A stretch of 64,000 bases of DNA from a bacterium (GCA_023133295.1 JAGLWT010000133.1:5054-69053); one strand, 5' to 3'; numbered from the stretch's first letter, positions 1 through 64,000 are shown. Translations and numbers: made by a program. Notes: generated from the sequence alone by a model not told the origin.

Positions 1-1428
1 GCCCCGATCGACACCTTATACCTTTCAAACCGCTCCTGCTGAGAGATGTCCAGCAATCCCAGATCGACCCCGTATCTACCAAGCCTTAGCATCGCTGTAT
101 CCTGCCGCAGCATTAACCGGTGCTCGGCCTGAGAGGTAAAGAGCCTATAGGGTTCATTAACGCCCTTCAGTACAAGGTCTTCCAGCAATACCCCTATATA
201 GGCCTCATCCCTATTCAGGATAAAGGCATCTCGCCCGGCAATCGATAGGCACGCATTGATGCCCGCCATCAATCCTTGCGCCGCAGCTTCCTCATACCCC
301 GATGTGCCGTTCACCTGGCCGGCAAAGTAAAGCCCCCTCACCTCTTTGGTCTCCATTGTCTTTTTCAGCTGCGTGGGAAGCACTACATCATATTCTACCG
401 CGTATCCGAATTTGGCGATCCTTGCTCTCTCTAATCCGGTTATGCTATGAATGAACTCCTCCTGGACTTCAGGCGATAGTGATGTAGAGATGCCGTTAGG
501 ATAAACGAGATCACTATTTATTCCCTCAGGTTCCAGAAAGATCTGATGCGAGTCTCTGTTTGAGAATTTCACTACCTTATCCTCGATCGAAGGACAATAC
601 CGCGGGCCTACACCGTCGATCATCCCGGAATACAACGGAGAGAACTTCAATCCCTTTCTTATGATATCATGCGTCTTTTCTGAAGTGAAGGTAATATGGC
701 ATGAGATCATATTTCTAATAAACTTATCGCTCCAGAATGAAAATGAATAGTCCTCATCATCGCCTTTCTGCTCATCTGTTTTACTCAGATCAATAGAATC
801 CTTGAATATCCTGGCAGGTGTGCCTGTTTTAAGCCGCGCCGTATTGAAACCGAGCCTTTGTATAGATAAGGAGAGTTCATTTGAAGGAGGATCGCCCAGC
901 CGTCCGCCGGGAGTAGATGCCAATCCGGTGAATAATCTCCCGCGAAGGAAGGTTCCCGTGGTTATAATGATCTTCTCTCCATAAATCTGAGTGCCGTCTT
1001 CAAGCTTGACACCGACAGCTCTATCGCTTTTTATTATGAGACCCGTCACTTCCGCTTTAATAAAATTTATCTCGGAGTTCTTTATCTTCTTCACAAAGAA
1101 CTTCTTATACTCTTCCTTATCTGCTTGAGCTCTTGGGCCCCATACTGCGGGCCCTTTCGATTTATTCAACATTCTGAATTGAATTCCCGTTTCATCAACA
1201 GCAATACCCATCATACCGCCCAGGGCATCTATTTCCCTTACCAGATGTCCCTTGGCAATACCTCCAATCGACGGATTGCATGGCATCTCACCCGCCTTTG
1301 AAAGAGACAGTGAGATCAAAGCACAGCTTTTTCCCATTTTTTCCGCGGCGAAGGCTGCCTCCAAGCCGGCGTGTCCGGCGCCCACTACTATTACTGAGAA
1401 TTTCTTTTTTTCATCCATTTTTCATATA
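1..1428 (-). CDS. mnmG: tRNA uridine 5-carboxymethylaminomethyl modification enzyme MnmG (GidA); 3' end runs off the window start
   Basis: Reverse translation from 1428 gives MDEKKKFSVIVVGAGHAGLEAAFAAEKMGK, the FAD-binding GxGxxG N-terminus typical of MnmG. The downstream part of the protein (toward coordinate 1) reads ...YRLFTSQAEHRLMLRQDTAMLRL..., also MnmG-like. The ORF has no stop inside the window. Confidence 0.8.
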
Positions 1429-2290
1429 CCTTGCCGAAAACCCTGTAAAGCAATGCTCCGAAAAGCAGTCCTGCTACCGTATCACTTATATAATGATATC
1501 TCAAATAAAATGTTGCAAGCGACATGAGAAAGAGAATTGTGAGATATGGTAAAAGGAGTTTCTTGAAAAATCGCCAGGCGTTCAAGGTTACTACGAGAGC
1601 TACAGCTATATGAGAAGATGGAAAGCAGCCGCTGTGTACCATTGCGCCCGCGGCCATTATCTTATTTTGAATGGGCACCAGAATATATCCGTTCACCGGA
1701 TCCGAGAAATGAGATAAAATAGGAGCGTATCTCCATGGTCCGTCCACCGGAAACAATACAAAGCACAGAAAGTGAATATAATAGCATGCCGCTACAGTAA
1801 AAATCAGGTGTCCAAAAGCATATCTATCCTTTTTCCAATAGAAGAGTATCAATGCCAAGACAGGAAGCATGGCATAATACGACATATACCCGAAATTCAG
1901 GAATTCCGCCAACCACCGATAATTAAGATGCTCTTCAAGCCACCATGTCGGGTGTGTTCCGAATATCATGAGTTCAAAATTAACGATCAAATGATCCTGC
2001 AATTCAGGAACTATCATAAATGCAAATTCCCCCAGCTCTTTGTAATTAGCAGCGAAAAACAAAAGCGGGTAGAAATTTCTCAAGAATTTTAAGAAGATAT
2101 TCTTTCTCTCTGGTGTGAAGAATCTTACAAGTAGATTTGCTGAAAGTAGAAATACCAGATTTCGGCCCAAATAGAACCAGATGTTATGGACCTTTCCAAA
2201 TCCAAAGATCAAAAGAAGCATGATAATAATTATATGATAGAGAGAAAACGCATAATCAAGAGGGCGGTATCTTTTAATTAGCTCTCTCAT
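1391..2290 (-). CDS. PAP2-family membrane phosphatase (phosphatidic acid phosphatase type 2-like)
   Basis: 299-aa polytopic membrane protein with the PAP2 signature blocks PSSHIAVA (PSGH-like) and YLRYHYISDTVAGLLFG (SRxxxxxHxxxD-like). Its 3' end overlaps the mnmG start by about 38 nt. Confidence 0.6.
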   Translation of the reverse strand: MRELIKRYRPLDYAFSLYHIIIIMLLLIFGFGKVHNIWFYLGRNLVFLLSANLLVRFFTPERKNIFLKFLRNFYPLLFFAANYKELGEFAFMIVPELQDHLIVNFELMIFGTHPTWWLEEHLNYRWLAEFLNFGYMSYYAMLPVLALILFYWKKDRYAFGHLIFTVAACYYIHFLCFVLFPVDGPWRYAPILSHFSDPVNGYILVPIQNKIMAAGAMVHSGCFPSSHIAVALVVTLNAWRFFKKLLLPYLTILFLMSLATFYLRYHYISDTVAGLLFGALLYRVFGKVYEKWMKKRNSQ

Positions 2291-4482
2291 CCCACGATCT
2301 CCAGAAATTCGCCAATCATAACCTTCTTACCATATTTATAAAATCTGACATCGACCTTGATCCTGCTGCCTGCGACATGCGAGCTTATCACCATGCCGAC
2401 ACCATAATCCGGATGCCTTACCTTGATCCCCTTTTTGAACGGATTCCCCGTAGCTGGGGAGAGGTCGGGAACATATGTGATCTCTTTGGGCAACGGTGTC
2501 GAGGGGCGGGACTTTTTGACTTCGCCCTTGCCTCTAAATAATGATTCTGTTGTCCATCTCTTGGAATATGTCTTATCTTCATATCTCATTTGTTCTCTCG
2601 GGATCATTTGAATAAATTCCGATTCTGAATTTTTAACGAATTCACCAAAGCGGAATCTTTCCTTGGCGCGTGTCAGAAACACCCTGTTCTTGCCCCTTGT
2701 GATCCCGACATACAGAAGCCGCTGCTCTTCTTTAAACTGCTCCGGGTGCTGCGAATTTGAATGGGGTAGTATGCCCTGTTCCACGCCGGTAATAAAAACC
2801 GTGTCGAACTCAAGCCCTTTTGAAAGATGCAGCGTCATAAGATTCACGGCACCCTTCTCCTGCTTCCACGAGTCAACCGAAGAGGATAGGGTCAAAATCT
2901 CCATGATCTCATGCAATGTTTCAAAGCCCTCGTCTTCGAGATGCTGTATCTCCCTGATAAGGTAATTAACATTGTCTATGCGGTCTTCATATCCCTCGTC
3001 ATCAAATTCCTTGAGATAATCGAAATAATCAAGCATCTCAACGAGCCGCATCAGCGCTTCCGACGGGGAAGAGATCATTTCACGGATCTCTTTCAGAACA
3101 TCCATTAGGGACCTTATCCCTTGAGCCTGACGCGCCGAAAATGCATTCTCCGCCAGAAGCTCTTCCGCGGCAGCTGAAAAAGGAAGCTCTCTTCTGCTGA
3201 TCTCGGCATTGAAGTTATCCACCGTCTTCTTTCCCAAGCCACGGCGGGGAATGTTTATGACCCTGTTCAAATTGACCGTATCTTTATCATTCAACACTAA
3301 TTTGATATAGGCAATAATATCCCTTATCTCCTTTCTTTCATAGAACTTCTGAGCGCCGACCACGACATATGGTATTCCATGATCACGAAAGTATGTCTCT
3401 AAGATACGAACCTGAAAATTCGTTCTGAAAAAAACCGCGATATCCGAGAAGTCCACTCCTTCCGCATTGACATTCTGCACACGGTCAACGATGTACTCCG
3501 CTTCGGCGCGGTCATTCTTCAAGATCGCATATCTGACCCTCTCGCCGCCGCGATGAGGATCGGCAGGCTCCAACTTGCCTGTTTTATAGGGATTATCAAA
3601 AGCCAGATGCGCAGCGACATCAAGGATCTGAGCGGTCGAACGATAATTTTTCTTCAATGTGAATATCTTGGACCCTTTGAAGTAATCCGGGAAATTCAGA
3701 ATATTCTCGACCTTTGCATTTCGGAATCCGTATATGGACTGATTCTCATCTCCGACCACAAAGAGCATCGGAGAATTATCATTGAACAGAAGTCCCTTCC
3801 AGAGAAGTTTTAAGATACGCAGCTGAGCGAGGTTGGTATCCTGGAATTCATCCACGAATACATATTTGATGCTCCTTGTAAATTCATTTAATATAACGGG
3901 CTCCTTCTCAAAGAGAACAATGGTTTTCTCCAGAAGATCTGAAAAATCCATCGCGTCGCTATTGCGAAGTTCTTTTTCGTAAGTCCGATAATACTTCTCT
4001 ATATCACTGTCGATCACCTCACCCGTTTCATGATAATTTTCTTTGAAAACGGATATCTTTTTCAATATCCGCTCCGGCTTATCTTCTTTGTGTTTATCTT
4101 TGGGTATTATGCGCTTCAATAAACGGACAGAATCATCCTCATCATAGATCGTGAAGGTCTCAGAGAATCCAAGATGCGATGCGTATTTTCTTAATATCCT
4201 CGAACATAGGGAATGAAAGGTGCCCAGCCATGGGAAGTAGACCTTCTCGTTCAATTGCTGAGATATCCTTTCCCGCAACTCGCCGGCCGCCTTATTGGTG
4301 AAAGTAGTAATAAAGAAATTATGAAACTCCGGCTGATCCTCAATGAGCAGATAGTAGATCTTGTATAAAAGAGTTCGCGTCTTTCCCGTCCCGGCTCCGG
4401 CAAAGATCAGATTTATCGGAGAACGCGCCTTTACAATATCGTATTGCTCCTGATTGAGGAATTCTTTGAATTTATCGTTCAT
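2287..4482 (-). CDS. pcrA: ATP-dependent DNA helicase, UvrD/PcrA/Rep family
   Basis: 731 aa. Walker A AGAGTGKT near the N-terminus, DEFQDTN (motif II), VGDENQSIYGFRNA, and LTLHLSKGLEFDTVFITG plus YVGITRGKNRVFL near the C-terminal helicase motifs. Confidence 0.85.
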   Translation of the reverse strand: MNDKFKEFLNQEQYDIVKARSPINLIFAGAGTGKTRTLLYKIYYLLIEDQPEFHNFFITTFTNKAAGELRERISQQLNEKVYFPWLGTFHSLCSRILRKYASHLGFSETFTIYDEDDSVRLLKRIIPKDKHKEDKPERILKKISVFKENYHETGEVIDSDIEKYYRTYEKELRNSDAMDFSDLLEKTIVLFEKEPVILNEFTRSIKYVFVDEFQDTNLAQLRILKLLWKGLLFNDNSPMLFVVGDENQSIYGFRNAKVENILNFPDYFKGSKIFTLKKNYRSTAQILDVAAHLAFDNPYKTGKLEPADPHRGGERVRYAILKNDRAEAEYIVDRVQNVNAEGVDFSDIAVFFRTNFQVRILETYFRDHGIPYVVVGAQKFYERKEIRDIIAYIKLVLNDKDTVNLNRVINIPRRGLGKKTVDNFNAEISRRELPFSAAAEELLAENAFSARQAQGIRSLMDVLKEIREMISSPSEALMRLVEMLDYFDYLKEFDDEGYEDRIDNVNYLIREIQHLEDEGFETLHEIMEILTLSSSVDSWKQEKGAVNLMTLHLSKGLEFDTVFITGVEQGILPHSNSQHPEQFKEEQRLLYVGITRGKNRVFLTRAKERFRFGEFVKNSESEFIQMIPREQMRYEDKTYSKRWTTESLFRGKGEVKKSRPSTPLPKEITYVPDLSPATGNPFKKGIKVRHPDYGVGMVISSHVAGSRIKVDVRFYKYGKKVMIGEFLEIVG

Positions 4483-4500
4483 TGAAGAGAAGGTGCATTC

Positions 4501-5670
4501 TTAAAAATCGGTGAAATCCTTATCGATCTTTTTGACTTCCTCTTCCTTTGTTTCCGCAACATCTGTGGCGACTTCTCCCGAAGCGCCCCCTTGGATCGAA
4601 AAACCCTTAAGAGCCAGATCAAGATCACTTGCCGAATTGGCGTTCTGCTTTGCGGCTTCCTGTGAGATCTTGCCCTCATTTACAAGACGGATAAGATGCT
4701 GGTCGAAGGTCTGCATACCATACTGGCCGCCTTCTTTCATCGCATCCTGGATCTCTCCTACACGATGAGGATCCTGTATGAGCTCCTTGATATTTTCATT
4801 TACTACCATCACCTCCAAAGCGGGAATACGGCTCTCCATATCAATTCGCGACAGGAGCCTTTGAGAAATAACACCCCTTAAAGTAAATGCTAATTGAACC
4901 CTGATCTGCTCTTGATGCGCAGGAGGGAAAAAATCAATTATTCTATTGATGGTCTGGAGTGCGTTCAATGTATGCAGGGTGCCGAATACCAGATGGCCGG
5001 TTTCCGCCGCTGAGATAGCAGCTCCGACGGTCTCTTCGTCCCTCATTTCTCCGACAAGGATAACATCGGGGTCCTGCCGGAGAACATATTTCAATGCATT
5101 GTGGAAATTCTTTGTGTCTATACCGATCTCCCGCTGAGTGATCGATGATAAGGAATCATTGTGGATAAACTCGATCGGATCTTCTATTGTAACGATATGT
5201 TTCTTGAAATGATGATTGATGTAATCGACCATCGCGGCAAGGGTTGTTGATTTTCCCGAACCTGTGGTTCCCGTAACAAGCACCAAGCCTCTTTCGTAAG
5301 AAGCGAGTTCTTTCAAGACCGGAGGAAGGTGCAGGGTCTTGAAGGAGGGTATGCTGATGGGGACATGCCTGATAACAGCGCCGATATTCCCCTTTTCAAA
5401 AAATACATTAATACGGAATCTGGCGACATCCGACTCTTCAAAGGCGATATCCATTTCCCTCTCTGAAATGAATTTATTATATTTTTCCTCGGTAACAGCG
5501 AAATATCTCGCGATCTTGTCCATTCCAGAAGCGGGGATGGCGGGAAAATTGGAAGTGACCAATTCTCCATTGATACGCATGACCGGCGGCTTTCCGGTTC
5601 GAAAATGCAGATCAGAAGCCTTCTTTTCAACCATTGTTATTAGAATATTTTTGATGGGATTAACAGCCAT
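4501..5670 (-). CDS. pilT: Type IV pilus retraction ATPase, PilT/PilU family, with an acidic C-terminal extension
   Basis: 389 aa. GLVLVTGTTGSGKSTTLAAMVDYINH (Walker A), DPIEF, LVGEMRDEET and GHLVFGTLHT match PilT. A Shine-Dalgarno GGAGAGGTG lies 5-6 nt upstream of the ATG. The last ~45 aa are acidic and low-complexity, unlike canonical PilT. Confidence 0.8.
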   Translation of the reverse strand: MAVNPIKNILITMVEKKASDLHFRTGKPPVMRINGELVTSNFPAIPASGMDKIARYFAVTEEKYNKFISEREMDIAFEESDVARFRINVFFEKGNIGAVIRHVPISIPSFKTLHLPPVLKELASYERGLVLVTGTTGSGKSTTLAAMVDYINHHFKKHIVTIEDPIEFIHNDSLSSITQREIGIDTKNFHNALKYVLRQDPDVILVGEMRDEETVGAAISAAETGHLVFGTLHTLNALQTINRIIDFFPPAHQEQIRVQLAFTLRGVISQRLLSRIDMESRIPALEVMVVNENIKELIQDPHRVGEIQDAMKEGGQYGMQTFDQHLIRLVNEGKISQEAAKQNANSASDLDLALKGFSIQGGASGEVATDVAETKEEEVKKIDKDFTDF

Positions 5671-5722
5671 AATGCACCTCTCCTATATTATAATGAATTT
5701 TTGCTAAAATGTAAAATATGCA

Positions 5723-5822
5723 GGGGACGGTGTTTCACTTCTTTCACTTAGCTATTATTCGCCACATATATTGAGGGCGGTAATCATCAAAAATACAAGG
5801 TAAAGATGCGATACCTTTTTTT
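5723..5822 (+). repeat. Copy A of a ~100-nt intergenic repeat family (core GGTGTTTCACTTCTTTCACTTA ... AAGGTAAAGATGCGATACCTTTTTTT)
   Basis: Direct sequence similarity to copies at 11417-11515, 12547-12640 and 13424-13475. Lies between the pilT start and the protease stop. The 3' end forms a short stem (AAGGTA/TACCTT) followed by a T-run. Confidence 0.7.
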
Positions 5823-8800
5823 CTATTTTATTACTGCAACTTTCTTTACCACACTTTTTCCAGACGCGGGCGTAATAATAATAATGTAAATTCCGGAGGC
5901 AACAGAAAAACCGCTATCATTTTCAAGATCCCATCTGAGAAAATCGTTTCCATCATTGTAATGCTTAACCGCATTCCTATACGTTGCAACGATCTCACCG
6001 AAAATAGTATATATTGTTATATCTTCGATATTTTCAATATCTCCGAAATGATCCATTATTACGAATGAATCCCCATTTGCCGAGGTACAGGGATTCGGGT
6101 ATAAGCGGAGCAGATCCGCATCATAATTCTTGCTGACAGTTTTATTGGTATTTACAAAAATTCCGTAATTACCGATACCTTCGATTCCGGCTATAATAAA
6201 TCCGCCGTCATACTTATCGTTGTCAGGATTTCCATCAATGTCATCTACACAATATGAATCTACATATTCCCATTTTCCATCGGTGTATCTTCTCAATTCA
6301 AGTTGTTCTTCGGAATAATCCATCACCTCTTCATAGGTGTAGTAGATCCGCAAGGTAAGTTTTTTCGGAAAATTTACCTCATCGACCTCACCCGGTATTG
6401 ATACCCGTCTGAATTCACCGATCGGGATCAAATTTGATTTATTAGAGTCAATGTGAGAAACGGATTGAATGGAAAACTCCGGATAGTGTGAAGCAATATC
6501 AAGTGGAATAGAGAGCTTTGTTCTTGAACTATCTTCAATAATCAAATAATCGCCATCGATTCTGAAATTCCCCTTTAAAAAACCGCCGACTGTTTCATCA
6601 TAAACTGTTTTCAAAGAGAAAAGCCCCGCGTTTTCATTTATAAAAGCGAAACGGTCCCCACCGCCGGAAGACCACTTTAAGAAGCCTTCATTGATCGTTT
6701 CACAATAACCGGATTGAGGATTATTATTTATATAGACATCAAAATTAGAATTTGAAACTTCAGAAATGGGATCAAACCGGAAGTTGCAATTATTAAAACT
6801 ATCCAGAACATCACAATTGTAGGCGATCTTTGAGCCGTTTATTGAAAATGAAGGAGAGTATTCGGGGTGAGTGGTGGTTCCAATAGAGATCAATCTTGTA
6901 TCACCCCAATCCCCGCCGGTGCCATCCCCATCCGGATCTCCGATAGGATTGCTTAACCCGGATATAATATCTTGAATATCCACAGCTTTCCATATATTGG
7001 TGTCTGCTACCTCATTATCTATACATGCGGGTCTTCTTACAAAAACGATCTCCGTATTGTCTCCATTCCAATGCGGCTGGAGTAATTTGTCTGTCTGGGA
7101 TAGATCCAAATACGGGTCTGAAAGATGGGTAATCCTTTTTAGTCCGCTGTCCGGATCAATGGTATTATTTGGTTCGTACACCCATATATCGCCAGATATT
7201 GAAGTGATTATCCGCTCTTTTTCATTGAACTGGTTTAACTTATCACCATAATCGGGATCAATGCATCGCCAATAGATGAGCGATGGCTGGAAAAGACTTG
7301 AATTTCCGGCTTCCGTGCCATCGGCTTTGATCTTTCTTATATGCAATTGTCCGTAAGAAGCAGTACTTGTAAAGACAACATAATTATCATCTGGGGTCCA
7401 CGAAATTTGAGAAAGGTGCGAAACAATATCCAGAGAATTTGTTATAGTGATCATTCCGGAGCCGTCATCATTTATTACCCTGATATTTGAAATTCCGCCG
7501 CTGTCTCTATGAATATAAGCAATTTTTCTCGGACTATTCTTCCATGACCATTCAGGATGGAATATCCCTGCCCCTGCTGAAGCAGAATCAAGGTCAATGT
7601 CAGACTGTGCATTAGAACATATTTCCAACTGCCACTCGTTAAGCGTTCCTGTATCACCACCACCGGTATCACTAACAAAAAGTTCCCAATTCCCAAATGC
7701 ATCTTCCCCGATAAAATCATCCATTGTACCCGGGCCACTCGGGGCAGTAGTTGAATCGTAAACAGTGTAAATATCATCATCACCAAATCCTGTTTTATTG
7801 TGGAGTCTTACAATTGTGTTTAATGGGGATGTTAATTCAACTATTAAGTCACCCTTATAAGTATGTGTGATATCAACAAGACAATTAATTTCCAATATAT
7901 CAATATGTTCAGTAATATTGATTATACTTGTAATTCCTGCAGGCTCACTATCAGGAATTGCAATTGGAGTATCAGTGGATACATACCAATCACATCCTGT
8001 CCCAGAAGGGTTGATAGTTACTATGAACGTATCAGACCAGGTTCCTTCATCTGAAGTAATATTCAAATCAAAGGTAACTTCATAATCCATCGGAAGCCCA
8101 CTATAAACATCAAATTGATACGGAGTCAGGCATTCACTTGTTTCGTCAAAAGATAGATCAAGATAACTTGCAGTATCATCGGAAAAAGTAATATATGTAC
8201 AACCGGTTGATAATACCGCGGAAATATTAGTCGCTTCTCCATACCAGATATTTCTTAAAGTCACGGACATATCGATCTGTTCACCAGATTCAGCTATTCC
8301 ATTATTATTTCCTCCGGTGCTGTCGTCAATAGCATGGGAATCATAGACAATTTCAGGTAAAGGTTGAGTACAAGTATCTAAATGAAGAATTACTGACCAT
8401 GAATTTAGTGTACCTATAGTAGCCCAGGAATCATGATCACTAACATGTAATTTCCACTCGCCTATAGAATTTTCACCATCAAAATCCGGCATTGACCCTG
8501 GCCCGTCCGGTACAGTTGTTGAATCATATATTGTATAGATATCATCTACTGTACCACCGCTTCTATCATGTAATCTTACAATCGTTCCAGTCGGTGAAGT
8601 TAATTCAACTACTAAATCGCCCGTATAATTATGTGCTATATCAACACTGACGAAAATATCAACGATATTGCAAGAATAAGGAACATTAATAATACTTTCA
8701 ATTCCAACTGCATCCCAAGCGGGTATGTTAATAGGTGTATCAGCAGAACTAACTATAAATTCGCTGACCACAACAGTAAAATTAATTTGATTTGTATATC

Positions 8801-11141
8801 CCGAATCAGCATTGATATCCAGAGTAAATGTAATTTCATGCCCTATGGGACAACCTGAATCAACTAAAAAAGCAAAGTTTGTCTCTGAAATTCCGGTATT
8901 GCTGAAAGGAATATCTGGATAAGTTGAATAATTTTGTGTTATTGTAACATTAGAATCCAGAGTTGATAAAGTTGCATTTACACCCGTTGCATCTGCATAG
9001 CCTTCATTTTGAAGAGTTATGGGCATTATAATGTTTTCACCGGGTTGTGCGACTCCATTGTCATTTTCAGCACTGTCATCAATAGAATGTGAATTATACA
9101 CAACAATTGGATATGGATCGGAACAATTACATGGTTCAATCTCAAGTGACCAGGAATTCAAAGTTCCCTCATCTCCTATCGCGGCATCATAAATATGTAA
9201 TTCCCAAATACCCCATGTCTTTTCACCGTTAAAATCATCCATTACACCGGGACCATCAGGTATAGTAATATTGTCATAAGTCGTAATAATATCATCGTCA
9301 CCACCACCGGTTCTATTATGTAAATAAACTGCAGTTCCCGTAGGAGAAACCAATTTAATGATCAGATCCATGATATATGTATGAGAAATATCTACGGATA
9401 CCAGGATATCGGCAATATCGCAAAATTCCGAAATATTGATTGTGCTTATAATTGTGTTCTTATCTGTAATTGGAATTGGAGTATCCATTGAAGAAGGGAC
9501 AATTTTACCTACCATTTCGGTAAATTCGTTTGTATTTGTGTAACCTGTATCTGCACTAATAGACAGGACAAATTCAATTTGATGACCTAAAGGACAACCT
9601 CCATCGATAGAGAATTCATAACTTGAATTAGAAGTCTCGCTTCCGTTGCTTGCAATATTTGGATAAGTAGAAGAGTTTTGGATCATGGTTACATATGTAT
9701 CTGTTGTAGATAATACAGCACTTACATTTGTTGCCCCGTCAGTTCCCATATTACTCATAGTAATATCCATTTTAACGGTCTCACCAGGATCAATAAAACT
9801 ATTATTATTTCCACCTACTGAATCATCGATTGTCCTTGATCTAAAAGTTATTAATAAGGGAACGGGACAACCATCACCCCTAAGGAAATTATTCCAAAAT
9901 GTAATAGGGGCGACATCTGTTCCATCATAAAGTGTGTCGTAAGGGTCTGTAGGATATTGATAATAAATGGCAGTCCCATGACAATCAGGATGATCAGAAC
10001 GGACAAAATTCCTTGAAACAGCTGCAATATAAGCAGTCTGGACATCTATTGCCGCGTTTTTCACACTCATTGGTAAATTTGATATGCCAATATTTAATGT
10101 TAAATCATACAGGTCAATTTGATTATACCATGGATAGGAAGTGTGCATTTCATACGTTGCAGCTCTAATATTATTGATTTCTACACCATAGCCTGATTCT
10201 CTGGCACACATCAGTTCCTGAGCAAGTGTATTGATTGTTGAGTTGAAAGCAGGGAGCAGTGAAAGGTCAACTGATGCGAGTGTATAGCCTGTGTTCGAAG
10301 GATCCGGAGCATTATTCCCGTCATCTCCATTTTCATAAGCTTCAACTATGTAGTCAGAAAGTTGTTTTGCTGTTAAATTGCCACTTGCCTGGTCCAATTT
10401 CTCTAAAAAGTACCAGTAACTCCAGCCATCGTTCCACTCAGGTCTCTCTGATGCAACAAAGAAATCGAAATAAGGTTCACTGGCAACCATGTTTTCCCAC
10501 ATGCCGACCAAACAAGCATCATAACCGACACCTGCCCATTTCCCAACACCGGCATAGGTGATTATCTCAGCAAAAGCGCCTTGAATATCACCATTACAGA
10601 AGTTTAAATAATATTGACTCATTGTCGTATCATCAGTGTCCGCAGGACCATCAAAATCATAACAGACTGCTTTGTCTCCTGTGTTATCATCGCCTACGGC
10701 TCTTTTAATACCTCTGGCTCTCCAACCTTCACCATGATCCCAGAGTATCAAGAAATAATTGTCGGCAGGATAGTTATCGTGAGTCCATTTACAGAAATCT
10801 ACAAGTATTTCCGGGTCTCCCATATTGGGCTCGCCGATATCAGAAACCTCATTACCTACGATCGGAGTCATTCCCTGGGTAATATGGAACCTTTTACAGG
10901 TTGTCCAATCACCATAATTGGTGGAATAGCCTGTACTACGGTCAAGTTGGACTACAATATCGAAGTCCGCAGTGGAACCAACGATCGCCATCTCAATAAA
11001 GTCATCAAGAGCAGCCGTTTCCAGGTCATTGTCTGCAGCCATATAGACCATTACTGTCCATTTTGCTGAATATGCATTGATACATAACAGTAGTGAAAAG
11101 ATAAGCAGTATGAATCTTGTTTTAGAATAGATCTTTTTCAT
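5823..11141 (-). CDS. Giant secreted multidomain cysteine protease: clostripain-like (peptidase C11) catalytic domain, CARDB/Ig-like repeats, three proprotein-convertase P-domains, TolB-like beta-propeller region, T9SS-type C-terminal sorting domain
   Basis: 1772 aa. Signal peptide MKKIYSKTRFILLIFSLLLCINAYSA. C11 hallmarks KWTVMVYMAADNDLE, His in LILWDHGEGW and catalytic Cys in GVGYDACLVGMWE. Three repeats of the P-domain motif (DLIIKLVSPTGTAVYLHNRTGGGDDDI, DLVVELTSPTGTIVRLHDRSGGTVDDI, DLIVELTSPLNTIVRLHNKTGFGDDDI). TolB-like WD40 stretch (ISWTPDDNYVVFTSTASYGQLHIRKIKADG). C-terminal ~80 aa resemble a T9SS CTD (LYPNPCTS...SGIYIIIITPASGKSVVKKVAVIK). Confidence 0.75.
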   Translation of the reverse strand: MKKIYSKTRFILLIFSLLLCINAYSAKWTVMVYMAADNDLETAALDDFIEMAIVGSTADFDIVVQLDRSTGYSTNYGDWTTCKRFHITQGMTPIVGNEVSDIGEPNMGDPEILVDFCKWTHDNYPADNYFLILWDHGEGWRARGIKRAVGDDNTGDKAVCYDFDGPADTDDTTMSQYYLNFCNGDIQGAFAEIITYAGVGKWAGVGYDACLVGMWENMVASEPYFDFFVASERPEWNDGWSYWYFLEKLDQASGNLTAKQLSDYIVEAYENGDDGNNAPDPSNTGYTLASVDLSLLPAFNSTINTLAQELMCARESGYGVEINNIRAATYEMHTSYPWYNQIDLYDLTLNIGISNLPMSVKNAAIDVQTAYIAAVSRNFVRSDHPDCHGTAIYYQYPTDPYDTLYDGTDVAPITFWNNFLRGDGCPVPLLITFRSRTIDDSVGGNNNSFIDPGETVKMDITMSNMGTDGATNVSAVLSTTDTYVTMIQNSSTYPNIASNGSETSNSSYEFSIDGGCPLGHQIEFVLSISADTGYTNTNEFTEMVGKIVPSSMDTPIPITDKNTIISTINISEFCDIADILVSVDISHTYIMDLIIKLVSPTGTAVYLHNRTGGGDDDIITTYDNITIPDGPGVMDDFNGEKTWGIWELHIYDAAIGDEGTLNSWSLEIEPCNCSDPYPIVVYNSHSIDDSAENDNGVAQPGENIIMPITLQNEGYADATGVNATLSTLDSNVTITQNYSTYPDIPFSNTGISETNFAFLVDSGCPIGHEITFTLDINADSGYTNQINFTVVVSEFIVSSADTPINIPAWDAVGIESIINVPYSCNIVDIFVSVDIAHNYTGDLVVELTSPTGTIVRLHDRSGGTVDDIYTIYDSTTVPDGPGSMPDFDGENSIGEWKLHVSDHDSWATIGTLNSWSVILHLDTCTQPLPEIVYDSHAIDDSTGGNNNGIAESGEQIDMSVTLRNIWYGEATNISAVLSTGCTYITFSDDTASYLDLSFDETSECLTPYQFDVYSGLPMDYEVTFDLNITSDEGTWSDTFIVTINPSGTGCDWYVSTDTPIAIPDSEPAGITSIINITEHIDILEINCLVDITHTYKGDLIVELTSPLNTIVRLHNKTGFGDDDIYTVYDSTTAPSGPGTMDDFIGEDAFGNWELFVSDTGGGDTGTLNEWQLEICSNAQSDIDLDSASAGAGIFHPEWSWKNSPRKIAYIHRDSGGISNIRVINDDGSGMITITNSLDIVSHLSQISWTPDDNYVVFTSTASYGQLHIRKIKADGTEAGNSSLFQPSLIYWRCIDPDYGDKLNQFNEKERIITSISGDIWVYEPNNTIDPDSGLKRITHLSDPYLDLSQTDKLLQPHWNGDNTEIVFVRRPACIDNEVADTNIWKAVDIQDIISGLSNPIGDPDGDGTGGDWGDTRLISIGTTTHPEYSPSFSINGSKIAYNCDVLDSFNNCNFRFDPISEVSNSNFDVYINNNPQSGYCETINEGFLKWSSGGGDRFAFINENAGLFSLKTVYDETVGGFLKGNFRIDGDYLIIEDSSRTKLSIPLDIASHYPEFSIQSVSHIDSNKSNLIPIGEFRRVSIPGEVDEVNFPKKLTLRIYYTYEEVMDYSEEQLELRRYTDGKWEYVDSYCVDDIDGNPDNDKYDGGFIIAGIEGIGNYGIFVNTNKTVSKNYDADLLRLYPNPCTSANGDSFVIMDHFGDIENIEDITIYTIFGEIVATYRNAVKHYNDGNDFLRWDLENDSGFSVASGIYIIIITPASGKSVVKKVAVIK

Positions 11142-11416
11142 TTTTTCCTCGCTGCGGAGATATTAATCATTAGTATAATTATACCATCCTCTGGATTATT
11201 ATTTGTGGATACGAAAAAAAGGGGGTACGACCGCATTACTGGATCATTTTTAAGAAATCTAAGGAAATTCTTTTCCATTTCTCCGTTAGAAAATGCCTCT
11301 CTTCTCCATACATTCCCATTCATTACACGGCGATACGGATTTCAGACATTAATCCTACTCCTTTGCTATTTGACTATATCATAAAAGAAAATAATATACA
11401 AATTTCTGCTGGGTAA

Positions 11417-11515
11417 GGGGACGGTGTTTCACTTCTTTCACTTACTTATTGCTCCTCACAAATATTGGGGCCGGTAGTCGTAACAAAGTAAAAAGTAAAA
11501 ATACGATACCTTTTT
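11417..11515 (+). repeat. Copy B of the ~100-nt intergenic repeat family
   Basis: GGGGACGGTGTTTCACTTCTTTCACTTACTTATTGCTCCTCACAAATATTGGGGCCGGTAGTCGTAACAAAGTAAAAAGTAAAAATACGATACCTTTTT. Located in the divergent region between the protease start and the lipoprotein gene. Confidence 0.7.
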
Positions 11516-11619
11516 AAGAAGAAAATATGTTATAATTCCTATGGATTTACTTCCGTGAAAAAAAATAGTTGAATGGGCAGTTGAATCATTTAAGACTGCC
11601 ATAAACCGAGGGAGGTTTT

Positions 11620-12483
11620 ATGAAACGATCTTATTTATTCCACAGTAGCAAAAGGGCGATCTCCCTTTTGATAATCATGCTGATCCTTACACTTTATTCC
11701 TGTTCCAATTTCGAAACCAAACAACCCGAGATCCTGACCTTTGAACAATTGCAGAAAATGGAGTATAAAACTCCCTATATTATTGACCTTCAGAAAGGGA
11801 AAAAGCATCTGATTTTTTATGGATCAGACCACACGAATGATCCTGCAAATCCAATGTTTGACGATATTGAAAAGCGATTTCTTGATATGCAGCCCGACAT
11901 TGCCTTTAATGAGGGGGGAGACCCGCCTTCACTTGATGATAGAAAGATAGCCATGGAAAAATTCGGAGAAGCGGGATTGCTCAAGCATTTGGGTAAGAAG
12001 CATAATGTCCCGGTCAAGAATGTCGAACCGACACTTCAAGATCAATTTGACTATTTTCTGAAGAAATATTCAAGAAATGATCTATTATTAATGTATTTTT
12101 GCCGGCAGATACTGCAAATACAGAGAATGAGCCAGACTATGGATGTTGATTTTAATAATTATATATACGGATTTTTAAAGCAGCTTCAAAAAGAAGGATT
12201 CCCCATTTCCGATGAAGAGGCAACCTTGAAATACGCAATCACCGTTTATGAGGATTTCTTTAAGGAGAAATTCGATTGGAAGACCTTTGACCGTAAGAAT
12301 ATTTCTCCTATGGGTAATGAGAGTGTTTTAAATGAAATATCTAGAGAGTCAGGTCAATTTCGTGATAAATATATAGTAAACTTAATTTCTGATGCTCTGA
12401 AGAAGTATGACAGGGTGTTTGTCGTCATGGGGTCGGGGCACGCAGTCAAGCAGGAACCTGTATTAAAAAGTTTTTTCAAATAG
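11620..12483 (+). CDS. Lipoprotein of the TraB/GumN/Tiki superfamily (GxxH ... GxGH motifs)
   Basis: 287 aa. Signal peptide with lipobox LTLYSCS. HLIFYGSDHTNDP ... PDIAFNEGG near the N-terminus and VFVVMGSGHAV near the C-terminus resemble the paired His motifs of the TraB/PrgY/GumN family. Confidence 0.45.
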   Translation: MKRSYLFHSSKRAISLLIIMLILTLYSCSNFETKQPEILTFEQLQKMEYKTPYIIDLQKGKKHLIFYGSDHTNDPANPMFDDIEKRFLDMQPDIAFNEGGDPPSLDDRKIAMEKFGEAGLLKHLGKKHNVPVKNVEPTLQDQFDYFLKKYSRNDLLLMYFCRQILQIQRMSQTMDVDFNNYIYGFLKQLQKEGFPISDEEATLKYAITVYEDFFKEKFDWKTFDRKNISPMGNESVLNEISRESGQFRDKYIVNLISDALKKYDRVFVVMGSGHAVKQEPVLKSFFK

Positions 12484-12546
12484 TATAAGGGGCCGGTGGT
12501 GGACAAAGTGGACATTTCCAAGGGAAATCCCAATATATTTTTAGAT

Positions 12547-12640
12547 ATGTTTCACTTTTTTCACTTATTTATTGTTCCTCACAGATATTGAAGCCAGTAA
12601 TCGGAAAAAGTAAAAGGTAAAGATACGATACCCTTTCCCT
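12547..12640 (+). repeat. Copy C (more diverged) of the intergenic repeat family
   Basis: ATGTTTCACTTTTTTCACTTATTTATTGTTCCTCACAGATATTGAAGCCAGTAATCGGAAAAAGTAAAAGGTAAAGATACGATACCCTTTCCC. Lies between convergent genes. A partial submotif GGGGCCGGTGGT also occurs just upstream at 12489-12500. Confidence 0.6.
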
Positions 12641-12658
12641 TTTCCTTTCTCTTTCTTT

Positions 12659-13270
12659 CTACCCGTACATTCTTCTGATATCCGGCAGCTCCAGTGTATA
12701 GTAATGTATCCAGACATAGGTATAATTGAATATCGCGAGCAGCAAGCCGGCAGACGAATTGAAAAGAAGCCCCGGAACCAGCAATATAAGCAATGCATAG
12801 GTGTACATCGCATTTTTACTGTATTTGAACATTCCACGCTTTTCAAACGGCAGGCTTCGATATGTTTCATCAAAATGATCCTGTCCTGTCGCTCTCAATA
12901 ATCCGAAATATTTATACACGGAATAGAATGCGTAAACCGCAGGGACGGTGACAATTGCGGCTAATATATACAAAATGAGAGAATTGAATCCAAGGGATCC
13001 TCTATTGGAAATAGCCAGAAGGAGAACCACTGCCATTCTTGCAAAGAATAAAAGAAAAAAGCCGGCGGCGTAAACATAAAATCCTGTCTTGGGCATAAGT
13101 TTAGTGATGAATCCTAAGTGCAGCTGCATTCTCCAGCAGAACCATACATATGTCTGATGGGCAAAGGCGGTGATAATGGAAATAATGAACCATGTCCTTG
13201 TAGCGATTCCAAAAAGCTCGCCGTCAAGAATGCCCTTGATCCCGGAGCCCAGATAAACCAAATACAGCAA
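12659..13270 (-). CDS. Membrane methyltransferase-like protein (isoprenylcysteine carboxyl methyltransferase / PEMT-like family)
   Basis: 203 aa with 4-5 TM helices. The C-terminal region KRGMFKYSKNAMYTYALL ... HYYTLELPDIRRMYG resembles the RHPxY ... EE..L..FG..Y motif region of ICMT/PEMT-family enzymes. Confidence 0.4.
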   Translation of the reverse strand: MLYLVYLGSGIKGILDGELFGIATRTWFIISIITAFAHQTYVWFCWRMQLHLGFITKLMPKTGFYVYAAGFFLLFFARMAVVLLLAISNRGSLGFNSLILYILAAIVTVPAVYAFYSVYKYFGLLRATGQDHFDETYRSLPFEKRGMFKYSKNAMYTYALLILLVPGLLFNSSAGLLLAIFNYTYVWIHYYTLELPDIRRMYG

Positions 13271-13423
13271 GACAGCCAGTAATGGATATAATATTAATTG
13301 TCCCTAGAATATCTTTTTCAGTTTGGATTCTTCGTGCTTATTTTGTTCATTATTCATTTCTTCATTCTCTTTTGTTCCACTGGGACACTGGTGCACTGGG
13401 TCCACTGCGAAGCGTGAGTAAAG

Positions 13424-13475
13424 GGAGGGTGTTTCACTTCTTTCACTTACTTAGTGTTCCTCATCCTTCAGTCTC
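13424..13475 (+). repeat. Copy D (5' half only) of the intergenic repeat family
   Basis: GGGAGGGTGTTTCACTTCTTTCACTTACTTAGTGTTCCTCA, then divergent sequence. An inverted copy of the submotif GGGGCCGGTGG lies nearby at 13531-13542. Confidence 0.55.
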
Positions 13476-13525
13476 TCTTTTTAATTTCTCTCTGCATCAA
13501 CCTTCAACCTGTAACTTTCAACTTT

Positions 13526-14089
13526 TCAACCACCGGCCCCATTTTTTGCCAAATACAGGAGCCGACAAGCATATTCCAGACGCTCAAGGTTTATATATGC
13601 GGATAAGAGGTCTTCGCCGAAAGCAATGGCTCCATGCCTATCAAGGATCATCGCCTTGATGCCGTCATATGCCGCCGAAGCGGCGGCGGCAGCCAGATCG
13701 GCGGAGCCGGCTGGATAATATTTCACAACGGGAACATCCCCAAGCATATCGCCGCCCTCGGGAATCTGTGTCAGATCGATCTCTACTCCCTTAAGCGTTA
13801 ATGCCGTTGTATGAACGGGATGCGCATGGATGATGGCATTGATATTCGGTAAAGCGGCGTACAGGCCGAGATGCATTGAAGTCTCCATCGACGGCGCTGC
13901 CGTACCCTTGATGACCCTCCCTTTTATATCCACGGTAATGATATTATCCTCCAGCACCATTGATTTTGGAATGCCGGAGGGAGTTATTTGAAAATGACCG
14001 CCCTGTATCCTTTGCGACAGATTTCCCTGATTCGATGTTACATATCCCCTTTCATAGATGAGTTTTGAAAATCGGACAATCGAGCTCAA
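13526..14089 (-). CDS. Class II aldolase/adducin-family protein (L-fuculose-phosphate aldolase / ribulose-5-phosphate 4-epimerase-like)
   Basis: 187 aa. RGYVTSNQGNLSQRI ... ITPSG near the N-terminus, metal-binding His-rich block AIIHAHPVHTTALT, and a C-terminal ILDRHGAIAFGEDL, all typical of class II aldolases. Confidence 0.7.
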   Translation of the reverse strand: MSSIVRFSKLIYERGYVTSNQGNLSQRIQGGHFQITPSGIPKSMVLEDNIITVDIKGRVIKGTAAPSMETSMHLGLYAALPNINAIIHAHPVHTTALTLKGVEIDLTQIPEGGDMLGDVPVVKYYPAGSADLAAAAASAAYDGIKAMILDRHGAIAFGEDLLSAYINLERLEYACRLLYLAKNGAGG

Positions 14090-16047
14090 TTAAGAAACTC
14101 CGGCCTCTCCACCTTGCCGCTATTGAGAAGGACTTCGAATTCCTCATCTGTGAGGCGTTTATCCATCGGCATTTTAAACTCATAATAATTGAATACCGGT
14201 CCGGCAAAAGCAACTTTTTCCCCTGCCTTCTCCACGGATAGCAGGATGGAAAAACCGCCGACTCCCTCTTCAAGCACCATTGATGAATTGCCATCGGTGT
14301 GAACATCGGCGATCAGAACGGCTTTTTTTGTTTTCTCGTCGATATTTTTAAAGATACGGCCGATAAGATCCGGGAATTTATAAAAATACTCACCGTCATT
14401 CTCGCTCAATACTCCTTTGTTCTCAAGTATTTCAAGCATGCGGGATGACATCTTGGAAAGAATGATGAATTTTTCGTGCATATCGTAGTCATCATTGAAA
14501 AAACCACCCGCCATATCAGTCAGCTTGAGAAAACGGGTCCAGAATTCAACATTATTTTCCGGAAATCCCGCAAGTAAATTCTTCTTAGGCCCCGGACGAG
14601 GTCTGAAAGATGTCGCCTTCATCGTATATGACTGCTTCACATAAAGAATCGTATCATGTCTCAATTCAGCCCAAGAACCAAGAAAGCTCCTCGCAATACG
14701 CTTCTCCCACTTTTTGTTTTTCGGAATATTATCCAAAAGAGCGGAGAGTGTATGTATCCATCCGGTATATACCGTGGAATACCACTCATCTTCCTTCATG
14801 GAAGAAAAGACCTTTCGCATCTTGTCCATCATTTCATCGTAGCCTTCATAATTTGAGTCCCCGGTAAGAGAAAGGACAGAGGCGGCGTAATCGAATCCCA
14901 GCACATTCAGAAGGTCCAATCCGCGGGGCATTCCTCGTACTCCGCCGGATAATGTGAACGGAGCGGGGGATTTTCCTTCATATTTGTCCACCCACGGAAA
15001 AACAAGGCGTGAGAATAAAAAGGAGTCCAGTACAAATCGCTGACCGAAGAAGCGCAGGCCTTTTGTTGCTTTGAGGTTTTCCTCCCCTTCCGCTTTATTC
15101 TCGGCGCTAAGGTCGCCAAGACCGGAATATATCATCGGCGCGGGAAGCTTGGCTACACCATTTCTGAAATTTACGACCTCGCTTTCCGATAGAGAATTGA
15201 AGCCGTTAACACCGGGATGCTGAAAACGCAAAGCGTCATAATGGGTCAGGATCAGATCATCCGAACGGCCGATCAAAAAAGAAATGGGGTCAAAGATCTG
15301 ATGCCATTTTTCGTTTAATACGGTATTGCCGACCACATTTACGGTCAGGATGATCGCGGCGGCGGTCTGCCGGTTCAATTCGTCCTCACTTACCTTTTTA
15401 TTCTGGGCAAGAAATGTCATTCTTCCCATATACATCATCGCCTTAAAATAATTCTTCAGTTCCTGCGTTCTCGTATAATGCCCGCGGGGTTTATATTGAG
15501 AATAATCCTCTTTGTATTTAAAGAGATGACTTTCCTCAAAACCGCTAGCTTCCGTAATAAGTTTCAACTCGCTTTTTTCTTTATTGTTCAGAACTATCGA
15601 AGAAGGCCCGTTGAGTAGAGCATATGACACTTTCAGATATGATATCAGGAGTTCAAGGCCGTCTCGTGATAATTGGGAGTGATATTCATGTTTTTCCACG
15701 GTCCTGATCGTATCTTTTAAAAGCTCCGACAGCGCGGGAATGAATTCATTGGTCTCTTTTCTCTGCAGCGACTTGTCAAAAAGGACATGGAAGATGTGTG
15801 TAACCGCGTCGGAAGTGATGAGGATCGGTATTTTCCTGTTTCTCAGATTTCGGTAAAATCTCTCCAGATCGGGTTCATACCCCTCAACGATAGCCCACCC
15901 TTCGATTCGGATGTCCTGAGGAAGCGTAAATGATTCTTCTATTTGTTTAAGGTTTACGGGTTCGAAACCTTTTTTTGCCTTGCGCATGCCAAACGGCACG
16001 CTGAGCAGCAGAACCACCATTATCAATACCAATATACTCTTTCTCAT
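14086..16047 (-). CDS. Hypothetical secreted protein (653 aa), unknown function
   Basis: Long ORF with an N-terminal signal peptide (MRKSILVLIMVVLLLSVPFG). No motif recognised with confidence; possibly a DUF3160-like protein. Its 4-nt overlap with the downstream aldolase gene suggests co-transcription. Confidence 0.5.
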   Translation of the reverse strand: MRKSILVLIMVVLLLSVPFGMRKAKKGFEPVNLKQIEESFTLPQDIRIEGWAIVEGYEPDLERFYRNLRNRKIPILITSDAVTHIFHVLFDKSLQRKETNEFIPALSELLKDTIRTVEKHEYHSQLSRDGLELLISYLKVSYALLNGPSSIVLNNKEKSELKLITEASGFEESHLFKYKEDYSQYKPRGHYTRTQELKNYFKAMMYMGRMTFLAQNKKVSEDELNRQTAAAIILTVNVVGNTVLNEKWHQIFDPISFLIGRSDDLILTHYDALRFQHPGVNGFNSLSESEVVNFRNGVAKLPAPMIYSGLGDLSAENKAEGEENLKATKGLRFFGQRFVLDSFLFSRLVFPWVDKYEGKSPAPFTLSGGVRGMPRGLDLLNVLGFDYAASVLSLTGDSNYEGYDEMMDKMRKVFSSMKEDEWYSTVYTGWIHTLSALLDNIPKNKKWEKRIARSFLGSWAELRHDTILYVKQSYTMKATSFRPRPGPKKNLLAGFPENNVEFWTRFLKLTDMAGGFFNDDYDMHEKFIILSKMSSRMLEILENKGVLSENDGEYFYKFPDLIGRIFKNIDEKTKKAVLIADVHTDGNSSMVLEEGVGGFSILLSVEKAGEKVAFAGPVFNYYEFKMPMDKRLTDEEFEVLLNSGKVERPEFLN

Positions 16048-16153
16048 AGTACTCTCCTATATGAAATATCATATAATTTTTCCACGGGAAAATCAATTAT
16101 TGTGAATTTGAATGTGAATTTGAAAAAGAACGGCGCTTATCCTATAATACACC

Positions 16154-16519
16154 ATGGGACACAGTATAATGGGCCAAAGTATCGTTTTGGAAGAGAAAGG
16201 ATCGAAATTTCTCGGAGTTACTTTTACTATTAATTCAAAGGAGGAGATCTCCGGGCTTATGAAGATGTTGAAAAAAACAAAGCCGTATTCGAAAGGGACG
16301 CATTATATGTACGCCTATCGGATCGAGGCGGGCAGCGGCATTGATGAGGGTAAAAGCGATGATGGGGAGTCCGGAAGCGGAATAAACATACTTCAGGTAT
16401 TGAAAACAAAAAATGCTAGCAATGTTATAACCTTTGTTATCCGCTGGTACGGCGGCAAGCACCTGGGCGGGAAACGCTTCCGTCTGATCAAACAAGCAGC
16501 GGTACTCTCTCTGATTTAG
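16154..16519 (+). CDS. IMPACT/YigZ-family (UPF0029) N-terminal domain protein
   Basis: 121 aa. EEKGSKFLGVTF ... THYMYAYRI ... SDDGESGSGINILQVL ... VIRWYGGKHLGGKRF matches the conserved blocks of the IMPACT N-domain. Confidence 0.6.
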   Translation: MGHSIMGQSIVLEEKGSKFLGVTFTINSKEEISGLMKMLKKTKPYSKGTHYMYAYRIEAGSGIDEGKSDDGESGSGINILQVLKTKNASNVITFVIRWYGGKHLGGKRFRLIKQAAVLSLI

Positions 16520-16576
16520 GGTATACAATTGGACATTTTCCATTTAATTAATTATAATTTTAATATGAGGTACCGG

Positions 16577-17413
16577 ATGAAAAAGTATATTATTTCTATA
16601 ATATTGATATTCTTTGCTGTTAATGGGAGCTCCAGCGAATTACAGATGGATGTATTTGACCTTGATAATAATTATCTGGGCTGGGATCAATATGCTGTCC
16701 ATAAAAACGCAAGCTACAGCTCAGGCAAGGATAATTTTCCGATCACTTATTATATTTTTTCAGCGGGGCGTTATCTGGAAAAACAGATCTTTTCAAAGAG
16801 AAAGATCTCATCCAAGGACGAAGGTGGCTCTAAATTTATCAGCGGACATTCCCAGGATTCGGATTTTGAATCGGATAATTATAAGACCAAAGAGAAGGCC
16901 GCATATTCCGAACCCGACCACCTCTATCAGGGGATGATAGTGATTGATGACAAGGGGAATTGCGTTTATTTCAGGTCAGAAGAGGCGTTGCCGGATAATC
17001 CCGAACAAAAAAGAGAAGTAAAGGTACAGTGGGTACCCGAAAAAAAGGGGTATATATTTTCCATTTGGGACCCCAACGCATTGGAAAGCGAGCAGGTCGA
17101 GAAAGGTTTTCTGAACACCGGGCATATGATGCCTGTTCTATCGGGCTTTCCTTTTCTTTTTGATATCTTCAATACCGCATCAGAGACCAAAGAAGGAGAG
17201 GAACTCGAATTCATCGACCCTTATCACCTGAAGATGATCATCATAACGAAAAGTATGGCGACCCGGGATTCATTGACCCTTGATCAGGAGACCGTACAGG
17301 AGCCTAAAGGGAATACGCGCTTCTATCCAATAGAGGTGAAGGTCCTGGATACCGTGCTGGACAAGGGAAATCCCACAGACAGCAGGTTCATGCTCAAATA
17401 TAAGTTCAGATAG
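16577..17413 (+). CDS. Hypothetical secreted protein
   Basis: The ORF begins at 16529. The likely start is MKKYIISIILIFFAVNG at ~16577 (signal peptide). No recognisable domain. Confidence 0.45.
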   Translation: MKKYIISIILIFFAVNGSSSELQMDVFDLDNNYLGWDQYAVHKNASYSSGKDNFPITYYIFSAGRYLEKQIFSKRKISSKDEGGSKFISGHSQDSDFESDNYKTKEKAAYSEPDHLYQGMIVIDDKGNCVYFRSEEALPDNPEQKREVKVQWVPEKKGYIFSIWDPNALESEQVEKGFLNTGHMMPVLSGFPFLFDIFNTASETKEGEELEFIDPYHLKMIIITKSMATRDSLTLDQETVQEPKGNTRFYPIEVKVLDTVLDKGNPTDSRFMLKYKFR

Positions 17414-17438
17414 GGTATAAAACGGTACACAAGTGCAC

Positions 17439-17470
17439 AAGGCATAGAAGATTGTTCAAATGTTCAAATG
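17439..17470. repeat. Short tandem repeat (TGTTCAAA)x3
   Basis: gattgttcaaatgttcaaatgttcaaggttca in the intergenic region. Confidence 0.5.
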
Positions 17471-17515
17471 TTCAAGGTTCATCATTCCCACGCCGTTATC
17501 CTGAGATTTTTACGA

Positions 17516-17571
17516 AGGATCCACCCGTTCTTTTTACACACCACACATCACACGCCAAAGGGTGGATCCAG
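17516..17571. terminator. Perfect 10-bp inverted repeat (GGATCCACCC ... GGGTGGATCC) with a 33-nt CA-rich loop, lying between convergent genes
   Basis: Seen directly at 17517-17526 and 17560-17569. No U-tract follows, so it is a stable hairpin candidate for a terminator or regulatory structure rather than a canonical intrinsic terminator. Confidence 0.35.
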
Positions 17572-17753
17572 TAAACCAAGGAACAAGGTTCAACGACCGA
17601 AACTTCAATTGACATTTTGTAGAGTTGCGAAGTATCATTCGGACATTATTTATAAGTAAATTGCATTTGCTCATAATTCAAGGAAATATTCCTGAAAGCA
17701 TGTTACTTTTTCACAAGTTCTCAGAAAAATAACAGAAAACTCACCAGTAAAGA

Positions 17754-19352
17754 TTAATTAAATATTTTTTTATTCCTAGCAAACCAGTGAATGATTTCAT
17801 ATGCTGGTTTAAATCTAATAATTTTATCTAAGTTTGGCAGGAGTGAAATTTTACACAAGTCTCTAGCGAAATTCACATCATAGATAAGAGGACATATAAA
17901 TATATCTCCTTGATCTATATCGGAAGCGTCAAAAATAAATTCGATTACTTTTCTTTCATGATATAATGCCGCAGCGCGCCAGATAAATTTCGGAAGTGGA
18001 TTAGTTAATAGATCTATCGTTATTTTATTTCTCTCGCAAAAAAGCTCTGTTTTAAATCTATTTGAAGGAGAAAGGTATATATCCCACTCAAATGCTTCAT
18101 TGAACCTTTCCTTAAATGGTCCTTCGAGAATTAATGGTCCGATTAGTTCTTCTATGCAAACAATTATCTCCTGAATAATTTCATATTGAATTCTGATTTT
18201 ATGATATAAAGGTATTTGTAATAGTAAGGGAATTGCTAGTACCTTATTGGGCTTATGACTATTATTGATCCAAGATGTTGTTAAGTTATAATATTCATTT
18301 GTATTATTAATTGCTTTACCATAGATCGATTTAATCCTAATTGTTTGATTTCCAAATTCCATTCGAGCAAATGGACCAATCTGATCATCATGTACAAATA
18401 TTTTATTTATTCTAGAAGCTCGAAGTTTGATAGTTTTGCTATATGCATCAGGTTTTTTATCACTTAAATTGTAACCAGTTATTGCAACGCCATGACTCCC
18501 AAAGACATCATTAATATTACTGTCAATATTTATTAGTTGCATCCCTAAAAATAAAGGAATGTTGCATTTGATATATGCATATAGATTACTTTTCAATATG
18601 AAAGGGTCATTTTTTACTTTAATGGAGAAAGGTTCTAAATTTACCTTCTTGATTGCGTGTGCAATTTGTTCACCATTAAGTCCTTTATTTGGAAAAGTCC
18701 GAGTTTCCATTGGAGAAAGAGAGGTTGCAGATTCGGTTATCTTAACCGGAGAAGGAATCTCATGATGAAATAATATTCCAGTACCATGGAATACTGACCA
18801 CAGTGCACTCGTTGCACACGCTGCAACAATTCGATCCTGTTCTTGAAAAGCAAGACTCTCAATAATAAGGTTAATGCCAAAAAGATTTACCTTATATTCT
18901 CTTATAATTGGATAGAATCTATTTTGTTTCTTTGGATATGTTACTAAACATGTTCTACCAAAGATTGTATCTGGTAAGGGTTTAATTACAATGAAACCCA
19001 GATAATGCTTTTGTAGCTTCTTTTGAGTAATTATTTTATCATCCCCAGAAAGAAAATTCATAAATTGGTCTTTTGTAAAAGATATTTTTTTAAAAAAGTG
19101 AATTCTTCGACACCGTCGCTCATAGAGTTTAAAACACCTAACGTAATAAGATGAATAATCTTCTAAATAGTCTTTATCAATATAAACGTTTTCAACAATC
19201 ATAGTCTTAGAATTGACTTTACTGAAATACTCTCGAAAATATCCCCAAATATATTTATTTATAAGAAGTCTCTTATTTACGGTAGTGTCTTTTGAAATTA
19301 AATTCCTTAATTTCTCAATTGAAAATTTTTCAACGTTTAAGATCGAATCCAA
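17754..19352 (-). CDS. Hypothetical protein (532 aa) with a possible papain-fold (C39-like / BtrH_N-like) peptidase domain
   Basis: Strongly AT-rich ORF. Candidate catalytic Cys in DRIVAACATSALWSVFHG and candidate His in GSHGVAITGYN ... IFVHDD, spaced as in C39/BtrH_N-like cysteine peptidases. Assignment is tentative. Confidence 0.35.
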   Translation of the reverse strand: MDSILNVEKFSIEKLRNLISKDTTVNKRLLINKYIWGYFREYFSKVNSKTMIVENVYIDKDYLEDYSSYYVRCFKLYERRCRRIHFFKKISFTKDQFMNFLSGDDKIITQKKLQKHYLGFIVIKPLPDTIFGRTCLVTYPKKQNRFYPIIREYKVNLFGINLIIESLAFQEQDRIVAACATSALWSVFHGTGILFHHEIPSPVKITESATSLSPMETRTFPNKGLNGEQIAHAIKKVNLEPFSIKVKNDPFILKSNLYAYIKCNIPLFLGMQLINIDSNINDVFGSHGVAITGYNLSDKKPDAYSKTIKLRASRINKIFVHDDQIGPFARMEFGNQTIRIKSIYGKAINNTNEYYNLTTSWINNSHKPNKVLAIPLLLQIPLYHKIRIQYEIIQEIIVCIEELIGPLILEGPFKERFNEAFEWDIYLSPSNRFKTELFCERNKITIDLLTNPLPKFIWRAAALYHERKVIEFIFDASDIDQGDIFICPLIYDVNFARDLCKISLLPNLDKIIRFKPAYEIIHWFARNKKIFN

Positions 19353-19382
19353 TTGTTTCTCAATTTACCAATGGTTACGTAC

Positions 19383-19559
19383 CTAAATATTTAGAACCTC
19401 TGTAAGATTCTTTTTGTTTGGACGACTCATTATCTTTATTTTATTTAGCATCTCTGTTGAATGTTTTCTTGATTGCTTTAATGCTTTCTTTCCTTCCTTT
19501 GATAATATCCATTCTCGAGCTTTTTCCCCTAAATCCTTACTTGCAATTTTTCTCACCAT
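19383..19559 (-). CDS. Small basic hypothetical protein (58 aa), absent from the ORF track
   Basis: MVRKIASKDLGEKAREWILSKEGKKALKQSRKHSTEMLNKIKIMSRPNKKNLTEVLNI. A GAGGAA Shine-Dalgarno-like sequence sits 5 nt upstream of the ATG. Lies between the C39-like gene and the IS element. Confidence 0.2.
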   Translation of the reverse strand: MVRKIASKDLGEKAREWILSKEGKKALKQSRKHSTEMLNKIKIMSRPNKKNLTEVLNI

Positions 19560-19599
19560 AATTTCCTCAATTAATTTCCTAGTGAATTATAGATTAATT

Positions 19600-20792
19600 T
19601 ATTCAATTAGTCAAGCCTGTGATTGATGCCATAACATATTGGACTTTTGCGTCCGATCCATAAAGTTCTCCATATAATACTCCATCGGAGACATTTTTGC
19701 AAGGCCTGAATGTGGTTTCTCTGTATTGTACCATATGAGATATTCCATCAAGCCCACATTGAATTCCTCAACGTCCTCAAGCTCATCCAGATGAGGATAA
19801 ATATACTGACTGCTGATCGTTTTGTTATAGCTTTCGATATATGCGTTCATCTTAGGTCTTCTCGGGTAGTTGTAATAGTGTATCATTTCTGTATCGCTGA
19901 TATATTTTGCGAAGTACTTCATGAACTCACTGCCGTTATCCGTTTGTATTCTTTTGATCTCAAAGGGAAAAGCTCTTTGGAGTTTGATAAGAAAGTCTTT
20001 TGCCTGTGCGGAACTTTTGCTTCTGTATGCGAAGGCGAAAGCGATTCGTGTTTTAAGGTCAACAGCGGTAATGACATATCTTTTCAACCCGAAAACAAAG
20101 CGTTCCACCGTATCCATCTGAACAAGATCTCCGGGCTTCTCAGGCTGATATTTTCCTCTTCTGAGCTTCTTTTTCTTTTTTGATAGCCTTTTATTCACTT
20201 TCATCGTTTTTGCGTTATATGTGAGTTTTGTATGATGATCAGCAAGACGGCCTGATTCTTTCAGATCCCTGATCAACCTGGCTATCGTGGAAGTCGACAG
20301 CAGCTTTGATCCGTTTTCTCCACAATACTTGTCCAGTCCTTTTTTAACGGCATCCTGGCAAACTCCGGGGTGGGCACGGCGATATTCAAGAATGAATTGC
20401 ATGACTTCAGGCGGGCATTCTCTTTTTCTTCTGTTTTTCGGCGCACGGGAACCCGGAGCAAGGGCGATCAGCCTGCCGCTGGAATCTTCTAATTTCTTTT
20501 TCCATTGATAGAATGTGGACCTGGAAATATGGAAGGCATCCAGAGTAGCATCAAGACCATGACGGGAACGAAAGTTCAGTATCTCCAGACGGCGGTCTAT
20601 TTCTGCTTTTTCCGAATGACTTACATACTCGTGATAGTCTGATTGATACCATAACCTATTGGACTTTTGCTTCCGATCCATAGAGTTCTCCATATAATAC
20701 TCCATCAGAGACATTTTTACTCGCCCCGAAGGGAGTTTCTCCGTATTGCACCGTATGAGACATTCTGTCAAGTCGATATAGAATTTTCCCAA
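19600..20792 (-). mobile_element. IS481-family insertion sequence (DDE transposase), preceded by a duplicated copy of its own 3' end
   Basis: The ORF 19611-20792 encodes an N-terminal HTH (LDAFHISRSTFYQWKKK) and an rve DDE integrase core (RIQTDNGSEFMKYF ... YIESYNKTI ... LIWYNTEKPHSGL). A ~135-nt segment at 19612-19745 (the C-terminus) is repeated at ~85% identity at 20636-20772, in frame at the 5' end. Confidence 0.75.
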
Positions 20793-21324
20793 AATCTGTA
20801 GTTATTAGCAAACCCTTACTATCTCATATACAGGGACAAAATTGTCCCTTTTTGGAGGTTCCATGAAAACAACATCTTGTTTTTTACTTGCTGCCTCAGA
20901 GATAGCTGAGGCATTTTGCACAGCCACTAAAGTATATGGCTTTATTGAGAATTTTGGAGAAACGAAGGATAAACCGTTGCGAATATGGCTTGAGGCTCTT
21001 GAGATCATTTGTAGCTTAATCAGTCTCATCCCCGCCTATGAAGATTCAAAATAGCCGCAGTTCTGCTCTCAATACTTAAGGAGGTGTATCTTGTGAAATT
21101 TTGGCTAGATGTCTGATAGACAATCCTTATTTCCCCGGAGGAAATATTGTATTCATTGCATTCTTTCTTATGATGATTAAATTATTAGTGCGGGCGCCTT
21201 TAATGTTAGCAAACTGATTTAATAGATCTAGAGGAACATACTTATGCGACGGAATCCATCGCATCATTTATGCGGTATATCTGAAGAGAAATGTGCGATC
21301 TCTGAGATTGCAGTATTGAAAATA

Positions 21325-22905
21325 CTATGTTACCCACTTTAAATTGATATTCCAATCACCTTCATTATAATTTAAATGTTTATTTCCACTTGGATAAATG
21401 CAGATACTAGGCCAATTCGCACATATTTTGAATCTTGGGGAAGTATTAAATGGAAATTTTTGATTTCTTTCTTCAAGATCAGAATTCCGCACTTTCTCAA
21501 TCTTGATACCGCAGAAGTCCCCACTAATCAAATTTCTAAACAAGACTCCCTCTACTTCAAGCCAGTAAATATAGCCCCCTCCTCGTATATTCATACATAA
21601 TGGTAATGAAAACTTTCTAAATTCTTCTCCAATGTTTTTATCAGAAATCTTGTCTAAGACAAATCCCCAACCGTTGAATAAAGAAATATTTTTATTTAAT
21701 TGGCTAAGAATGCGTAATGACTGTAAATCCTCCTCACACGAATCCTTAAGTTCCCATAATGATGGATTCAAGCATTCAAAATGTTTAAGATCTTTTAAAT
21801 ATTTTACTAACCACCCATACGCCTGCAAATTGAATGAATCTGTGGGTAATGTGTACTTCTCAACTCCAAATTGAATTTTTGATTCTCCTATGCAGTTTTC
21901 TAAAAAAGCACACAATTTAGGATATTTCAATATTGGAGTGTCTGCTTTTTCATCTATTTGACTTCTTGTGGTATGAACATATTCACCATCATGTAACTCA
22001 CGATTTGATATTACTAATGCTAGTCCAGATTGATGGTAATATCCAAAATGTGTTTTAGTCCTTCTATACATAAAATCACATCCTACTTCTTTCTCGCCAT
22101 TATTAGAAGTTAATTTTACAATTTTTCCTGTTTCAAAACTCGGCGCAGTTATTAACACTTTTGTTGGGAGATATTCAAATGCAGTCAATAGGTCATCTTT
22201 GAGTGGTAATTTCTGTAACCTACGTGATATTAAAGCGGGCTTCCCAAAAGCAGCTTTCATTATAACTTCTTCAACTTTGGGGAGGTGAGTATTATATTGA
22301 TCTTCCCAATTAGCCAGTTGAATAATTGAATATGTTTGATCTGGATTTTGGATTATTTGTAATCTTGATTCAGGAATAGCATATTGCAAATAGTATTTTC
22401 GAATATTCATTTTTATATTATCCAAATATTCAGGTTCTTTCATTCTAGATATCTCATTTTTAATTATATTTATGTCGCTAATACAATTTTTAAAGCTTAT
22501 CCTTTTAGTTTCTCTATCGCTATTAATAAAATTTATAATTTCTTTAATAAAACCATCAGTTTGAAATCTAAAAGCTACACAGTAATCTTTTTTTGGGTGT
22601 TTATAAAGTAAAACCAATATGAAAGGAAAATCACAAGTTAAAAATAGTTTTGCATCAGCCTTATTAATTTCAGCATAAGGATTTTTTTTATTCAAAGTTG
22701 AACGAACAAAAAAGGCAACGAATTTCGGAGGAATTTTTTTTATTCCTGGTGAAATTTCTTTTCCGATTATTTGACATATAAAATCTATCCCAAAATCATT
22801 AGTTAATTTTTCTGCTAAAAGATTTAATTCACTAGATGCAAAATACCGAATATAATGTTCAGCATCAATCCCTAATTTTTGACTTGCAGTAATTTTCTTT
22901 TCCAT
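21325..22905 (-). CDS. DUF4365-like (restriction-endonuclease-fold) N-terminal domain protein with a ~400-aa C-terminal region of unknown function; candidate defence protein
   Basis: Start chosen at MEKKITASQ (22905), which has a perfect Shine-Dalgarno AAGGAGG 9 nt upstream. The N-terminal ~130 aa carry the DUF4365 pattern NDFGIDFICQII ... KFVAFFVRSTLNKKNPY ... KLFLTCDFPFILVLLYK (compare D-Y-G-I-D ... v.vQ.KS in DUF4365). AT-rich. Confidence 0.5.
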   Translation of the reverse strand: MEKKITASQKLGIDAEHYIRYFASSELNLLAEKLTNDFGIDFICQIIGKEISPGIKKIPPKFVAFFVRSTLNKKNPYAEINKADAKLFLTCDFPFILVLLYKHPKKDYCVAFRFQTDGFIKEIINFINSDRETKRISFKNCISDINIIKNEISRMKEPEYLDNIKMNIRKYYLQYAIPESRLQIIQNPDQTYSIIQLANWEDQYNTHLPKVEEVIMKAAFGKPALISRRLQKLPLKDDLLTAFEYLPTKVLITAPSFETGKIVKLTSNNGEKEVGCDFMYRRTKTHFGYYHQSGLALVISNRELHDGEYVHTTRSQIDEKADTPILKYPKLCAFLENCIGESKIQFGVEKYTLPTDSFNLQAYGWLVKYLKDLKHFECLNPSLWELKDSCEEDLQSLRILSQLNKNISLFNGWGFVLDKISDKNIGEEFRKFSLPLCMNIRGGGYIYWLEVEGVLFRNLISGDFCGIKIEKVRNSDLEERNQKFPFNTSPRFKICANWPSICIYPSGNKHLNYNEGDWNINLKWVT

Positions 22906-22974
22906 GATATTATTCCTCCTTTTAGTAGATTCGTCGCGATTGCTTTTTATACCCATAAGCACCTCCTTAAGTTA

Positions 22975-23334
22975 TTATTTGTTGTTTATGAATGATAATA
23001 AATTATCCAGCATCAGCCTTGCTTCCTCTATATCAACTGAGGTAACTTTTCTCAGGAAATTTATTGCCTTCAGGCATTCGAGGATCGCTTTCTCTTTGTC
23101 TTCCGCGGTCAGGATCTTTTCAAGACACTTGATCGCATTGGATATATGGTGACTTTCCTTTTTATCAACATCAAGGTCATTCAGCATTTCAATAATATCC
23201 GAGTTCAAGGTTTCAGGATCATATGATACCGACTCAGTGAACTCAAAAGGTTCTTCTTGTTCATAAATCTGCTCCTCAATATCTTCACTGTCGCTAACTG
23301 TAGAATCAGTCTCCTTTCTCATCGTTGCTTTCAC
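22975..23334 (-). CDS. Small acidic hypothetical protein (119 aa); its 5' end duplicates an internal segment of the upstream RHS gene
   Basis: Begins MKATMRKETDSTVSDSEDIEEQ... The first ~20 codons and the ~30 nt upstream (23300-23365) match RHS gene 25773-25830 (YNEDNRIVKATMRKET) before diverging. The remainder is highly acidic. Confidence 0.45.
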   Translation of the reverse strand: MKATMRKETDSTVSDSEDIEEQIYEQEEPFEFTESVSYDPETLNSDIIEMLNDLDVDKKESHHISNAIKCLEKILTAEDKEKAILECLKAINFLRKVTSVDIEEARLMLDNLLSFINNK

Positions 23335-23424
23335 TATCCCGTTATCTTCATTATACCTAAATAATCATATTCGTAATTACTCTCAATACCGTCCTCATCG
23401 ATCATTTTTACTCTATTCCCAGGA

Positions 23425-24690
23425 CTATCTATGTTTGTCGTAAAATTCTTCTAATTTATATATGCGACACTTGTCAGTTCCGAAGAGAATAACTTGTTCG
23501 TCGGTTGTCATCACCCGCTCAACCTTATAATCAAAATCAAAAACCTTTTCCTCGCCATCTTCGAGGCGGTAAGTATAAATTTTATTCTCTAAGATCAGGA
23601 AGATCCTATCTTTGTAGATAAAGTCCGCCTCGTCGCGAAAAGATACCGGCGGTATTTCTTTCTGCCATAAAAGCCTACCATTTTTCAAATTGAAAACTTC
23701 ATAGCATTGCTTGGTGATCTTGTTATAATGTGCAGTAGCAACTCCGGTCCATTCTTCATCCGCTTTAAATCTTCTTTGAATTATCTTATTTCCAATAATA
23801 TCTGTTGTTGCAATTCCGTCCTTGTTCTTGCTCGGATATAAGTCCAGCTTCTGTTTTCTGTCGAATAGGAGCTTCCGCTTTTTCAGATCATAGACTGAAA
23901 AATGGGCAATGGGCACTCCGTCTTTCTTCTTATCAGGAGATTGAATCACATGTACCAAGTAGTGTGAAATTACATCAATAATTCCCTCTCTGTGATTAGA
24001 GTAGCCAATTTTCTTTAAATACCTTTTTAACTTAGGATTTGCAAAGTTCCGGATTTCCCAATTTTCCATATCAATCATTGTGGTTTGAAAATCATTTCGG
24101 AATTGATACAACCATATTATTTCCTCATTTTCTACACCAAGCCGCCAATAAGCAACTAATTTCTGGAAAAGTATATTAAAATCAACATCGGTAATAATTA
24201 ATTTTGAATATAGATGAGAAAAAATAATTTTATCTAAATGTTTCTGATAACCACCGTAATAGCCGTTTAAGAGTTTTGAAATATGAGAAGTATTGTCCAA
24301 TTCAAATTTCTTTGTCTCTTCATTAAAGGTATAAATTTCTAAATTCGTTTGTCTTTCTATTCTCCCTTCTTTAGGTGGTATATACAAGATCCTATTAGAG
24401 TCTGCAAAATTAAAGTTACTGGTTTTCTTCCCCTTACTTCCCTTAAAGTCCATGAGGATATTTTGAGGCATGGATAACCTTATTCTTTCAGGAAGAAGAA
24501 TCCAGTTCTTGGATCCTTCAAAGTTGATTTTTACGAAAGCGGCTTGACTCTGATTCTGTGAAGTTATGGATCCTCTTGGCTGAACCAATTTATACTCACT
24601 ATAGGTAATTTCGTCATATGAGTATATGTTACATGTAATTAAAAAGATAATAACAAACAAAGGTATTCTCTTATTCATCTCTTTCCTCAT
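23425..24690 (-). CDS. Secreted hypothetical protein (~420 aa); candidate immunity or partner protein of the RHS toxin
   Basis: Signal peptide MNKRIPLFVIIFLITCNIYS. The ORF as drawn (to 24708) overlaps the RHS stop at 24671, suggesting translational coupling. No recognisable catalytic motif. Confidence 0.5.
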   Translation of the reverse strand: MRKEMNKRIPLFVIIFLITCNIYSYDEITYSEYKLVQPRGSITSQNQSQAAFVKINFEGSKNWILLPERIRLSMPQNILMDFKGSKGKKTSNFNFADSNRILYIPPKEGRIERQTNLEIYTFNEETKKFELDNTSHISKLLNGYYGGYQKHLDKIIFSHLYSKLIITDVDFNILFQKLVAYWRLGVENEEIIWLYQFRNDFQTTMIDMENWEIRNFANPKLKRYLKKIGYSNHREGIIDVISHYLVHVIQSPDKKKDGVPIAHFSVYDLKKRKLLFDRKQKLDLYPSKNKDGIATTDIIGNKIIQRRFKADEEWTGVATAHYNKITKQCYEVFNLKNGRLLWQKEIPPVSFRDEADFIYKDRIFLILENKIYTYRLEDGEEKVFDFDYKVERVMTTDEQVILFGTDKCRIYKLEEFYDKHR

Positions 24691-27600
24691 AGAATTCATC
24701 GCTATCAATTATAACAGGATTCTGTGGATCGTCAAGTTGAATATTTACCAATCCCTCTATTTCCTTAACGTATTTTTTATAGTGGTGAGTATTTTCACTC
24801 TCATTGGCTCTTGCTTCAGCTTCTAAACCTTCCATATTATCGAGATAATACCTACCAAAAATATTTCGCATCTCTTTCGTAATCTCAGCTCGCTTTTCTT
24901 CATCTGACAAATCATCACGAGCCTGTATATCTTGAATTATCCTGAAAATCTGATTCTCATACTCTTCCAAATACTTAATAAACTGAATTACATGCGTTAA
25001 TTCATGTGAAGCTGTTGATTTCATTTCCTTTTGAAGAGTAAATATATAAAAGTCAAAAACGATTTCCCCTTCAGTATTAACTTGTGCTGTGAAATCAGTT
25101 TGCCCAAGCATCTTCGAATTGGAATCAAATATCTCCCCGATGGAACTTTCTCCGGTTAAAGCTAACTCAACTGTGTTATCGGAAAGATAAATATCTGCAT
25201 AATCCCTGTATAAAGAATATACTAGATATTCTCGCAATCCATCAAGATCAATGTATCTCAAAGGATTGTTCAATACATATATCCACCTGTTCAGACTCTG
25301 CGGGTTTTTCAAATTTAGGCTTGCCCTGTCCTTGCTCATCCACCTCCCGATCCTCTGGTCCAGATATCTCGCATTGGCATAATGGAGGTTAGTTTCCTCA
25401 TCATACTCATGTCCTGTGTACCCGTCCTTGTTCTTGTACTTCTCTTTCGCCTTGATGATATTCCCGAACGGGCCGTACTTATACGTATTCTCGATGCTTC
25501 CCATGGTGTCCGTTACCACTACAGGAGAACCTAAGACATCATAGTGGTAGTAGTGAGTGCCGTTTTTGTCCTTCTTCATGATCTTCTTGTTTCCAAAGTA
25601 ATAATTCACTTCACGATCTCCCGCCTCCAATTCGGCAAGAACTTTACCATTCATTCCCCGGAAATAGAAACCTTCCGTTTTTTCCCCATTGATGAGTTGC
25701 TTTAATTTATACACTCTAAGACCTCTGAAATCATATTGATAGTTTAGCTCAAGCGTTGCTGCCTTTTCAACTCCAGTCTCCTTTCTCATCGTTGCCTTCA
25801 CAATCCGGTTATCTTCATTATACACGAAATCAACGGAGTTTTGCAAGGTATCATTACCCAAAGTCTCCTTTCTTATTATGTTGCTGAAGTCATCATATGT
25901 ATAATTATGGCGCTTTTTAACATTGTCAACCCATGACAAGAGTCTGTTGGAAGTGTGTGCAATATTGTATGAATGTGTGTGAAAAGGACTCTGATACGAT
26001 AGGCGATTTCCGGTAGAATCATAGTTGTACTCCGTATTGAAAGGCGTTTTGTCATCATTGAACCAGGAATACATGGGACCGGTAACATTGTTGAGTCTCC
26101 CGAGTCGGTCGTATCCGTATTCCGTTTCGATATTATCTTCATCGATAAGTTTAATTCTGTTACCGTTTTTATCGTACTCATATGAATTTGTGTATATAAT
26201 ATTATTGTTACCTAAATTCATAATATCAATTTTTAATATTTCATTTAGTGGAGAATAGGCGTATTCTGTTGTCTCTGAAATTCCCGTAGGATACTTCGTT
26301 ACTGTACAACTTGAAAGCCTGCCGAAAGTATCGAAATGATTCTCAACACTAAAAAGCGGAATTCTAAGCCCCCCTAAAGATTCAGAGAAGCCGGATTTCA
26401 ATTTCCCTGAAAACTCTTCATAGGCGAAACCACTCTTTTGATCCAGGATGCCGTCATTTTCAAAATCGTACCAGAGATTGTTTAGCCGGTTTCGATTATT
26501 ATCATATCCATATGTGAATGACATCATATTTCCATTTAGGTCTATGGTCTTCTTGGTTATCCTGTCCAGACCGTCATATTCGTAGGTGTAAGTATTTCCG
26601 TTTAGATCATCAGTTTCCTTTAATACATTCCCCATTAAATCATAGTTTATTGTTTTTATATTTTGTGTTATTTGTGAAATGCTACTCTCGATTTTGCCCA
26701 GACGACCGAGTGTATCATAACTATAGTTTTTTGCTACCTGGGCAGAATTTTGATATCCTAATACATTGCCCGCAAGATTATTTTCATATTCTTCCCAACT
26801 CCCATCAGATTCAATTTTATTCACTAGCTGCGATAGGTAGTTATATTGAAATTGTGACTGATTACCCCGGCTATCAGTTACCAGAGTAAGGTTTCCAAGT
26901 GCATCGTAGTCATACGAAGTTTCATAAATCGCAGCATCATTGTACTCTTTGACCATAATCAGTCCATCTTCAACATCATAGAGATATTCCATATTCGGAT
27001 CTCCTGATTTATCAGCTTTGGGGCTCCAAATTTTCTCACTTCTGAAAACTCCATTTTCATTGTTAAAGTAGAGATGCTCTGATTTTGAAATCCGAATATC
27101 ACCGTCCTTTGATAATCTGGTTTCAATAACCCTGTCAATTTGATCATATTTGAATTCAGTTGAAATTCCTGAAGGCGAGATCTTGCGGATCAAATTATCA
27201 AAATCGTTGTATTCGTATCTTGTCTCAAAGAATTCCGAGGGATCTAAGGCTGTATTACCATTCTTATCGAAGAATTGCCACTCCTTCTCAATCCTAAAAA
27301 AGCTGTCAAAGTGGTATTTCGCGTTTGCCACTACTGCTCCGTCAAGGTATTCCGTGGAGGCTGTAATTGTTCTAAGTGTATCGTCATAACCATATAAGCT
27401 CTGTGGAAGATCTTGCTTGCCTACCTTGGTTAATCTTCCATAAATATCATATTCGTATGCAGTATTTCTTCCCATGGGATCAATATAGGTTTCTAAAAAC
27501 AATTCATCATTGTAATCGGCAAAAGCCATTAGAGTATAGGCGCCATCGATTTCTCCATCCACATATTTGTTCGAGTCTACTTTTACTCCGGTCAGAAGGG

Positions 27601-29821
27601 AGTTCCCGAAAGAGTATCCACTCAGAGTATCCCATGAGAAATCAACCCGCGGCCAATAGTGATAATCATATGCCGCCGAAGAATTGGCTTCTGTATAACC
27701 GTAATTAAGGAATACCCTACGCCTTTCACTCCCATTTATGTATTGATCTATCATCAAAGGTTTACCGTACCAATCCACAGCGACTACTTCTGACAGCAAT
27801 GTCCATGAGTTGTCCTCTGTATTGAATAAGTGCTCCCTTACCGGAACTCCGGATGGATCAAATTCTTTTTTAAAATGGCTGACCAGGGAAGCACTCTGGT
27901 AAAGTTTTTTCTCTGATCGTGCAATTATATTCGTAAAAAAGCTATAAGGCAGATCTTCTACAACCCTGATGTCTTGGTAGTAATTATATTCACGTATCTT
28001 CCCAAGTGGGAGATACTCTTTACTTAAGTATCCAAGAGTATTATATTCGTACGAAAATTCCACAGGAACATCATCCATAGTCTTTGTGATCTTGACGGGC
28101 CTGTAAATTTCATCTCTATTTGAATATACGCCAGATTCGTTAAGGAAAGGAGATATAATGTTAAGTTTCTCGTATTCATAGTCAGTCTTATATCCATTTG
28201 GTAGTCGATCTCGTATCTTTAATACAAGATTATTCCATTTCCAATCAGACGGGACAAGGTAAATGTATTCCCCTCCATTTTCTTGGACATCCAAGTAATT
28301 CAGATATATCCAATGATCAATATTGCTGTGTATCAAATACCGGGATTGATAAATACGCTGATCTACAATGGCTCCATCCACTATATCATTAACAATCTTC
28401 TCAACCATGTGTAATCTCCAGTCAGGTTCATTCGAATCCTGCTGTTGATATATGTATGATATGGTTGGAGGGAAATTGTCAGCTGAAACATTATTTTCAC
28501 CGATCCTTTTAATTGATTTTAGAGATCTAAACTTAAAGTCATTGACTCTCGTTATCCAACCAGAATATTGCATGGGGTTCCAGTTGGAATTATACTCTTC
28601 AAATTCAAACCGCAATTTCTCCCCACTTGTGGAGATATAGTCCCAGTCATTTGGATCTAATCTAAATCCACAAATTTGTTCACCATACTTATAAATGAAT
28701 TCGGGATTTGAAAGAAAAGATTTTGTATATGAATTTAAAATACTAAAGCTCACAGAGCCCGTATTCGCCCCGGATAAATAATTACTCTCATAGGCAGAAT
28801 AATCCATCAATGAAGATTCAAATGACTCGCCGACAAAGAATGAAATTATGTCTGCAATGGAATCATAACTGATTAATCTATATGTCTTCCCCGATACTTC
28901 AAGAGTACTGCCACTTACATTTACCGAGTATAACGGCAAATAACTATCCCCTGCACCAGCCTCCTTTGAGTATACAGTGAATGATTCATCTCCGGGTTCA
29001 TCTTCCGAATACTTCATCATCTTTCCATTCGAAAAGTAGAATTCAGGTTTTGTCTCATTATCGGGATCATGAGGAGATGATTTACTTAAGATATTGTATG
29101 GAGACTCCTGATTAGATGTAAGGCTTAGATACTTCAGATCGTTGTCTGGAGAGTCAATGGTTTGATTATAATAATCTCTTACTATTCTTTTACAAATGGC
29201 CCAACTGCCGACATCATTTACATAACCGGATACTTCGTGGATATCAACATCCTCCTTTATATACTCACACCTTCGTGTATAATATTCATGATGAGAATGA
29301 GGATTTGCGAAATTTGCTTCATATACTCCATTTTTTTCTAATTTGAAAATCTTGACGGCTACTCCATCAATACTGAGAATCCAAGCGTGTTCATATGAGC
29401 ATTGATAATCAATTGATCCACGATACGTCATCTTGGGTGGAGCCTCGAAAGAATCGCTTTCCAGCGGCCAGTTGTTATTAATATTCTTGACTAGCTTCAA
29501 TTTAACATCCGCTGTACTTCCATCCTTCAAAGGAAATGTCTTTAGGGTACGAGAAAGAATAACATTCCCTGAAAAATCATCCACAGAGCATGAAAAATCA
29601 ACGGTGCTGTAAGTGCTTTTATCAAATGATACGGTATTGAAATAAGATGCAATATCAAAGATCCCACTATCCTCTTCATCTCCGGCGGACATTGTACGCA
29701 TTATTGTATTTGAAGCTTCATCTTTATTCAGTTCAGAAGAAAGTCTAGAATTCGTTTCAGAGAATGTCCTCATCGAAAAAAGAATACATGCTATTAAAAA
29801 GAAGAATTTGACTGATTTCAT
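24671..29821 (-). CDS. RHS/YD-repeat polymorphic toxin (1716 aa) with Sec signal peptide and a C-terminal HExxH metallopeptidase-like toxin domain
   Basis: Signal peptide MKSVKFFFLIACILFSMRTFS. Many YD repeats (YEYDIYGRLTKV, YDYDALGNLTLV, YTYEYDGLDRITK, YGYDRLGRLNNV, YDVLGSPVVV). RHS core end GHEYDEETNLHYANARYLDQRIGRWMSKD ... NRWIYVLNNPLRYIDLDGL (the DPxGL-type boundary). A 187-aa tip follows, containing HELTHV. Confidence 0.85.
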   Translation of the reverse strand: MKSVKFFFLIACILFSMRTFSETNSRLSSELNKDEASNTIMRTMSAGDEEDSGIFDIASYFNTVSFDKSTYSTVDFSCSVDDFSGNVILSRTLKTFPLKDGSTADVKLKLVKNINNNWPLESDSFEAPPKMTYRGSIDYQCSYEHAWILSIDGVAVKIFKLEKNGVYEANFANPHSHHEYYTRRCEYIKEDVDIHEVSGYVNDVGSWAICKRIVRDYYNQTIDSPDNDLKYLSLTSNQESPYNILSKSSPHDPDNETKPEFYFSNGKMMKYSEDEPGDESFTVYSKEAGAGDSYLPLYSVNVSGSTLEVSGKTYRLISYDSIADIISFFVGESFESSLMDYSAYESNYLSGANTGSVSFSILNSYTKSFLSNPEFIYKYGEQICGFRLDPNDWDYISTSGEKLRFEFEEYNSNWNPMQYSGWITRVNDFKFRSLKSIKRIGENNVSADNFPPTISYIYQQQDSNEPDWRLHMVEKIVNDIVDGAIVDQRIYQSRYLIHSNIDHWIYLNYLDVQENGGEYIYLVPSDWKWNNLVLKIRDRLPNGYKTDYEYEKLNIISPFLNESGVYSNRDEIYRPVKITKTMDDVPVEFSYEYNTLGYLSKEYLPLGKIREYNYYQDIRVVEDLPYSFFTNIIARSEKKLYQSASLVSHFKKEFDPSGVPVREHLFNTEDNSWTLLSEVVAVDWYGKPLMIDQYINGSERRRVFLNYGYTEANSSAAYDYHYWPRVDFSWDTLSGYSFGNSLLTGVKVDSNKYVDGEIDGAYTLMAFADYNDELFLETYIDPMGRNTAYEYDIYGRLTKVGKQDLPQSLYGYDDTLRTITASTEYLDGAVVANAKYHFDSFFRIEKEWQFFDKNGNTALDPSEFFETRYEYNDFDNLIRKISPSGISTEFKYDQIDRVIETRLSKDGDIRISKSEHLYFNNENGVFRSEKIWSPKADKSGDPNMEYLYDVEDGLIMVKEYNDAAIYETSYDYDALGNLTLVTDSRGNQSQFQYNYLSQLVNKIESDGSWEEYENNLAGNVLGYQNSAQVAKNYSYDTLGRLGKIESSISQITQNIKTINYDLMGNVLKETDDLNGNTYTYEYDGLDRITKKTIDLNGNMMSFTYGYDNNRNRLNNLWYDFENDGILDQKSGFAYEEFSGKLKSGFSESLGGLRIPLFSVENHFDTFGRLSSCTVTKYPTGISETTEYAYSPLNEILKIDIMNLGNNNIIYTNSYEYDKNGNRIKLIDEDNIETEYGYDRLGRLNNVTGPMYSWFNDDKTPFNTEYNYDSTGNRLSYQSPFHTHSYNIAHTSNRLLSWVDNVKKRHNYTYDDFSNIIRKETLGNDTLQNSVDFVYNEDNRIVKATMRKETGVEKAATLELNYQYDFRGLRVYKLKQLINGEKTEGFYFRGMNGKVLAELEAGDREVNYYFGNKKIMKKDKNGTHYYHYDVLGSPVVVTDTMGSIENTYKYGPFGNIIKAKEKYKNKDGYTGHEYDEETNLHYANARYLDQRIGRWMSKDRASLNLKNPQSLNRWIYVLNNPLRYIDLDGLREYLVYSLYRDYADIYLSDNTVELALTGESSIGEIFDSNSKMLGQTDFTAQVNTEGEIVFDFYIFTLQKEMKSTASHELTHVIQFIKYLEEYENQIFRIIQDIQARDDLSDEEKRAEITKEMRNIFGRYYLDNMEGLEAEARANESENTHHYKKYVKEIEGLVNIQLDDPQNPVIIDSDEFYEERDE
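24674..25234 (-). other. Variable C-terminal toxin tip of the RHS protein (HExxH zinc-metallopeptidase-like), downstream of the DPxGL-type core boundary
   Basis: Residues after ...YIDLDGL: REYLVYSLYRDYADIYL ... STASHELTHVIQFIKYLEEYENQ ... The HExxH motif is followed by a Glu-rich helix. Confidence 0.55.
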
Positions 29822-30411
29822 TCTGCAACCCCTTCCAAGAGGAATTCAATCCGGTTCATGTTGAAGCTCGCTGTCCTTATAAACCGATATTCCGGATAAT
29901 TTTCCACTATCTCTTGATAGATTGCGTGCGCTGCTTTTAGATTACCGATATTTTCATAGGATTTAGCTTTATTGTGTTTGACTTCGGCAATATATTTGCT
30001 GCCGGGATATGCTGCTTCAAAGGCTTGATACTCTGAAATTGCTTCTGAATATCTAAGTGCAAAGAAGTAGCAATCGGCTACCCATTTCGCTGCTGTATCA
30101 GCGGTGGCTAAGATATTACAATTCGCCGCCTGTCTAAATGTATTAATTGCCTTCTCGATGGGATATTGCCTGAATTGTACTTTTAAGGCATTTTCCTTGT
30201 CCCAAAGATAGTAAAGGGCAATTCCTTTCTCTAGAAGAATCTCTGACATTGAATCCCCTGAAGATGAAATAAGGAGCTCGCACATGGAGACCGCCTCTTC
30301 AAATTTCCCTTTTGAGATGAGTTCTTTAACATCTGCAAGGCTCGTGTCAGCTGATACAATGCCGCAGAATAAAACAAAGATACAAATAATATATGTAAAT
30401 CGTTTTTTCAT
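29818..30411 (-). CDS. TPR-repeat exported protein/lipoprotein, translationally coupled to the RHS gene
   Basis: 197 aa. Signal peptide MKKRFTYIICIFVLFCGIVSA. TPR-like helical repeats (EAVSMCELLI, AINTFRQAANCN, AISEYQAFEAAYPGSKYIAE, AHAIYQEIVENYPEY). ATGA overlaps at both ends (30408-30411 and 29818-29821). Confidence 0.6.
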   Translation of the reverse strand: MKKRFTYIICIFVLFCGIVSADTSLADVKELISKGKFEEAVSMCELLISSSGDSMSEILLEKGIALYYLWDKENALKVQFRQYPIEKAINTFRQAANCNILATADTAAKWVADCYFFALRYSEAISEYQAFEAAYPGSKYIAEVKHNKAKSYENIGNLKAAHAIYQEIVENYPEYRFIRTASFNMNRIEFLLEGVAE

Positions 30412-33400
30412 TTTGTCACCTCCTTGTACATGGATTCATAATAAAGAAGAAGTCCATCAAGAAGCCTTCTGCTCCTATCGGTATCAATATCTTCGATTGC
30501 GACAAGGTTGTTGATGGTTTTTACAATATCCAGTATTGCCTTGTCAAGCTCTTCAATGTTCACAAAAGAGTCATCTAAGCCCTCAAATGTTTTTATTGCT
30601 TTTCTGATCCGGTTTGAATATTCAGTCTCGATTGAGATTTCGTATAATATCTCGGAAATAGCGGCTTTTATTTCTGAAATGTCCATTGCCATATAGATTG
30701 TCCTTTCAATCTCTTCCGTGTCAAACCAGATAACTGTGGCTTTGTAGGATGTTCTAGTGATAAAATTAAGCTCTCCCGAATAATCAGGCAGTCTTATTAA
30801 ATACTTCACGGTAACTTCCTTTTTTCCCTCTGGGAATTCAAAAGTGATAGAACCGTCTTCCACCACCCCTCCGTCATACACCTTAATAATTTCGACATTT
30901 TCTGGTAATATCTCAGTGATCCTAATAGGCACGGTAATATCCGCGATAACTTTGGTTTCAAGGGCGATTACCATCCCCGGAAGGTGTTCCTCTGGAATTC
31001 CGGGGGTTATCGCCCTGATATTGTCTGAAACGATCTCGGAAAGGTTGACATTTACTGCATTATACAATAGATCAAAACCATAGTATGCTGTCTTTCCCCA
31101 TCCATAGGGATTCAGTGTAATCACCGGTGAAGCAGGATTATTCGAAACAGATATAGTTCCAACAGAGACTAAATTAGAAGAAATGCCAAGCAGTTCAAGT
31201 CTTTGAACCCAACCCTCGATTGGGATGATTCCCGCGCTGCTTATACTCGTATCAGTTATGTCAATGAAATAATCATTTTCTGGATATTCCCCTATGGATT
31301 TCAAATTGAACATCCCAGGAGAACCCCCTTCAGAAATCATATGGATATATCCCGAAGATATCAGCCCAAAGCCACTGTAAACATGCTCCCGCATTTCTTC
31401 TGCGGTATGTCCGGGAAGATTATCATCTTTCTCATTGATCCAATAGACATTAAACCGGCCTGTTCTCATTTCATCAACAAAGTCGTTTATATTGTCAACT
31501 ATCGCATGGTCCGCAAGATTATTAAGCAGCATAAAATTATCAAGGTCCTGAGCCCCCTCACCATTGAGAATAAGTACCCTTTCAAAAGCAGTTCCATTAA
31601 CCGAAGTTTCAACTGCGGGGGCTAGGATTACCTCTTTGATATATACTTCGCTCTCATTGTCAACATTGTCTGTCGTCTTATACGAAATGATATACCTACC
31701 CGGTGCACTGAAAGGAAGCGTAAATGCATCTAAATAGTTCATCCAACCAGTATCATTCTGATCTGATACGCTTTCGATCCTGTATTGATAGTATTTCACT
31801 CCACTTTGACTATCGCTTCCCGAAAAAGTGAAAAAAGTTCCAAGATATACCAGAGTATTATTCTCGATTTGCCTAAAGGGAGAGTATGCCAAACTCACAT
31901 GTGGAGCTGTTTGATCTACAATGAACATTTGAGTTTCAGATATTTCCCTATTACATGCAGAATCGATACTTAAAAATGATAGAGTTATATCACTCTGGTC
32001 AAACTCTGATCCAGAAATAGCAGAAGTGTATTCGAGTGATTCAGAATTGTTAATGGAGTACTCGATTTTGTTCACACCAGATTGATAGAGGCCGCTATCG
32101 AAAGCACTTATAGAGATATTGGAATCCTCTGATATATATGTTAACCCATTATTTATATACTGGCTTCCTTCAATGTCAATATTAGAAATCGGTGCTACGG
32201 TATCGATCATAAATTGAGAATAATAGAACTCGCTTTGAAGTCCTTCTACATCAGTCCCCTGTAATTTAAATGCGTATAACCCATCGGGTAGTGTTTCGCC
32301 GATGTTTGAGCTTGCATCCCATATATGTGAAGATATGCCATCAACATTTGAATAGAATTGTGTCTTAAATACTTCTTCGCCGGAGTCACTTATCACGGCA
32401 AGGTCAATCAATGAAAATTCTGAAACGGAAAAAGTGATTTCAATAAAATCAAGGCAGTTATTGGAATCAGGACTGAGATAATAAGAACTTATACTTAAAT
32501 CAGCAATCTCGGGTTGAGTATAATCGCCAAAGTATCCTGAAAGAACATAGTATCCTTCAAGCGATTGTATTTCTACTGTTAATACATTGCTCACCGTGTC
32601 TCTATGGACCCTGGTTTCGTCCGGCTGGGCAACATGCCACATATTTGAGTCGGTATTGTATGCCCATACCTGCAGCTTACTTTCATCTAGCCCCTGAACC
32701 TTCTCATCAGAATAGGTAAAGGCAATTTCAATAAAATCGGTGAAATACTCTTGACCTGAAAGAAGTCTAATATCGTACACATTTGATAAAATCGGTTCGA
32801 TGTCATCTTGATTGGTCCCTTCTGATGGAATACTCTGCTGGGGAACAGAACTTATCATCAAAGTGTCAAATGTTGAAAGAATATCATTCTCGTTAACAGT
32901 GGCTATAACATTGCTTTCAATATTTTCGACATTACCAGGAACATTTCCTGCGATATTCTGACATTCGGAATATTCGGTTAGTGAGATTATGTTTAAATCA
33001 GCTCTGTTTTCAGAAATATATTGCGAGATGATTATTTTGTTTTCCGAATATGAATAAAATGGGAATGACGGAATGCCATTAGAGTCGGAAACTGAAAGAA
33101 TATTATTGGCGAAAAGGTCGTCCTCCCCACCCATTGAATCTACTCTCCCCAAAGAGATATTCATGTAATCGGGGGTTCCAGGTAATAATTTGGGTTGGGT
33201 ATTTCCAAAGGGATCTTCTCTCAAAGAAAATGCAAATCTACAATCAGTACCCTCAATGAAATTCCCACCGGAATAATAAATATACCTGCTATTATTATCC
33301 CAATCCATAAGCATCACAGAGTCGTAGTTGGAATTTGGGAACCTAGTTAACTCAATAGTTTGAGCATATTCCCCATAAGGGTCTAAATAAGCCACTTTTA

Positions 33401-35765
33401 CTCCAAGGGAAAAAGAATCAGCATCCAAAAAAGCTATTGCACTTGAATCATGTGAAATAACCGGTTGCCAACAAGTATTAATGCATTCTATCGTTGAATA
33501 CTCATCTATATAATACTGGTTTTGTGACCCATCAGGCATTATCAATATTTGAATTCTGTTACTAGGTTCAGCTATCGAGTCTCTAGCAGTTCCATGAAAG
33601 GCTAATAATGTACCGTCATCACTCCAGTCAATTCCATATATATATCCGAATATTTCAAATTGCCAAATAGTACTAGCGCTATTGACATCGTAGCATTTAA
33701 TGACGGTTTTATTTTCATCATTGCGGTAAATGTATGCCAAGGTATCTGAATTTCCCGCCCAAACGAAATCATCCCCCCATACTATATCGGGAAGAATTGA
33801 AATATTAGAGTTTTCTGTATCTACAATATGAATGTTGAAGCTCCTTAAAAATGCTACATATTTCCCTGACTTGGATATTTTATTAAACTTTGTAGGGCTG
33901 GGGTTCCACGAAGAATAAGGAGGTAATACAGAAGGTCTGGGGATACTGGAGACGAGTTGATAATAATTCGTACCATCGGTATTTAATCGATAAATACCAG
34001 AGTTTTCACTTAAATCATACGGACAAGTATTTCCCGGAATTTGAGCTACACTACATTTACATCCTCCTGAATATTCAAAATAATACAGCTGCGAACCCTT
34101 AATGAATGGCTGAAATGCGTAGGAATTTGATTCGAATTCCACGCGCTCAATACCTGAAATCGCAACTTTAGTTCCGGTTTCAATTTTAAATCTACCCGAC
34201 AAAGACTTTGAAGCAATTGAATAAATGTCTACAACATCAATATGGTAAAAGTATTCGCCATCCGGATAAATATTTCCATATTGATCACGCCCATCCCAAC
34301 TGATAACAACCTCATCTGAAGAAACAACTTCAGAGAATACAATTGTCCCATCTATATTTTTGATCTTAAAAATCCATGGGGATATCAGAGTTAAGTTCCC
34401 AACGCATGCGTCAAAATTAATCATTTCATTACAATTATCATCATTTGGAGAAAGAACATCACTTGAGACTACAATATTGACATCAATTGTGTTAATCTCA
34501 ATTTCTTTCACTTGACTGGCCAACATATTCCCTTGAAGATCCTCATATATAATTTCAATCAGATATTCACCTTCTGGAATAGTTTCTGTGGTAATAGTAC
34601 CTTCCAGCAAATAATCATTAAATGGTTTCGCGGAAAAACTTGAATAATATGTCTCGATAACAATTCCATTCAGATCCTTTAAGTGTATTTGTAACCTCGC
34701 CTCACTCTTTGAATAAAAAGAAGTGGAAAAAGTAATCTCGGCATATTTATGGGAATAATAATTTCTATTGAGCTCGAATTTAATTATTCTGAATGAATCA
34801 GATGGAACATGGTGAAATTCCCCTGCAATAGACCTCTCATTGTTGGAAATTTCGTAAATTTTTGAGTTATTATTAGTGTATATTGGTGTAGTTCCCAAGT
34901 GACTTGTTGAAAGAAATGGAGATGAAAATACATCGTCCAAACTTGACCAAATACTCTTATCAAGACCCATTTGCCAAATAGCGGAAGAAACACTGCTAAC
35001 ATCAGTAAAAGTAGGCCCGTTATATGCGATCAATTCAAATTGCCCCTGATTATTAACAAAAATCTCTGTTTGAAAATTCTCAGTAATAACTGAAATATCC
35101 TTATTTCCATCGCCATTGTAATCAAATACACCTGTTATTTCCTTTATACTACTGTTTAAATCCTGATCAAGATCCGAATTACAATTGAAACCAGTGGATG
35201 AGCTGCTGTATATGGTCAGGTTCCCTGTTTGGGAAAGAAATAAGAGCCAATAACTTGTATCGCCAGAAAAAAGACCAATGGTGGATTCCACACTTGGATT
35301 TAAAATAGGAATATCAATTTCCTGCACTATGCAAGGGTTAAGAATATCTTCATATACCTGAAACTTAGATCCCGACAAAAATCCAAATTCCAACCTTTGA
35401 TTATTGTTATAGTCGTCAAATAACTGTATATCCGAATCTACTGATTGAACGCCTGCCAACAACATTTGGAATATGAGGTCAAAATCATCGTCAAGAACAT
35501 TGTAATAATACTTGCCCTCGCAATTTGATAAAAAAATGATCTCAAATTCGTCATTTTCTTCTACTATTTCTAAATTTGATATGATTTGTTCTCCGTAACG
35601 AGTCAAATATGTGCCTAATAAGTACATATCTTTAAATCCAATAACGCTTCCCTGGCCTTCTTCCACACAGAAAACATAGTCCTGATATTGAACGGGAGCC
35701 CACTTAATATGCGCATAACTTGTTAATGCAATAATACACATCACCATTATAAAGGCCTTTTTCAT
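30408..35765 (-). CDS. Giant exported surface protein (~1785 aa) with FlgD-Ig-like domains, a TolB-like beta-propeller region and a C-terminal ~400-aa region of unknown fold; no T9SS CTD
   Basis: Start taken at MKKAFIMVMCIIALTSYA, with Shine-Dalgarno AAGGAGA 9 nt upstream. FlgD-Ig-like segments (LSPNDDNCNEMINFD ... ISWDGRDQYGNIYPDGEYFYHIDV; LSPDSNNCLDFIEITF ... LPDGLYAFKLQGTD). TolB-like repeats (KSGKYVAFLRSFNIHIVD, WSDDGTLLAFHGTARD). The C-terminus ends ...LLLYYESMYKEVTK with no sorting signal. Confidence 0.7.
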   Translation of the reverse strand: MKKAFIMVMCIIALTSYAHIKWAPVQYQDYVFCVEEGQGSVIGFKDMYLLGTYLTRYGEQIISNLEIVEENDEFEIIFLSNCEGKYYYNVLDDDFDLIFQMLLAGVQSVDSDIQLFDDYNNNQRLEFGFLSGSKFQVYEDILNPCIVQEIDIPILNPSVESTIGLFSGDTSYWLLFLSQTGNLTIYSSSSTGFNCNSDLDQDLNSSIKEITGVFDYNGDGNKDISVITENFQTEIFVNNQGQFELIAYNGPTFTDVSSVSSAIWQMGLDKSIWSSLDDVFSSPFLSTSHLGTTPIYTNNNSKIYEISNNERSIAGEFHHVPSDSFRIIKFELNRNYYSHKYAEITFSTSFYSKSEARLQIHLKDLNGIVIETYYSSFSAKPFNDYLLEGTITTETIPEGEYLIEIIYEDLQGNMLASQVKEIEINTIDVNIVVSSDVLSPNDDNCNEMINFDACVGNLTLISPWIFKIKNIDGTIVFSEVVSSDEVVISWDGRDQYGNIYPDGEYFYHIDVVDIYSIASKSLSGRFKIETGTKVAISGIERVEFESNSYAFQPFIKGSQLYYFEYSGGCKCSVAQIPGNTCPYDLSENSGIYRLNTDGTNYYQLVSSIPRPSVLPPYSSWNPSPTKFNKISKSGKYVAFLRSFNIHIVDTENSNISILPDIVWGDDFVWAGNSDTLAYIYRNDENKTVIKCYDVNSASTIWQFEIFGYIYGIDWSDDGTLLAFHGTARDSIAEPSNRIQILIMPDGSQNQYYIDEYSTIECINTCWQPVISHDSSAIAFLDADSFSLGVKVAYLDPYGEYAQTIELTRFPNSNYDSVMLMDWDNNSRYIYYSGGNFIEGTDCRFAFSLREDPFGNTQPKLLPGTPDYMNISLGRVDSMGGEDDLFANNILSVSDSNGIPSFPFYSYSENKIIISQYISENRADLNIISLTEYSECQNIAGNVPGNVENIESNVIATVNENDILSTFDTLMISSVPQQSIPSEGTNQDDIEPILSNVYDIRLLSGQEYFTDFIEIAFTYSDEKVQGLDESKLQVWAYNTDSNMWHVAQPDETRVHRDTVSNVLTVEIQSLEGYYVLSGYFGDYTQPEIADLSISSYYLSPDSNNCLDFIEITFSVSEFSLIDLAVISDSGEEVFKTQFYSNVDGISSHIWDASSNIGETLPDGLYAFKLQGTDVEGLQSEFYYSQFMIDTVAPISNIDIEGSQYINNGLTYISEDSNISISAFDSGLYQSGVNKIEYSINNSESLEYTSAISGSEFDQSDITLSFLSIDSACNREISETQMFIVDQTAPHVSLAYSPFRQIENNTLVYLGTFFTFSGSDSQSGVKYYQYRIESVSDQNDTGWMNYLDAFTLPFSAPGRYIISYKTTDNVDNESEVYIKEVILAPAVETSVNGTAFERVLILNGEGAQDLDNFMLLNNLADHAIVDNINDFVDEMRTGRFNVYWINEKDDNLPGHTAEEMREHVYSGFGLISSGYIHMISEGGSPGMFNLKSIGEYPENDYFIDITDTSISSAGIIPIEGWVQRLELLGISSNLVSVGTISVSNNPASPVITLNPYGWGKTAYYGFDLLYNAVNVNLSEIVSDNIRAITPGIPEEHLPGMVIALETKVIADITVPIRITEILPENVEIIKVYDGGVVEDGSITFEFPEGKKEVTVKYLIRLPDYSGELNFITRTSYKATVIWFDTEEIERTIYMAMDISEIKAAISEILYEISIETEYSNRIRKAIKTFEGLDDSFVNIEELDKAILDIVKTINNLVAIEDIDTDRSRRLLDGLLLYYESMYKEVTK

Positions 35766-36250
35766 GAGCATATCTCCTTTCTTGTGATTATGATATAATC
35801 CCGAAATAGAATCATTTCATCCCCTTGCCAGCTATATCGGAAGTTTATCTTTTCTCTCAATAATCCCTATTGGACATGATGCAAAGCCTTGTTGCGACTA
35901 CACATTTTAAAATTAAAAAGCTATCACATAACGAAAGCGTTTCATGCAGGAGCAGCCTTGAAGGTTGAAATCATCAATTGCATTCTTCGGTTACCCTTCC
36001 TTTGTGAGGAATTCTCTAACTAATTGTAATAGAAATATGCCAAAATGTCAAGTATATGATTATACCTCTTAGCCCATGTGGCATGTCGCGGTGATGGGGA
36101 GAAAGAGGAGATACTACACATTCAAAAAATGCAGTACTGAGTACAAAGGTGAGGTTATAAAGCAACCGATAAGCTGTTATTTCGTACACCCTTTTAATAT
36201 AGTTCTCTTTTCTTTCATTTTTCGTAAATATTTGGTAAAATCTTTAGACA

Positions 36251-37348
36251 ATGAGCAGATACTTTTTTAAACGGCTGAGGGATGAGTTCAGAAGACGCCT
36301 GCCCTTTGACCGTGCCTTATTAAAAGGCTACTCACTTCCTCCACTTAGAATAGACATTGAGCTTACGCACAATTGCAATTTGAAGTGCACGATGTGCTCA
36401 TTTGTGGATGGAAATGAGATCAATAAATATTTCTCAAATCCCAAGAGATCAAAGCATGAGTCAGCTGAGGAATTCCCCTCTATTAAAAGGTGGAAGAGAT
36501 TCATAGACGATATCTCTTCTTTCAACCCGACAATCAACCTTTCAGGCGGAGAGCCCCTGATCTACCCCCATCTATGGGAATTGTTGGATCTTCTGAAAGA
36601 AAAAAGATTTATTACCACGATGACAACCAATGCCTCTCTGATAACCGAAGATGTTGCGGAGAAATTGATCCGCTCAGATATCGATGCTTTGGTCATTTCT
36701 ATCGACGGCGATCGTGAAACACATGACAGGATAAGGGGCGTTGACGGTAGTTTTGACAAAGCCTTGCAAGGTATCAAAAATATTAAAGCGGTAAAGACGG
36801 CGCTGGCTTCCAAAACTCCGCGACTTGTTATCAATTCCACTATCTCGTGGGAGAACTACTCCGACCTATCCTTTGTAAAGAAGCTTTTTGCTGAAATACG
36901 GCCTTATAAATGGAATATATCTCATTTATTCCTGGGTAATGGCGATATGGCTTTGAAAGACCTCTCGGTCTTATATAATGAACGCGATGACATCAAGCCC
37001 TTAAAAGATATCTACGGCAGAATAGATACCGCTGCGCTTGGCAAAGAGATACGGGTACTAAGGTCAGCATCCCTGCCCATCTCATTTCTTCCATCTATTG
37101 AGGGCGAAAAATTGAAAACCTTCTATGAGGACCCCGCAAAGACCCTGCGAAATAAATGTTCATATCCATATTTCTCAGTGGGGATACAAGGTGACGGGAC
37201 CATTATCACTTGTATGTACACACCGATGGGAACAATAGATGATGATTTCAGAAGTATTTGGAATTCCGACCGTTATAAAGAATTCCGGCAAATGCTGAAC
37301 GGGAAACTCTTTTCAAAATGTTCGAGGTGCTGCGGGCTATATGAATAG
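36251..37348 (+). CDS. Radical SAM / SPASM-domain protein
   Basis: CxxxCxxC cluster in ELTHNCNLKCTMCSF, followed by the NLSGGEPLIYP Gly-rich SAM motif. The C-terminal Cys-rich region (CSYPYF ... ITCMYTP ... KCSRCCGLYE) is consistent with a SPASM/twitch auxiliary cluster. Overlaps the next gene by 8 nt. Confidence 0.7.
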   Translation: MSRYFFKRLRDEFRRRLPFDRALLKGYSLPPLRIDIELTHNCNLKCTMCSFVDGNEINKYFSNPKRSKHESAEEFPSIKRWKRFIDDISSFNPTINLSGGEPLIYPHLWELLDLLKEKRFITTMTTNASLITEDVAEKLIRSDIDALVISIDGDRETHDRIRGVDGSFDKALQGIKNIKAVKTALASKTPRLVINSTISWENYSDLSFVKKLFAEIRPYKWNISHLFLGNGDMALKDLSVLYNERDDIKPLKDIYGRIDTAALGKEIRVLRSASLPISFLPSIEGEKLKTFYEDPAKTLRNKCSYPYFSVGIQGDGTIITCMYTPMGTIDDDFRSIWNSDRYKEFRQMLNGKLFSKCSRCCGLYE

Positions 37349-38672
37349 GCGGAACATTTTCCTTTTATTTCTCGATCTTGTGACCGCATTCCTGATAGTA
37401 TTCTTCATTTACCGCATCAGATTCGGATTTGAGATACCCGCGTCACATAAGCTGACATTCATCCTTCTTATCACATCACCTCTTCTATTGATCACCTTCG
37501 GTCTGCTGATGGGGAATTACACAAAGAAGAACAGTATTGATCTTGAGATCGCGGGAAATCTTTTTCTTTCCGGGTTAATAACTTATTTCATCTTTTTCCT
37601 GGCATTAATGATCATCAGGATCTATCTGAAGAGTTTGGAATTTTCCGCGCCGGTACTTATTCTATTTTCCCTGGCGATACCACTTGTGCTCTTGATACTC
37701 CATATATTGGCGGGAAGATTCGCATCGAGAGCCAAATATAAAGAAACGCTGCTAATAGTCGGCTACAAAAAAAGCGATCGCAACACATTGGACAAGTACC
37801 TCAATGATATCCGAGGCATATACAATATAGTCGGCACCGTCGGGGATGAACTTCAGGGGGTGCCCGCCTTTGCAAAAGACAGAGATATCTTCTCGCTCAT
37901 CGAGCAGTACAATGTCAGCAATATATTGTTTGCCCGGTCTGTAGATCATTCACTTATTGAAAAGCTTGTACTTTCCAGATCACTCTTTACTACATCTTTG
38001 CTCTTCACTCCTGAATTATACGAGGAATTCAACCGTTGGGGCAAGGTGCGGCCATATCCCCGATTGCCGCTTTTTGAACTTGATATTAATCCCATACGGG
38101 GCGGAAACCAATTATTTAAAAGGATCTTTGATATTCTTTTCAGCATTGTAGGGCTTGTTGTCTTCCTTCCATTCGGAATGATAATTGCCCTGCTGATATT
38201 GGCTGATTCGCCGGGTAAGGTATTCTTCACACAGATACGGCTGGGGATCTATGCGAAACCGTTCAAGGTGATAAAATTCAGGACCATGTTCAGGAACGCG
38301 GAAAAGGAGTCCGGGCCTAAGTGGACAGAGCCCAATGATACCCGGATCACCAAGACCGGAAGGATATTAAGGCGATTGAGCCTGGACGAGATCCCGCAAT
38401 TATTGAATATCTTAACGGGACAGATGTCACTTGTGGGCCCGAGGCCTGAAAGGCCGTTCTTCGTGGAAAAACACTCCGCTCTCAAGGGGATAAGGATGCT
38501 GGTCAAACCGGGGTTAACGGGACTGGCACAGATCAACGGAAGATATGAGCTCACTCCCGAGGAGAAGGCGGCATTCGATCTACAATTTATTAATAGTTTT
38601 TCTCTTTCCATGTACTTTTCCATAATTATACGCACGGTAATCATTATTATTGGCGGTAAAGGGGTTAGATAA
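37341..38672 (+). CDS. Polyprenyl-phosphate glycosylphosphotransferase (bacterial sugar transferase, WbaP/EpsL family); the priming enzyme for polysaccharide synthesis
   Basis: 443 aa. N-terminal TM helices and a C-terminal catalytic domain with KRIFDILFSIVGLVVFLP, GKVFFTQIRLG, KFRTM, DEIPQLLNILTGQMSLVGPRPERP and GLTGLAQINGR. Confidence 0.8.
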   Translation: MNRRNIFLLFLDLVTAFLIVFFIYRIRFGFEIPASHKLTFILLITSPLLLITFGLLMGNYTKKNSIDLEIAGNLFLSGLITYFIFFLALMIIRIYLKSLEFSAPVLILFSLAIPLVLLILHILAGRFASRAKYKETLLIVGYKKSDRNTLDKYLNDIRGIYNIVGTVGDELQGVPAFAKDRDIFSLIEQYNVSNILFARSVDHSLIEKLVLSRSLFTTSLLFTPELYEEFNRWGKVRPYPRLPLFELDINPIRGGNQLFKRIFDILFSIVGLVVFLPFGMIIALLILADSPGKVFFTQIRLGIYAKPFKVIKFRTMFRNAEKESGPKWTEPNDTRITKTGRILRRLSLDEIPQLLNILTGQMSLVGPRPERPFFVEKHSALKGIRMLVKPGLTGLAQINGRYELTPEEKAAFDLQFINSFSLSMYFSIIIRTVIIIIGGKGVR

Positions 38673-39574
38673 TGAAAAAAATAACGGTCATTTCCTTGGT
38701 TATTGCTATTGCATTTGCTATGGTCTTCATGCTCATTACGGGGGCAAAGGATATGAAGCTGCAGATACGCTCCACCTTTATTCCCCAACTCTCGATCTCC
38801 TATTTAAAAACCCTGAACGGGGCACAATTCTACGGTCAGAAGGATTTCAATATTCAGACCTATGGGGAGATACTCACGAGAGGCACTGTATTGGAAGATA
38901 TCAACAAGGCCTTGCCCGGGATAAAAGCCACCGGCATCTCCTACGACCGCAGAGAGGACTCCAAGATACTCGATATCACGATAGTCGTATCGGCAAAGGA
39001 TGTCGAGAATCCCGGATTGGTCGGAGTTGTGATCGAAAATTATTTCGAAATTCTACTGTCAAAAATGAGCGAAAGATCTCATCTGATGATCAAAGAGCAG
39101 GTGGGCATTCTCATGGCTAAATTAGAAGAACTGGAGAAAGGGCTGAAGAGCGATATCGAAAAGGGTACACATGAAAAATTCGGCAGGTTCTTCAGAAAAT
39201 ACAGGGTGAATTACGGCAATGCCCCCATACCCGGGGATGTGATGCTGCATGGCCAGGGATATTCCGCTTCTACCCTCATACTTGACCAGTTAAAGACCAT
39301 CGACCCCGGCAAAGGCCCTGCATTTGATACGGAATTAACGGATTATATCAAGAGATTGAACCGATACAATCAATCCTTCTCGGACGCGATGAGATTGGAG
39401 AGCATAGAAAATGAGATCGCATTTTTATCCATGGCAAAGATCTCACCCTTGTATCATATCGGGTCACATAAGATCACCGGGTCGTGGAAAAGGATATTAA
39501 TTAAGGCATTTGCGGTCTTTCTCGCCTTGTTTCTGATAATTTTTACAATACTCTATGTTGCAAAAAAAGATTGA
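38672..39574 (+). CDS. Polysaccharide chain-length determinant-like (Wzz-like) bitopic membrane protein
   Basis: 300 aa. An N-terminal TM (ISLVIAIAFAMVFMLI), a periplasmic/coiled-coil-like middle region and a C-terminal TM (ILIKAFAVFLALFLIIFTILYV). Its position and topology fit a Wzz/PCP-type protein. No strong motif was found. Confidence 0.4.
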   Translation: MKKITVISLVIAIAFAMVFMLITGAKDMKLQIRSTFIPQLSISYLKTLNGAQFYGQKDFNIQTYGEILTRGTVLEDINKALPGIKATGISYDRREDSKILDITIVVSAKDVENPGLVGVVIENYFEILLSKMSERSHLMIKEQVGILMAKLEELEKGLKSDIEKGTHEKFGRFFRKYRVNYGNAPIPGDVMLHGQGYSASTLILDQLKTIDPGKGPAFDTELTDYIKRLNRYNQSFSDAMRLESIENEIAFLSMAKISPLYHIGSHKITGSWKRILIKAFAVFLALFLIIFTILYVAKKD

Positions 39575-40835
39575 CGGAGCCCTGCCCTTACTGATATTAC
39601 CACTTCTGATCCTGGATGACAGATTATTTCTCCTTGCCTGCATTGCCGTCTTTGTCTATCTGATGATAAGAAATAATGACGCGGTCATGCTGATACCTCT
39701 TCTGCTGATATTCACAGAATCCAATCCGATCGCATTACCCGGGCCGGACCTGACACTCTCCAAATGGGGCTTTGCCTTCCTTCTTATGATATACCTAAGG
39801 AAACGGCCGAAATTCTCTTTTTCCCCCGTCTTCATTCCCGTCTCTGTTTTCCTGGGCGGATTCCTGTTATGGACCGCAGTCGCTGCTGATGCGGTGATAC
39901 TGAGATGGACAGTGACCATGACGGCGAATATTCTTTTTTTCTTCCTGGTGTTCCAGCTTCTCAAGGATAAGCAGATGCAAAAGCAGATAGTCAGGGGGCT
40001 CCTTTTCGCCCTTGTAATTAACGCATCTTTAGGAATATTTCAATTTATCTCTGGCGGGCGGACGCTTCTGTATTTCGGCATGAACAATGAGAAAATGTGT
40101 TTTGAGCATTGGGGGAATTTCGTTCGGAGTTCCGGATTATTTCAGAACACGAACCTTTTTGTTTCCTTTTTAATACCACTTTGCCTGATCTTATTTCCCT
40201 TAATAAAAAAGGAGCACCGATATCTGTTCATACCTGTTATATTCGGCGTTCTATTCACCTTTTCGCGCGGAGCATGGGTAGCGGTGATCGCGGCTTTGCT
40301 GATCTTTCTTCTGCGCAGGGGAAAGAAATATTTCCCTCTGCTGATACCCATCATCCTTCTGATCCTTTTCACGCCATTTGGACAACGGTTCTATAGAAAA
40401 GCTCAGGACCATTCAGTATACTATTCCGATATGGGAAGAAAGGCCTCATTTGAAGTTGGCGCGGAATTCATCTCCAGAAATGTTTACACAGGGATAGGGC
40501 CGGGAAAATTCTATACGGAGTTCGCGAGATATGCGCCCGATAATCTGCCCTGGTCCAACTTCTATCCGCACAATGCTTTTATTGCCACTCTTGGGGAGAC
40601 CGGGATCGCAGGGTTCTTCTCCTTACTCGCGATCTTCTATATTCTTCTTGCCGCTCTTGCCAAAGAAAAAAGAAGGCCCGGACTGCATTGGATGATGGGA
40701 AGCATCTTCTCTTTATTCATACTTTCTAATTTCTACGATCTTCATACCGAACCGCAATTCTGGATAATCATTGCCATTGCCGCGGGAATTCAGCATTTCG
40801 AGCCAGGGAGGGAAATATCCGTTTTTCCATTATAA
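39555..40835 (+). CDS. O-antigen ligase/polymerase-family (Wzy_C) membrane protein
   Basis: 426 aa polytopic membrane protein carrying the Wzy_C hallmark TFSRGAWVAVIAALLIF. Confidence 0.65.
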   Translation: MLQKKIDGALPLLILPLLILDDRLFLLACIAVFVYLMIRNNDAVMLIPLLLIFTESNPIALPGPDLTLSKWGFAFLLMIYLRKRPKFSFSPVFIPVSVFLGGFLLWTAVAADAVILRWTVTMTANILFFFLVFQLLKDKQMQKQIVRGLLFALVINASLGIFQFISGGRTLLYFGMNNEKMCFEHWGNFVRSSGLFQNTNLFVSFLIPLCLILFPLIKKEHRYLFIPVIFGVLFTFSRGAWVAVIAALLIFLLRRGKKYFPLLIPIILLILFTPFGQRFYRKAQDHSVYYSDMGRKASFEVGAEFISRNVYTGIGPGKFYTEFARYAPDNLPWSNFYPHNAFIATLGETGIAGFFSLLAIFYILLAALAKEKRRPGLHWMMGSIFSLFILSNFYDLHTEPQFWIIIAIAAGIQHFEPGREISVFPL

Positions 40836-40882
40836 TCCCTTATTTTTCACACTTTGAGGTCCTTTCTGACTATCTTGATACA

Positions 40883-41692
40883 TTGCAGGAACAGTCATTC
40901 TCTGATTTTGAGGTCATAATCGTAAACGATGGCGAACAGAGCATGCCGCAAAAATACAGCAAGCTCTCTGTGACATATCTCAACAATAAGCTAAATTCCG
41001 GGTACTCCGCCTCATTAAATAACGGGGCTGCGATTGCCAAGGGAGAATGGCTGATACTTTCCAATACGGATATACTCTTGCAGTGCAATGCCTTGAAGGA
41101 TTTAGACCGCTTGATCCGAAACCGGGACAGCCAAATGATACAGCCCCTGCTTATTGACCGCAAAGGCATTCCAGACCCCTTCAGCGCAAGGGCATTGCCT
41201 CCTTCGTGGGGATTTCTTTACTGGCCCTTCCGTTCTCAGAATTTCAATTTTCCCGTAAAATACCTGCTCAAAAGGACAAGTGGCGGAAGCATTAATTGCG
41301 CAAAAGGAGCATTTCTCGCTATCAAAAAAGACATCTTTATAGAACTCGGTGGAATGGATGAGCAATTCTGGATGTTCTGGGAGGATGTGGACCTCAGTAA
41401 ACGCTTAACTGCCAACGGGTACAGTATTTATTTTGCACCCTCGCTCAGAATAACTCATTTGGGTTCACAGACCATAAGACATATTTCCGTGAAAGCCGAT
41501 CTTGGGGAAATTGATTCACGCGCCGGCTACTTTCGCAAACATCACAGAATTCCCGTATTTCTGACGGTATTTTTTGAACTGAAAGGCGCTATGCTAAGAT
41601 ATTTTACCGCCTTGTTCCTCGGAAAACCCTCAGCAAAGAACTATTATCCCGATTATCTTCGAGGCCTGAAGGCCAGGTTATTCAGATGTTGA
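40883..41692 (+). CDS. Glycosyltransferase family 2; the annotated start is non-canonical (TTG), and the conserved N-terminal GT2 motif lies upstream in-frame without an ATG/GTG/TTG
   Basis: DFEVIIVNDGEQS (the DxD-region lead-in) and LSNTDILL are GT2-like. In the same frame upstream (from 40769), the translation reads ...NIRFSIIIPYFSHFEVLSDYLDTLQEQSF, i.e. the GT2 SIIIPxYN block. This overlaps the 3' end of the ligase-like gene in another frame. Confidence 0.55.
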   Translation: MQEQSFSDFEVIIVNDGEQSMPQKYSKLSVTYLNNKLNSGYSASLNNGAAIAKGEWLILSNTDILLQCNALKDLDRLIRNRDSQMIQPLLIDRKGIPDPFSARALPPSWGFLYWPFRSQNFNFPVKYLLKRTSGGSINCAKGAFLAIKKDIFIELGGMDEQFWMFWEDVDLSKRLTANGYSIYFAPSLRITHLGSQTIRHISVKADLGEIDSRAGYFRKHHRIPVFLTVFFELKGAMLRYFTALFLGKPSAKNYYPDYLRGLKARLFRC

Positions 41693-42747
41693 TATATGTT
41701 CTCAACAGATATCCTTATTATTCTCAGACATTCATAAAAGATGAAATAGAGCATTTCAAACGCTTAACAAAGACCGTCGTCTTTTCTCTAAATGATTTCC
41801 GGCATCTGCCGGAGATGATCCCGTCCTCATCCAGAGAGCTCTCTGTTCTGCTCAAGCTGGGAATGAAAACTATAACAGGATCTGTCTCCCTGCGCGAACT
41901 CCTGCTTTCGCTCTACTCCATATTTTTCGGGATCTATCTCTCAAAGAATATATGTAAAAATGATATTCTGCGGGTTCACCTGCCGAAATTCAACGGATTG
42001 GCCGCATTGACCGCTATTATGATAAAGGGGGCCTCATTGATACCGGTATTTCACTCCTTTGCTCTATTTACACATAACACTTTTATCAAAGAGATATGTG
42101 AGAAGAGTAAAAGCGTTGAGACCATTTCAGAATACAATGTGAAGAAGCTCACAAGGTTCACAAAAGGAAAGATCGCTCTGATACGCTGTGGTATCGATAC
42201 GGAAAAAATAGTACCCGTAAAAACAATAAAAAGAGATCATCTCATATTTGTCGGAAGAATGCACCCCACGAAAGGGATCGTACGGCTATTTCGCATGCTC
42301 TCAGACACGGCGATACCCATCAAATTGGTGGGCGGTGGAAATATCAGAAAATATAAGAAACTAGCGGAGAAATTAAATGTCTCCGCCAAATTTACAGGAG
42401 CATTGCCCCATGACGATGTACTCGAATTAATTAAGAGGTCAGCCGGATTGATCCTGCTCGCGCAAATAGCGTCTGACGGCGACAGGGACGGGATACCGAT
42501 AGTGTTGATGGAAGCGATGGCAATGGGCATTCCTGTTATTGCAACCGCTCTTTCAGGGATCCCCGAATTGGTGGAAAATGGCGTTTCCGGTTTCCTTTTT
42601 GATACCGTCGAAGAGGGGAGGAAGGTATGCCTGAATGTTTTTAACAACGGCGTGCCCAGCAGCATCATATCCAATGCCAGAGAAAGGATATTGAGGGAGT
42701 TTCACGGGAATGCTAATTTGAAGAAGAAGGAGAGGGATCTGCTGTGA
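41686..42747 (+). CDS. Glycosyltransferase family 4 (GT-B, glycosyl transferases group 1)
   Basis: 353 aa. C-terminal GT4 block GIPIVLMEAMAMGIPVIATALSGIPELVENGVSGFLF. Confidence 0.7.
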   Translation: MLIYVLNRYPYYSQTFIKDEIEHFKRLTKTVVFSLNDFRHLPEMIPSSSRELSVLLKLGMKTITGSVSLRELLLSLYSIFFGIYLSKNICKNDILRVHLPKFNGLAALTAIMIKGASLIPVFHSFALFTHNTFIKEICEKSKSVETISEYNVKKLTRFTKGKIALIRCGIDTEKIVPVKTIKRDHLIFVGRMHPTKGIVRLFRMLSDTAIPIKLVGGGNIRKYKKLAEKLNVSAKFTGALPHDDVLELIKRSAGLILLAQIASDGDRDGIPIVLMEAMAMGIPVIATALSGIPELVENGVSGFLFDTVEEGRKVCLNVFNNGVPSSIISNARERILREFHGNANLKKKERDLL

Positions 42748-43766
42748 AAGTACTTTTTGTTATTGACTCATTATCCATCGGCGGCGCGGAAAGAGTCGTT
42801 ATCAATCTCGCTCAATATTTCAAAAAGAAAGGCGACGAACCCATTATAATCACATTGAGGCCAGAGAATCACTTCTCTCGGGAATTGGGTGATATTCGTG
42901 TTTATTGCTTGAATAAAAAACACCGAGTCGATCTTGGCTTCTTTTTTCAACTCAAGAAACTCATAAAGGAACTCACGCCTGATATCATCAACGCTCACCT
43001 CTTCACCTCCGCATTGTGGACCAGAGCGGCCATCACAGGGATGAAAAATGCGCCGCCGGTCTTCGTTACATATCACAATGTCCTGTGGAATGAAAAATGG
43101 TACACGCCGATCCACAAAGCCGCAAATAAATTTCTACATAGAAAAACACGGGAGCATATATTCGTTTCCGAGGATGTCCGATCATTTTATCGTAAAGCCG
43201 AAGGGCTGGAAGGGAAAGTAATATATAATGGAATAGATACCGATAAATACTCTTTCACCTCGGATGCGAAGTCCGGGAAAAAATTACTCTTTGTCGGAAG
43301 ACTGATAGAGCGAAAAGGGGTGAGGGATCTCTTTGAGATATTCAAGCGACTGCCGGAGGAATATTCACTCACCATTTGCGGCGTTGGGCCTATGGAAAAA
43401 CTCGTGCGGGAAAAAACCGGCGCGAGGATCGCATTTTTCTCAACGCAGGAAACAGCAAAGCTTTATCATGAACATGATATACTCCTTCTGCCGTCGTACT
43501 GGGAGGGATTTGCCCTGGTCGTGCTTGAGGCCATTTCTTCCGGGCTGCCGGTAACCGCATATCACGCCCCGGGGCTTATCGACCATCCCCTGAAAGAGTT
43601 CATCTCCTTTGTGAAAGTGGGAGACATTGAGGGATTTGTTGAAAATATTCTTCGTTTCGGGTACAATAAAGAACTTGCAGAGAAGGGAAGGGAATTGATA
43701 TCACGAGATTTTTCGATCGCTACAATGGGCAAGAATTATCGGGAGCTGTTTATATATAAATGTTGA
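42744..43766 (+). CDS. Glycosyltransferase family 4
   Basis: 340 aa. N-terminal GGAERVV and C-terminal EGFALVVLEAISSGLPVTAYHAPGL blocks. 4-nt overlap with the preceding gene. Confidence 0.7.
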   Translation: MKVLFVIDSLSIGGAERVVINLAQYFKKKGDEPIIITLRPENHFSRELGDIRVYCLNKKHRVDLGFFFQLKKLIKELTPDIINAHLFTSALWTRAAITGMKNAPPVFVTYHNVLWNEKWYTPIHKAANKFLHRKTREHIFVSEDVRSFYRKAEGLEGKVIYNGIDTDKYSFTSDAKSGKKLLFVGRLIERKGVRDLFEIFKRLPEEYSLTICGVGPMEKLVREKTGARIAFFSTQETAKLYHEHDILLLPSYWEGFALVVLEAISSGLPVTAYHAPGLIDHPLKEFISFVKVGDIEGFVENILRFGYNKELAEKGRELISRDFSIATMGKNYRELFIYKC

Positions 43767-44854
43767 CCATACTGTTTTTCATCTTTCTTTTTCCTGTTTT
43801 TCACCATTATGCGGGATTCCCGCTCTCTATGCTGATCCTGAACATACTGAAAAAAGAGAAGAACTGGAAAAAGCTTAATTACATTCCAAGTGTTTCTATC
43901 ATCGTGGTTACAAGAAACGGTGAAGCATCCATCGCCCCGAGAATAGAAAATATTTTAGCATCAGATTATCCTGAGGATAAAATAGAAGTGATCGTCATGT
44001 CGGACAACTCCGAAGACAATACCGTCGAGATATTGAAAAAATACCCAAAGGTCAGAAGCTTCCAGTCAAACAAGCGCGTCGGCAAAGCAGCATTACTGAA
44101 TAAGGCCGTCAAGACAGCAACGGGAAAGATCCTGGTATTCACGGATGACAATACCGAGTTTGACAAAGAGAACATCAGAGAACTGGTCAAACCTTTTTAT
44201 TACCATGACATCAGCGCGGTATGCGGAAAGCTTATTCTGAAGGGCAAAAATCATTTCGAAGCGCTCTATTGGAACATGGAATCATTTTATAGATCCGTTG
44301 AAGGGAAGTTCAACTGCGTTATCGGGGCTAACGGCGCGAACTATGCCGTCAGAAGAGAGATCTACACCCCGCTTCCGGAAGACCGCCTTATCATGGATGA
44401 CTTTATCAATACCATGAATATTCTTTCCCAAGCCGGGAACATGGTATATAACCGAGCTGCCTTTGCTTTCGAAGAGCACGGTTCCGGGCTGTCAAGGGAA
44501 TTTGAACGAAAAGCCCGTATAGGGCGCGGAAATGCCAATGCATTGCCATATATATGGAAGATGTTGCGGGGAAGTAAAAAGATCCTGGCGGCGTATTTCA
44601 TGATCTCTCATAAGATACTGCGCTGGTTTATGCCGCCAATTCTCATTATTCTCTTTATTATCAGCGGACTGTTCTCCATGGAAGAGTTTGATCTGATTAC
44701 ACTCTTTTTTCTACTCCAGGCAACTGCTTATATATTTGGAGGTGTCGTTTACTTTATGAAGAAGCCTATTTCCATTATTTTCTGGAGCAGCTTCGCGCTG
44801 TTTTTTGGAATGATCGTAAATCCGAAAAAGAAAGTTCCCTATTGGGATGTGTGA
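43760..44854 (+). CDS. Glycosyltransferase family 2 with C-terminal transmembrane segments
   Basis: 364 aa. SIIVVTRNGEASIAPRIENIL ... DKIEVIVMSDNSEDNT (GT2 N-terminus), a DDN/DxD region (VFTDDNTEF), and 3-4 C-terminal TM helices. Confidence 0.7.
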   Translation: MLTILFFIFLFPVFHHYAGFPLSMLILNILKKEKNWKKLNYIPSVSIIVVTRNGEASIAPRIENILASDYPEDKIEVIVMSDNSEDNTVEILKKYPKVRSFQSNKRVGKAALLNKAVKTATGKILVFTDDNTEFDKENIRELVKPFYYHDISAVCGKLILKGKNHFEALYWNMESFYRSVEGKFNCVIGANGANYAVRREIYTPLPEDRLIMDDFINTMNILSQAGNMVYNRAAFAFEEHGSGLSREFERKARIGRGNANALPYIWKMLRGSKKILAAYFMISHKILRWFMPPILIILFIISGLFSMEEFDLITLFFLLQATAYIFGGVVYFMKKPISIIFWSSFALFFGMIVNPKKKVPYWDV

Positions 44855-46162
44855 TCATTTCTCTGAAATAGTACTTTTGACCCCTTTTGCGCTGAGCTCT
44901 TCTTTAAGCTGAGCGGCGGGCGTCTTATCTTCAAAATTAAAGGTCATTTTGTATCCGGCAGGTGTTTCAAGAATATTTCCGCCATGTTTTTCCATAAGAG
45001 GCTCGAGAACTCCCAATTGATCATCATTCAGGACAGCTGTCTCAACCACAAATTCCTTTTTTGTCATATCTCCGAGAATATCATCCTTATCGGTTGAGAA
45101 AAGATCGTCAAGATCAATATCTTCTTTATCAGTTTCTTTTCCTTTCTCTATTTCTTTTTCTTTTTTAGGAACCTTATCATCACCCACCACCGTTTTTTTG
45201 TAAATGAAGAAATAATATGAAGCAGCGGCAGCAACGATAACGATGGAAATTATCAATATCGCGGCAAGAGGTGATCTTTTCTTCTTAATTTGATCGATTT
45301 CGTCATATTCCTCTTCTGTCTCTTCCTCTAGGTCTTCTTCAAGATCAGCGTCTTCCAATACTTCTTTCTCATATTCTTCGGTGAGGGTCGGCGTAAGTTC
45401 TTGATTAGCCGTCGACAAGCCGTCCTCAATAGCGGAAGGAGGTGGCTCTATCTCTCCCGTCTCTTCCTGTGGAATGGGTTGTGGGGCGGGAGTGTTCTCC
45501 ATATGTGCCATTTCATCTTCAAAACTCGAAGCTATCGTATCCTCTTCTTCCTTAGGCTCTTCCGGAGGCTCAGGAGGTAGGTCGGATTCCACGGTTGCCT
45601 CATAGAGGTCTTCCTGGCCATCCTCAATGAGAACGCCCCACGAAGAGGTTACACCCTGGTCATCTCCTTCAGGGGAATCTTCCAGAATCGCTGTGGGTTC
45701 ATTGCCGGTTTTTGCGACATCCACGGGGTCGGGGTCTTCCTCAGCACCCGCGGGAGCCATCACTTCGGTTTGAGTATCTTCTTCAACATCAAATTCTGTC
45801 TCATAGGGCTTGGTCTCGCCCCCGGCTCCACCATCGCCTTCAGCCCCTTCAATAAGATCATACCATTTGGATTCCGTGGCGACCTTCCCGCCGATCTGAA
45901 TGACGATGCGAATCTCACAGGGGAAATCACCGCCGATGGGAACCTCCAATGGAATAATAAATTCATTTTCTTTATTTGCCCCGATAAATAATTCGAAGTC
46001 CTGCGTTAGAAGGTTCTGTCCATCCTTCTCGCGGAAGATCAGGGAGACGGTTGCGTCCTGGCCCTTTTTATCCTTGTTTTTCAGTGTAACACCCACCTTA
46101 TCCACTTCCAGGACTTCCTGATTGGAATAAATGGGATTAACCTTCAGAACTTCTATCATCAT
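44855..46162 (-). CDS. Bitopic membrane protein with a long acidic low-complexity linker and a C-terminal SPOR-like (peptidoglycan-binding) domain
   Basis: 435 aa. A central E/D/P-rich linker, one TM (LAAILIISIVIVAAAASYYFFIY), and a C-terminal ~75 aa (KEFVVETAVLNDDQLGVLEPLMEKHGGNILETPAGYKMTFNFEDKTPAAQLKEEL) resembling SPOR domains of FtsN/DedD-like proteins. Confidence 0.45.
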   Translation of the reverse strand: MMIEVLKVNPIYSNQEVLEVDKVGVTLKNKDKKGQDATVSLIFREKDGQNLLTQDFELFIGANKENEFIIPLEVPIGGDFPCEIRIVIQIGGKVATESKWYDLIEGAEGDGGAGGETKPYETEFDVEEDTQTEVMAPAGAEEDPDPVDVAKTGNEPTAILEDSPEGDDQGVTSSWGVLIEDGQEDLYEATVESDLPPEPPEEPKEEEDTIASSFEDEMAHMENTPAPQPIPQEETGEIEPPPSAIEDGLSTANQELTPTLTEEYEKEVLEDADLEEDLEEETEEEYDEIDQIKKKRSPLAAILIISIVIVAAAASYYFFIYKKTVVGDDKVPKKEKEIEKGKETDKEDIDLDDLFSTDKDDILGDMTKKEFVVETAVLNDDQLGVLEPLMEKHGGNILETPAGYKMTFNFEDKTPAAQLKEELSAKGVKSTISEK

Positions 46163-46200
46163 ACCTCTATTTTACATTTTATCAAATTTCAATACACTAA

Positions 46201-47994
46201 TCAAAAAACAAAGTCTTTTATGGAAGAGAGTTCGTCCTTGAACGAATTGACAATGTATTCCCTTACATCAAGGGAAGACTCTAATTCCAGGATCAATGGA
46301 AGATGGTCAGCTATATTCTTCAATTCCATCGATGAGATCAATTTTTTGATTACCGGGATCTTCCAGGGCACCATGGAGAATATCCGCATGCCCAGGATCA
46401 GAAGAACGATGAACTCGATTGGGTTCGATGCCATTTCCCCGCAGACAGAGACCTCGACATCTTTGTTTTCAACATTGTCTGCAAGAAGCTTCAGGATTTT
46501 CAAGACAGACGGTTCTAATCCGGAATACAAATAGCTTACCTTCTCATTTCCCCTGTCCACCGCCAATGTGTACTGTATCAGGTCATTTGTCCCAACAGAG
46601 AAAAAATCAACATATTTGGCCATTTTATCCGCAAGAAGCACCGCAGAAGGGATCTCTATCATAATGCCGAATCTATATTTTTGCAGTTCGACGCCGGCGT
46701 CAATTAATTCCTTTTCGAGATCTTTCAGAATGTCTTTGATCCTCTTTATCTCATCAATATTTGTGATCATAGGGATCAGAATGGAAAGATTTCCACTGCA
46801 ATTCGCCTTCAACGCTGCTTTCAATTGAATGCGAAGCAAGGATTCATTAGCCAGCTGGAAACGTATAGCGCGCCAGCCCAGAAATGGGTTATCCTCCTTT
46901 CTCAATTCGATCTCATTTATCATTTTGTCGCCGCCGACATCAAATGTTCGAACGGTCACCGGTAAATTCTCATTTGCTGACAGTACCTTTCTGTAGTAAT
47001 TGAATTGTTTCTTTTCCGTTGGAAATGCAGCGGACGTATCTACCAAGAACTCGGTTCTGAAAAGTCCGATCCCTTCGGCATTGTATTTTTTCACAAGAGG
47101 AAGTTCTTCCACTATCTCTATATTGGCTTGTATCCCGATCTTGACCCCGTCCTTTGAGATCGGCTTACATTCATTTAATTTGTCAAGGAGTTTAAGGCGG
47201 TGTTGAAAAAGCTCATACTCCTCCTCGTAGATCTTCCTGATCTTATCGGAGGGAGTGAATATGCAGTACCCGCGGAGGCCGTCTAGTATAAGCAGATCAC
47301 TGCTCTTGATCCGATTATGTGCGTCCGTTACCATACTGACCGCGGGAATATTCAATGATCTGGCGACGATCGCCGCATGTGATGTATATCCGCTTCGCGA
47401 TATGACAAACCCGAGAACCTTCTCTTTATCAAGTCGGGCCAGATCGGTGAGTGTTAGAAATTCAGCCACTATGATAACCGGATCCAAAAGGCAAAAATCT
47501 TCGCCGGACCCCAGTTCAGCCAAGCCGTCTATTATTAGATGCGCGGCCTCATAGATATCATTTGCGCGCTCTGAAATATACAAATTGCGGATCTTTGAGA
47601 GTTTGATCTTCCAATTATTCGCGGTAACTTTGATGGAATATTCTGCATTCACTCTTTTCAATTTTATATTATCCACTATTTCTCCGATAAAGAGCGGGTC
47701 GGTAAGCAGAGCGGATTGTGCGTCAAAGATCTGTAATGTTTCCATATCTAGATTTTCATTGAGATTTTCTTTCATTTCCACGACCTTTTTCTTGGCATTA
47801 TCCAAGGCATGGTAGAATCTGTCGATCTCATCTGATATTTCCTCATAATTAAGCTTACGGGCAAAGTTGTTTTCTTCCGATTTGACCAGTACATATGCTC
47901 TTCCCGTAGATATACCCGGAGATATTGCAAGGCCTTTTATTACTTGCTCTGTTTTCAAGTGCTCATCAATATTCATTCTACTCCTCTTTTGCAA
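46201..47994 (-). CDS. ptsI: Phosphoenolpyruvate-protein phosphotransferase (PTS enzyme I)
   Basis: 597 aa with an N-terminal HPr-binding/phosphohistidine domain and a C-terminal PEP-utilising domain (GLFRTEFLV, VRTFDVGGDK, KPLSICGEMA-type motifs, here VSVCGEMASNP). Confidence 0.85.
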   Translation of the reverse strand: MQKRSRMNIDEHLKTEQVIKGLAISPGISTGRAYVLVKSEENNFARKLNYEEISDEIDRFYHALDNAKKKVVEMKENLNENLDMETLQIFDAQSALLTDPLFIGEIVDNIKLKRVNAEYSIKVTANNWKIKLSKIRNLYISERANDIYEAAHLIIDGLAELGSGEDFCLLDPVIIVAEFLTLTDLARLDKEKVLGFVISRSGYTSHAAIVARSLNIPAVSMVTDAHNRIKSSDLLILDGLRGYCIFTPSDKIRKIYEEEYELFQHRLKLLDKLNECKPISKDGVKIGIQANIEIVEELPLVKKYNAEGIGLFRTEFLVDTSAAFPTEKKQFNYYRKVLSANENLPVTVRTFDVGGDKMINEIELRKEDNPFLGWRAIRFQLANESLLRIQLKAALKANCSGNLSILIPMITNIDEIKRIKDILKDLEKELIDAGVELQKYRFGIMIEIPSAVLLADKMAKYVDFFSVGTNDLIQYTLAVDRGNEKVSYLYSGLEPSVLKILKLLADNVENKDVEVSVCGEMASNPIEFIVLLILGMRIFSMVPWKIPVIKKLISSMELKNIADHLPLILELESSLDVREYIVNSFKDELSSIKDFVF

Positions 47995-48235
47995 AGAATT
48001 CTTCCAATTGTTCGAAAAATTTCTCCTCGTCGATCCCGGAAAGACGGATCTTTACCCTGGCGCCGCTTTCGATTCCCAGGGACAGCAATCCCAGAATTGA
48101 CTTCGCGTTGACCTCAATATCATCTTTTACCAGGAGGACCTCGCCTTTAAATACACTGGTCAATTTGACAAATTCGGTGGCTGGCCGAAGATGAAGACCG
48201 TGTTGATTCATTACAGTGAACATTCTTTCATTCAT
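47978..48235 (-). CDS. ptsH: Phosphocarrier protein HPr
   Basis: 85 aa. The active-site His is in GLHLRPATEF. The regulatory Ser region KSILGLLSLG (a target for HprK) is present. Confidence 0.85.
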   Translation of the reverse strand: MNERMFTVMNQHGLHLRPATEFVKLTSVFKGEVLLVKDDIEVNAKSILGLLSLGIESGARVKIRLSGIDEEKFFEQLEEFFAKEE

Positions 48236-48993
48236 ATTATTCCCCAGGTTACTAGTAATACCGCGACGGCCAGATTAAACAGAAATACCGCCCATTCCCT
48301 TCTTATGTATTTGATCACAAGGTAATCCGCGATCATAAAAAATATAAAGATATAGAACCAGATAGATGTTTTGACATCGGTCATCTCAAATACCTTGGAA
48401 AGAACAAGTGAAAAGGACACAACAAAGAGCAAATATGACGAGTAATTAAGTGTTTTCTCGAAAAAATAGAACTTTTTTGTAAATTTGAACGCCAGTCGGC
48501 CATGGCGAAAAGTTCTTTTGAATCCGCCCATTCTATAATAAAAGTGTACATAATTAAAGAATGCCAATCCGATGGCCAGAGCGACAAAGACCGTCCCTTT
48601 GAAACCCTCGACCAAGAGTGCTACAGATAGCGTGCAGAATGCAATAAGGAATGTTCGGAGATTGAACCAGAAAAAGGAATCACCAATGGAAGCGAGAGGG
48701 GCCATCAGTGAATTTCTCATTGAAACGATCTTTGCTTCATCCTCATTGAGAAGAAGCATTTTTGAGTGGAGAGCCAATATATACGAACTCATATAGGGTT
48801 GAGTGTTGAAATAGCTCCATTCCTTTATCAATCTTTGTTTCATTTCTTCCTTACCGAAGAGGAATCTATATACAGGTATGATCGCATAAAGGTAGCCGTA
48901 TAATTGCATGTATTTGTAGCTCCAGAGATTTTGGACGGAAAGCATTCTCCTCACAACCTTTTTCAATACACGGTTGAGCCCGATCTTACCCAT
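48232..48993 (-). CDS. PTS mannose/fructose/sorbose-family IID component
   Basis: 253 aa. WSYKYMQLYGYLYAIIPVYRFLF ... EWSYFNTQPYMSSYILAL matches the IID N-terminal signature (W.fErmQ ... fFNThP). Confidence 0.65.
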   Translation of the reverse strand: MGKIGLNRVLKKVVRRMLSVQNLWSYKYMQLYGYLYAIIPVYRFLFGKEEMKQRLIKEWSYFNTQPYMSSYILALHSKMLLLNEDEAKIVSMRNSLMAPLASIGDSFFWFNLRTFLIAFCTLSVALLVEGFKGTVFVALAIGLAFFNYVHFYYRMGGFKRTFRHGRLAFKFTKKFYFFEKTLNYSSYLLFVVSFSLVLSKVFEMTDVKTSIWFYIFIFFMIADYLVIKYIRREWAVFLFNLAVAVLLVTWGII

Positions 48994-49792
48994 TCCTCAC
49001 TCCTTTGCCTTCTTTTATCAAAAACACAATAAATAAGAGTACTGTCAATAGATTCCAAAGAGGACTTATCCCGGACAACAGTGTTAATATTATGAGAAGC
49101 AGGGCCGGATATATGGGAAGATCGTTCCTTCTCAATTTTCTGAAAATATTCAAAGCTATCTTCGCGACAAAACCCACGATGAAGATAATAAATATCAGAT
49201 TCAACTCGCTTCCGGGTTCAATAAAAGACAGTATTTGTTTAGAAAACAGCACCATCAGAAAAAAGTAGGAATAAAGCTGAATAAAATTTAACGAGAAAAA
49301 GAGAATAAAACCCCATTTGGCCACGGATTCAAAGGTCTTGAACTCCCCTGACAATATATACCTCTTGCTATATTCAACAAGGTAAGAATTGAACTTCCGC
49401 AAGAGAATGTCAAAATATGCGCTTACGAACGATACTAGGATAGCAAGTGATAGAAGCAATACCAAAGAGGTTGCCCAGTTATTTCCATTTATCACGAAAC
49501 CCTGTTTTTTAAGAAAGAGAAGCGCAACTATAAGGAAGTTACCCGAAAGCACTTGATTAGGGACATAGCTGCTTCCGATCGGAAGGGAGAAAAGATAGAA
49601 AAGTTCTAAAACGACAGCGCCGGTAAGGAGGAAGTATCTGAATTCGGGCGGAAGATCAAAGAAAATGGTCAAGATCAGGACGGCAAGGGGAATAAAGATA
49701 ATTGGACGGGACAGCATGAATTGCCCCCATATCAAATTCTCTATTGCCAGCAGGCCGGAAATCAGGGAAAAGACCGTTAATGTGATCATCAT
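48986..49792 (-). CDS. PTS mannose-family IIC component
   Basis: 268 aa polytopic membrane protein. The N-terminus AIENLIWGQFMLSRPIIFIPLAVL resembles the IIC-Man start (m.sRPivvgpl.G). Confidence 0.55.
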   Translation of the reverse strand: MMITLTVFSLISGLLAIENLIWGQFMLSRPIIFIPLAVLILTIFFDLPPEFRYFLLTGAVVLELFYLFSLPIGSSYVPNQVLSGNFLIVALLFLKKQGFVINGNNWATSLVLLLSLAILVSFVSAYFDILLRKFNSYLVEYSKRYILSGEFKTFESVAKWGFILFFSLNFIQLYSYFFLMVLFSKQILSFIEPGSELNLIFIIFIVGFVAKIALNIFRKLRRNDLPIYPALLLIILTLLSGISPLWNLLTVLLFIVFLIKEGKGVRNG

Positions 49793-51705
49793 ATATTAAT
49801 TTCGTACTCTCCCTCATTTATGAAAATATTCACAGAAATCCCCTGAAGAATTTCTTCCACACCGGATTCGGAATTAGAAACAGTGCGTATGGGGTAAGTG
49901 ATCACCCGCCAATCTTCGGGAAATGTAAATTTCAGGGACATGTCAAACGGCTTGTCAAAGAGAATGAGTTTATTTGTGAACAGGTCAGATGTGGCTCCGC
50001 AACAATATACTTCATTCGAAGGAAGAACTTTGATCTTCTCGTCTTCCGAAGATATCGCTACATTCCATTGTTGTACCAATTCCTTACTTTTATCGAGTAT
50101 CTCGTTATTTATTTTAAACCCATCGGATGATACCTTTATTGTTTTTCTTAAAATATCCTCAAGGGAAAACACCAATTCCGAATCACCGATAATTGAACTT
50201 CCATATTTCTCCGAGCCGTAATTGTTTAATATCTTCTCATTTCTGTACATCTCAGCCGCGGTTATACCCGGCGTCACCGAAAGATCCAAGAGAGAGAAGC
50301 GTGGATGGTCGTCATATAGCAATTCTACTTTTTTATCCTTGAGGTAATACCCGTCGTGTATCGTTTTCACGCCGGAGGTATCTGACATATCTATTCGTTT
50401 GTGATAATATTCCTCTTTTCTTGTCATCACAGAAAGAATATTTCTGTTCATCTTGGAGATATCCCATTCATAAATGGTTCCTCCTGATAGTGAGAAATAT
50501 GCAGCGGATCCGACTTTTTCACAGATGATGTCCTTTTCGCCCGGGTTCAGATGTCTTCGTTGATAAATAGTATCTCCAAACTCGGACTGTTTGATAAGGT
50601 ACTCAAAGATCGCATGCCGCAGATGCGGGATGTAAACTCCTCCGAAAACGCCGTGCCAATATGAGCAATTACACTGAGCTCGAAACAGGTCCATCTTTTC
50701 TTCAGGCGGATACTCCTTAAACTTCCGGCTAATTTGCAGCATTCTTCTGAGCATGATATTGATCTCAGGGTACTTCACCGAGAAATTTGACCAGAAGCCG
50801 CCCTTGATGTAGACCTTCTGCTCTTCACCAACATGGTCTTTGAGCTCTCCTAATGCGTCCTGGCCCGAGGGGGAAAGGACCCACTCCATCATTTCCGGAT
50901 AAGAACAGGCGGGAATATTTATCCTTCCCATATTATCCGTATCATTGCTTTGCCCAAAATGGACGGTCTCCAGATCATCAGATTCCCGCAAGGCCGTCAA
51001 GAAATTCCGGAGCCACCCCTTATCGTAGACGAGTTCATGCGTCCCCGGCCAAAGTCCGAACTTTTCACCATCATCCGCCATCGTAATGAGTTTCCCGGGG
51101 AAACGCTTCAGAAACTCCATGACTTCTTCTACCGGGTGAAATGGCATCAGATACCGCAGGGTTTTTGAAATAGGAAATGACTCCACATTTGAATCCAGAT
51201 GTTCCGCATAGAATTTTCCGAAAAGGTCCACCCTGTCAAGGCCTGCGTATTGGAAATGGTACTCATCCAAAGGGATTTGTTTTATTCCTGCAGCCGAAAG
51301 TATTTCAGGGAAATGTGGTTCCCAAACCCTTTCAGCAAGCCAGGCGGCGGATGATACCTTTCCAAAAGTATCTTCCAGTTTTTTACGGTAAAGTGTTATT
51401 TGATCGATCGCATCCTGCCTGGGTATGTTTGAAATTATGGGTTCGTAGTAGGCACCGTTAATGATCTCGACATTTCCTGAATCCACCAGTGCGCGTATAT
51501 CAGAAATATATGACGGCACATGCTTTTCCAGCCATTCGAGCAAGTATCCGCTGAAGTGAAGTGAAAATTTGATTTCCGGAAAGCTGCCCAAGACCTCGAC
51601 CAACGGGCCATAGCTTTTCTCAAAAGCTTCTTTCAGCACAAAGCTGAAATTACCCACCGGCTGATGATTATGAAAGCAAAGGATCAGACGGGTCTTCATG
51701 TGCAA
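49789..51705 (-). CDS. Glycoside hydrolase family 57 protein (alpha-amylase / 4-alpha-glucanotransferase / branching-enzyme-type)
   Basis: 638 aa. An N-terminal CFHNHQPVGNF block (the GH57 HQP motif) and the catalytic region around WLAERVWEP ... are consistent with GH57. Confidence 0.65.
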   Translation of the reverse strand: MHMKTRLILCFHNHQPVGNFSFVLKEAFEKSYGPLVEVLGSFPEIKFSLHFSGYLLEWLEKHVPSYISDIRALVDSGNVEIINGAYYEPIISNIPRQDAIDQITLYRKKLEDTFGKVSSAAWLAERVWEPHFPEILSAAGIKQIPLDEYHFQYAGLDRVDLFGKFYAEHLDSNVESFPISKTLRYLMPFHPVEEVMEFLKRFPGKLITMADDGEKFGLWPGTHELVYDKGWLRNFLTALRESDDLETVHFGQSNDTDNMGRINIPACSYPEMMEWVLSPSGQDALGELKDHVGEEQKVYIKGGFWSNFSVKYPEINIMLRRMLQISRKFKEYPPEEKMDLFRAQCNCSYWHGVFGGVYIPHLRHAIFEYLIKQSEFGDTIYQRRHLNPGEKDIICEKVGSAAYFSLSGGTIYEWDISKMNRNILSVMTRKEEYYHKRIDMSDTSGVKTIHDGYYLKDKKVELLYDDHPRFSLLDLSVTPGITAAEMYRNEKILNNYGSEKYGSSIIGDSELVFSLEDILRKTIKVSSDGFKINNEILDKSKELVQQWNVAISSEDEKIKVLPSNEVYCCGATSDLFTNKLILFDKPFDMSLKFTFPEDWRVITYPIRTVSNSESGVEEILQGISVNIFINEGEYEINI

Positions 51706-52199
51706 CTGCCTTTGACTTTTTCAATAAACTCCGTATCGATCATGATCTTCGCGGAATTACAGGTCAATTGAAGACACAATTTGATCCCCTTATCTATCAT
51801 CTTTTCAAATATCTGTATATCCGAAGTTGATAAGAAGAGATAAGGAAATATCTCCCTTGAATCCTCGCTATAATGCAGGCCGCCGACATTGATCTTTGAA
51901 AAGCACATTCCGCACCCGCTTAAGAGAGCGAAACAATCTTCAACCGAACGGACAAGAAGCATCGAATCGTTCAGATCCAACGAGGGAAGTTTGCTTCTGA
52001 ATTGTTCGTGAGAGAATATATTCAGATGTGTTCCCGGCGGAATAGACATATCCCACAATGATTTTGTAAGAAAATCATTATTTGAGCGATCATCCACAAT
52101 GTACACATTCTTTTTATTAAGCGGCTGCAACCAACCGACATTAACCTGCCCGTGGATCAGTCTGTCGTCAATTCGCAGAGTAAAATTCTTTAATTCCAT
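51696..52199 (-). CDS. PTS mannose/sorbose-family IIB component
   Basis: 167 aa. RIDDRLIHGQV near the N-terminus carries the phosphorylatable His of IIB-Man/Sor. Confidence 0.7.
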   Translation of the reverse strand: MELKNFTLRIDDRLIHGQVNVGWLQPLNKKNVYIVDDRSNNDFLTKSLWDMSIPPGTHLNIFSHEQFRSKLPSLDLNDSMLLVRSVEDCFALLSGCGMCFSKINVGGLHYSEDSREIFPYLFLSTSDIQIFEKMIDKGIKLCLQLTCNSAKIMIDTEFIEKVKGSCT

Positions 52200-52593
52200 C
52201 TTTCCCCGCTATAATAAGATTTTTCACAAGCTCCTCAAATCCATCATCATTCAGCGATGCCGCAAGTATTTTTATGACCATAGGGACATTTACTCCAGAG
52301 ACACAGGCACCTTTAATACCCTGCATAAGAAGTGTCCGAGCTGTATTATCGGGCGTTCCGCCGGCGATATCCGTAAGAAAAAGACAGGTGTTGCCTTCTG
52401 CAATATCTTTTACAGATCGCAGATAATCTTTCGGATTCATACTCGGACTAAGCTGTACCGCTTTCATTCGAACAGGCGGGTCTCCGGCAAGATAAAGAAA
52501 GAACTCCTTGAGTTTTTCACAAAGCTCACCGTGAGTTAAGATCAACACAAGCATGTCTTTATTCATTATCAGCAATAAAATAAAAAGAATCAA
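52168..52593 (-). CDS. PTS mannose-family IIA component (probable start MNKDM at ~52566)
   Basis: VLILTHGELCEKL carries the active-site His of EIIA-Man, and GGTPDN lies downstream. Confidence 0.65.
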   Translation of the reverse strand: MILFILLLIMNKDMLVLILTHGELCEKLKEFFLYLAGDPPVRMKAVQLSPSMNPKDYLRSVKDIAEGNTCLFLTDIAGGTPDNTARTLLMQGIKGACVSGVNVPMVIKILAASLNDDGFEELVKNLIIAGKDGIKEFYSAN

Positions 52594-53572
52594 TATAACT
52601 GAGATCCTTTTTCCCCTGTTTTTTCTTCATCGACAATTTTTCATTGATGGTATTAATGGGATTCTCCCCCATAATGTTCGCAACATGAGATAGGCCTATC
52701 AGCTCTATTATATTCGCCAAATTCTTTGATGAGGTAACAGGGATCGTGTATTTCGGTATCTTTATTCCGAGAAGTCTCTCAAATTGTATATCCATTCTCA
52801 ATCTGTCGAATTTCTGATAATCTATATCTTCTCCCTTAACGAATTCCACAATTATTTCTACCCTCTTCTTATGTCGTATAGATTGAACGCCAAAGAGGGT
52901 TTTAACATCTATCAATCCTACTCCACGAGCTTCAACATGATAGGAAAACGGACTGTTCATCCCATAACCGATCAAGAATTCATATTGTTTGTGGATCACA
53001 ACAAGGTCATCGGAGACAAGACGATGGGAATCTGCTAAAAGCTCCAGAGCAACTTCACTTTTTCCGATGCCGCTTTCACCCTTGATAAGGATCCCAACAC
53101 CGTAAATATCCATTAAAACACCATGGACATGCGCCTTTGCAGCAAAAACGAAGTTGAGATACCTTTCAACCTTCTGAATGGTCTCCCTGCGGGAAGCAGC
53201 AGAATAGAGTAAGGTTATATGGTATTTTTTAAAGAGGTCGATCTCTCTTTTCGGGAGCCTTTTGCCGCAGATGATAATTGTGGGAATACGCAGGTCCTGC
53301 ACCGATGCCAAGAACTTATCCTTTTCGGGAAATGACAAATTGGAATAGTAGGATCTCCTATCATTTTCAATAATATACATCTGGCCTTTCTGCACATTCT
53401 TAAAATATTTCAGAAAGAGCAGGCCCAATTGGCCGAATTCTGAAACCCGGATCTTTCTACTCAACCCGTGCGGAGTTTTTGTAAGATCTTCTAAAAGAAG
53501 AAAGCCCTGAAGGTCCTTCAAGAAGGTTTTTACTGTTATTCCTTCATTTGTTCTTTTTGATGTAGAGGCCAT
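52559..53572 (-). CDS. hprK: HPr kinase/phosphorylase
   Basis: 337 aa. HGVLMDIYGVGILIKGESGIGKSEVALELLADSHRLVSDDLVVI (P-loop and signature) is a textbook HprK. Confidence 0.85.
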   Translation of the reverse strand: MASTSKRTNEGITVKTFLKDLQGFLLLEDLTKTPHGLSRKIRVSEFGQLGLLFLKYFKNVQKGQMYIIENDRRSYYSNLSFPEKDKFLASVQDLRIPTIIICGKRLPKREIDLFKKYHITLLYSAASRRETIQKVERYLNFVFAAKAHVHGVLMDIYGVGILIKGESGIGKSEVALELLADSHRLVSDDLVVIHKQYEFLIGYGMNSPFSYHVEARGVGLIDVKTLFGVQSIRHKKRVEIIVEFVKGEDIDYQKFDRLRMDIQFERLLGIKIPKYTIPVTSSKNLANIIELIGLSHVANIMGENPINTINEKLSMKKKQGKKDLSYIDSFYFIADNE

Positions 53573-54059
53573 AATTCCCGTCTTTTCTCTTGAATATCAC
53601 ATTAACCTCTCCCCTGTCTTCATTAAGGAAAGGATAGAAGTCAAGATCCTCTTCTTCAAGGATCAGGATCGCTTCATCAGCGGTGAGGGGCTTAATGTTG
53701 ATGTGAAAAAGAAAGATCTCCTTTGCGTCTTTGTCATTTTCCTCTATGATCTGGTCTTTTACACTGGAAAAACCCTTTTTCCCTTTTACGATATTTTTGT
53801 GTTTCACGATCTTTCTCTCGAGTTTATCGATCAAGAGGTCGATCACTTCAAGCGGTTGGTCTCCCCGTTCTTTCAAATGGAAGGTTTTTTTTCCTGAAAA
53901 CAAAGTAAGCTCAATGGAGTACCCGTTCCCCTCATGAGTAATGTTTGCCTGAGAAGAAGAGGGGGGATCGATCACTTTATCGATCTTGTCCATCTTTTTT
54001 TCAAGATAGTTCTTGATGTGATTTGTTACATGAAAATTTCCAACGATCTTTAGTTCCAT
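53544..54059 (-). CDS. hpf: Ribosome hibernation promoting factor (long-form HPF/RaiA)
   Basis: 171 aa. N-terminal MELKIVGNFHVTNHIKNYLEKKMDKI is sigma-54 modulation-protein-like. The C-terminal extension is typical of long HPF. Confidence 0.75.
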   Translation of the reverse strand: MELKIVGNFHVTNHIKNYLEKKMDKIDKVIDPPSSSQANITHEGNGYSIELTLFSGKKTFHLKERGDQPLEVIDLLIDKLERKIVKHKNIVKGKKGFSSVKDQIIEENDKDAKEIFLFHINIKPLTADEAILILEEEDLDFYPFLNEDRGEVNVIFKRKDGNYGLYIKKNK

Positions 54060-54068
54060 ACGAACCTC

Positions 54069-55493
54069 CTATGACATCCTTTTTCTAATAGAGGCGGTTG
54101 GGATGTTCAAAACGCCCCTATACTTGGCAACAGTTCTTCTTGCTACAGCAATATTATATTTTTTTGTTATCAAATCGGATATTACCTGATCGCTCAAGGG
54201 CTTCTCGGCAGGCTCAGCATCGATCAATTCCTTGATATATTCTTTCACCACCTTTGATGAAACGCTTTCTGAATCATCGTAAGTATCGAGCTTTGAAGAG
54301 AAGAAATATTTGAGCTGAAAGATCCCGTCGGAAGTCTGAATGTATTTATTTCTGGTTATTCTGCTTATTGTGGATTCATGCATTTCTACTTTCTCCGCAA
54401 TCTCTTTCAATGTGAGGGGTTTCAGCCCCAGGATCCCTTGAATCAGAAATGCTTTCTGAACTTGAAAGATCGATTTTGTTATCAAATATATGCTTCTTCT
54501 GCGCTGATAAATACCCTTGATAAGGAACATCGCATTCTCGTATTTTGACTTCATCCTTCTGATCTCTTTGTCAGTAAATAGTTTTTCATTATTAACTTCT
54601 TCGTAATAACCGGTGTTTAATTTGTACTTAGAGATCCCCATGTCATTTAAAACGATGATCACTTCCTGTTTCTCATTTAAGAATACGATCGCGTCGGGAA
54701 CGATCGAGGTATTCCCTGATTCCTTGTACTGACGGCCCGGGTATAACTCCAGGGTCTTGATAAATTCTACCGCTTCCTTTATTTCCTCAAAGGAAATATC
54801 CTCTTCCTTTGCGATCTCCTCATATCTCAATTTCAGGAAATCACTCCAGTACTTCTCGATTATTCGGCATGCCAAAGACGACGGTCCCATCTGCTGCTGG
54901 ATCTGGACCTGAAGCACTTCCTGTATGGAGTAAGCCCCGACACCGATCGGGTCAAGCAGCATGAATCTTCTTCTGATCGCTTCTATCCGTTTCAGATCTA
55001 TATGAGTAAATTCTTTTTTGATAGTCAGCTCTATATCGAAGGAGGATAATTGAAGGAATCCGTCTTCGTCCAGATTGCCGGCCATATATGTTGCAAGCCA
55101 TCGTTCATCACTCTCTTCAAAAAGGATTTGTATCTGTTTCACTAAATGCTCTTCAAGAGTTTCAGGATAGGTCAAGGTATTTTCTATTACATTATCCTCA
55201 TTACGTTCCGGCCTGCTCATCTCATCACCGAACATATTATCAACATAATAGTCAATATCTACATCGGGAGCATCCTTATCCTTGCGTTCATCGGTCTCTT
55301 CTTTGTTCTGATACTGCTCTTCCGATTTGAGAAAAGGATTCGTGCTCCACTCTTCTTCTAACTTTTCCTTCAATTCCAATGTAGACAGCTCCATGAGCTT
55401 CATGGTCTGTATAAGAGCGGGTGTAAGCCTCAATTCCTGCCTTAACTTATTCTTTAATTGGAGATTCAGGCTTAAATTCTTATCTGCACTCAT
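54069..55493 (-). CDS. rpoN: RNA polymerase sigma-54 factor
   Basis: 474 aa. Gln/Leu-rich N-terminus (LRQELRLTPALIQTMKLMELSTLEL), HTH, and the C-terminal RpoN box ARRTVAKYR. Confidence 0.9.
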   Translation of the reverse strand: MSADKNLSLNLQLKNKLRQELRLTPALIQTMKLMELSTLELKEKLEEEWSTNPFLKSEEQYQNKEETDERKDKDAPDVDIDYYVDNMFGDEMSRPERNEDNVIENTLTYPETLEEHLVKQIQILFEESDERWLATYMAGNLDEDGFLQLSSFDIELTIKKEFTHIDLKRIEAIRRRFMLLDPIGVGAYSIQEVLQVQIQQQMGPSSLACRIIEKYWSDFLKLRYEEIAKEEDISFEEIKEAVEFIKTLELYPGRQYKESGNTSIVPDAIVFLNEKQEVIIVLNDMGISKYKLNTGYYEEVNNEKLFTDKEIRRMKSKYENAMFLIKGIYQRRRSIYLITKSIFQVQKAFLIQGILGLKPLTLKEIAEKVEMHESTISRITRNKYIQTSDGIFQLKYFFSSKLDTYDDSESVSSKVVKEYIKELIDAEPAEKPLSDQVISDLITKKYNIAVARRTVAKYRGVLNIPTASIRKRMS

Positions 55494-56242
55494 ATATCAA
55501 ACGCACTGCCCAGATAGGTGCTTTTAACCGCTTCATTGTTTATCAGCTCATCGCAAGTTCCCCGGGTAAGTATCGCCCCATCGAACATTATATACGAATA
55601 TTCTGTAATTTTCAATGTTTCCCTGACATTGTGGTCTGTTATGAGTATTCCAATATTTCTATCTTTAAGCTGTACTATTATCTCTTGCAAGTCCTCTATG
55701 GACTTCGGATCTACACCCGTAAAAGGTTCATCCAAAAGGATGAAGGCCGGATCTGAAGCGAGAGCACGGGCGATCTCAACCCTCCGGGTTTCGCCTCCGG
55801 AAAGCTGATACCCTTGATTATTGCGAACCTTGGTCAGGCCGAATTCCTCAAGTAGTCGGTCCGTCTCTTCGTTCATTTTCACCTTAGATGCCAACTTATA
55901 TTGAAGTATGGAGAGAATATTTTCGGAAACAGTAAGGTTTCGGAAAATGGATTTTTCTTGGGGAAGGTATGTTATTCCAAGGCGACCCCGTACATGCATA
56001 GGAAGATTTGAAATATCGCGGTCATCAATAAATATCTTACCTGAACGAGGGCGGATCATGCCGACTATCATATAAAAACTAGTGGTCTTGCCTGCACCGT
56101 TCGGGCCTAAGAGTCCTACTATACTCCCCCTTTTGACCTCGATCGATACGTCTTTGACAACTTCTCTCTTCTTATAGACCTTCTTCAGATGCTCTGCTTT
56201 CAGTATCAAAGAATCTCTATCTGAATAACTCACTGTTATCAA
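55490..56242 (-). CDS. lptB: LPS export ABC transporter ATP-binding protein LptB
   Basis: 250 aa. Walker A GPNGAGKTT, LSGGETRRVEIARAL, and DEPFTGVDP. Sits in the conserved position upstream of rpoN. Confidence 0.85.
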   Translation of the reverse strand: MITVSYSDRDSLILKAEHLKKVYKKREVVKDVSIEVKRGSIVGLLGPNGAGKTTSFYMIVGMIRPRSGKIFIDDRDISNLPMHVRGRLGITYLPQEKSIFRNLTVSENILSILQYKLASKVKMNEETDRLLEEFGLTKVRNNQGYQLSGGETRRVEIARALASDPAFILLDEPFTGVDPKSIEDLQEIIVQLKDRNIGILITDHNVRETLKITEYSYIMFDGAILTRGTCDELINNEAVKSTYLGSAFDI

Positions 56243-56741
56243 CCTCCAAAGACATCTTGTCTATCCTCTCTATATAAATTTTAATGAAATTATTTTCGCT
56301 TGTCAAATAATGCCCCTCAATTGTCCTTCCCTCCTCGATAATAATGAACTTAAAGTCCCCGGGTACAAGTATCTTATCCCCGGGAATATCGTAATGCAGC
56401 CGGGAGCACATGAGAAGATGATCCCCATCCTCATACTTCACATTACCCGATAGGATCATCGACACATCCATGGTGAGGGTTCCCGAATCTCCGGTAACAC
56501 GACTCCGGCCGGAAGCCAGCCGGAATTCCACATCACAATGCTTACCCGAGATATCATTACCTTCTATCAGTATATCCTTGCCTTTGAAATGCCAAAGATA
56601 TTCACCCGAACTGCTGGAGTGCAAGGATAATGTTTTGATCGAGTAATCCCCCTGAAAGTCCCGAAACACCGACTTTCCGCCCTTGGCGCAACCGGGTAGG
56701 ATGATCAATAACAGAAGAAATATTAAGTTAAACCTACTCAT
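56217..56741 (-). CDS. OstA-like LPS transport periplasmic protein (LptA/LptC family)
   Basis: 174 aa with a signal/anchor sequence and beta-jellyroll-type sequence. Assigned from its position between kdsC and lptB. Confidence 0.5.
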   Translation of the reverse strand: MSRFNLIFLLLLIILPGCAKGGKSVFRDFQGDYSIKTLSLHSSSSGEYLWHFKGKDILIEGNDISGKHCDVEFRLASGRSRVTGDSGTLTMDVSMILSGNVKYEDGDHLLMCSRLHYDIPGDKILVPGDFKFIIIEEGRTIEGHYLTSENNFIKIYIERIDKMSLEVDNSELFR

Positions 56742-57204
56742 CCAGAATAATATCTATCAGCTCTCTTACCGCCCCAGCGCCACCGGGCTTAGACATGACC
56801 ATATGGGCATTTTCCTTGACCTTGTAATGAGCATCCCTGGGGACAGTAAAATAGCCCACATAGGGCAGGACGGAAAGGTCGGGAATATCATCCCCGATAA
56901 ATACAGAATTCTCCTTGGAAATATTCAACTCTGCCAATATTTTCTGAACCGCGACGCTCTTATCTTCACCGTCAACAAAGCTCACGGGACATCCTAATTC
57001 CTTTGCGCGCTTTTGCGTAGCAGGATCTTTTCGACCGGTAATCCAGTAGATATGAATTCCCGCCTGAATGGCTTTGATGATACCGTATCCATCCTTTGTA
57101 TTAAAACTTTTGGAATAACTTCCGTCATTTGAAATAAGGAGATTGCCGTCGGTCAATACACCGTCAACATCGCAAAAAATTATCTCGATGGTCTTTGGGA
57201 TCAT
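56734..57204 (-). CDS. kdsC: 3-deoxy-D-manno-octulosonate 8-phosphate phosphatase (HAD family)
   Basis: 156 aa. [13 protein letters not shown] (HAD motif I), ITGR, and FIGDDIPDL (motif III). Confidence 0.8.
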
Positions 57205-58307
57205 ACAATGGTTGCCTCGGTGTCGATGTCAAAGAAATGTATCGATTCCATATCGACGACTACATCGATCTTGTCTCCTATTTTGACCCTGAGCTTGGGA
57301 GAAAATCTTCCGGTAAAGGTCGTATTCTCAACCTTGAAATATATATATATTTCGGATCCCATCGGTTCGATGACATCGGCGGTCGATTTCAATGTAGTGA
57401 AGGGTTTTGCATCAGATACAAAGATCTTGTCCTCAACATGTTCGGGCCGGAACCCCAGAACAACATTCTTATCGACATACTTTTCCATTATCTTCTGATG
57501 TTCCTTGAAAACGACTAATTTCACCGATTTGCCGTAAACAAAATAAAGATTACTCCCCTCGGAAACGATCTTTCCTTCTAAGAAGTTCATCGAAGGAGAA
57601 CCTATGAAACCCGCGACGAACTTATTCACGGGATGATTATACATGCGTATCGGTGAATCCACCTGCACAATATCGCCATCCTTCATAATTACGATACGAT
57701 CACCCATCGTCATGGCTTCCATCTGGTCATGTGTAACATATATCATCGTTGTTTTGAGCCGATTATGGAGTTTCTGAAGCTCAGCCCGCATCTGTACACG
57801 GAGTTTTGCGTCAAGATTGGAAAGGGGTTCGTCAAAAAGGAACACCGTGGGCTTTCTGACAATGGCGCGGCCTACTGCCACACGCTGACGCTGGCCTCCG
57901 GAAAGCATACTTGGCTTCCTATCCAAAAGATCTGTAATCCCCAGTATCTCGGAAGCATCCGTTACACGTTCTTCAATCGCCTTCTTCGGGTATTTTCGAA
58001 GTTTCAAACCGAATGACATATTATCATATACTGTCATATGAGGGTACAATGCGTAGTTCTGAAATACCATGGCAATATCGCGGTCTTTTGGAGAAACATG
58101 ATTTATGACCTTGTCTCCGATGAAGATCTTGCCTTCTGTGATATCTTCAAGCCCCGCGATCATCCTGAGAGTGGTGGTCTTTCCGCAGCCGGACGGGCCA
58201 ACTATAACGGTAAATTCCTTGTCCGGAATAGTAAGATTTACCTTCTTAACTGCAACAAAGCCATTATCGTATTGTTTAACAACATCTTTTAAGATAACTT
58301 CAGCCAT
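57201..58307 (-). CDS. ABC transporter ATP-binding protein, MalK/UgpC-type (sugar or glycerol-phosphate importer ATPase)
   Basis: 368 aa. [48 protein letters not shown], and a C-terminal TOBE-like regulatory domain. Confidence 0.75.
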
Positions 58308-59569
58308 ATTTTCTCCTTCAAAAAATCGCCTAACAGGTATAAAGAACCTGTGACCATCAGCATATCACCCTTTTTAAGATGAATACTTTGCATTATTGCT
58401 TCAGGTCTTCGTATTATTGTATATTTTTTTGCATATTTTTCCAAATATTTGATGTATGAATCTACACTTCTCGCGCGCACAGAATCAAATCCTGTGACGA
58501 CAACATGATCAAAGAGCGGAAATAATATTTGAGATACATGGTAAAGGGGTTTTTTCTTGACCATGCCGAAGAGAAGAACCCTCTCCCCTTTTACCGAATT
58601 CAGTTTTTTCCTCAATGTTTCTTTAAGCCCCAAGGCGCCGCTTTTATTGTGGCAGCCGTCGATCACTACATATGGAACGCGGGAAAGGACGGAAAGCCGA
58701 CCAAGCCAATTCACCTTTGATAATCCTTTTCTTAAAATATTCTCATCGGGAGTACCGAAAAGTAATGCGTCAGCCCGCAATGCCAAATGCAGATTGGCCA
58801 ATTGATGGCTGCCTCCCAATGAGAACGCCAGGCGTGAATACCTTTGGCCCTTCAAAGTTATTGACACCACTGATCCGCCAAGCTCCATGGTATCGGGCTC
58901 TATCTGTATTTTATCTTCTATCGGGCAAATACCATGCCTCTTCTTTCCTTCCTCCATTATCACTTTCCTGATCCTCGGTGAAGGTTCTTCTGTCAGAAAA
59001 GGCCGGCCGCTCTTAATAATCGCGGCCTTCTCTTTAGCGATCAGCGTTTTACTCTTTCCCAGAAGGCGGCGGTGATCATAATCGATCATCGTGATCAGAG
59101 ACAATTCCGGTATCACAATATTAGTAGCGTCCAACCGACCGCCGAGCCCGACCTCCAGAATGGCCCAATCAACCTTCTGATCCCGGAAATATAAGAAGGC
59201 GGCCATTGCGGATATCTCAAAGAAAGACGGATCTATCCCTGCCTTTTTTGAGCGGCGAACAATTGTTCTTAAATAACGCTTAAGGGGTTTGTCAGCGATC
59301 TCTGCTTTATTTATACGAAAGCGCTCATTATAATTCACAAGGTGAGGTGATGTGAACAATCCTGTTTTCAATCCCCTGGCGCACATCAGCGACTCCAATA
59401 TGGCGCAGGTCGAACCTTTGCCGTTGGTTCCTGTAACATGTACGATCTTTAATTCTTTTTCAGGATTATCAAAAAGATCTGCAAGGGCGGTAATATTGTT
59501 AAGGTCGTATTTGATTTCATTTTGTTTTTTTTTGTAGATCGATTCCAAAAAGGCGGAATCAATTGCCAT
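58289..59569 (-). CDS. folC: Bifunctional folylpolyglutamate synthase / dihydrofolate synthase
   Basis: 426 aa. Mur-ligase P-loop [12 protein letters not shown] and the FolC-like architecture. Confidence 0.75.
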
Positions 59570-60404
59570 CTACATATCCGAGTATCTTAAATAGGGTATC
59601 TTTGAAATCCTTTCTTTTGACGATCGCATCAACCATCCCGTGTTCCATTAAGAATTCAGATTTTTGAAAGCCCTCAGGGAGTTCCTGTTTTATCGTCTGC
59701 TGTATCACTCGCGCACCCGCAAAGCCTACCAGGGCATTGGGTTCAGCGATATTAATATCACCGAGCATTGCAAATGATGCCGTCACGCCGCCGGTCGTTG
59801 GGTCAAGGAGAACACTGATATAAGGCAGACCCTCTTTTTCCAATTGAGCGAGCATCGCCGAGGTCTTCGCCATCTGCATCAGGGAGTAGATCGATTCCTG
59901 CATTCGGGCACCGCCGGAAGATGAAACTATGATAAGGGGCAATTTATTTTCTATGGCATGTTCAATAAGGCGGGCTATCTTCTCGCCTTCTGCGGAGCCG
60001 AGCGACCCCCCCATGAACTCAAAATTGAGAAATCCGATAGCGACAGATATACCGTTGATCAGTGCGGAACCACAGATAAAAGCCGATTTCTGAGATGTCT
60101 TGCTGATGGCTTTCTGAATGCGTTTTTTATAGGGCAAAGAATCTTTGAAATCCAGGGGGTCAAGGCACGATATGTCAGGAAATATCTCCGAAAAGGAATT
60201 CTCGTCAGTGAAGAATCTTAACTTCTCAGCAAAATTCAACCGGAAGTGATAGCCGCAACTGGTGCAAACATAATCCACTTCGATAAGATTCTTCTTCCAG
60301 ATTATCTCACCGCATTGGGGACACTTACTCCATACTTCTTTCTTAATATCTACCGGACTGTTCTTGGCTTTGTTCGGCTTATTTTTTCTTGAAAACCACC
60401 CCAT
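59559..60404 (-). CDS. accD: Acetyl-CoA carboxylase carboxyltransferase subunit beta
   Basis: 281 aa. N-terminal Zn-ribbon CPQCGEIIWKK ... CTSCGYHFRL, and the carboxyltransferase domain (GGSLGSAEGEKI, SGGARMQES). Confidence 0.85.
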   Translation of the reverse strand: MGWFSRKNKPNKAKNSPVDIKKEVWSKCPQCGEIIWKKNLIEVDYVCTSCGYHFRLNFAEKLRFFTDENSFSEIFPDISCLDPLDFKDSLPYKKRIQKAISKTSQKSAFICGSALINGISVAIGFLNFEFMGGSLGSAEGEKIARLIEHAIENKLPLIIVSSSGGARMQESIYSLMQMAKTSAMLAQLEKEGLPYISVLLDPTTGGVTASFAMLGDINIAEPNALVGFAGARVIQQTIKQELPEGFQKSEFLMEHGMVDAIVKRKDFKDTLFKILGYVDGN

Positions 60405-60415
60405 GGTCCACCTCT

Positions 60416-61180
60416 TTAAATCTCAATTATCTCATCTTCATACAGCAGCTGCAGAGCAAGGTCAACATCTTTGGGAAAAAGATCCTGAACGATGTCATCA
60501 ATGAACATCGGTTTGATGTGATATATATAGATATCCGTCTCCTGATGCTTGAGTTTCTTGAGTTCCTCACGCAATAACGAGGGACAAAGATGTTTGGATA
60601 CCTTAGCGATATTCAGCAAGCGGTCAGGGAACGATACCTCGATTATCATTGCGTCAAGATAATCAAGTTTATTTACATAGTCCCACATTTCCGGCGCTTC
60701 TATCATATCGCCTGTATAGAGGAAATTCTTCCCATCCTGCTTGATATGAAATCCGGAAGACGGCACGATATGATTCGTTGGCAGCGGAGTGATCTCAACT
60801 CCACCAACATCCATTGTCTCATAATATTCGATAGTGGCAAAATCGATCCGCGGTGTTCCTGAATCGGGCAATTTCGTAAAGTCAACCCATACATCTGAAT
60901 TGAAAAGATGATCTCTAATGGCCTTGATGACAGGTGGGATCGCATGTAAGTGAATGGTCTTGTCTGTCAATGAAAAAATATTGTCGATGAAGAACGCTAT
61001 TCCGGTTATGTGGTCAAGGTGCGCATGCGTGATAAATATGTGATCTATATTCAGCTGCTCTTCGAGATCCATTCTGTTCAAGGACCCCGCATCAAGAGCG
61101 ATATTATCGTTCAATATGAAAGTTGTCAGATGATATCCGCTAAGCGCAGCGCCGTATGCACCCACTACCTTTATTTTCAT
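60416..61180 (-). CDS. Metallo-beta-lactamase-fold hydrolase
   Basis: 254 aa. HIFITHAHLDHITG (the HxHxDH motif) and later His/Asp ligands. Possibly a class II cyclic-nucleotide phosphodiesterase or RNase Z-like. Confidence 0.6.
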   Translation of the reverse strand: MKIKVVGAYGAALSGYHLTTFILNDNIALDAGSLNRMDLEEQLNIDHIFITHAHLDHITGIAFFIDNIFSLTDKTIHLHAIPPVIKAIRDHLFNSDVWVDFTKLPDSGTPRIDFATIEYYETMDVGGVEITPLPTNHIVPSSGFHIKQDGKNFLYTGDMIEAPEMWDYVNKLDYLDAMIIEVSFPDRLLNIAKVSKHLCPSLLREELKKLKHQETDIYIYHIKPMFIDDIVQDLFPKDVDLALQLLYEDEIIEI

Positions 61181-61306
61181 AGTTTGATTTTACTATAAAG
61201 AAGAACAAAAATCAAGGTGAATCCGTGCGATGCCTGATGTGGGAAGATCGCGAACGGATAGCGGTCTAAGGGTGTAGAGGGAATTATATCAGATGCTGGA
61301 ATTAAT

Positions 61307-62422
61307 ATGCCTCTGTGGTATAATGCGATACATGGAAATCAATGGAAGGAAAGTGATATGAAAAAGGGAATTTTAAGAGGCATTTTGATTGTTGCCGGAA
61401 CTGCGTTTACTTGTTCGAAACAAAAGAAGGCAGCATCCAATAAATTCGGATTCTACAAGGTAGATGGTAAAAAATCTTTGACCATAGCAAGTGGAAAAAG
61501 ACTTGAGGATCCAAATGATCGCCTGACGGATAATGAAATTGAAGCAGTAATTATCGAAAGAACAAGAATGATTGAGGAAAAACACAGCACCAAAATATAC
61601 ATCGATTGGAGGGAGAGACATACTGAATTTTTAGTCAAGGAGGGAGATAGAATAATCCCTTTTCTTGAACCACTATTGAGTAGTTCAAACCAGTACCATA
61701 AAGCTTATGCAATGGATTTACTGCTAAGAATCAACTCAGATGAGAGTATGACAGCAGCGTATGATAAAATAAATGGTTTTTATAACAATGAACACCATTG
61801 GTTACTTGATTATATTATTCGGATATTTTTAGAGAACGACGAAAAAGATTTGTATATTAGTAGTATCTGTGAGAAAATAGTCACCCGCAATGATTCTAAA
61901 TTATCCGTATTGGCAACCAGGTATCTATGGAAAAATCATGGAGCTAAGTATATGGATAGATTTTTGAGGTTTTCTACAATGGATACTACGGATGAAATAT
62001 TTATTGCATTTCTAAATGAGCTGCTTCATATAGTGGACATAGATGGAACGGATAAATATGATGGATTTATTGACTTCCGAATTAAATTCAGAGAACGCGC
62101 GATTAAACTTTCTGAGGAGGAGTCTCCTAGTTGGGAAGCTATTTATCCTATAATGTTATATTTATCTACGGTGGAAGAAAAATGGTTTGCAAGTAATTGG
62201 GTAAAATTATATAAGAACTCGGCATCTGACCGTAGCGGCAATGACAAAAAGGTTGCAGTCAGAAGGGGAGTTGTCAGAAATGATATGGCTTACAGCAGGA
62301 TTGAAGAATTGAAAACGCTCGTTTCAAATGAACAGTACGAGAATATTATATATTTCCTTGATAAGGAAAGGAAAATATTGCTTCAATCAAGGAAAACTGG
62401 GGACGATAGTTCACAAAATTAA
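61307..62422 (+). CDS. Hypothetical lipoprotein with HEAT/ARM-like helical repeats (probable start MKKGILRG at ~61358)
   Basis: Signal peptide with lipobox (AGTAFTCSK). The remainder is alpha-helical repeat-like with no catalytic motif. Confidence 0.4.
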   Translation: MPLWYNAIHGNQWKESDMKKGILRGILIVAGTAFTCSKQKKAASNKFGFYKVDGKKSLTIASGKRLEDPNDRLTDNEIEAVIIERTRMIEEKHSTKIYIDWRERHTEFLVKEGDRIIPFLEPLLSSSNQYHKAYAMDLLLRINSDESMTAAYDKINGFYNNEHHWLLDYIIRIFLENDEKDLYISSICEKIVTRNDSKLSVLATRYLWKNHGAKYMDRFLRFSTMDTTDEIFIAFLNELLHIVDIDGTDKYDGFIDFRIKFRERAIKLSEEESPSWEAIYPIMLYLSTVEEKWFASNWVKLYKNSASDRSGNDKKVAVRRGVVRNDMAYSRIEELKTLVSNEQYENIIYFLDKERKILLQSRKTGDDSSQN

Positions 62423-62439
62423 TATTCCACTATGCTGTT

Positions 62440-62473
62440 AGTACTTTCGTATTTAGCTAAATACGAAAGTACT
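62440..62473. promoter_or_regulatory. Perfect 34-bp palindrome AGTACTTTCGTATTTAGCTAAATACGAAAGTACT; candidate bidirectional terminator hairpin and/or ArsR-type operator
   Basis: Seen directly between the convergent lipoprotein and arsR-like genes. A near-identical copy lies at 62821-62848. Confidence 0.6.
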
Positions 62474-62478
62474 ATAAG

Positions 62479-62778
62479 TCAATCTCTTTCTATGCATTTC
62501 AAACTGTCCTCTATTATTTTACCAAGACATTTCTTTTTGATCTTGTAGAAAATATTGTTATCTTCCGTTCTGAAAGTCAGAAGATCAAGTTCATGCAGGA
62601 ATCTCAAATGTCGTGATACCGTAGGCATGCTCCTGCCCGCTAATTCAGTAAGAGATGTCACATTCGCTTCACCATGAAATAAATGACGGATAATTTTATA
62701 CCTCGTAACATTTCCCATCATCTTGAAAAGCTGAATAACTCTTTTTTCCTGATCACTAATCATATCCCCTCCCCGCAT
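62479..62778 (-). CDS. ArsR/SmtB-family transcriptional regulator
   Basis: 99 aa winged-HTH protein: ...FKMMGNVTRYKIIRHLFHGEANVTSLTELAGRSMPTVSRHLRFLHELDLL... Confidence 0.7.
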   Translation of the reverse strand: MRGGDMISDQEKRVIQLFKMMGNVTRYKIIRHLFHGEANVTSLTELAGRSMPTVSRHLRFLHELDLLTFRTEDNNIFYKIKKKCLGKIIEDSLKCIERD

Positions 62779-62848
62779 TTAGCGATTAATCTAAATACGA
62801 TTCTTCCTGGTATAATGTTCACTTTCGTATTTAGCTAAATACGCAAGT
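62774..62848. promoter_or_regulatory. arsR-like promoter/operator region containing a second palindrome (ACTTTCGTATTTAG|CTAAATACGCAAGT, 14-bp arms with 1 mismatch) plus extra half-sites (GCATTTAGCG, CTAAATACGA), and a TGgTATAAT extended -10 on the + strand
   Basis: Seen directly. The half-site TATTTAG/CTAAATA recurs three or more times within 75 bp immediately upstream of the regulator gene. Confidence 0.5.
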
Positions 62849-62852
62849 ACCA

Positions 62853-63740
62853 TCACACATCTCTTCCGATTTCTGCAGAATATATTTCGCGGGCATCCCC
62901 GATAAGATAAATTTCGTTCACAATACCATTTGAAATATCGATCTCTATTGTCAAGACAATTCCGCTTTTTGTTGTAACATGGACCGGAGATTTCACATCT
63001 TCATTTTGTATAGCGATAAGAGCACACGCTACCGCCCCTGTACCGCAGGCGAGAGTTTCATTTTCCACTCCCCTTTCATATGTTCTGATATTAATGGAAT
63101 TTTTTCCCGTTGCTTCATACCAGTCAACATTTGTTCCCTGCGGTGCGAATGTCTCATGATGTCGAAAGAAATTCCCGGCACTTATGATCTCCCCTTTGGG
63201 TAATCCCTTGATAACATAATGAGGTACTCCTGTGTTTATATACTCTCCAGAAATATTTATATCTTTATACATTATCGTATACCCTTCCGATGCCTCCGCC
63301 GTGACAAGTTTCAATCGCACCTGGTCTCCCTGAATAACTGAATAGTATTTTCCGGAAGCCGTAACAAAAGACATATCTTTTCCCGCAATGCCTTCACGGT
63401 AGGCAAACATCGACACACATCTCCCGCCATTACCGCACATATCGGCAGCGCTGCCGTCCGCATTGAAGTAAAGCATTTCAAAATCCGCATCGGGCGACGG
63501 CTGAATAACGATCAGCCCGTCCGCACCCGCAGATAGCGCGCGCGGACAAAGGGTTTTTGCCAACCCTCCCCAATTCTCCTTATACTGTATGGTATAATTA
63601 TTTATCATTATAAAATCATTGCCCGCGCCTGAATACTTAGTAAATTTCACTGCTTTTCCCATTCTTATAACTCCATCCACTTTTTCAATAGGGATTCTTT
63701 CACGCTCTCGCTCAATGGACACGCCTTTCGCCGGGAGCAT
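62853..63740 (-). CDS. dapF: Diaminopimelate epimerase (probable true start MGKAVKF at ~63662)
   Basis: FTKYSGAGNDFIMINNY near the N-terminus, the first catalytic Cys in MCGNGGRC, and the second in ACGTGAVA. Confidence 0.85.
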   Translation of the reverse strand: MLPAKGVSIERERERIPIEKVDGVIRMGKAVKFTKYSGAGNDFIMINNYTIQYKENWGGLAKTLCPRALSAGADGLIVIQPSPDADFEMLYFNADGSAADMCGNGGRCVSMFAYREGIAGKDMSFVTASGKYYSVIQGDQVRLKLVTAEASEGYTIMYKDINISGEYINTGVPHYVIKGLPKGEIISAGNFFRHHETFAPQGTNVDWYEATGKNSINIRTYERGVENETLACGTGAVACALIAIQNEDVKSPVHVTTKSGIVLTIEIDISNGIVNEIYLIGDAREIYSAEIGRDV

Positions 63741-64000
63741 ATCTCCGTGAGCATCATTCCAACCGACACGGAAACATTGAGCGATTGTGAGAATCCCATA
63801 GGATCTATGATCACATTTCCCGAAGCGGCTGCGATAATGTCTTTTTCCTTAAATCCCAGGCCTTCGCTGCCGAAGCCGAATATTAATTTACCATCAACCA
63901 CGGTCGTTCTGAAGGAATGAGCGTCCTCGGACAACATAGTCAGATAGAGTTTATAGCCGTTCTCTTCCACCCAGATCAAATATTCCTCGGTCTGCTCATA
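63665..64000 (-). CDS. SpoU/TrmH-family RNA 2'-O-methyltransferase; N-terminus lies beyond the window end
   Basis: C-terminal SPOUT motifs: LIFGFGSEGLGF ... IDPMGFSQSLNVSVSVGMML. The ORF remains open at the window end. Confidence 0.65.
   Translation of the reverse strand, partial: YEQTEEYLIWVEENGYKLYLTMLSEDAHSFRTTVVDGKLIFGFGSEGLGFKEKDIIAAASGNVIIDPMGFSQSLNVSVSVGMMLTEICSRRKACPLSESVKESLLKKWMEL

Follow-up and report, generated by a model that had tools for sequence, protein, structure and literature searches.

A putative zincin-type metallopeptidase tip on an RHS polymorphic toxin encoded in a metagenome bin

RHS toxins with metallopeptidase tips are a well-described class that includes Tox-MPTase1-5, HopH1/M91, and C-terminal PVC-metallopeptidases (PMC3482391), and antibacterial activity has been reported for an Rhs-M91 effector of Salmonella Dublin (PMC13556075). 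A preliminary description of the DNA studied here called such tips less common than others, which is fair, although the class itself is well documented (PMC3482391, PMC13556075). The PVC-metallopeptidase family has HExxHxxQ as its signature (PMC3482391), its toxin position at the C-terminus after RHS repeats has been described (PMC3482391; PMC8213781), and a Pedosphaera protein is the precedent for it on RHS (PMC3482391). In the table of PMC3482391, Tox-MPTase1-5 and HopH1 are listed without an associated immunity family. In Pseudomonas aeruginosa, VgrG2b carries a C-terminal metallopeptidase that acts in the periplasm, and its partner PA0261 (Tpe/Tpi family) is a periplasmic immunity protein (PMC6899460). 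The concept of RHS toxins with metallopeptidase tips is thus established, having been known since 2012, and the novelty here is a single sequence, uncharacterised and unconserved, that comes from a metagenome bin. In a bacterial stretch of 64,000 nt (hereafter the window; coordinates written with two dots are on the minus strand), we found an RHS gene and a coupled downstream gene which, on balance, we regard as a real polymorphic-toxin module, probably with a zincin-type metallopeptidase tip. The toxin-module part of this reading rests on the end of the RHS core at aa 1529, the variable tip, the cassette-like repeat and GC3 pattern, and the coupled downstream gene of opposite charge. The zincin-type part rests on an extended zinc-peptidase signature, HExxHxxQ, a helix after a hairpin, and weak Pfam matches that depend on the motif, along with the precedents of RHS-borne zincin tips (PMC3482391) and of a periplasm-acting metallopeptidase toxin (PMC6899460).

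The RHS/YD-repeat polymorphic toxin gene (24671..29821) encodes a protein of 1716 aa (MCK4643916.1) with matches to RHS_repeat in five stretches (PF05593, E=1.7e-29; Pfam profile search) and to YD_repeat (TIGR01643, E=2.5e-26; NCBIfam profile search), and with a precomputed annotation as TEN_YD-shell (PF25023). The RHS-associated core domain (25235..25477, aa 1449-1529) matches its profile over the full length (TIGR03696 Rhs_assc_core, 1-76/76, E=1.6e-18), and its last residues, NNPLRYIDLDGL (aa 1518-1529, nt 25235-25270), carry an autoprotease motif of the PxxxxDPxGL type; the usual DPxGL appears as DLDGL, L standing in place of P. By analogy with other RHS proteins, the autoproteolytic boundary is predicted between L1529 and R1530. 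The closest RHS relatives are 23-30% identical (~25% to the core) over no more than 45% of the protein and have no similarity to its tip; a shared core with unrelated tips thus gives the constant-core, variable-tip pattern. Like other RHS metallopeptidase toxins, this protein combines a YD-repeat shell and a DPxGL-type core end with a small alpha+beta tip in which HExxH is the only strong feature, and the tip appears exchangeable by recombination and is near in size to the small Wss1-like MPTase tips. Unlike them, it has a predicted Sec signal peptide rather than a PAAR/T6SS or TcB/TcA context: no PAAR, DUF4280, or TcB/SpvB trafficking domain was found in the protein with Pfam and NCBIfam, the N-terminus MKSVKFFFLIACILFSMRTFS being signal-peptide-like instead, and the scanned ORFs of the window included none from T6SS, Tc, or eCIS systems.

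The C-terminal tip, a putative toxin domain, spans aa 1530-1716 (187 aa; 24674..25234). The core profile ends at aa 1529, the earlier statement that the last 187 aa lack YD-repeat character is correct, and the assignment of this segment as the variable tip that ends an RHS polymorphic toxin is supported. It retrieved only the protein itself when searched alone (exhaustive phmmer against 1.84 billion representative proteins); a word-index search gave zero matches, and comparison with PDB sequences and with PHROGs gave nothing relevant. The tip is thus a sequence orphan, and the absence from these searches of homologues that would show whether its putative catalytic residues are conserved weighs against the zincin-type reading. 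Among eleven RHS relatives, a C-terminal HExxH is present only in P0012 (HEYTH, with weak M91/M48 matches), whose tip has no similarity to the 187-aa tip. The tip is very rich in acidic residues (13.9% E and 8.6% D; net charge -24; pI 4.37), and this charge would argue against a nucleic-acid-targeting activity. An HNH/EndoVII 'xHH' nuclease was considered for the T-H-H at tip 149-151 and rejected, given that no such family matches, that the tip is strongly acidic, and that the stretch after T-H-H is too short and contains no other His.

The tip contains a single HExxH, HELTH (aa 1606-1610 of the RHS protein, nt 24992-25006), lying in STASHELTHVIQF just where the preliminary description had placed it. 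The surrounding TASHELTHVI (24986..25015) fits the extended zinc-peptidase signature PS00142, which we take to be [GSTALIVN]-{PCHR}-{KND}-H-E-[LIVMFYW]-{DEHRKP}-H-{EKPC}-[LIVMFYWGSPQ], and with the next two residues gives HExxHxxQ (HELTHVIQ). When the tip is shuffled with its composition kept, HExxH turns up in 0.9% of the shuffled sequences, whereas the extended pattern does so in 0.03% and HExxHxxQ in 0.044%. No second HExxH occurs in the stop-to-stop ORFs of 100 aa or more from all six frames of the window, which total 26,088 aa. In both AF2 runs HExxH opens a predicted helix (tip 75-91) ~15 residues past a predicted beta-hairpin, FTAQVNTEGEIVFDF (25049..25093, tip 48-62; low-confidence AF2 strands at 48-52 and 58-62), which is a candidate for the substrate-binding edge strand upstream of the active-site helix. 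Taken together, the signature, HExxHxxQ, and the long helix after a hairpin support a context typical of zincin active sites.

That the tip is a zinc-metallopeptidase, as first proposed, agrees with this motif context, but no profile reaches its curated cutoff, and the Pfam search thus placed the tip in no family. The best weak Pfam match was to SprT-like (PF10263; 16-17.2 bits vs cutoff 25.6, E=0.005-0.01), aligning tip 43-89 (47 residues) with positions 29-79 of the 108 in the profile and spanning both the hairpin and the HExxH helix. It was followed by eCIS_core (PF13699; 13-15 bits vs cutoff 22, E=0.03-0.13, over 17 residues only) and Peptidase_M8 (12.8 bits vs cutoff 21, E=0.05-0.085, tip 68-155), and with DUF6782 and DUF6055 these make five sub-threshold families on the HExxH helix (SprT-like, eCIS_core/DUF4157, M8, DUF6782, and DUF6055). 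The peptidase families among the weak matches are all HExxH zincins. Every weak zincin match was gone when H, E, and H were changed to A (AALTA), and shuffles that kept the motif seldom gave such matches (0/4 and 2/10), none of them to SprT-like. In SprT-like proteins a third His stands close after the motif (HExxHxxxxxH); the tip resembles the SprT-like/Wss1-type zincins in its hairpin and HExxH helix and in its best weak profile match, and is unlike them in lacking this His, reading HELTHVIQFIKY instead. With hmmscan, Tox-MPTase1-5, Tox-HopH1 (M91), and ALF-MPTase were absent both from the matches of the whole tip (E<=1) and from those of its sub-fragments (E<=10), and the tip is thus no detectable member of any of these families; nor did other toxin families give a signal at E<=1 in the profile scans. 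The two AlphaFold models (pLDDT 46 and 55.5) are of low confidence, also in the beta region. The predicted succession of hairpin, HExxH helix, and further helices is compatible with a zincin fold, but Foldseek with these models returned no zincin and nothing meaningful.

The preliminary description pointed to a downstream Glu-rich helix as the source of a third metal ligand. The tip is indeed Glu-rich, but the helix itself does not stand out from this background. The candidate Glu residues, E135, E138, and E140, lie in MEGLEAEARA (24806..24835, tip 134-143), predicted with low confidence by AF2 as a separate helix and similar to the ExEA[DEN] helix, the third helix in DUF4157 proteins, whose conserved Glu is the '-E' of HExxHxxQ-E; with a PSSM for the latter, the best-scoring window of the tip was 132-149, with the site at DNMEGLEAEARANESENT, as expected, but at p=0.26 vs the Glu-rich background. 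This helix follows HExxH by ~57 residues, compared with ~20-25 in DUF4157 proteins (18 instances). The only other His residues in the tip, those of T-H-H (24782..24790, tip 149-151), provide an alternative that is equally open: H150 and H151 lie 69-70 residues after H81, a spacing that is presumably like that of leishmanolysin (M8).

From known RHS toxins, we propose the following mechanism. The RHS protein would be exported through Sec, and its YD-repeat shell would enclose its own C-terminal 187 residues. The conserved aspartyl autoprotease motif at the core end would then cut after L1529 and leave a free, encapsulated tip, most likely a small zinc metallohydrolase of the zincin type and probably a peptidase. 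Its zinc ligands would include H77 and H81 of HELTH, with E78 as the residue that activates water, and the downstream helices would supply the third ligand, either a Glu in MEGLEAEARA or H150/H151. In a competitor cell the tip may attack proteins of the envelope or periplasm, and the basic, presumably exported 417-aa protein encoded downstream would bind and neutralise the acidic tip outside the cytoplasm of the producer.

The strongest alternative, less probable than a zincin-type tip though by no means negligible, is that the tip is a toxin of another fold or activity, for example a membrane-active protein or a non-proteolytic enzyme, in which HExxH is a chance or non-catalytic element of a Glu-rich helical segment. 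The similarity of the tip to zincins does reduce to a motif of 8-12 residues, the Glu helix suggested for the third ligand is not significant, neither the AlphaFold models nor Foldseek gives structural support, and 14% Glu raises the chance of an HE pair. Against this stand the rarity of the extended signature among the shuffles and its absence from the rest of the window, the position of HExxH where a long helix opens behind a hairpin, which is the canonical zincin layout, and the silence of the rival toxin families in the profile scans.

A second alternative, which we consider unlikely, is that the tip is a divergent PVC-metallopeptidase/DUF4157 (eCIS_core) domain in its rarer position as a C-terminal toxin on RHS. 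Eighty genomic loci were fetched with a DUF4157 consensus, and 68 domains extracted from them served as HMM and hhalign template. Alike are the motif, HELTHVIQ in the tip against the consensus HELTHVVQ of the 68 members, which includes the HExxHxxQ signature of the family, a strand (IVF) ~17 residues upstream at the DUF4157 spacing to within one residue, an ExEA-type (E-x-E-A) helix downstream, and the weak match to PF13699. That spacing, however, was not significant against shuffles, and the match to PF13699 falls short of the Pfam cutoff. With the HMM of the 68 members the tip scored 13.1 bits, compared with 13.8±2.7 for shuffles in which only HELTHVIQ was kept (574 of the 1000 scored at least as high as the tip), and the hhalign 'probability' of 90% was likewise reproduced by shuffles, of which 49/150 equalled or exceeded the tip in local mode and 99/150 in global mode. 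Homology to DUF4157 from these scores was therefore rejected: the 8-residue motif accounts for all of the likeness, with no added profile similarity over the three strands and helix A that precede it in the family. The tip is also unlike this family in that its candidate Glu helix is not significant and lies farther from HExxH, and in that eCIS context is wanting among the scanned ORFs.

Directly downstream lies the gene for a 417-aa orphan protein (23425..24678; MCK4643915.1). An 8-nt overlap (ATGAATAA) joins its start to the RHS stop, and translational coupling of the two genes is supported by this arrangement. Unlike Tox-MPTase1-5 and HopH1, the tip thus has a coupled downstream gene, and the product of that gene is, by its position, a candidate immunity protein. 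A start at 24690 had been given previously, which differs from the database call of ATG at 24678 (MNKR...); either start is possible. The signal peptide proposed for this product agrees with its N-terminus, MNKRIPLFVIIFLITC, in which a basic n-region precedes a hydrophobic core of 11 residues (mean Kyte-Doolittle 3.0) and which fits a signal peptide or a signal anchor. The standard lipobox has G, A, or S at -1, and the T at -1 of a lipobox-like LITC in the 417-aa protein falls outside this set. The protein is basic (pI 8.99), whereas the tip is very acidic (pI 4.37). Among representative proteins it retrieved only itself, PDB gave no homologue, and Pfam, NCBIfam, and PHROGs placed it in no recognisable family. 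Two further ORFs of the window, ORF119 and ORF545, were compared as paralogues of the tip and the 417-aa protein, and no paralogy was found. At 417 aa the protein is large for an immunity protein. A promoter-like TTGACG-16-TGnTATAAT (24708..24735; 11/12 plus an extended -10, a consensus match only) falls within the last part of the tip-coding sequence and precedes the 417-aa gene by ~30 nt; it is a possible separate promoter for this gene, and the total of such sites in the region is not above chance.

In comparison with VgrG2b/PA0261, the present pair may share the mode in which a periplasmic HExxH toxin is bound by an exported immunity protein, which here may be periplasmic, a lipoprotein, or membrane-anchored. 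The two systems are unlike in their carriers, a VgrG spike with T6SS in one case and a Sec-exported RHS protein in the other, and no sequence relationship was detected. In the present pair, moreover, the site of action is inferred solely from how the 417-aa protein looks at its N-terminus.

The 3' end of the core, the tip, and the 417-aa gene are bracketed by a direct repeat of 50 nt (94% identical, copies 2467 bp apart). Its upstream arm (25774..25823, 50 bp) lies within the RHS core, in a part that encodes YNEDNRIVKATMRKET, and its second copy lies downstream of the 417-aa gene, where decayed rhs-core remnants, DSPGNRVKMIDEDGIESNYEYDYLGIMKITG and FRYNEDNGIVKATMRKET, are present (23307..23429). 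The former resembles aa 1217-1248 of the RHS protein (56%), and the latter resembles aa 1332-1349 (50 nt at 94%). GC3 steps from 0.37 to 0.54 at the upstream repeat and then falls to 0.28 in the tip. Repeat, GC3 step, and rhs remnants together look like the result of cassette exchange by recombination. It is very unlikely that recombination has left the tip and downstream gene here as decaying cargo without function, with the motif under no selection. Both proteins are singletons, and the locus contains rhs remnants, foreign genes of low GC, and a gene for an IS-type integrase (19611-20792); on the other hand, the reading frames of 1716 and 417 codons are both intact and coupled from stop to start, the autoprotease motif of the core is kept, and independent assemblies of the sample gave the same sequence.

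If a zincin-type tip is confirmed, a sequence-orphan zincin with a candidate exported immunity protein would be added to the RHS-borne metallopeptidase toxins; this would be useful because the 2012 catalogue gives no immunity family for most HExxH toxin families and their targets are poorly known. The RHS gene and its exported partner also appear to belong to a four-gene operon, which begins with a gene for a 1787-aa protein (30408..35771) and continues with one for a YbgF/BamD-like TPR protein of 197 aa with a signal-peptide-like N-terminus (29818..30411), and this arrangement might point to RHS delivery free of T6SS and Tc. We think it improbable, however, that every part of the fullest reading holds at once, namely that an uncultured bacterium combines a new minimal zincin toxin family, a large exported 417-aa immunity protein (possibly a lipoprotein), a Sec-exported, T6SS-independent RHS protein, and a new delivery apparatus made of the co-transcribed 1787-aa and TPR partners. 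Matches of the 1787-aa protein are limited to Ig-like domains (FlgD_ig/CHU_C) and a weak FG-GAP. The TPR gene overlaps each of its neighbours by 4 nt, and a promoter-like site lies upstream of the 1787-aa gene at 36051-36023.

The RHS gene (24671-29821, minus strand) is an ORF encoding 1716 aa, and its product is identical to MCK4643916.1 from a metagenome-assembled genome (sample SAMN18200500), annotated as 'RHS repeat-associated core domain-containing protein [bacterium]'. The protein matched the RHS_repeat (E=1.7e-29) and YD_repeat (E=2.5e-26) models, and the TIGR03696 RHS-associated core domain was matched over its full length at residues 1449-1529 (E=1.6e-18). This core ends at NNPLRYIDLDGL (nt 25235-25270), this protein's form of the PxxxxDPxGL autoprotease motif, and the remaining 187 residues form the tip (24674-25234, minus strand); thus the coordinates, core boundary and quoted peptide of the preliminary description are correct. 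Relatives of the whole RHS protein share only 23-30% identity over at most 45% of its length. Most likely, the tip is a small zincin-type metallohydrolase at the end of an RHS polymorphic toxin. We consider its being a metallopeptidase slightly better than an even chance, and its being a toxin tip with a cognate partner likelier than that. Autocleavage after L1529 would release the tip inside the RHS shell, and the exported 417-aa protein encoded directly downstream would neutralise it.

The tip holds one HExxH, HELTH (tip residues 77-81, nt 24992-25006), the only one among 26,088 residues of window ORFs (stop-to-stop, at least 100 aa, six frames). Among tip shuffles, 0.9% contain a bare HExxH. 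The ten-residue TASHELTHVI satisfies the extended neutral-zinc-peptidase pattern, which we take to be PROSITE PS00142, as do 0.03% of tip shuffles; the context also fits HExxHxxQ (0.044% of shuffles). In AlphaFold runs without alignment, both the full tip (pLDDT 46) and residues 28-165 (pLDDT 55.5) gave, at low confidence, a long helix opened by HELTH (tip 75-91) with several helices after it. Just before this helix, the trimmed run placed a beta-hairpin (48-52 and 58-62) and the full-length run strands 42-52 and 58-66, also at low confidence. Structure prediction, proposed in the preliminary description, gave a strand and helix order that, in these low-confidence models, would be the one expected for a minimal zincin, but pLDDT was low and Foldseek found no meaningful match for either model. 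A Glu within MEGLEAEARA (24806-24835) could serve as third metal ligand. Alternatively, it could be H150 or H151, the sole other tip histidines, 69-70 residues past H81, a spacing that, judged from the span of a weak M8 match, seems to recall leishmanolysin.

No Pfam, NCBIfam or PHROG model matched the tip at its cutoff. A profile search, also proposed earlier, did yield weak Pfam matches to zincin families: SprT-like (tip 43-89, E=0.005-0.01), eCIS_core/DUF4157 (HExxH helix only, E=0.03-0.13), Peptidase_M8 (tip 68-155, E=0.05-0.085), DUF6782 'putative metallopeptidase' (E=0.11) and DUF6055 (E=0.08). All five were lost when HELTH was changed to AALTA; the unrelated families DUF4484 and Aconitase_C, matching at similar E-values, both survived this change. 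None of four shuffles keeping HELTH gave any of the five matches, and with TASHELTHVIQF preserved, ten shuffles produced two zincin matches, both weak (DUF6055, WLM), and none to SprT-like. These results indicate that the motif is necessary for the weak zincin matches and that its natural flanks add little at most. The metallopeptidase assignment of the preliminary description keeps its HELTH in an extended zinc-peptidase context, but gains no family match at cutoff. The main competing explanation, a toxin fold of unrecognised type in which the HExxH is incidental, fits a likeness to zincins confined to the motif and sits less easily with the rarity of the extended pattern in shuffles; we regard it as possible, though distinctly the less probable.

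Membership in the PVC-metallopeptidase family (now DUF4157 or eCIS_core) has in its favour that the family has the signature HExxHxxQ-E and is at times found C-terminally on RHS proteins, as toxin (Zhang et al., PMC3482391). From 80 genomic loci fetched, 68 DUF4157 domains were extracted to build an HMM and an hhalign template. The tip scored 13.1 bits against the HMM, whereas shuffles keeping only HELTHVIQ scored 13.8±2.7 bits, 574 of 1000 reaching the tip score. The hhalign 'probability 90%' was matched or beaten by 49 of 150 motif-only shuffles, and in global mode 99 of 150 scored at least as high as the tip, and the DUF4157 lead was downgraded. An ExEA[DEN] helix lies 17-25 residues past the motif in 18 of 68 members, and a PSSM of this helix placed its best tip site at DNMEGLEAEARANESENT (tip 132-149), with p=0.26 in the Glu-rich tip. 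The resemblance is therefore the motif, with nothing measurable besides, and true membership is unlikely. Even within 80 residues after HExxHxxQ, the E-x-E-A-[DEN] helix was present in only those 18 of 68 DUF4157 proteins; in many of the others an EQEADRVA-like segment presumably precedes the domain, so the position of the 'third-ligand' helix may be before or after the motif.

Four minus-strand genes are translationally coupled. The gene for a 1787-aa protein (30408-35771), whose only matches are Ig-like (FlgD_ig/CHU_C) or weak ones to FG-GAP, overlaps by 4 nt that for a 197-aa YbgF/BamD-like TPR protein (29818-30411), which overlaps the RHS gene by 4 nt; the RHS gene in turn overlaps the last, the 417-aa gene (23425-24678), by 8 nt (ATGAATAA). 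All four products have signal-peptide-like N-termini, in agreement with the signal peptide described earlier for the adjacent product. No PAAR, VgrG, TcA/TcB or eCIS genes were seen among the window ORFs scanned, and the 1787-aa and TPR proteins may act with a T6SS-independent RHS as accessory or delivery proteins. With pI 4.37 and a net charge of -24 the tip is very acidic, and the mature 417-aa protein is basic (pI 8.99, net +8); these opposite charges would fit a binding pair, and the acidity of the tip seems to argue against nucleic-acid-directed activity. A near-consensus sigma-70-like site (TTGACG-16 nt-TG-n-TATAAT, 11/12 plus extended -10) at 24708-24735 (minus), inside the tip end and ~30 nt before the 417-aa gene, is suggestive of an independent promoter that this candidate immunity gene may have. 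Neither the tip nor the 417-aa protein has detectable kin: a phmmer search of 1.84 billion cluster representatives with the tip as query recovered the parent protein alone, and the 417-aa protein found only itself, with no family and no PDB relative.

A 50-bp core segment (25774-25823) recurs, 94% identical, at 23307-23356, just past the 417-aa gene, and the two copies, a direct repeat, enclose core 3' end, tip and 417-aa gene. Another decayed piece of the core (23337-23429) adjoins the downstream copy; the decayed fragments resemble aa 1217-1248 and 1332-1349, the intervening stretch being deleted. At the upstream repeat GC3 steps up from 0.37 to 0.54, the value for the final ~196 codons of the core (25235-25822), and it drops to 0.28 for the tip; elsewhere in the RHS gene it is 0.35-0.37, and the 3' end thus looks like a mosaic of different sources. 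The repeat and fragments look like a scar left by recombination during cassette exchange, a pattern expected at a polymorphic-toxin locus, which supports the tip as exchangeable toxin cargo; that tip and partner are instead decaying cargo is very improbable.

On the far side of the repeat are an acidic ORF of 119 aa (22975-23334, minus; pI 4.4) beginning with the rhs remnant VKATMRKET and, after it, a basic 545-aa orphan ORF (21325-22962, minus; pI 8.8, GC 0.305, GC3 0.22). Their charge pattern mirrors that of the tip and 417-aa protein, to which no sequence similarity was found, and the two ORFs together may make up an orphan module that was displaced or is chimeric. Beyond the repeat is also an IS-type transposase gene (19611-20792, minus; rve integrase core and HTH), with an internal 146-nt direct repeat, 84% identical (19620-19765 and 20640-20785).

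The literature has listed HExxH tips of RHS proteins since 2012 (Tox-MPTase1-5, HopH1/M91, ALF and the PVC-metallopeptidase when C-terminal; PMC3482391). One Rhs-M91 effector has reported antibacterial activity via its M91 domain (PMC13556075), and VgrG2b is an established HExxH toxin that acts in the periplasm, with PA0261 as its exported immunity protein (PMC6899460). The tip has no detectable membership in any of these families; if a peptidase, it would work as the known HExxH toxins, RHS-borne or VgrG2b, do. A zincin-like RHS tip will not surprise specialists; mildly unusual are a tip and partner both without relatives, the large size of the exported partner, and a Sec-type RHS with no sign of a T6SS and two unexplained upstream genes. 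Among eleven RHS relatives compared, P0012 (RHS/SpvB/FG-GAP) has a C-terminal region (residues ~1925-2126) that contains GHEYTHAYHNY...SELEALKF and gives weak M91 and M48 matches, and the precomputed Pfam domains of P0012 include no metallopeptidase; this region has no sequence relationship to the tip described here and looks like a further zincin-like tip on a distantly related RHS protein. Elsewhere in the window, a 1772-aa secreted protein (5823-11141, minus) combines a clostripain (C11) peptidase domain with three proprotein-convertase P-domains and PD40 repeats.
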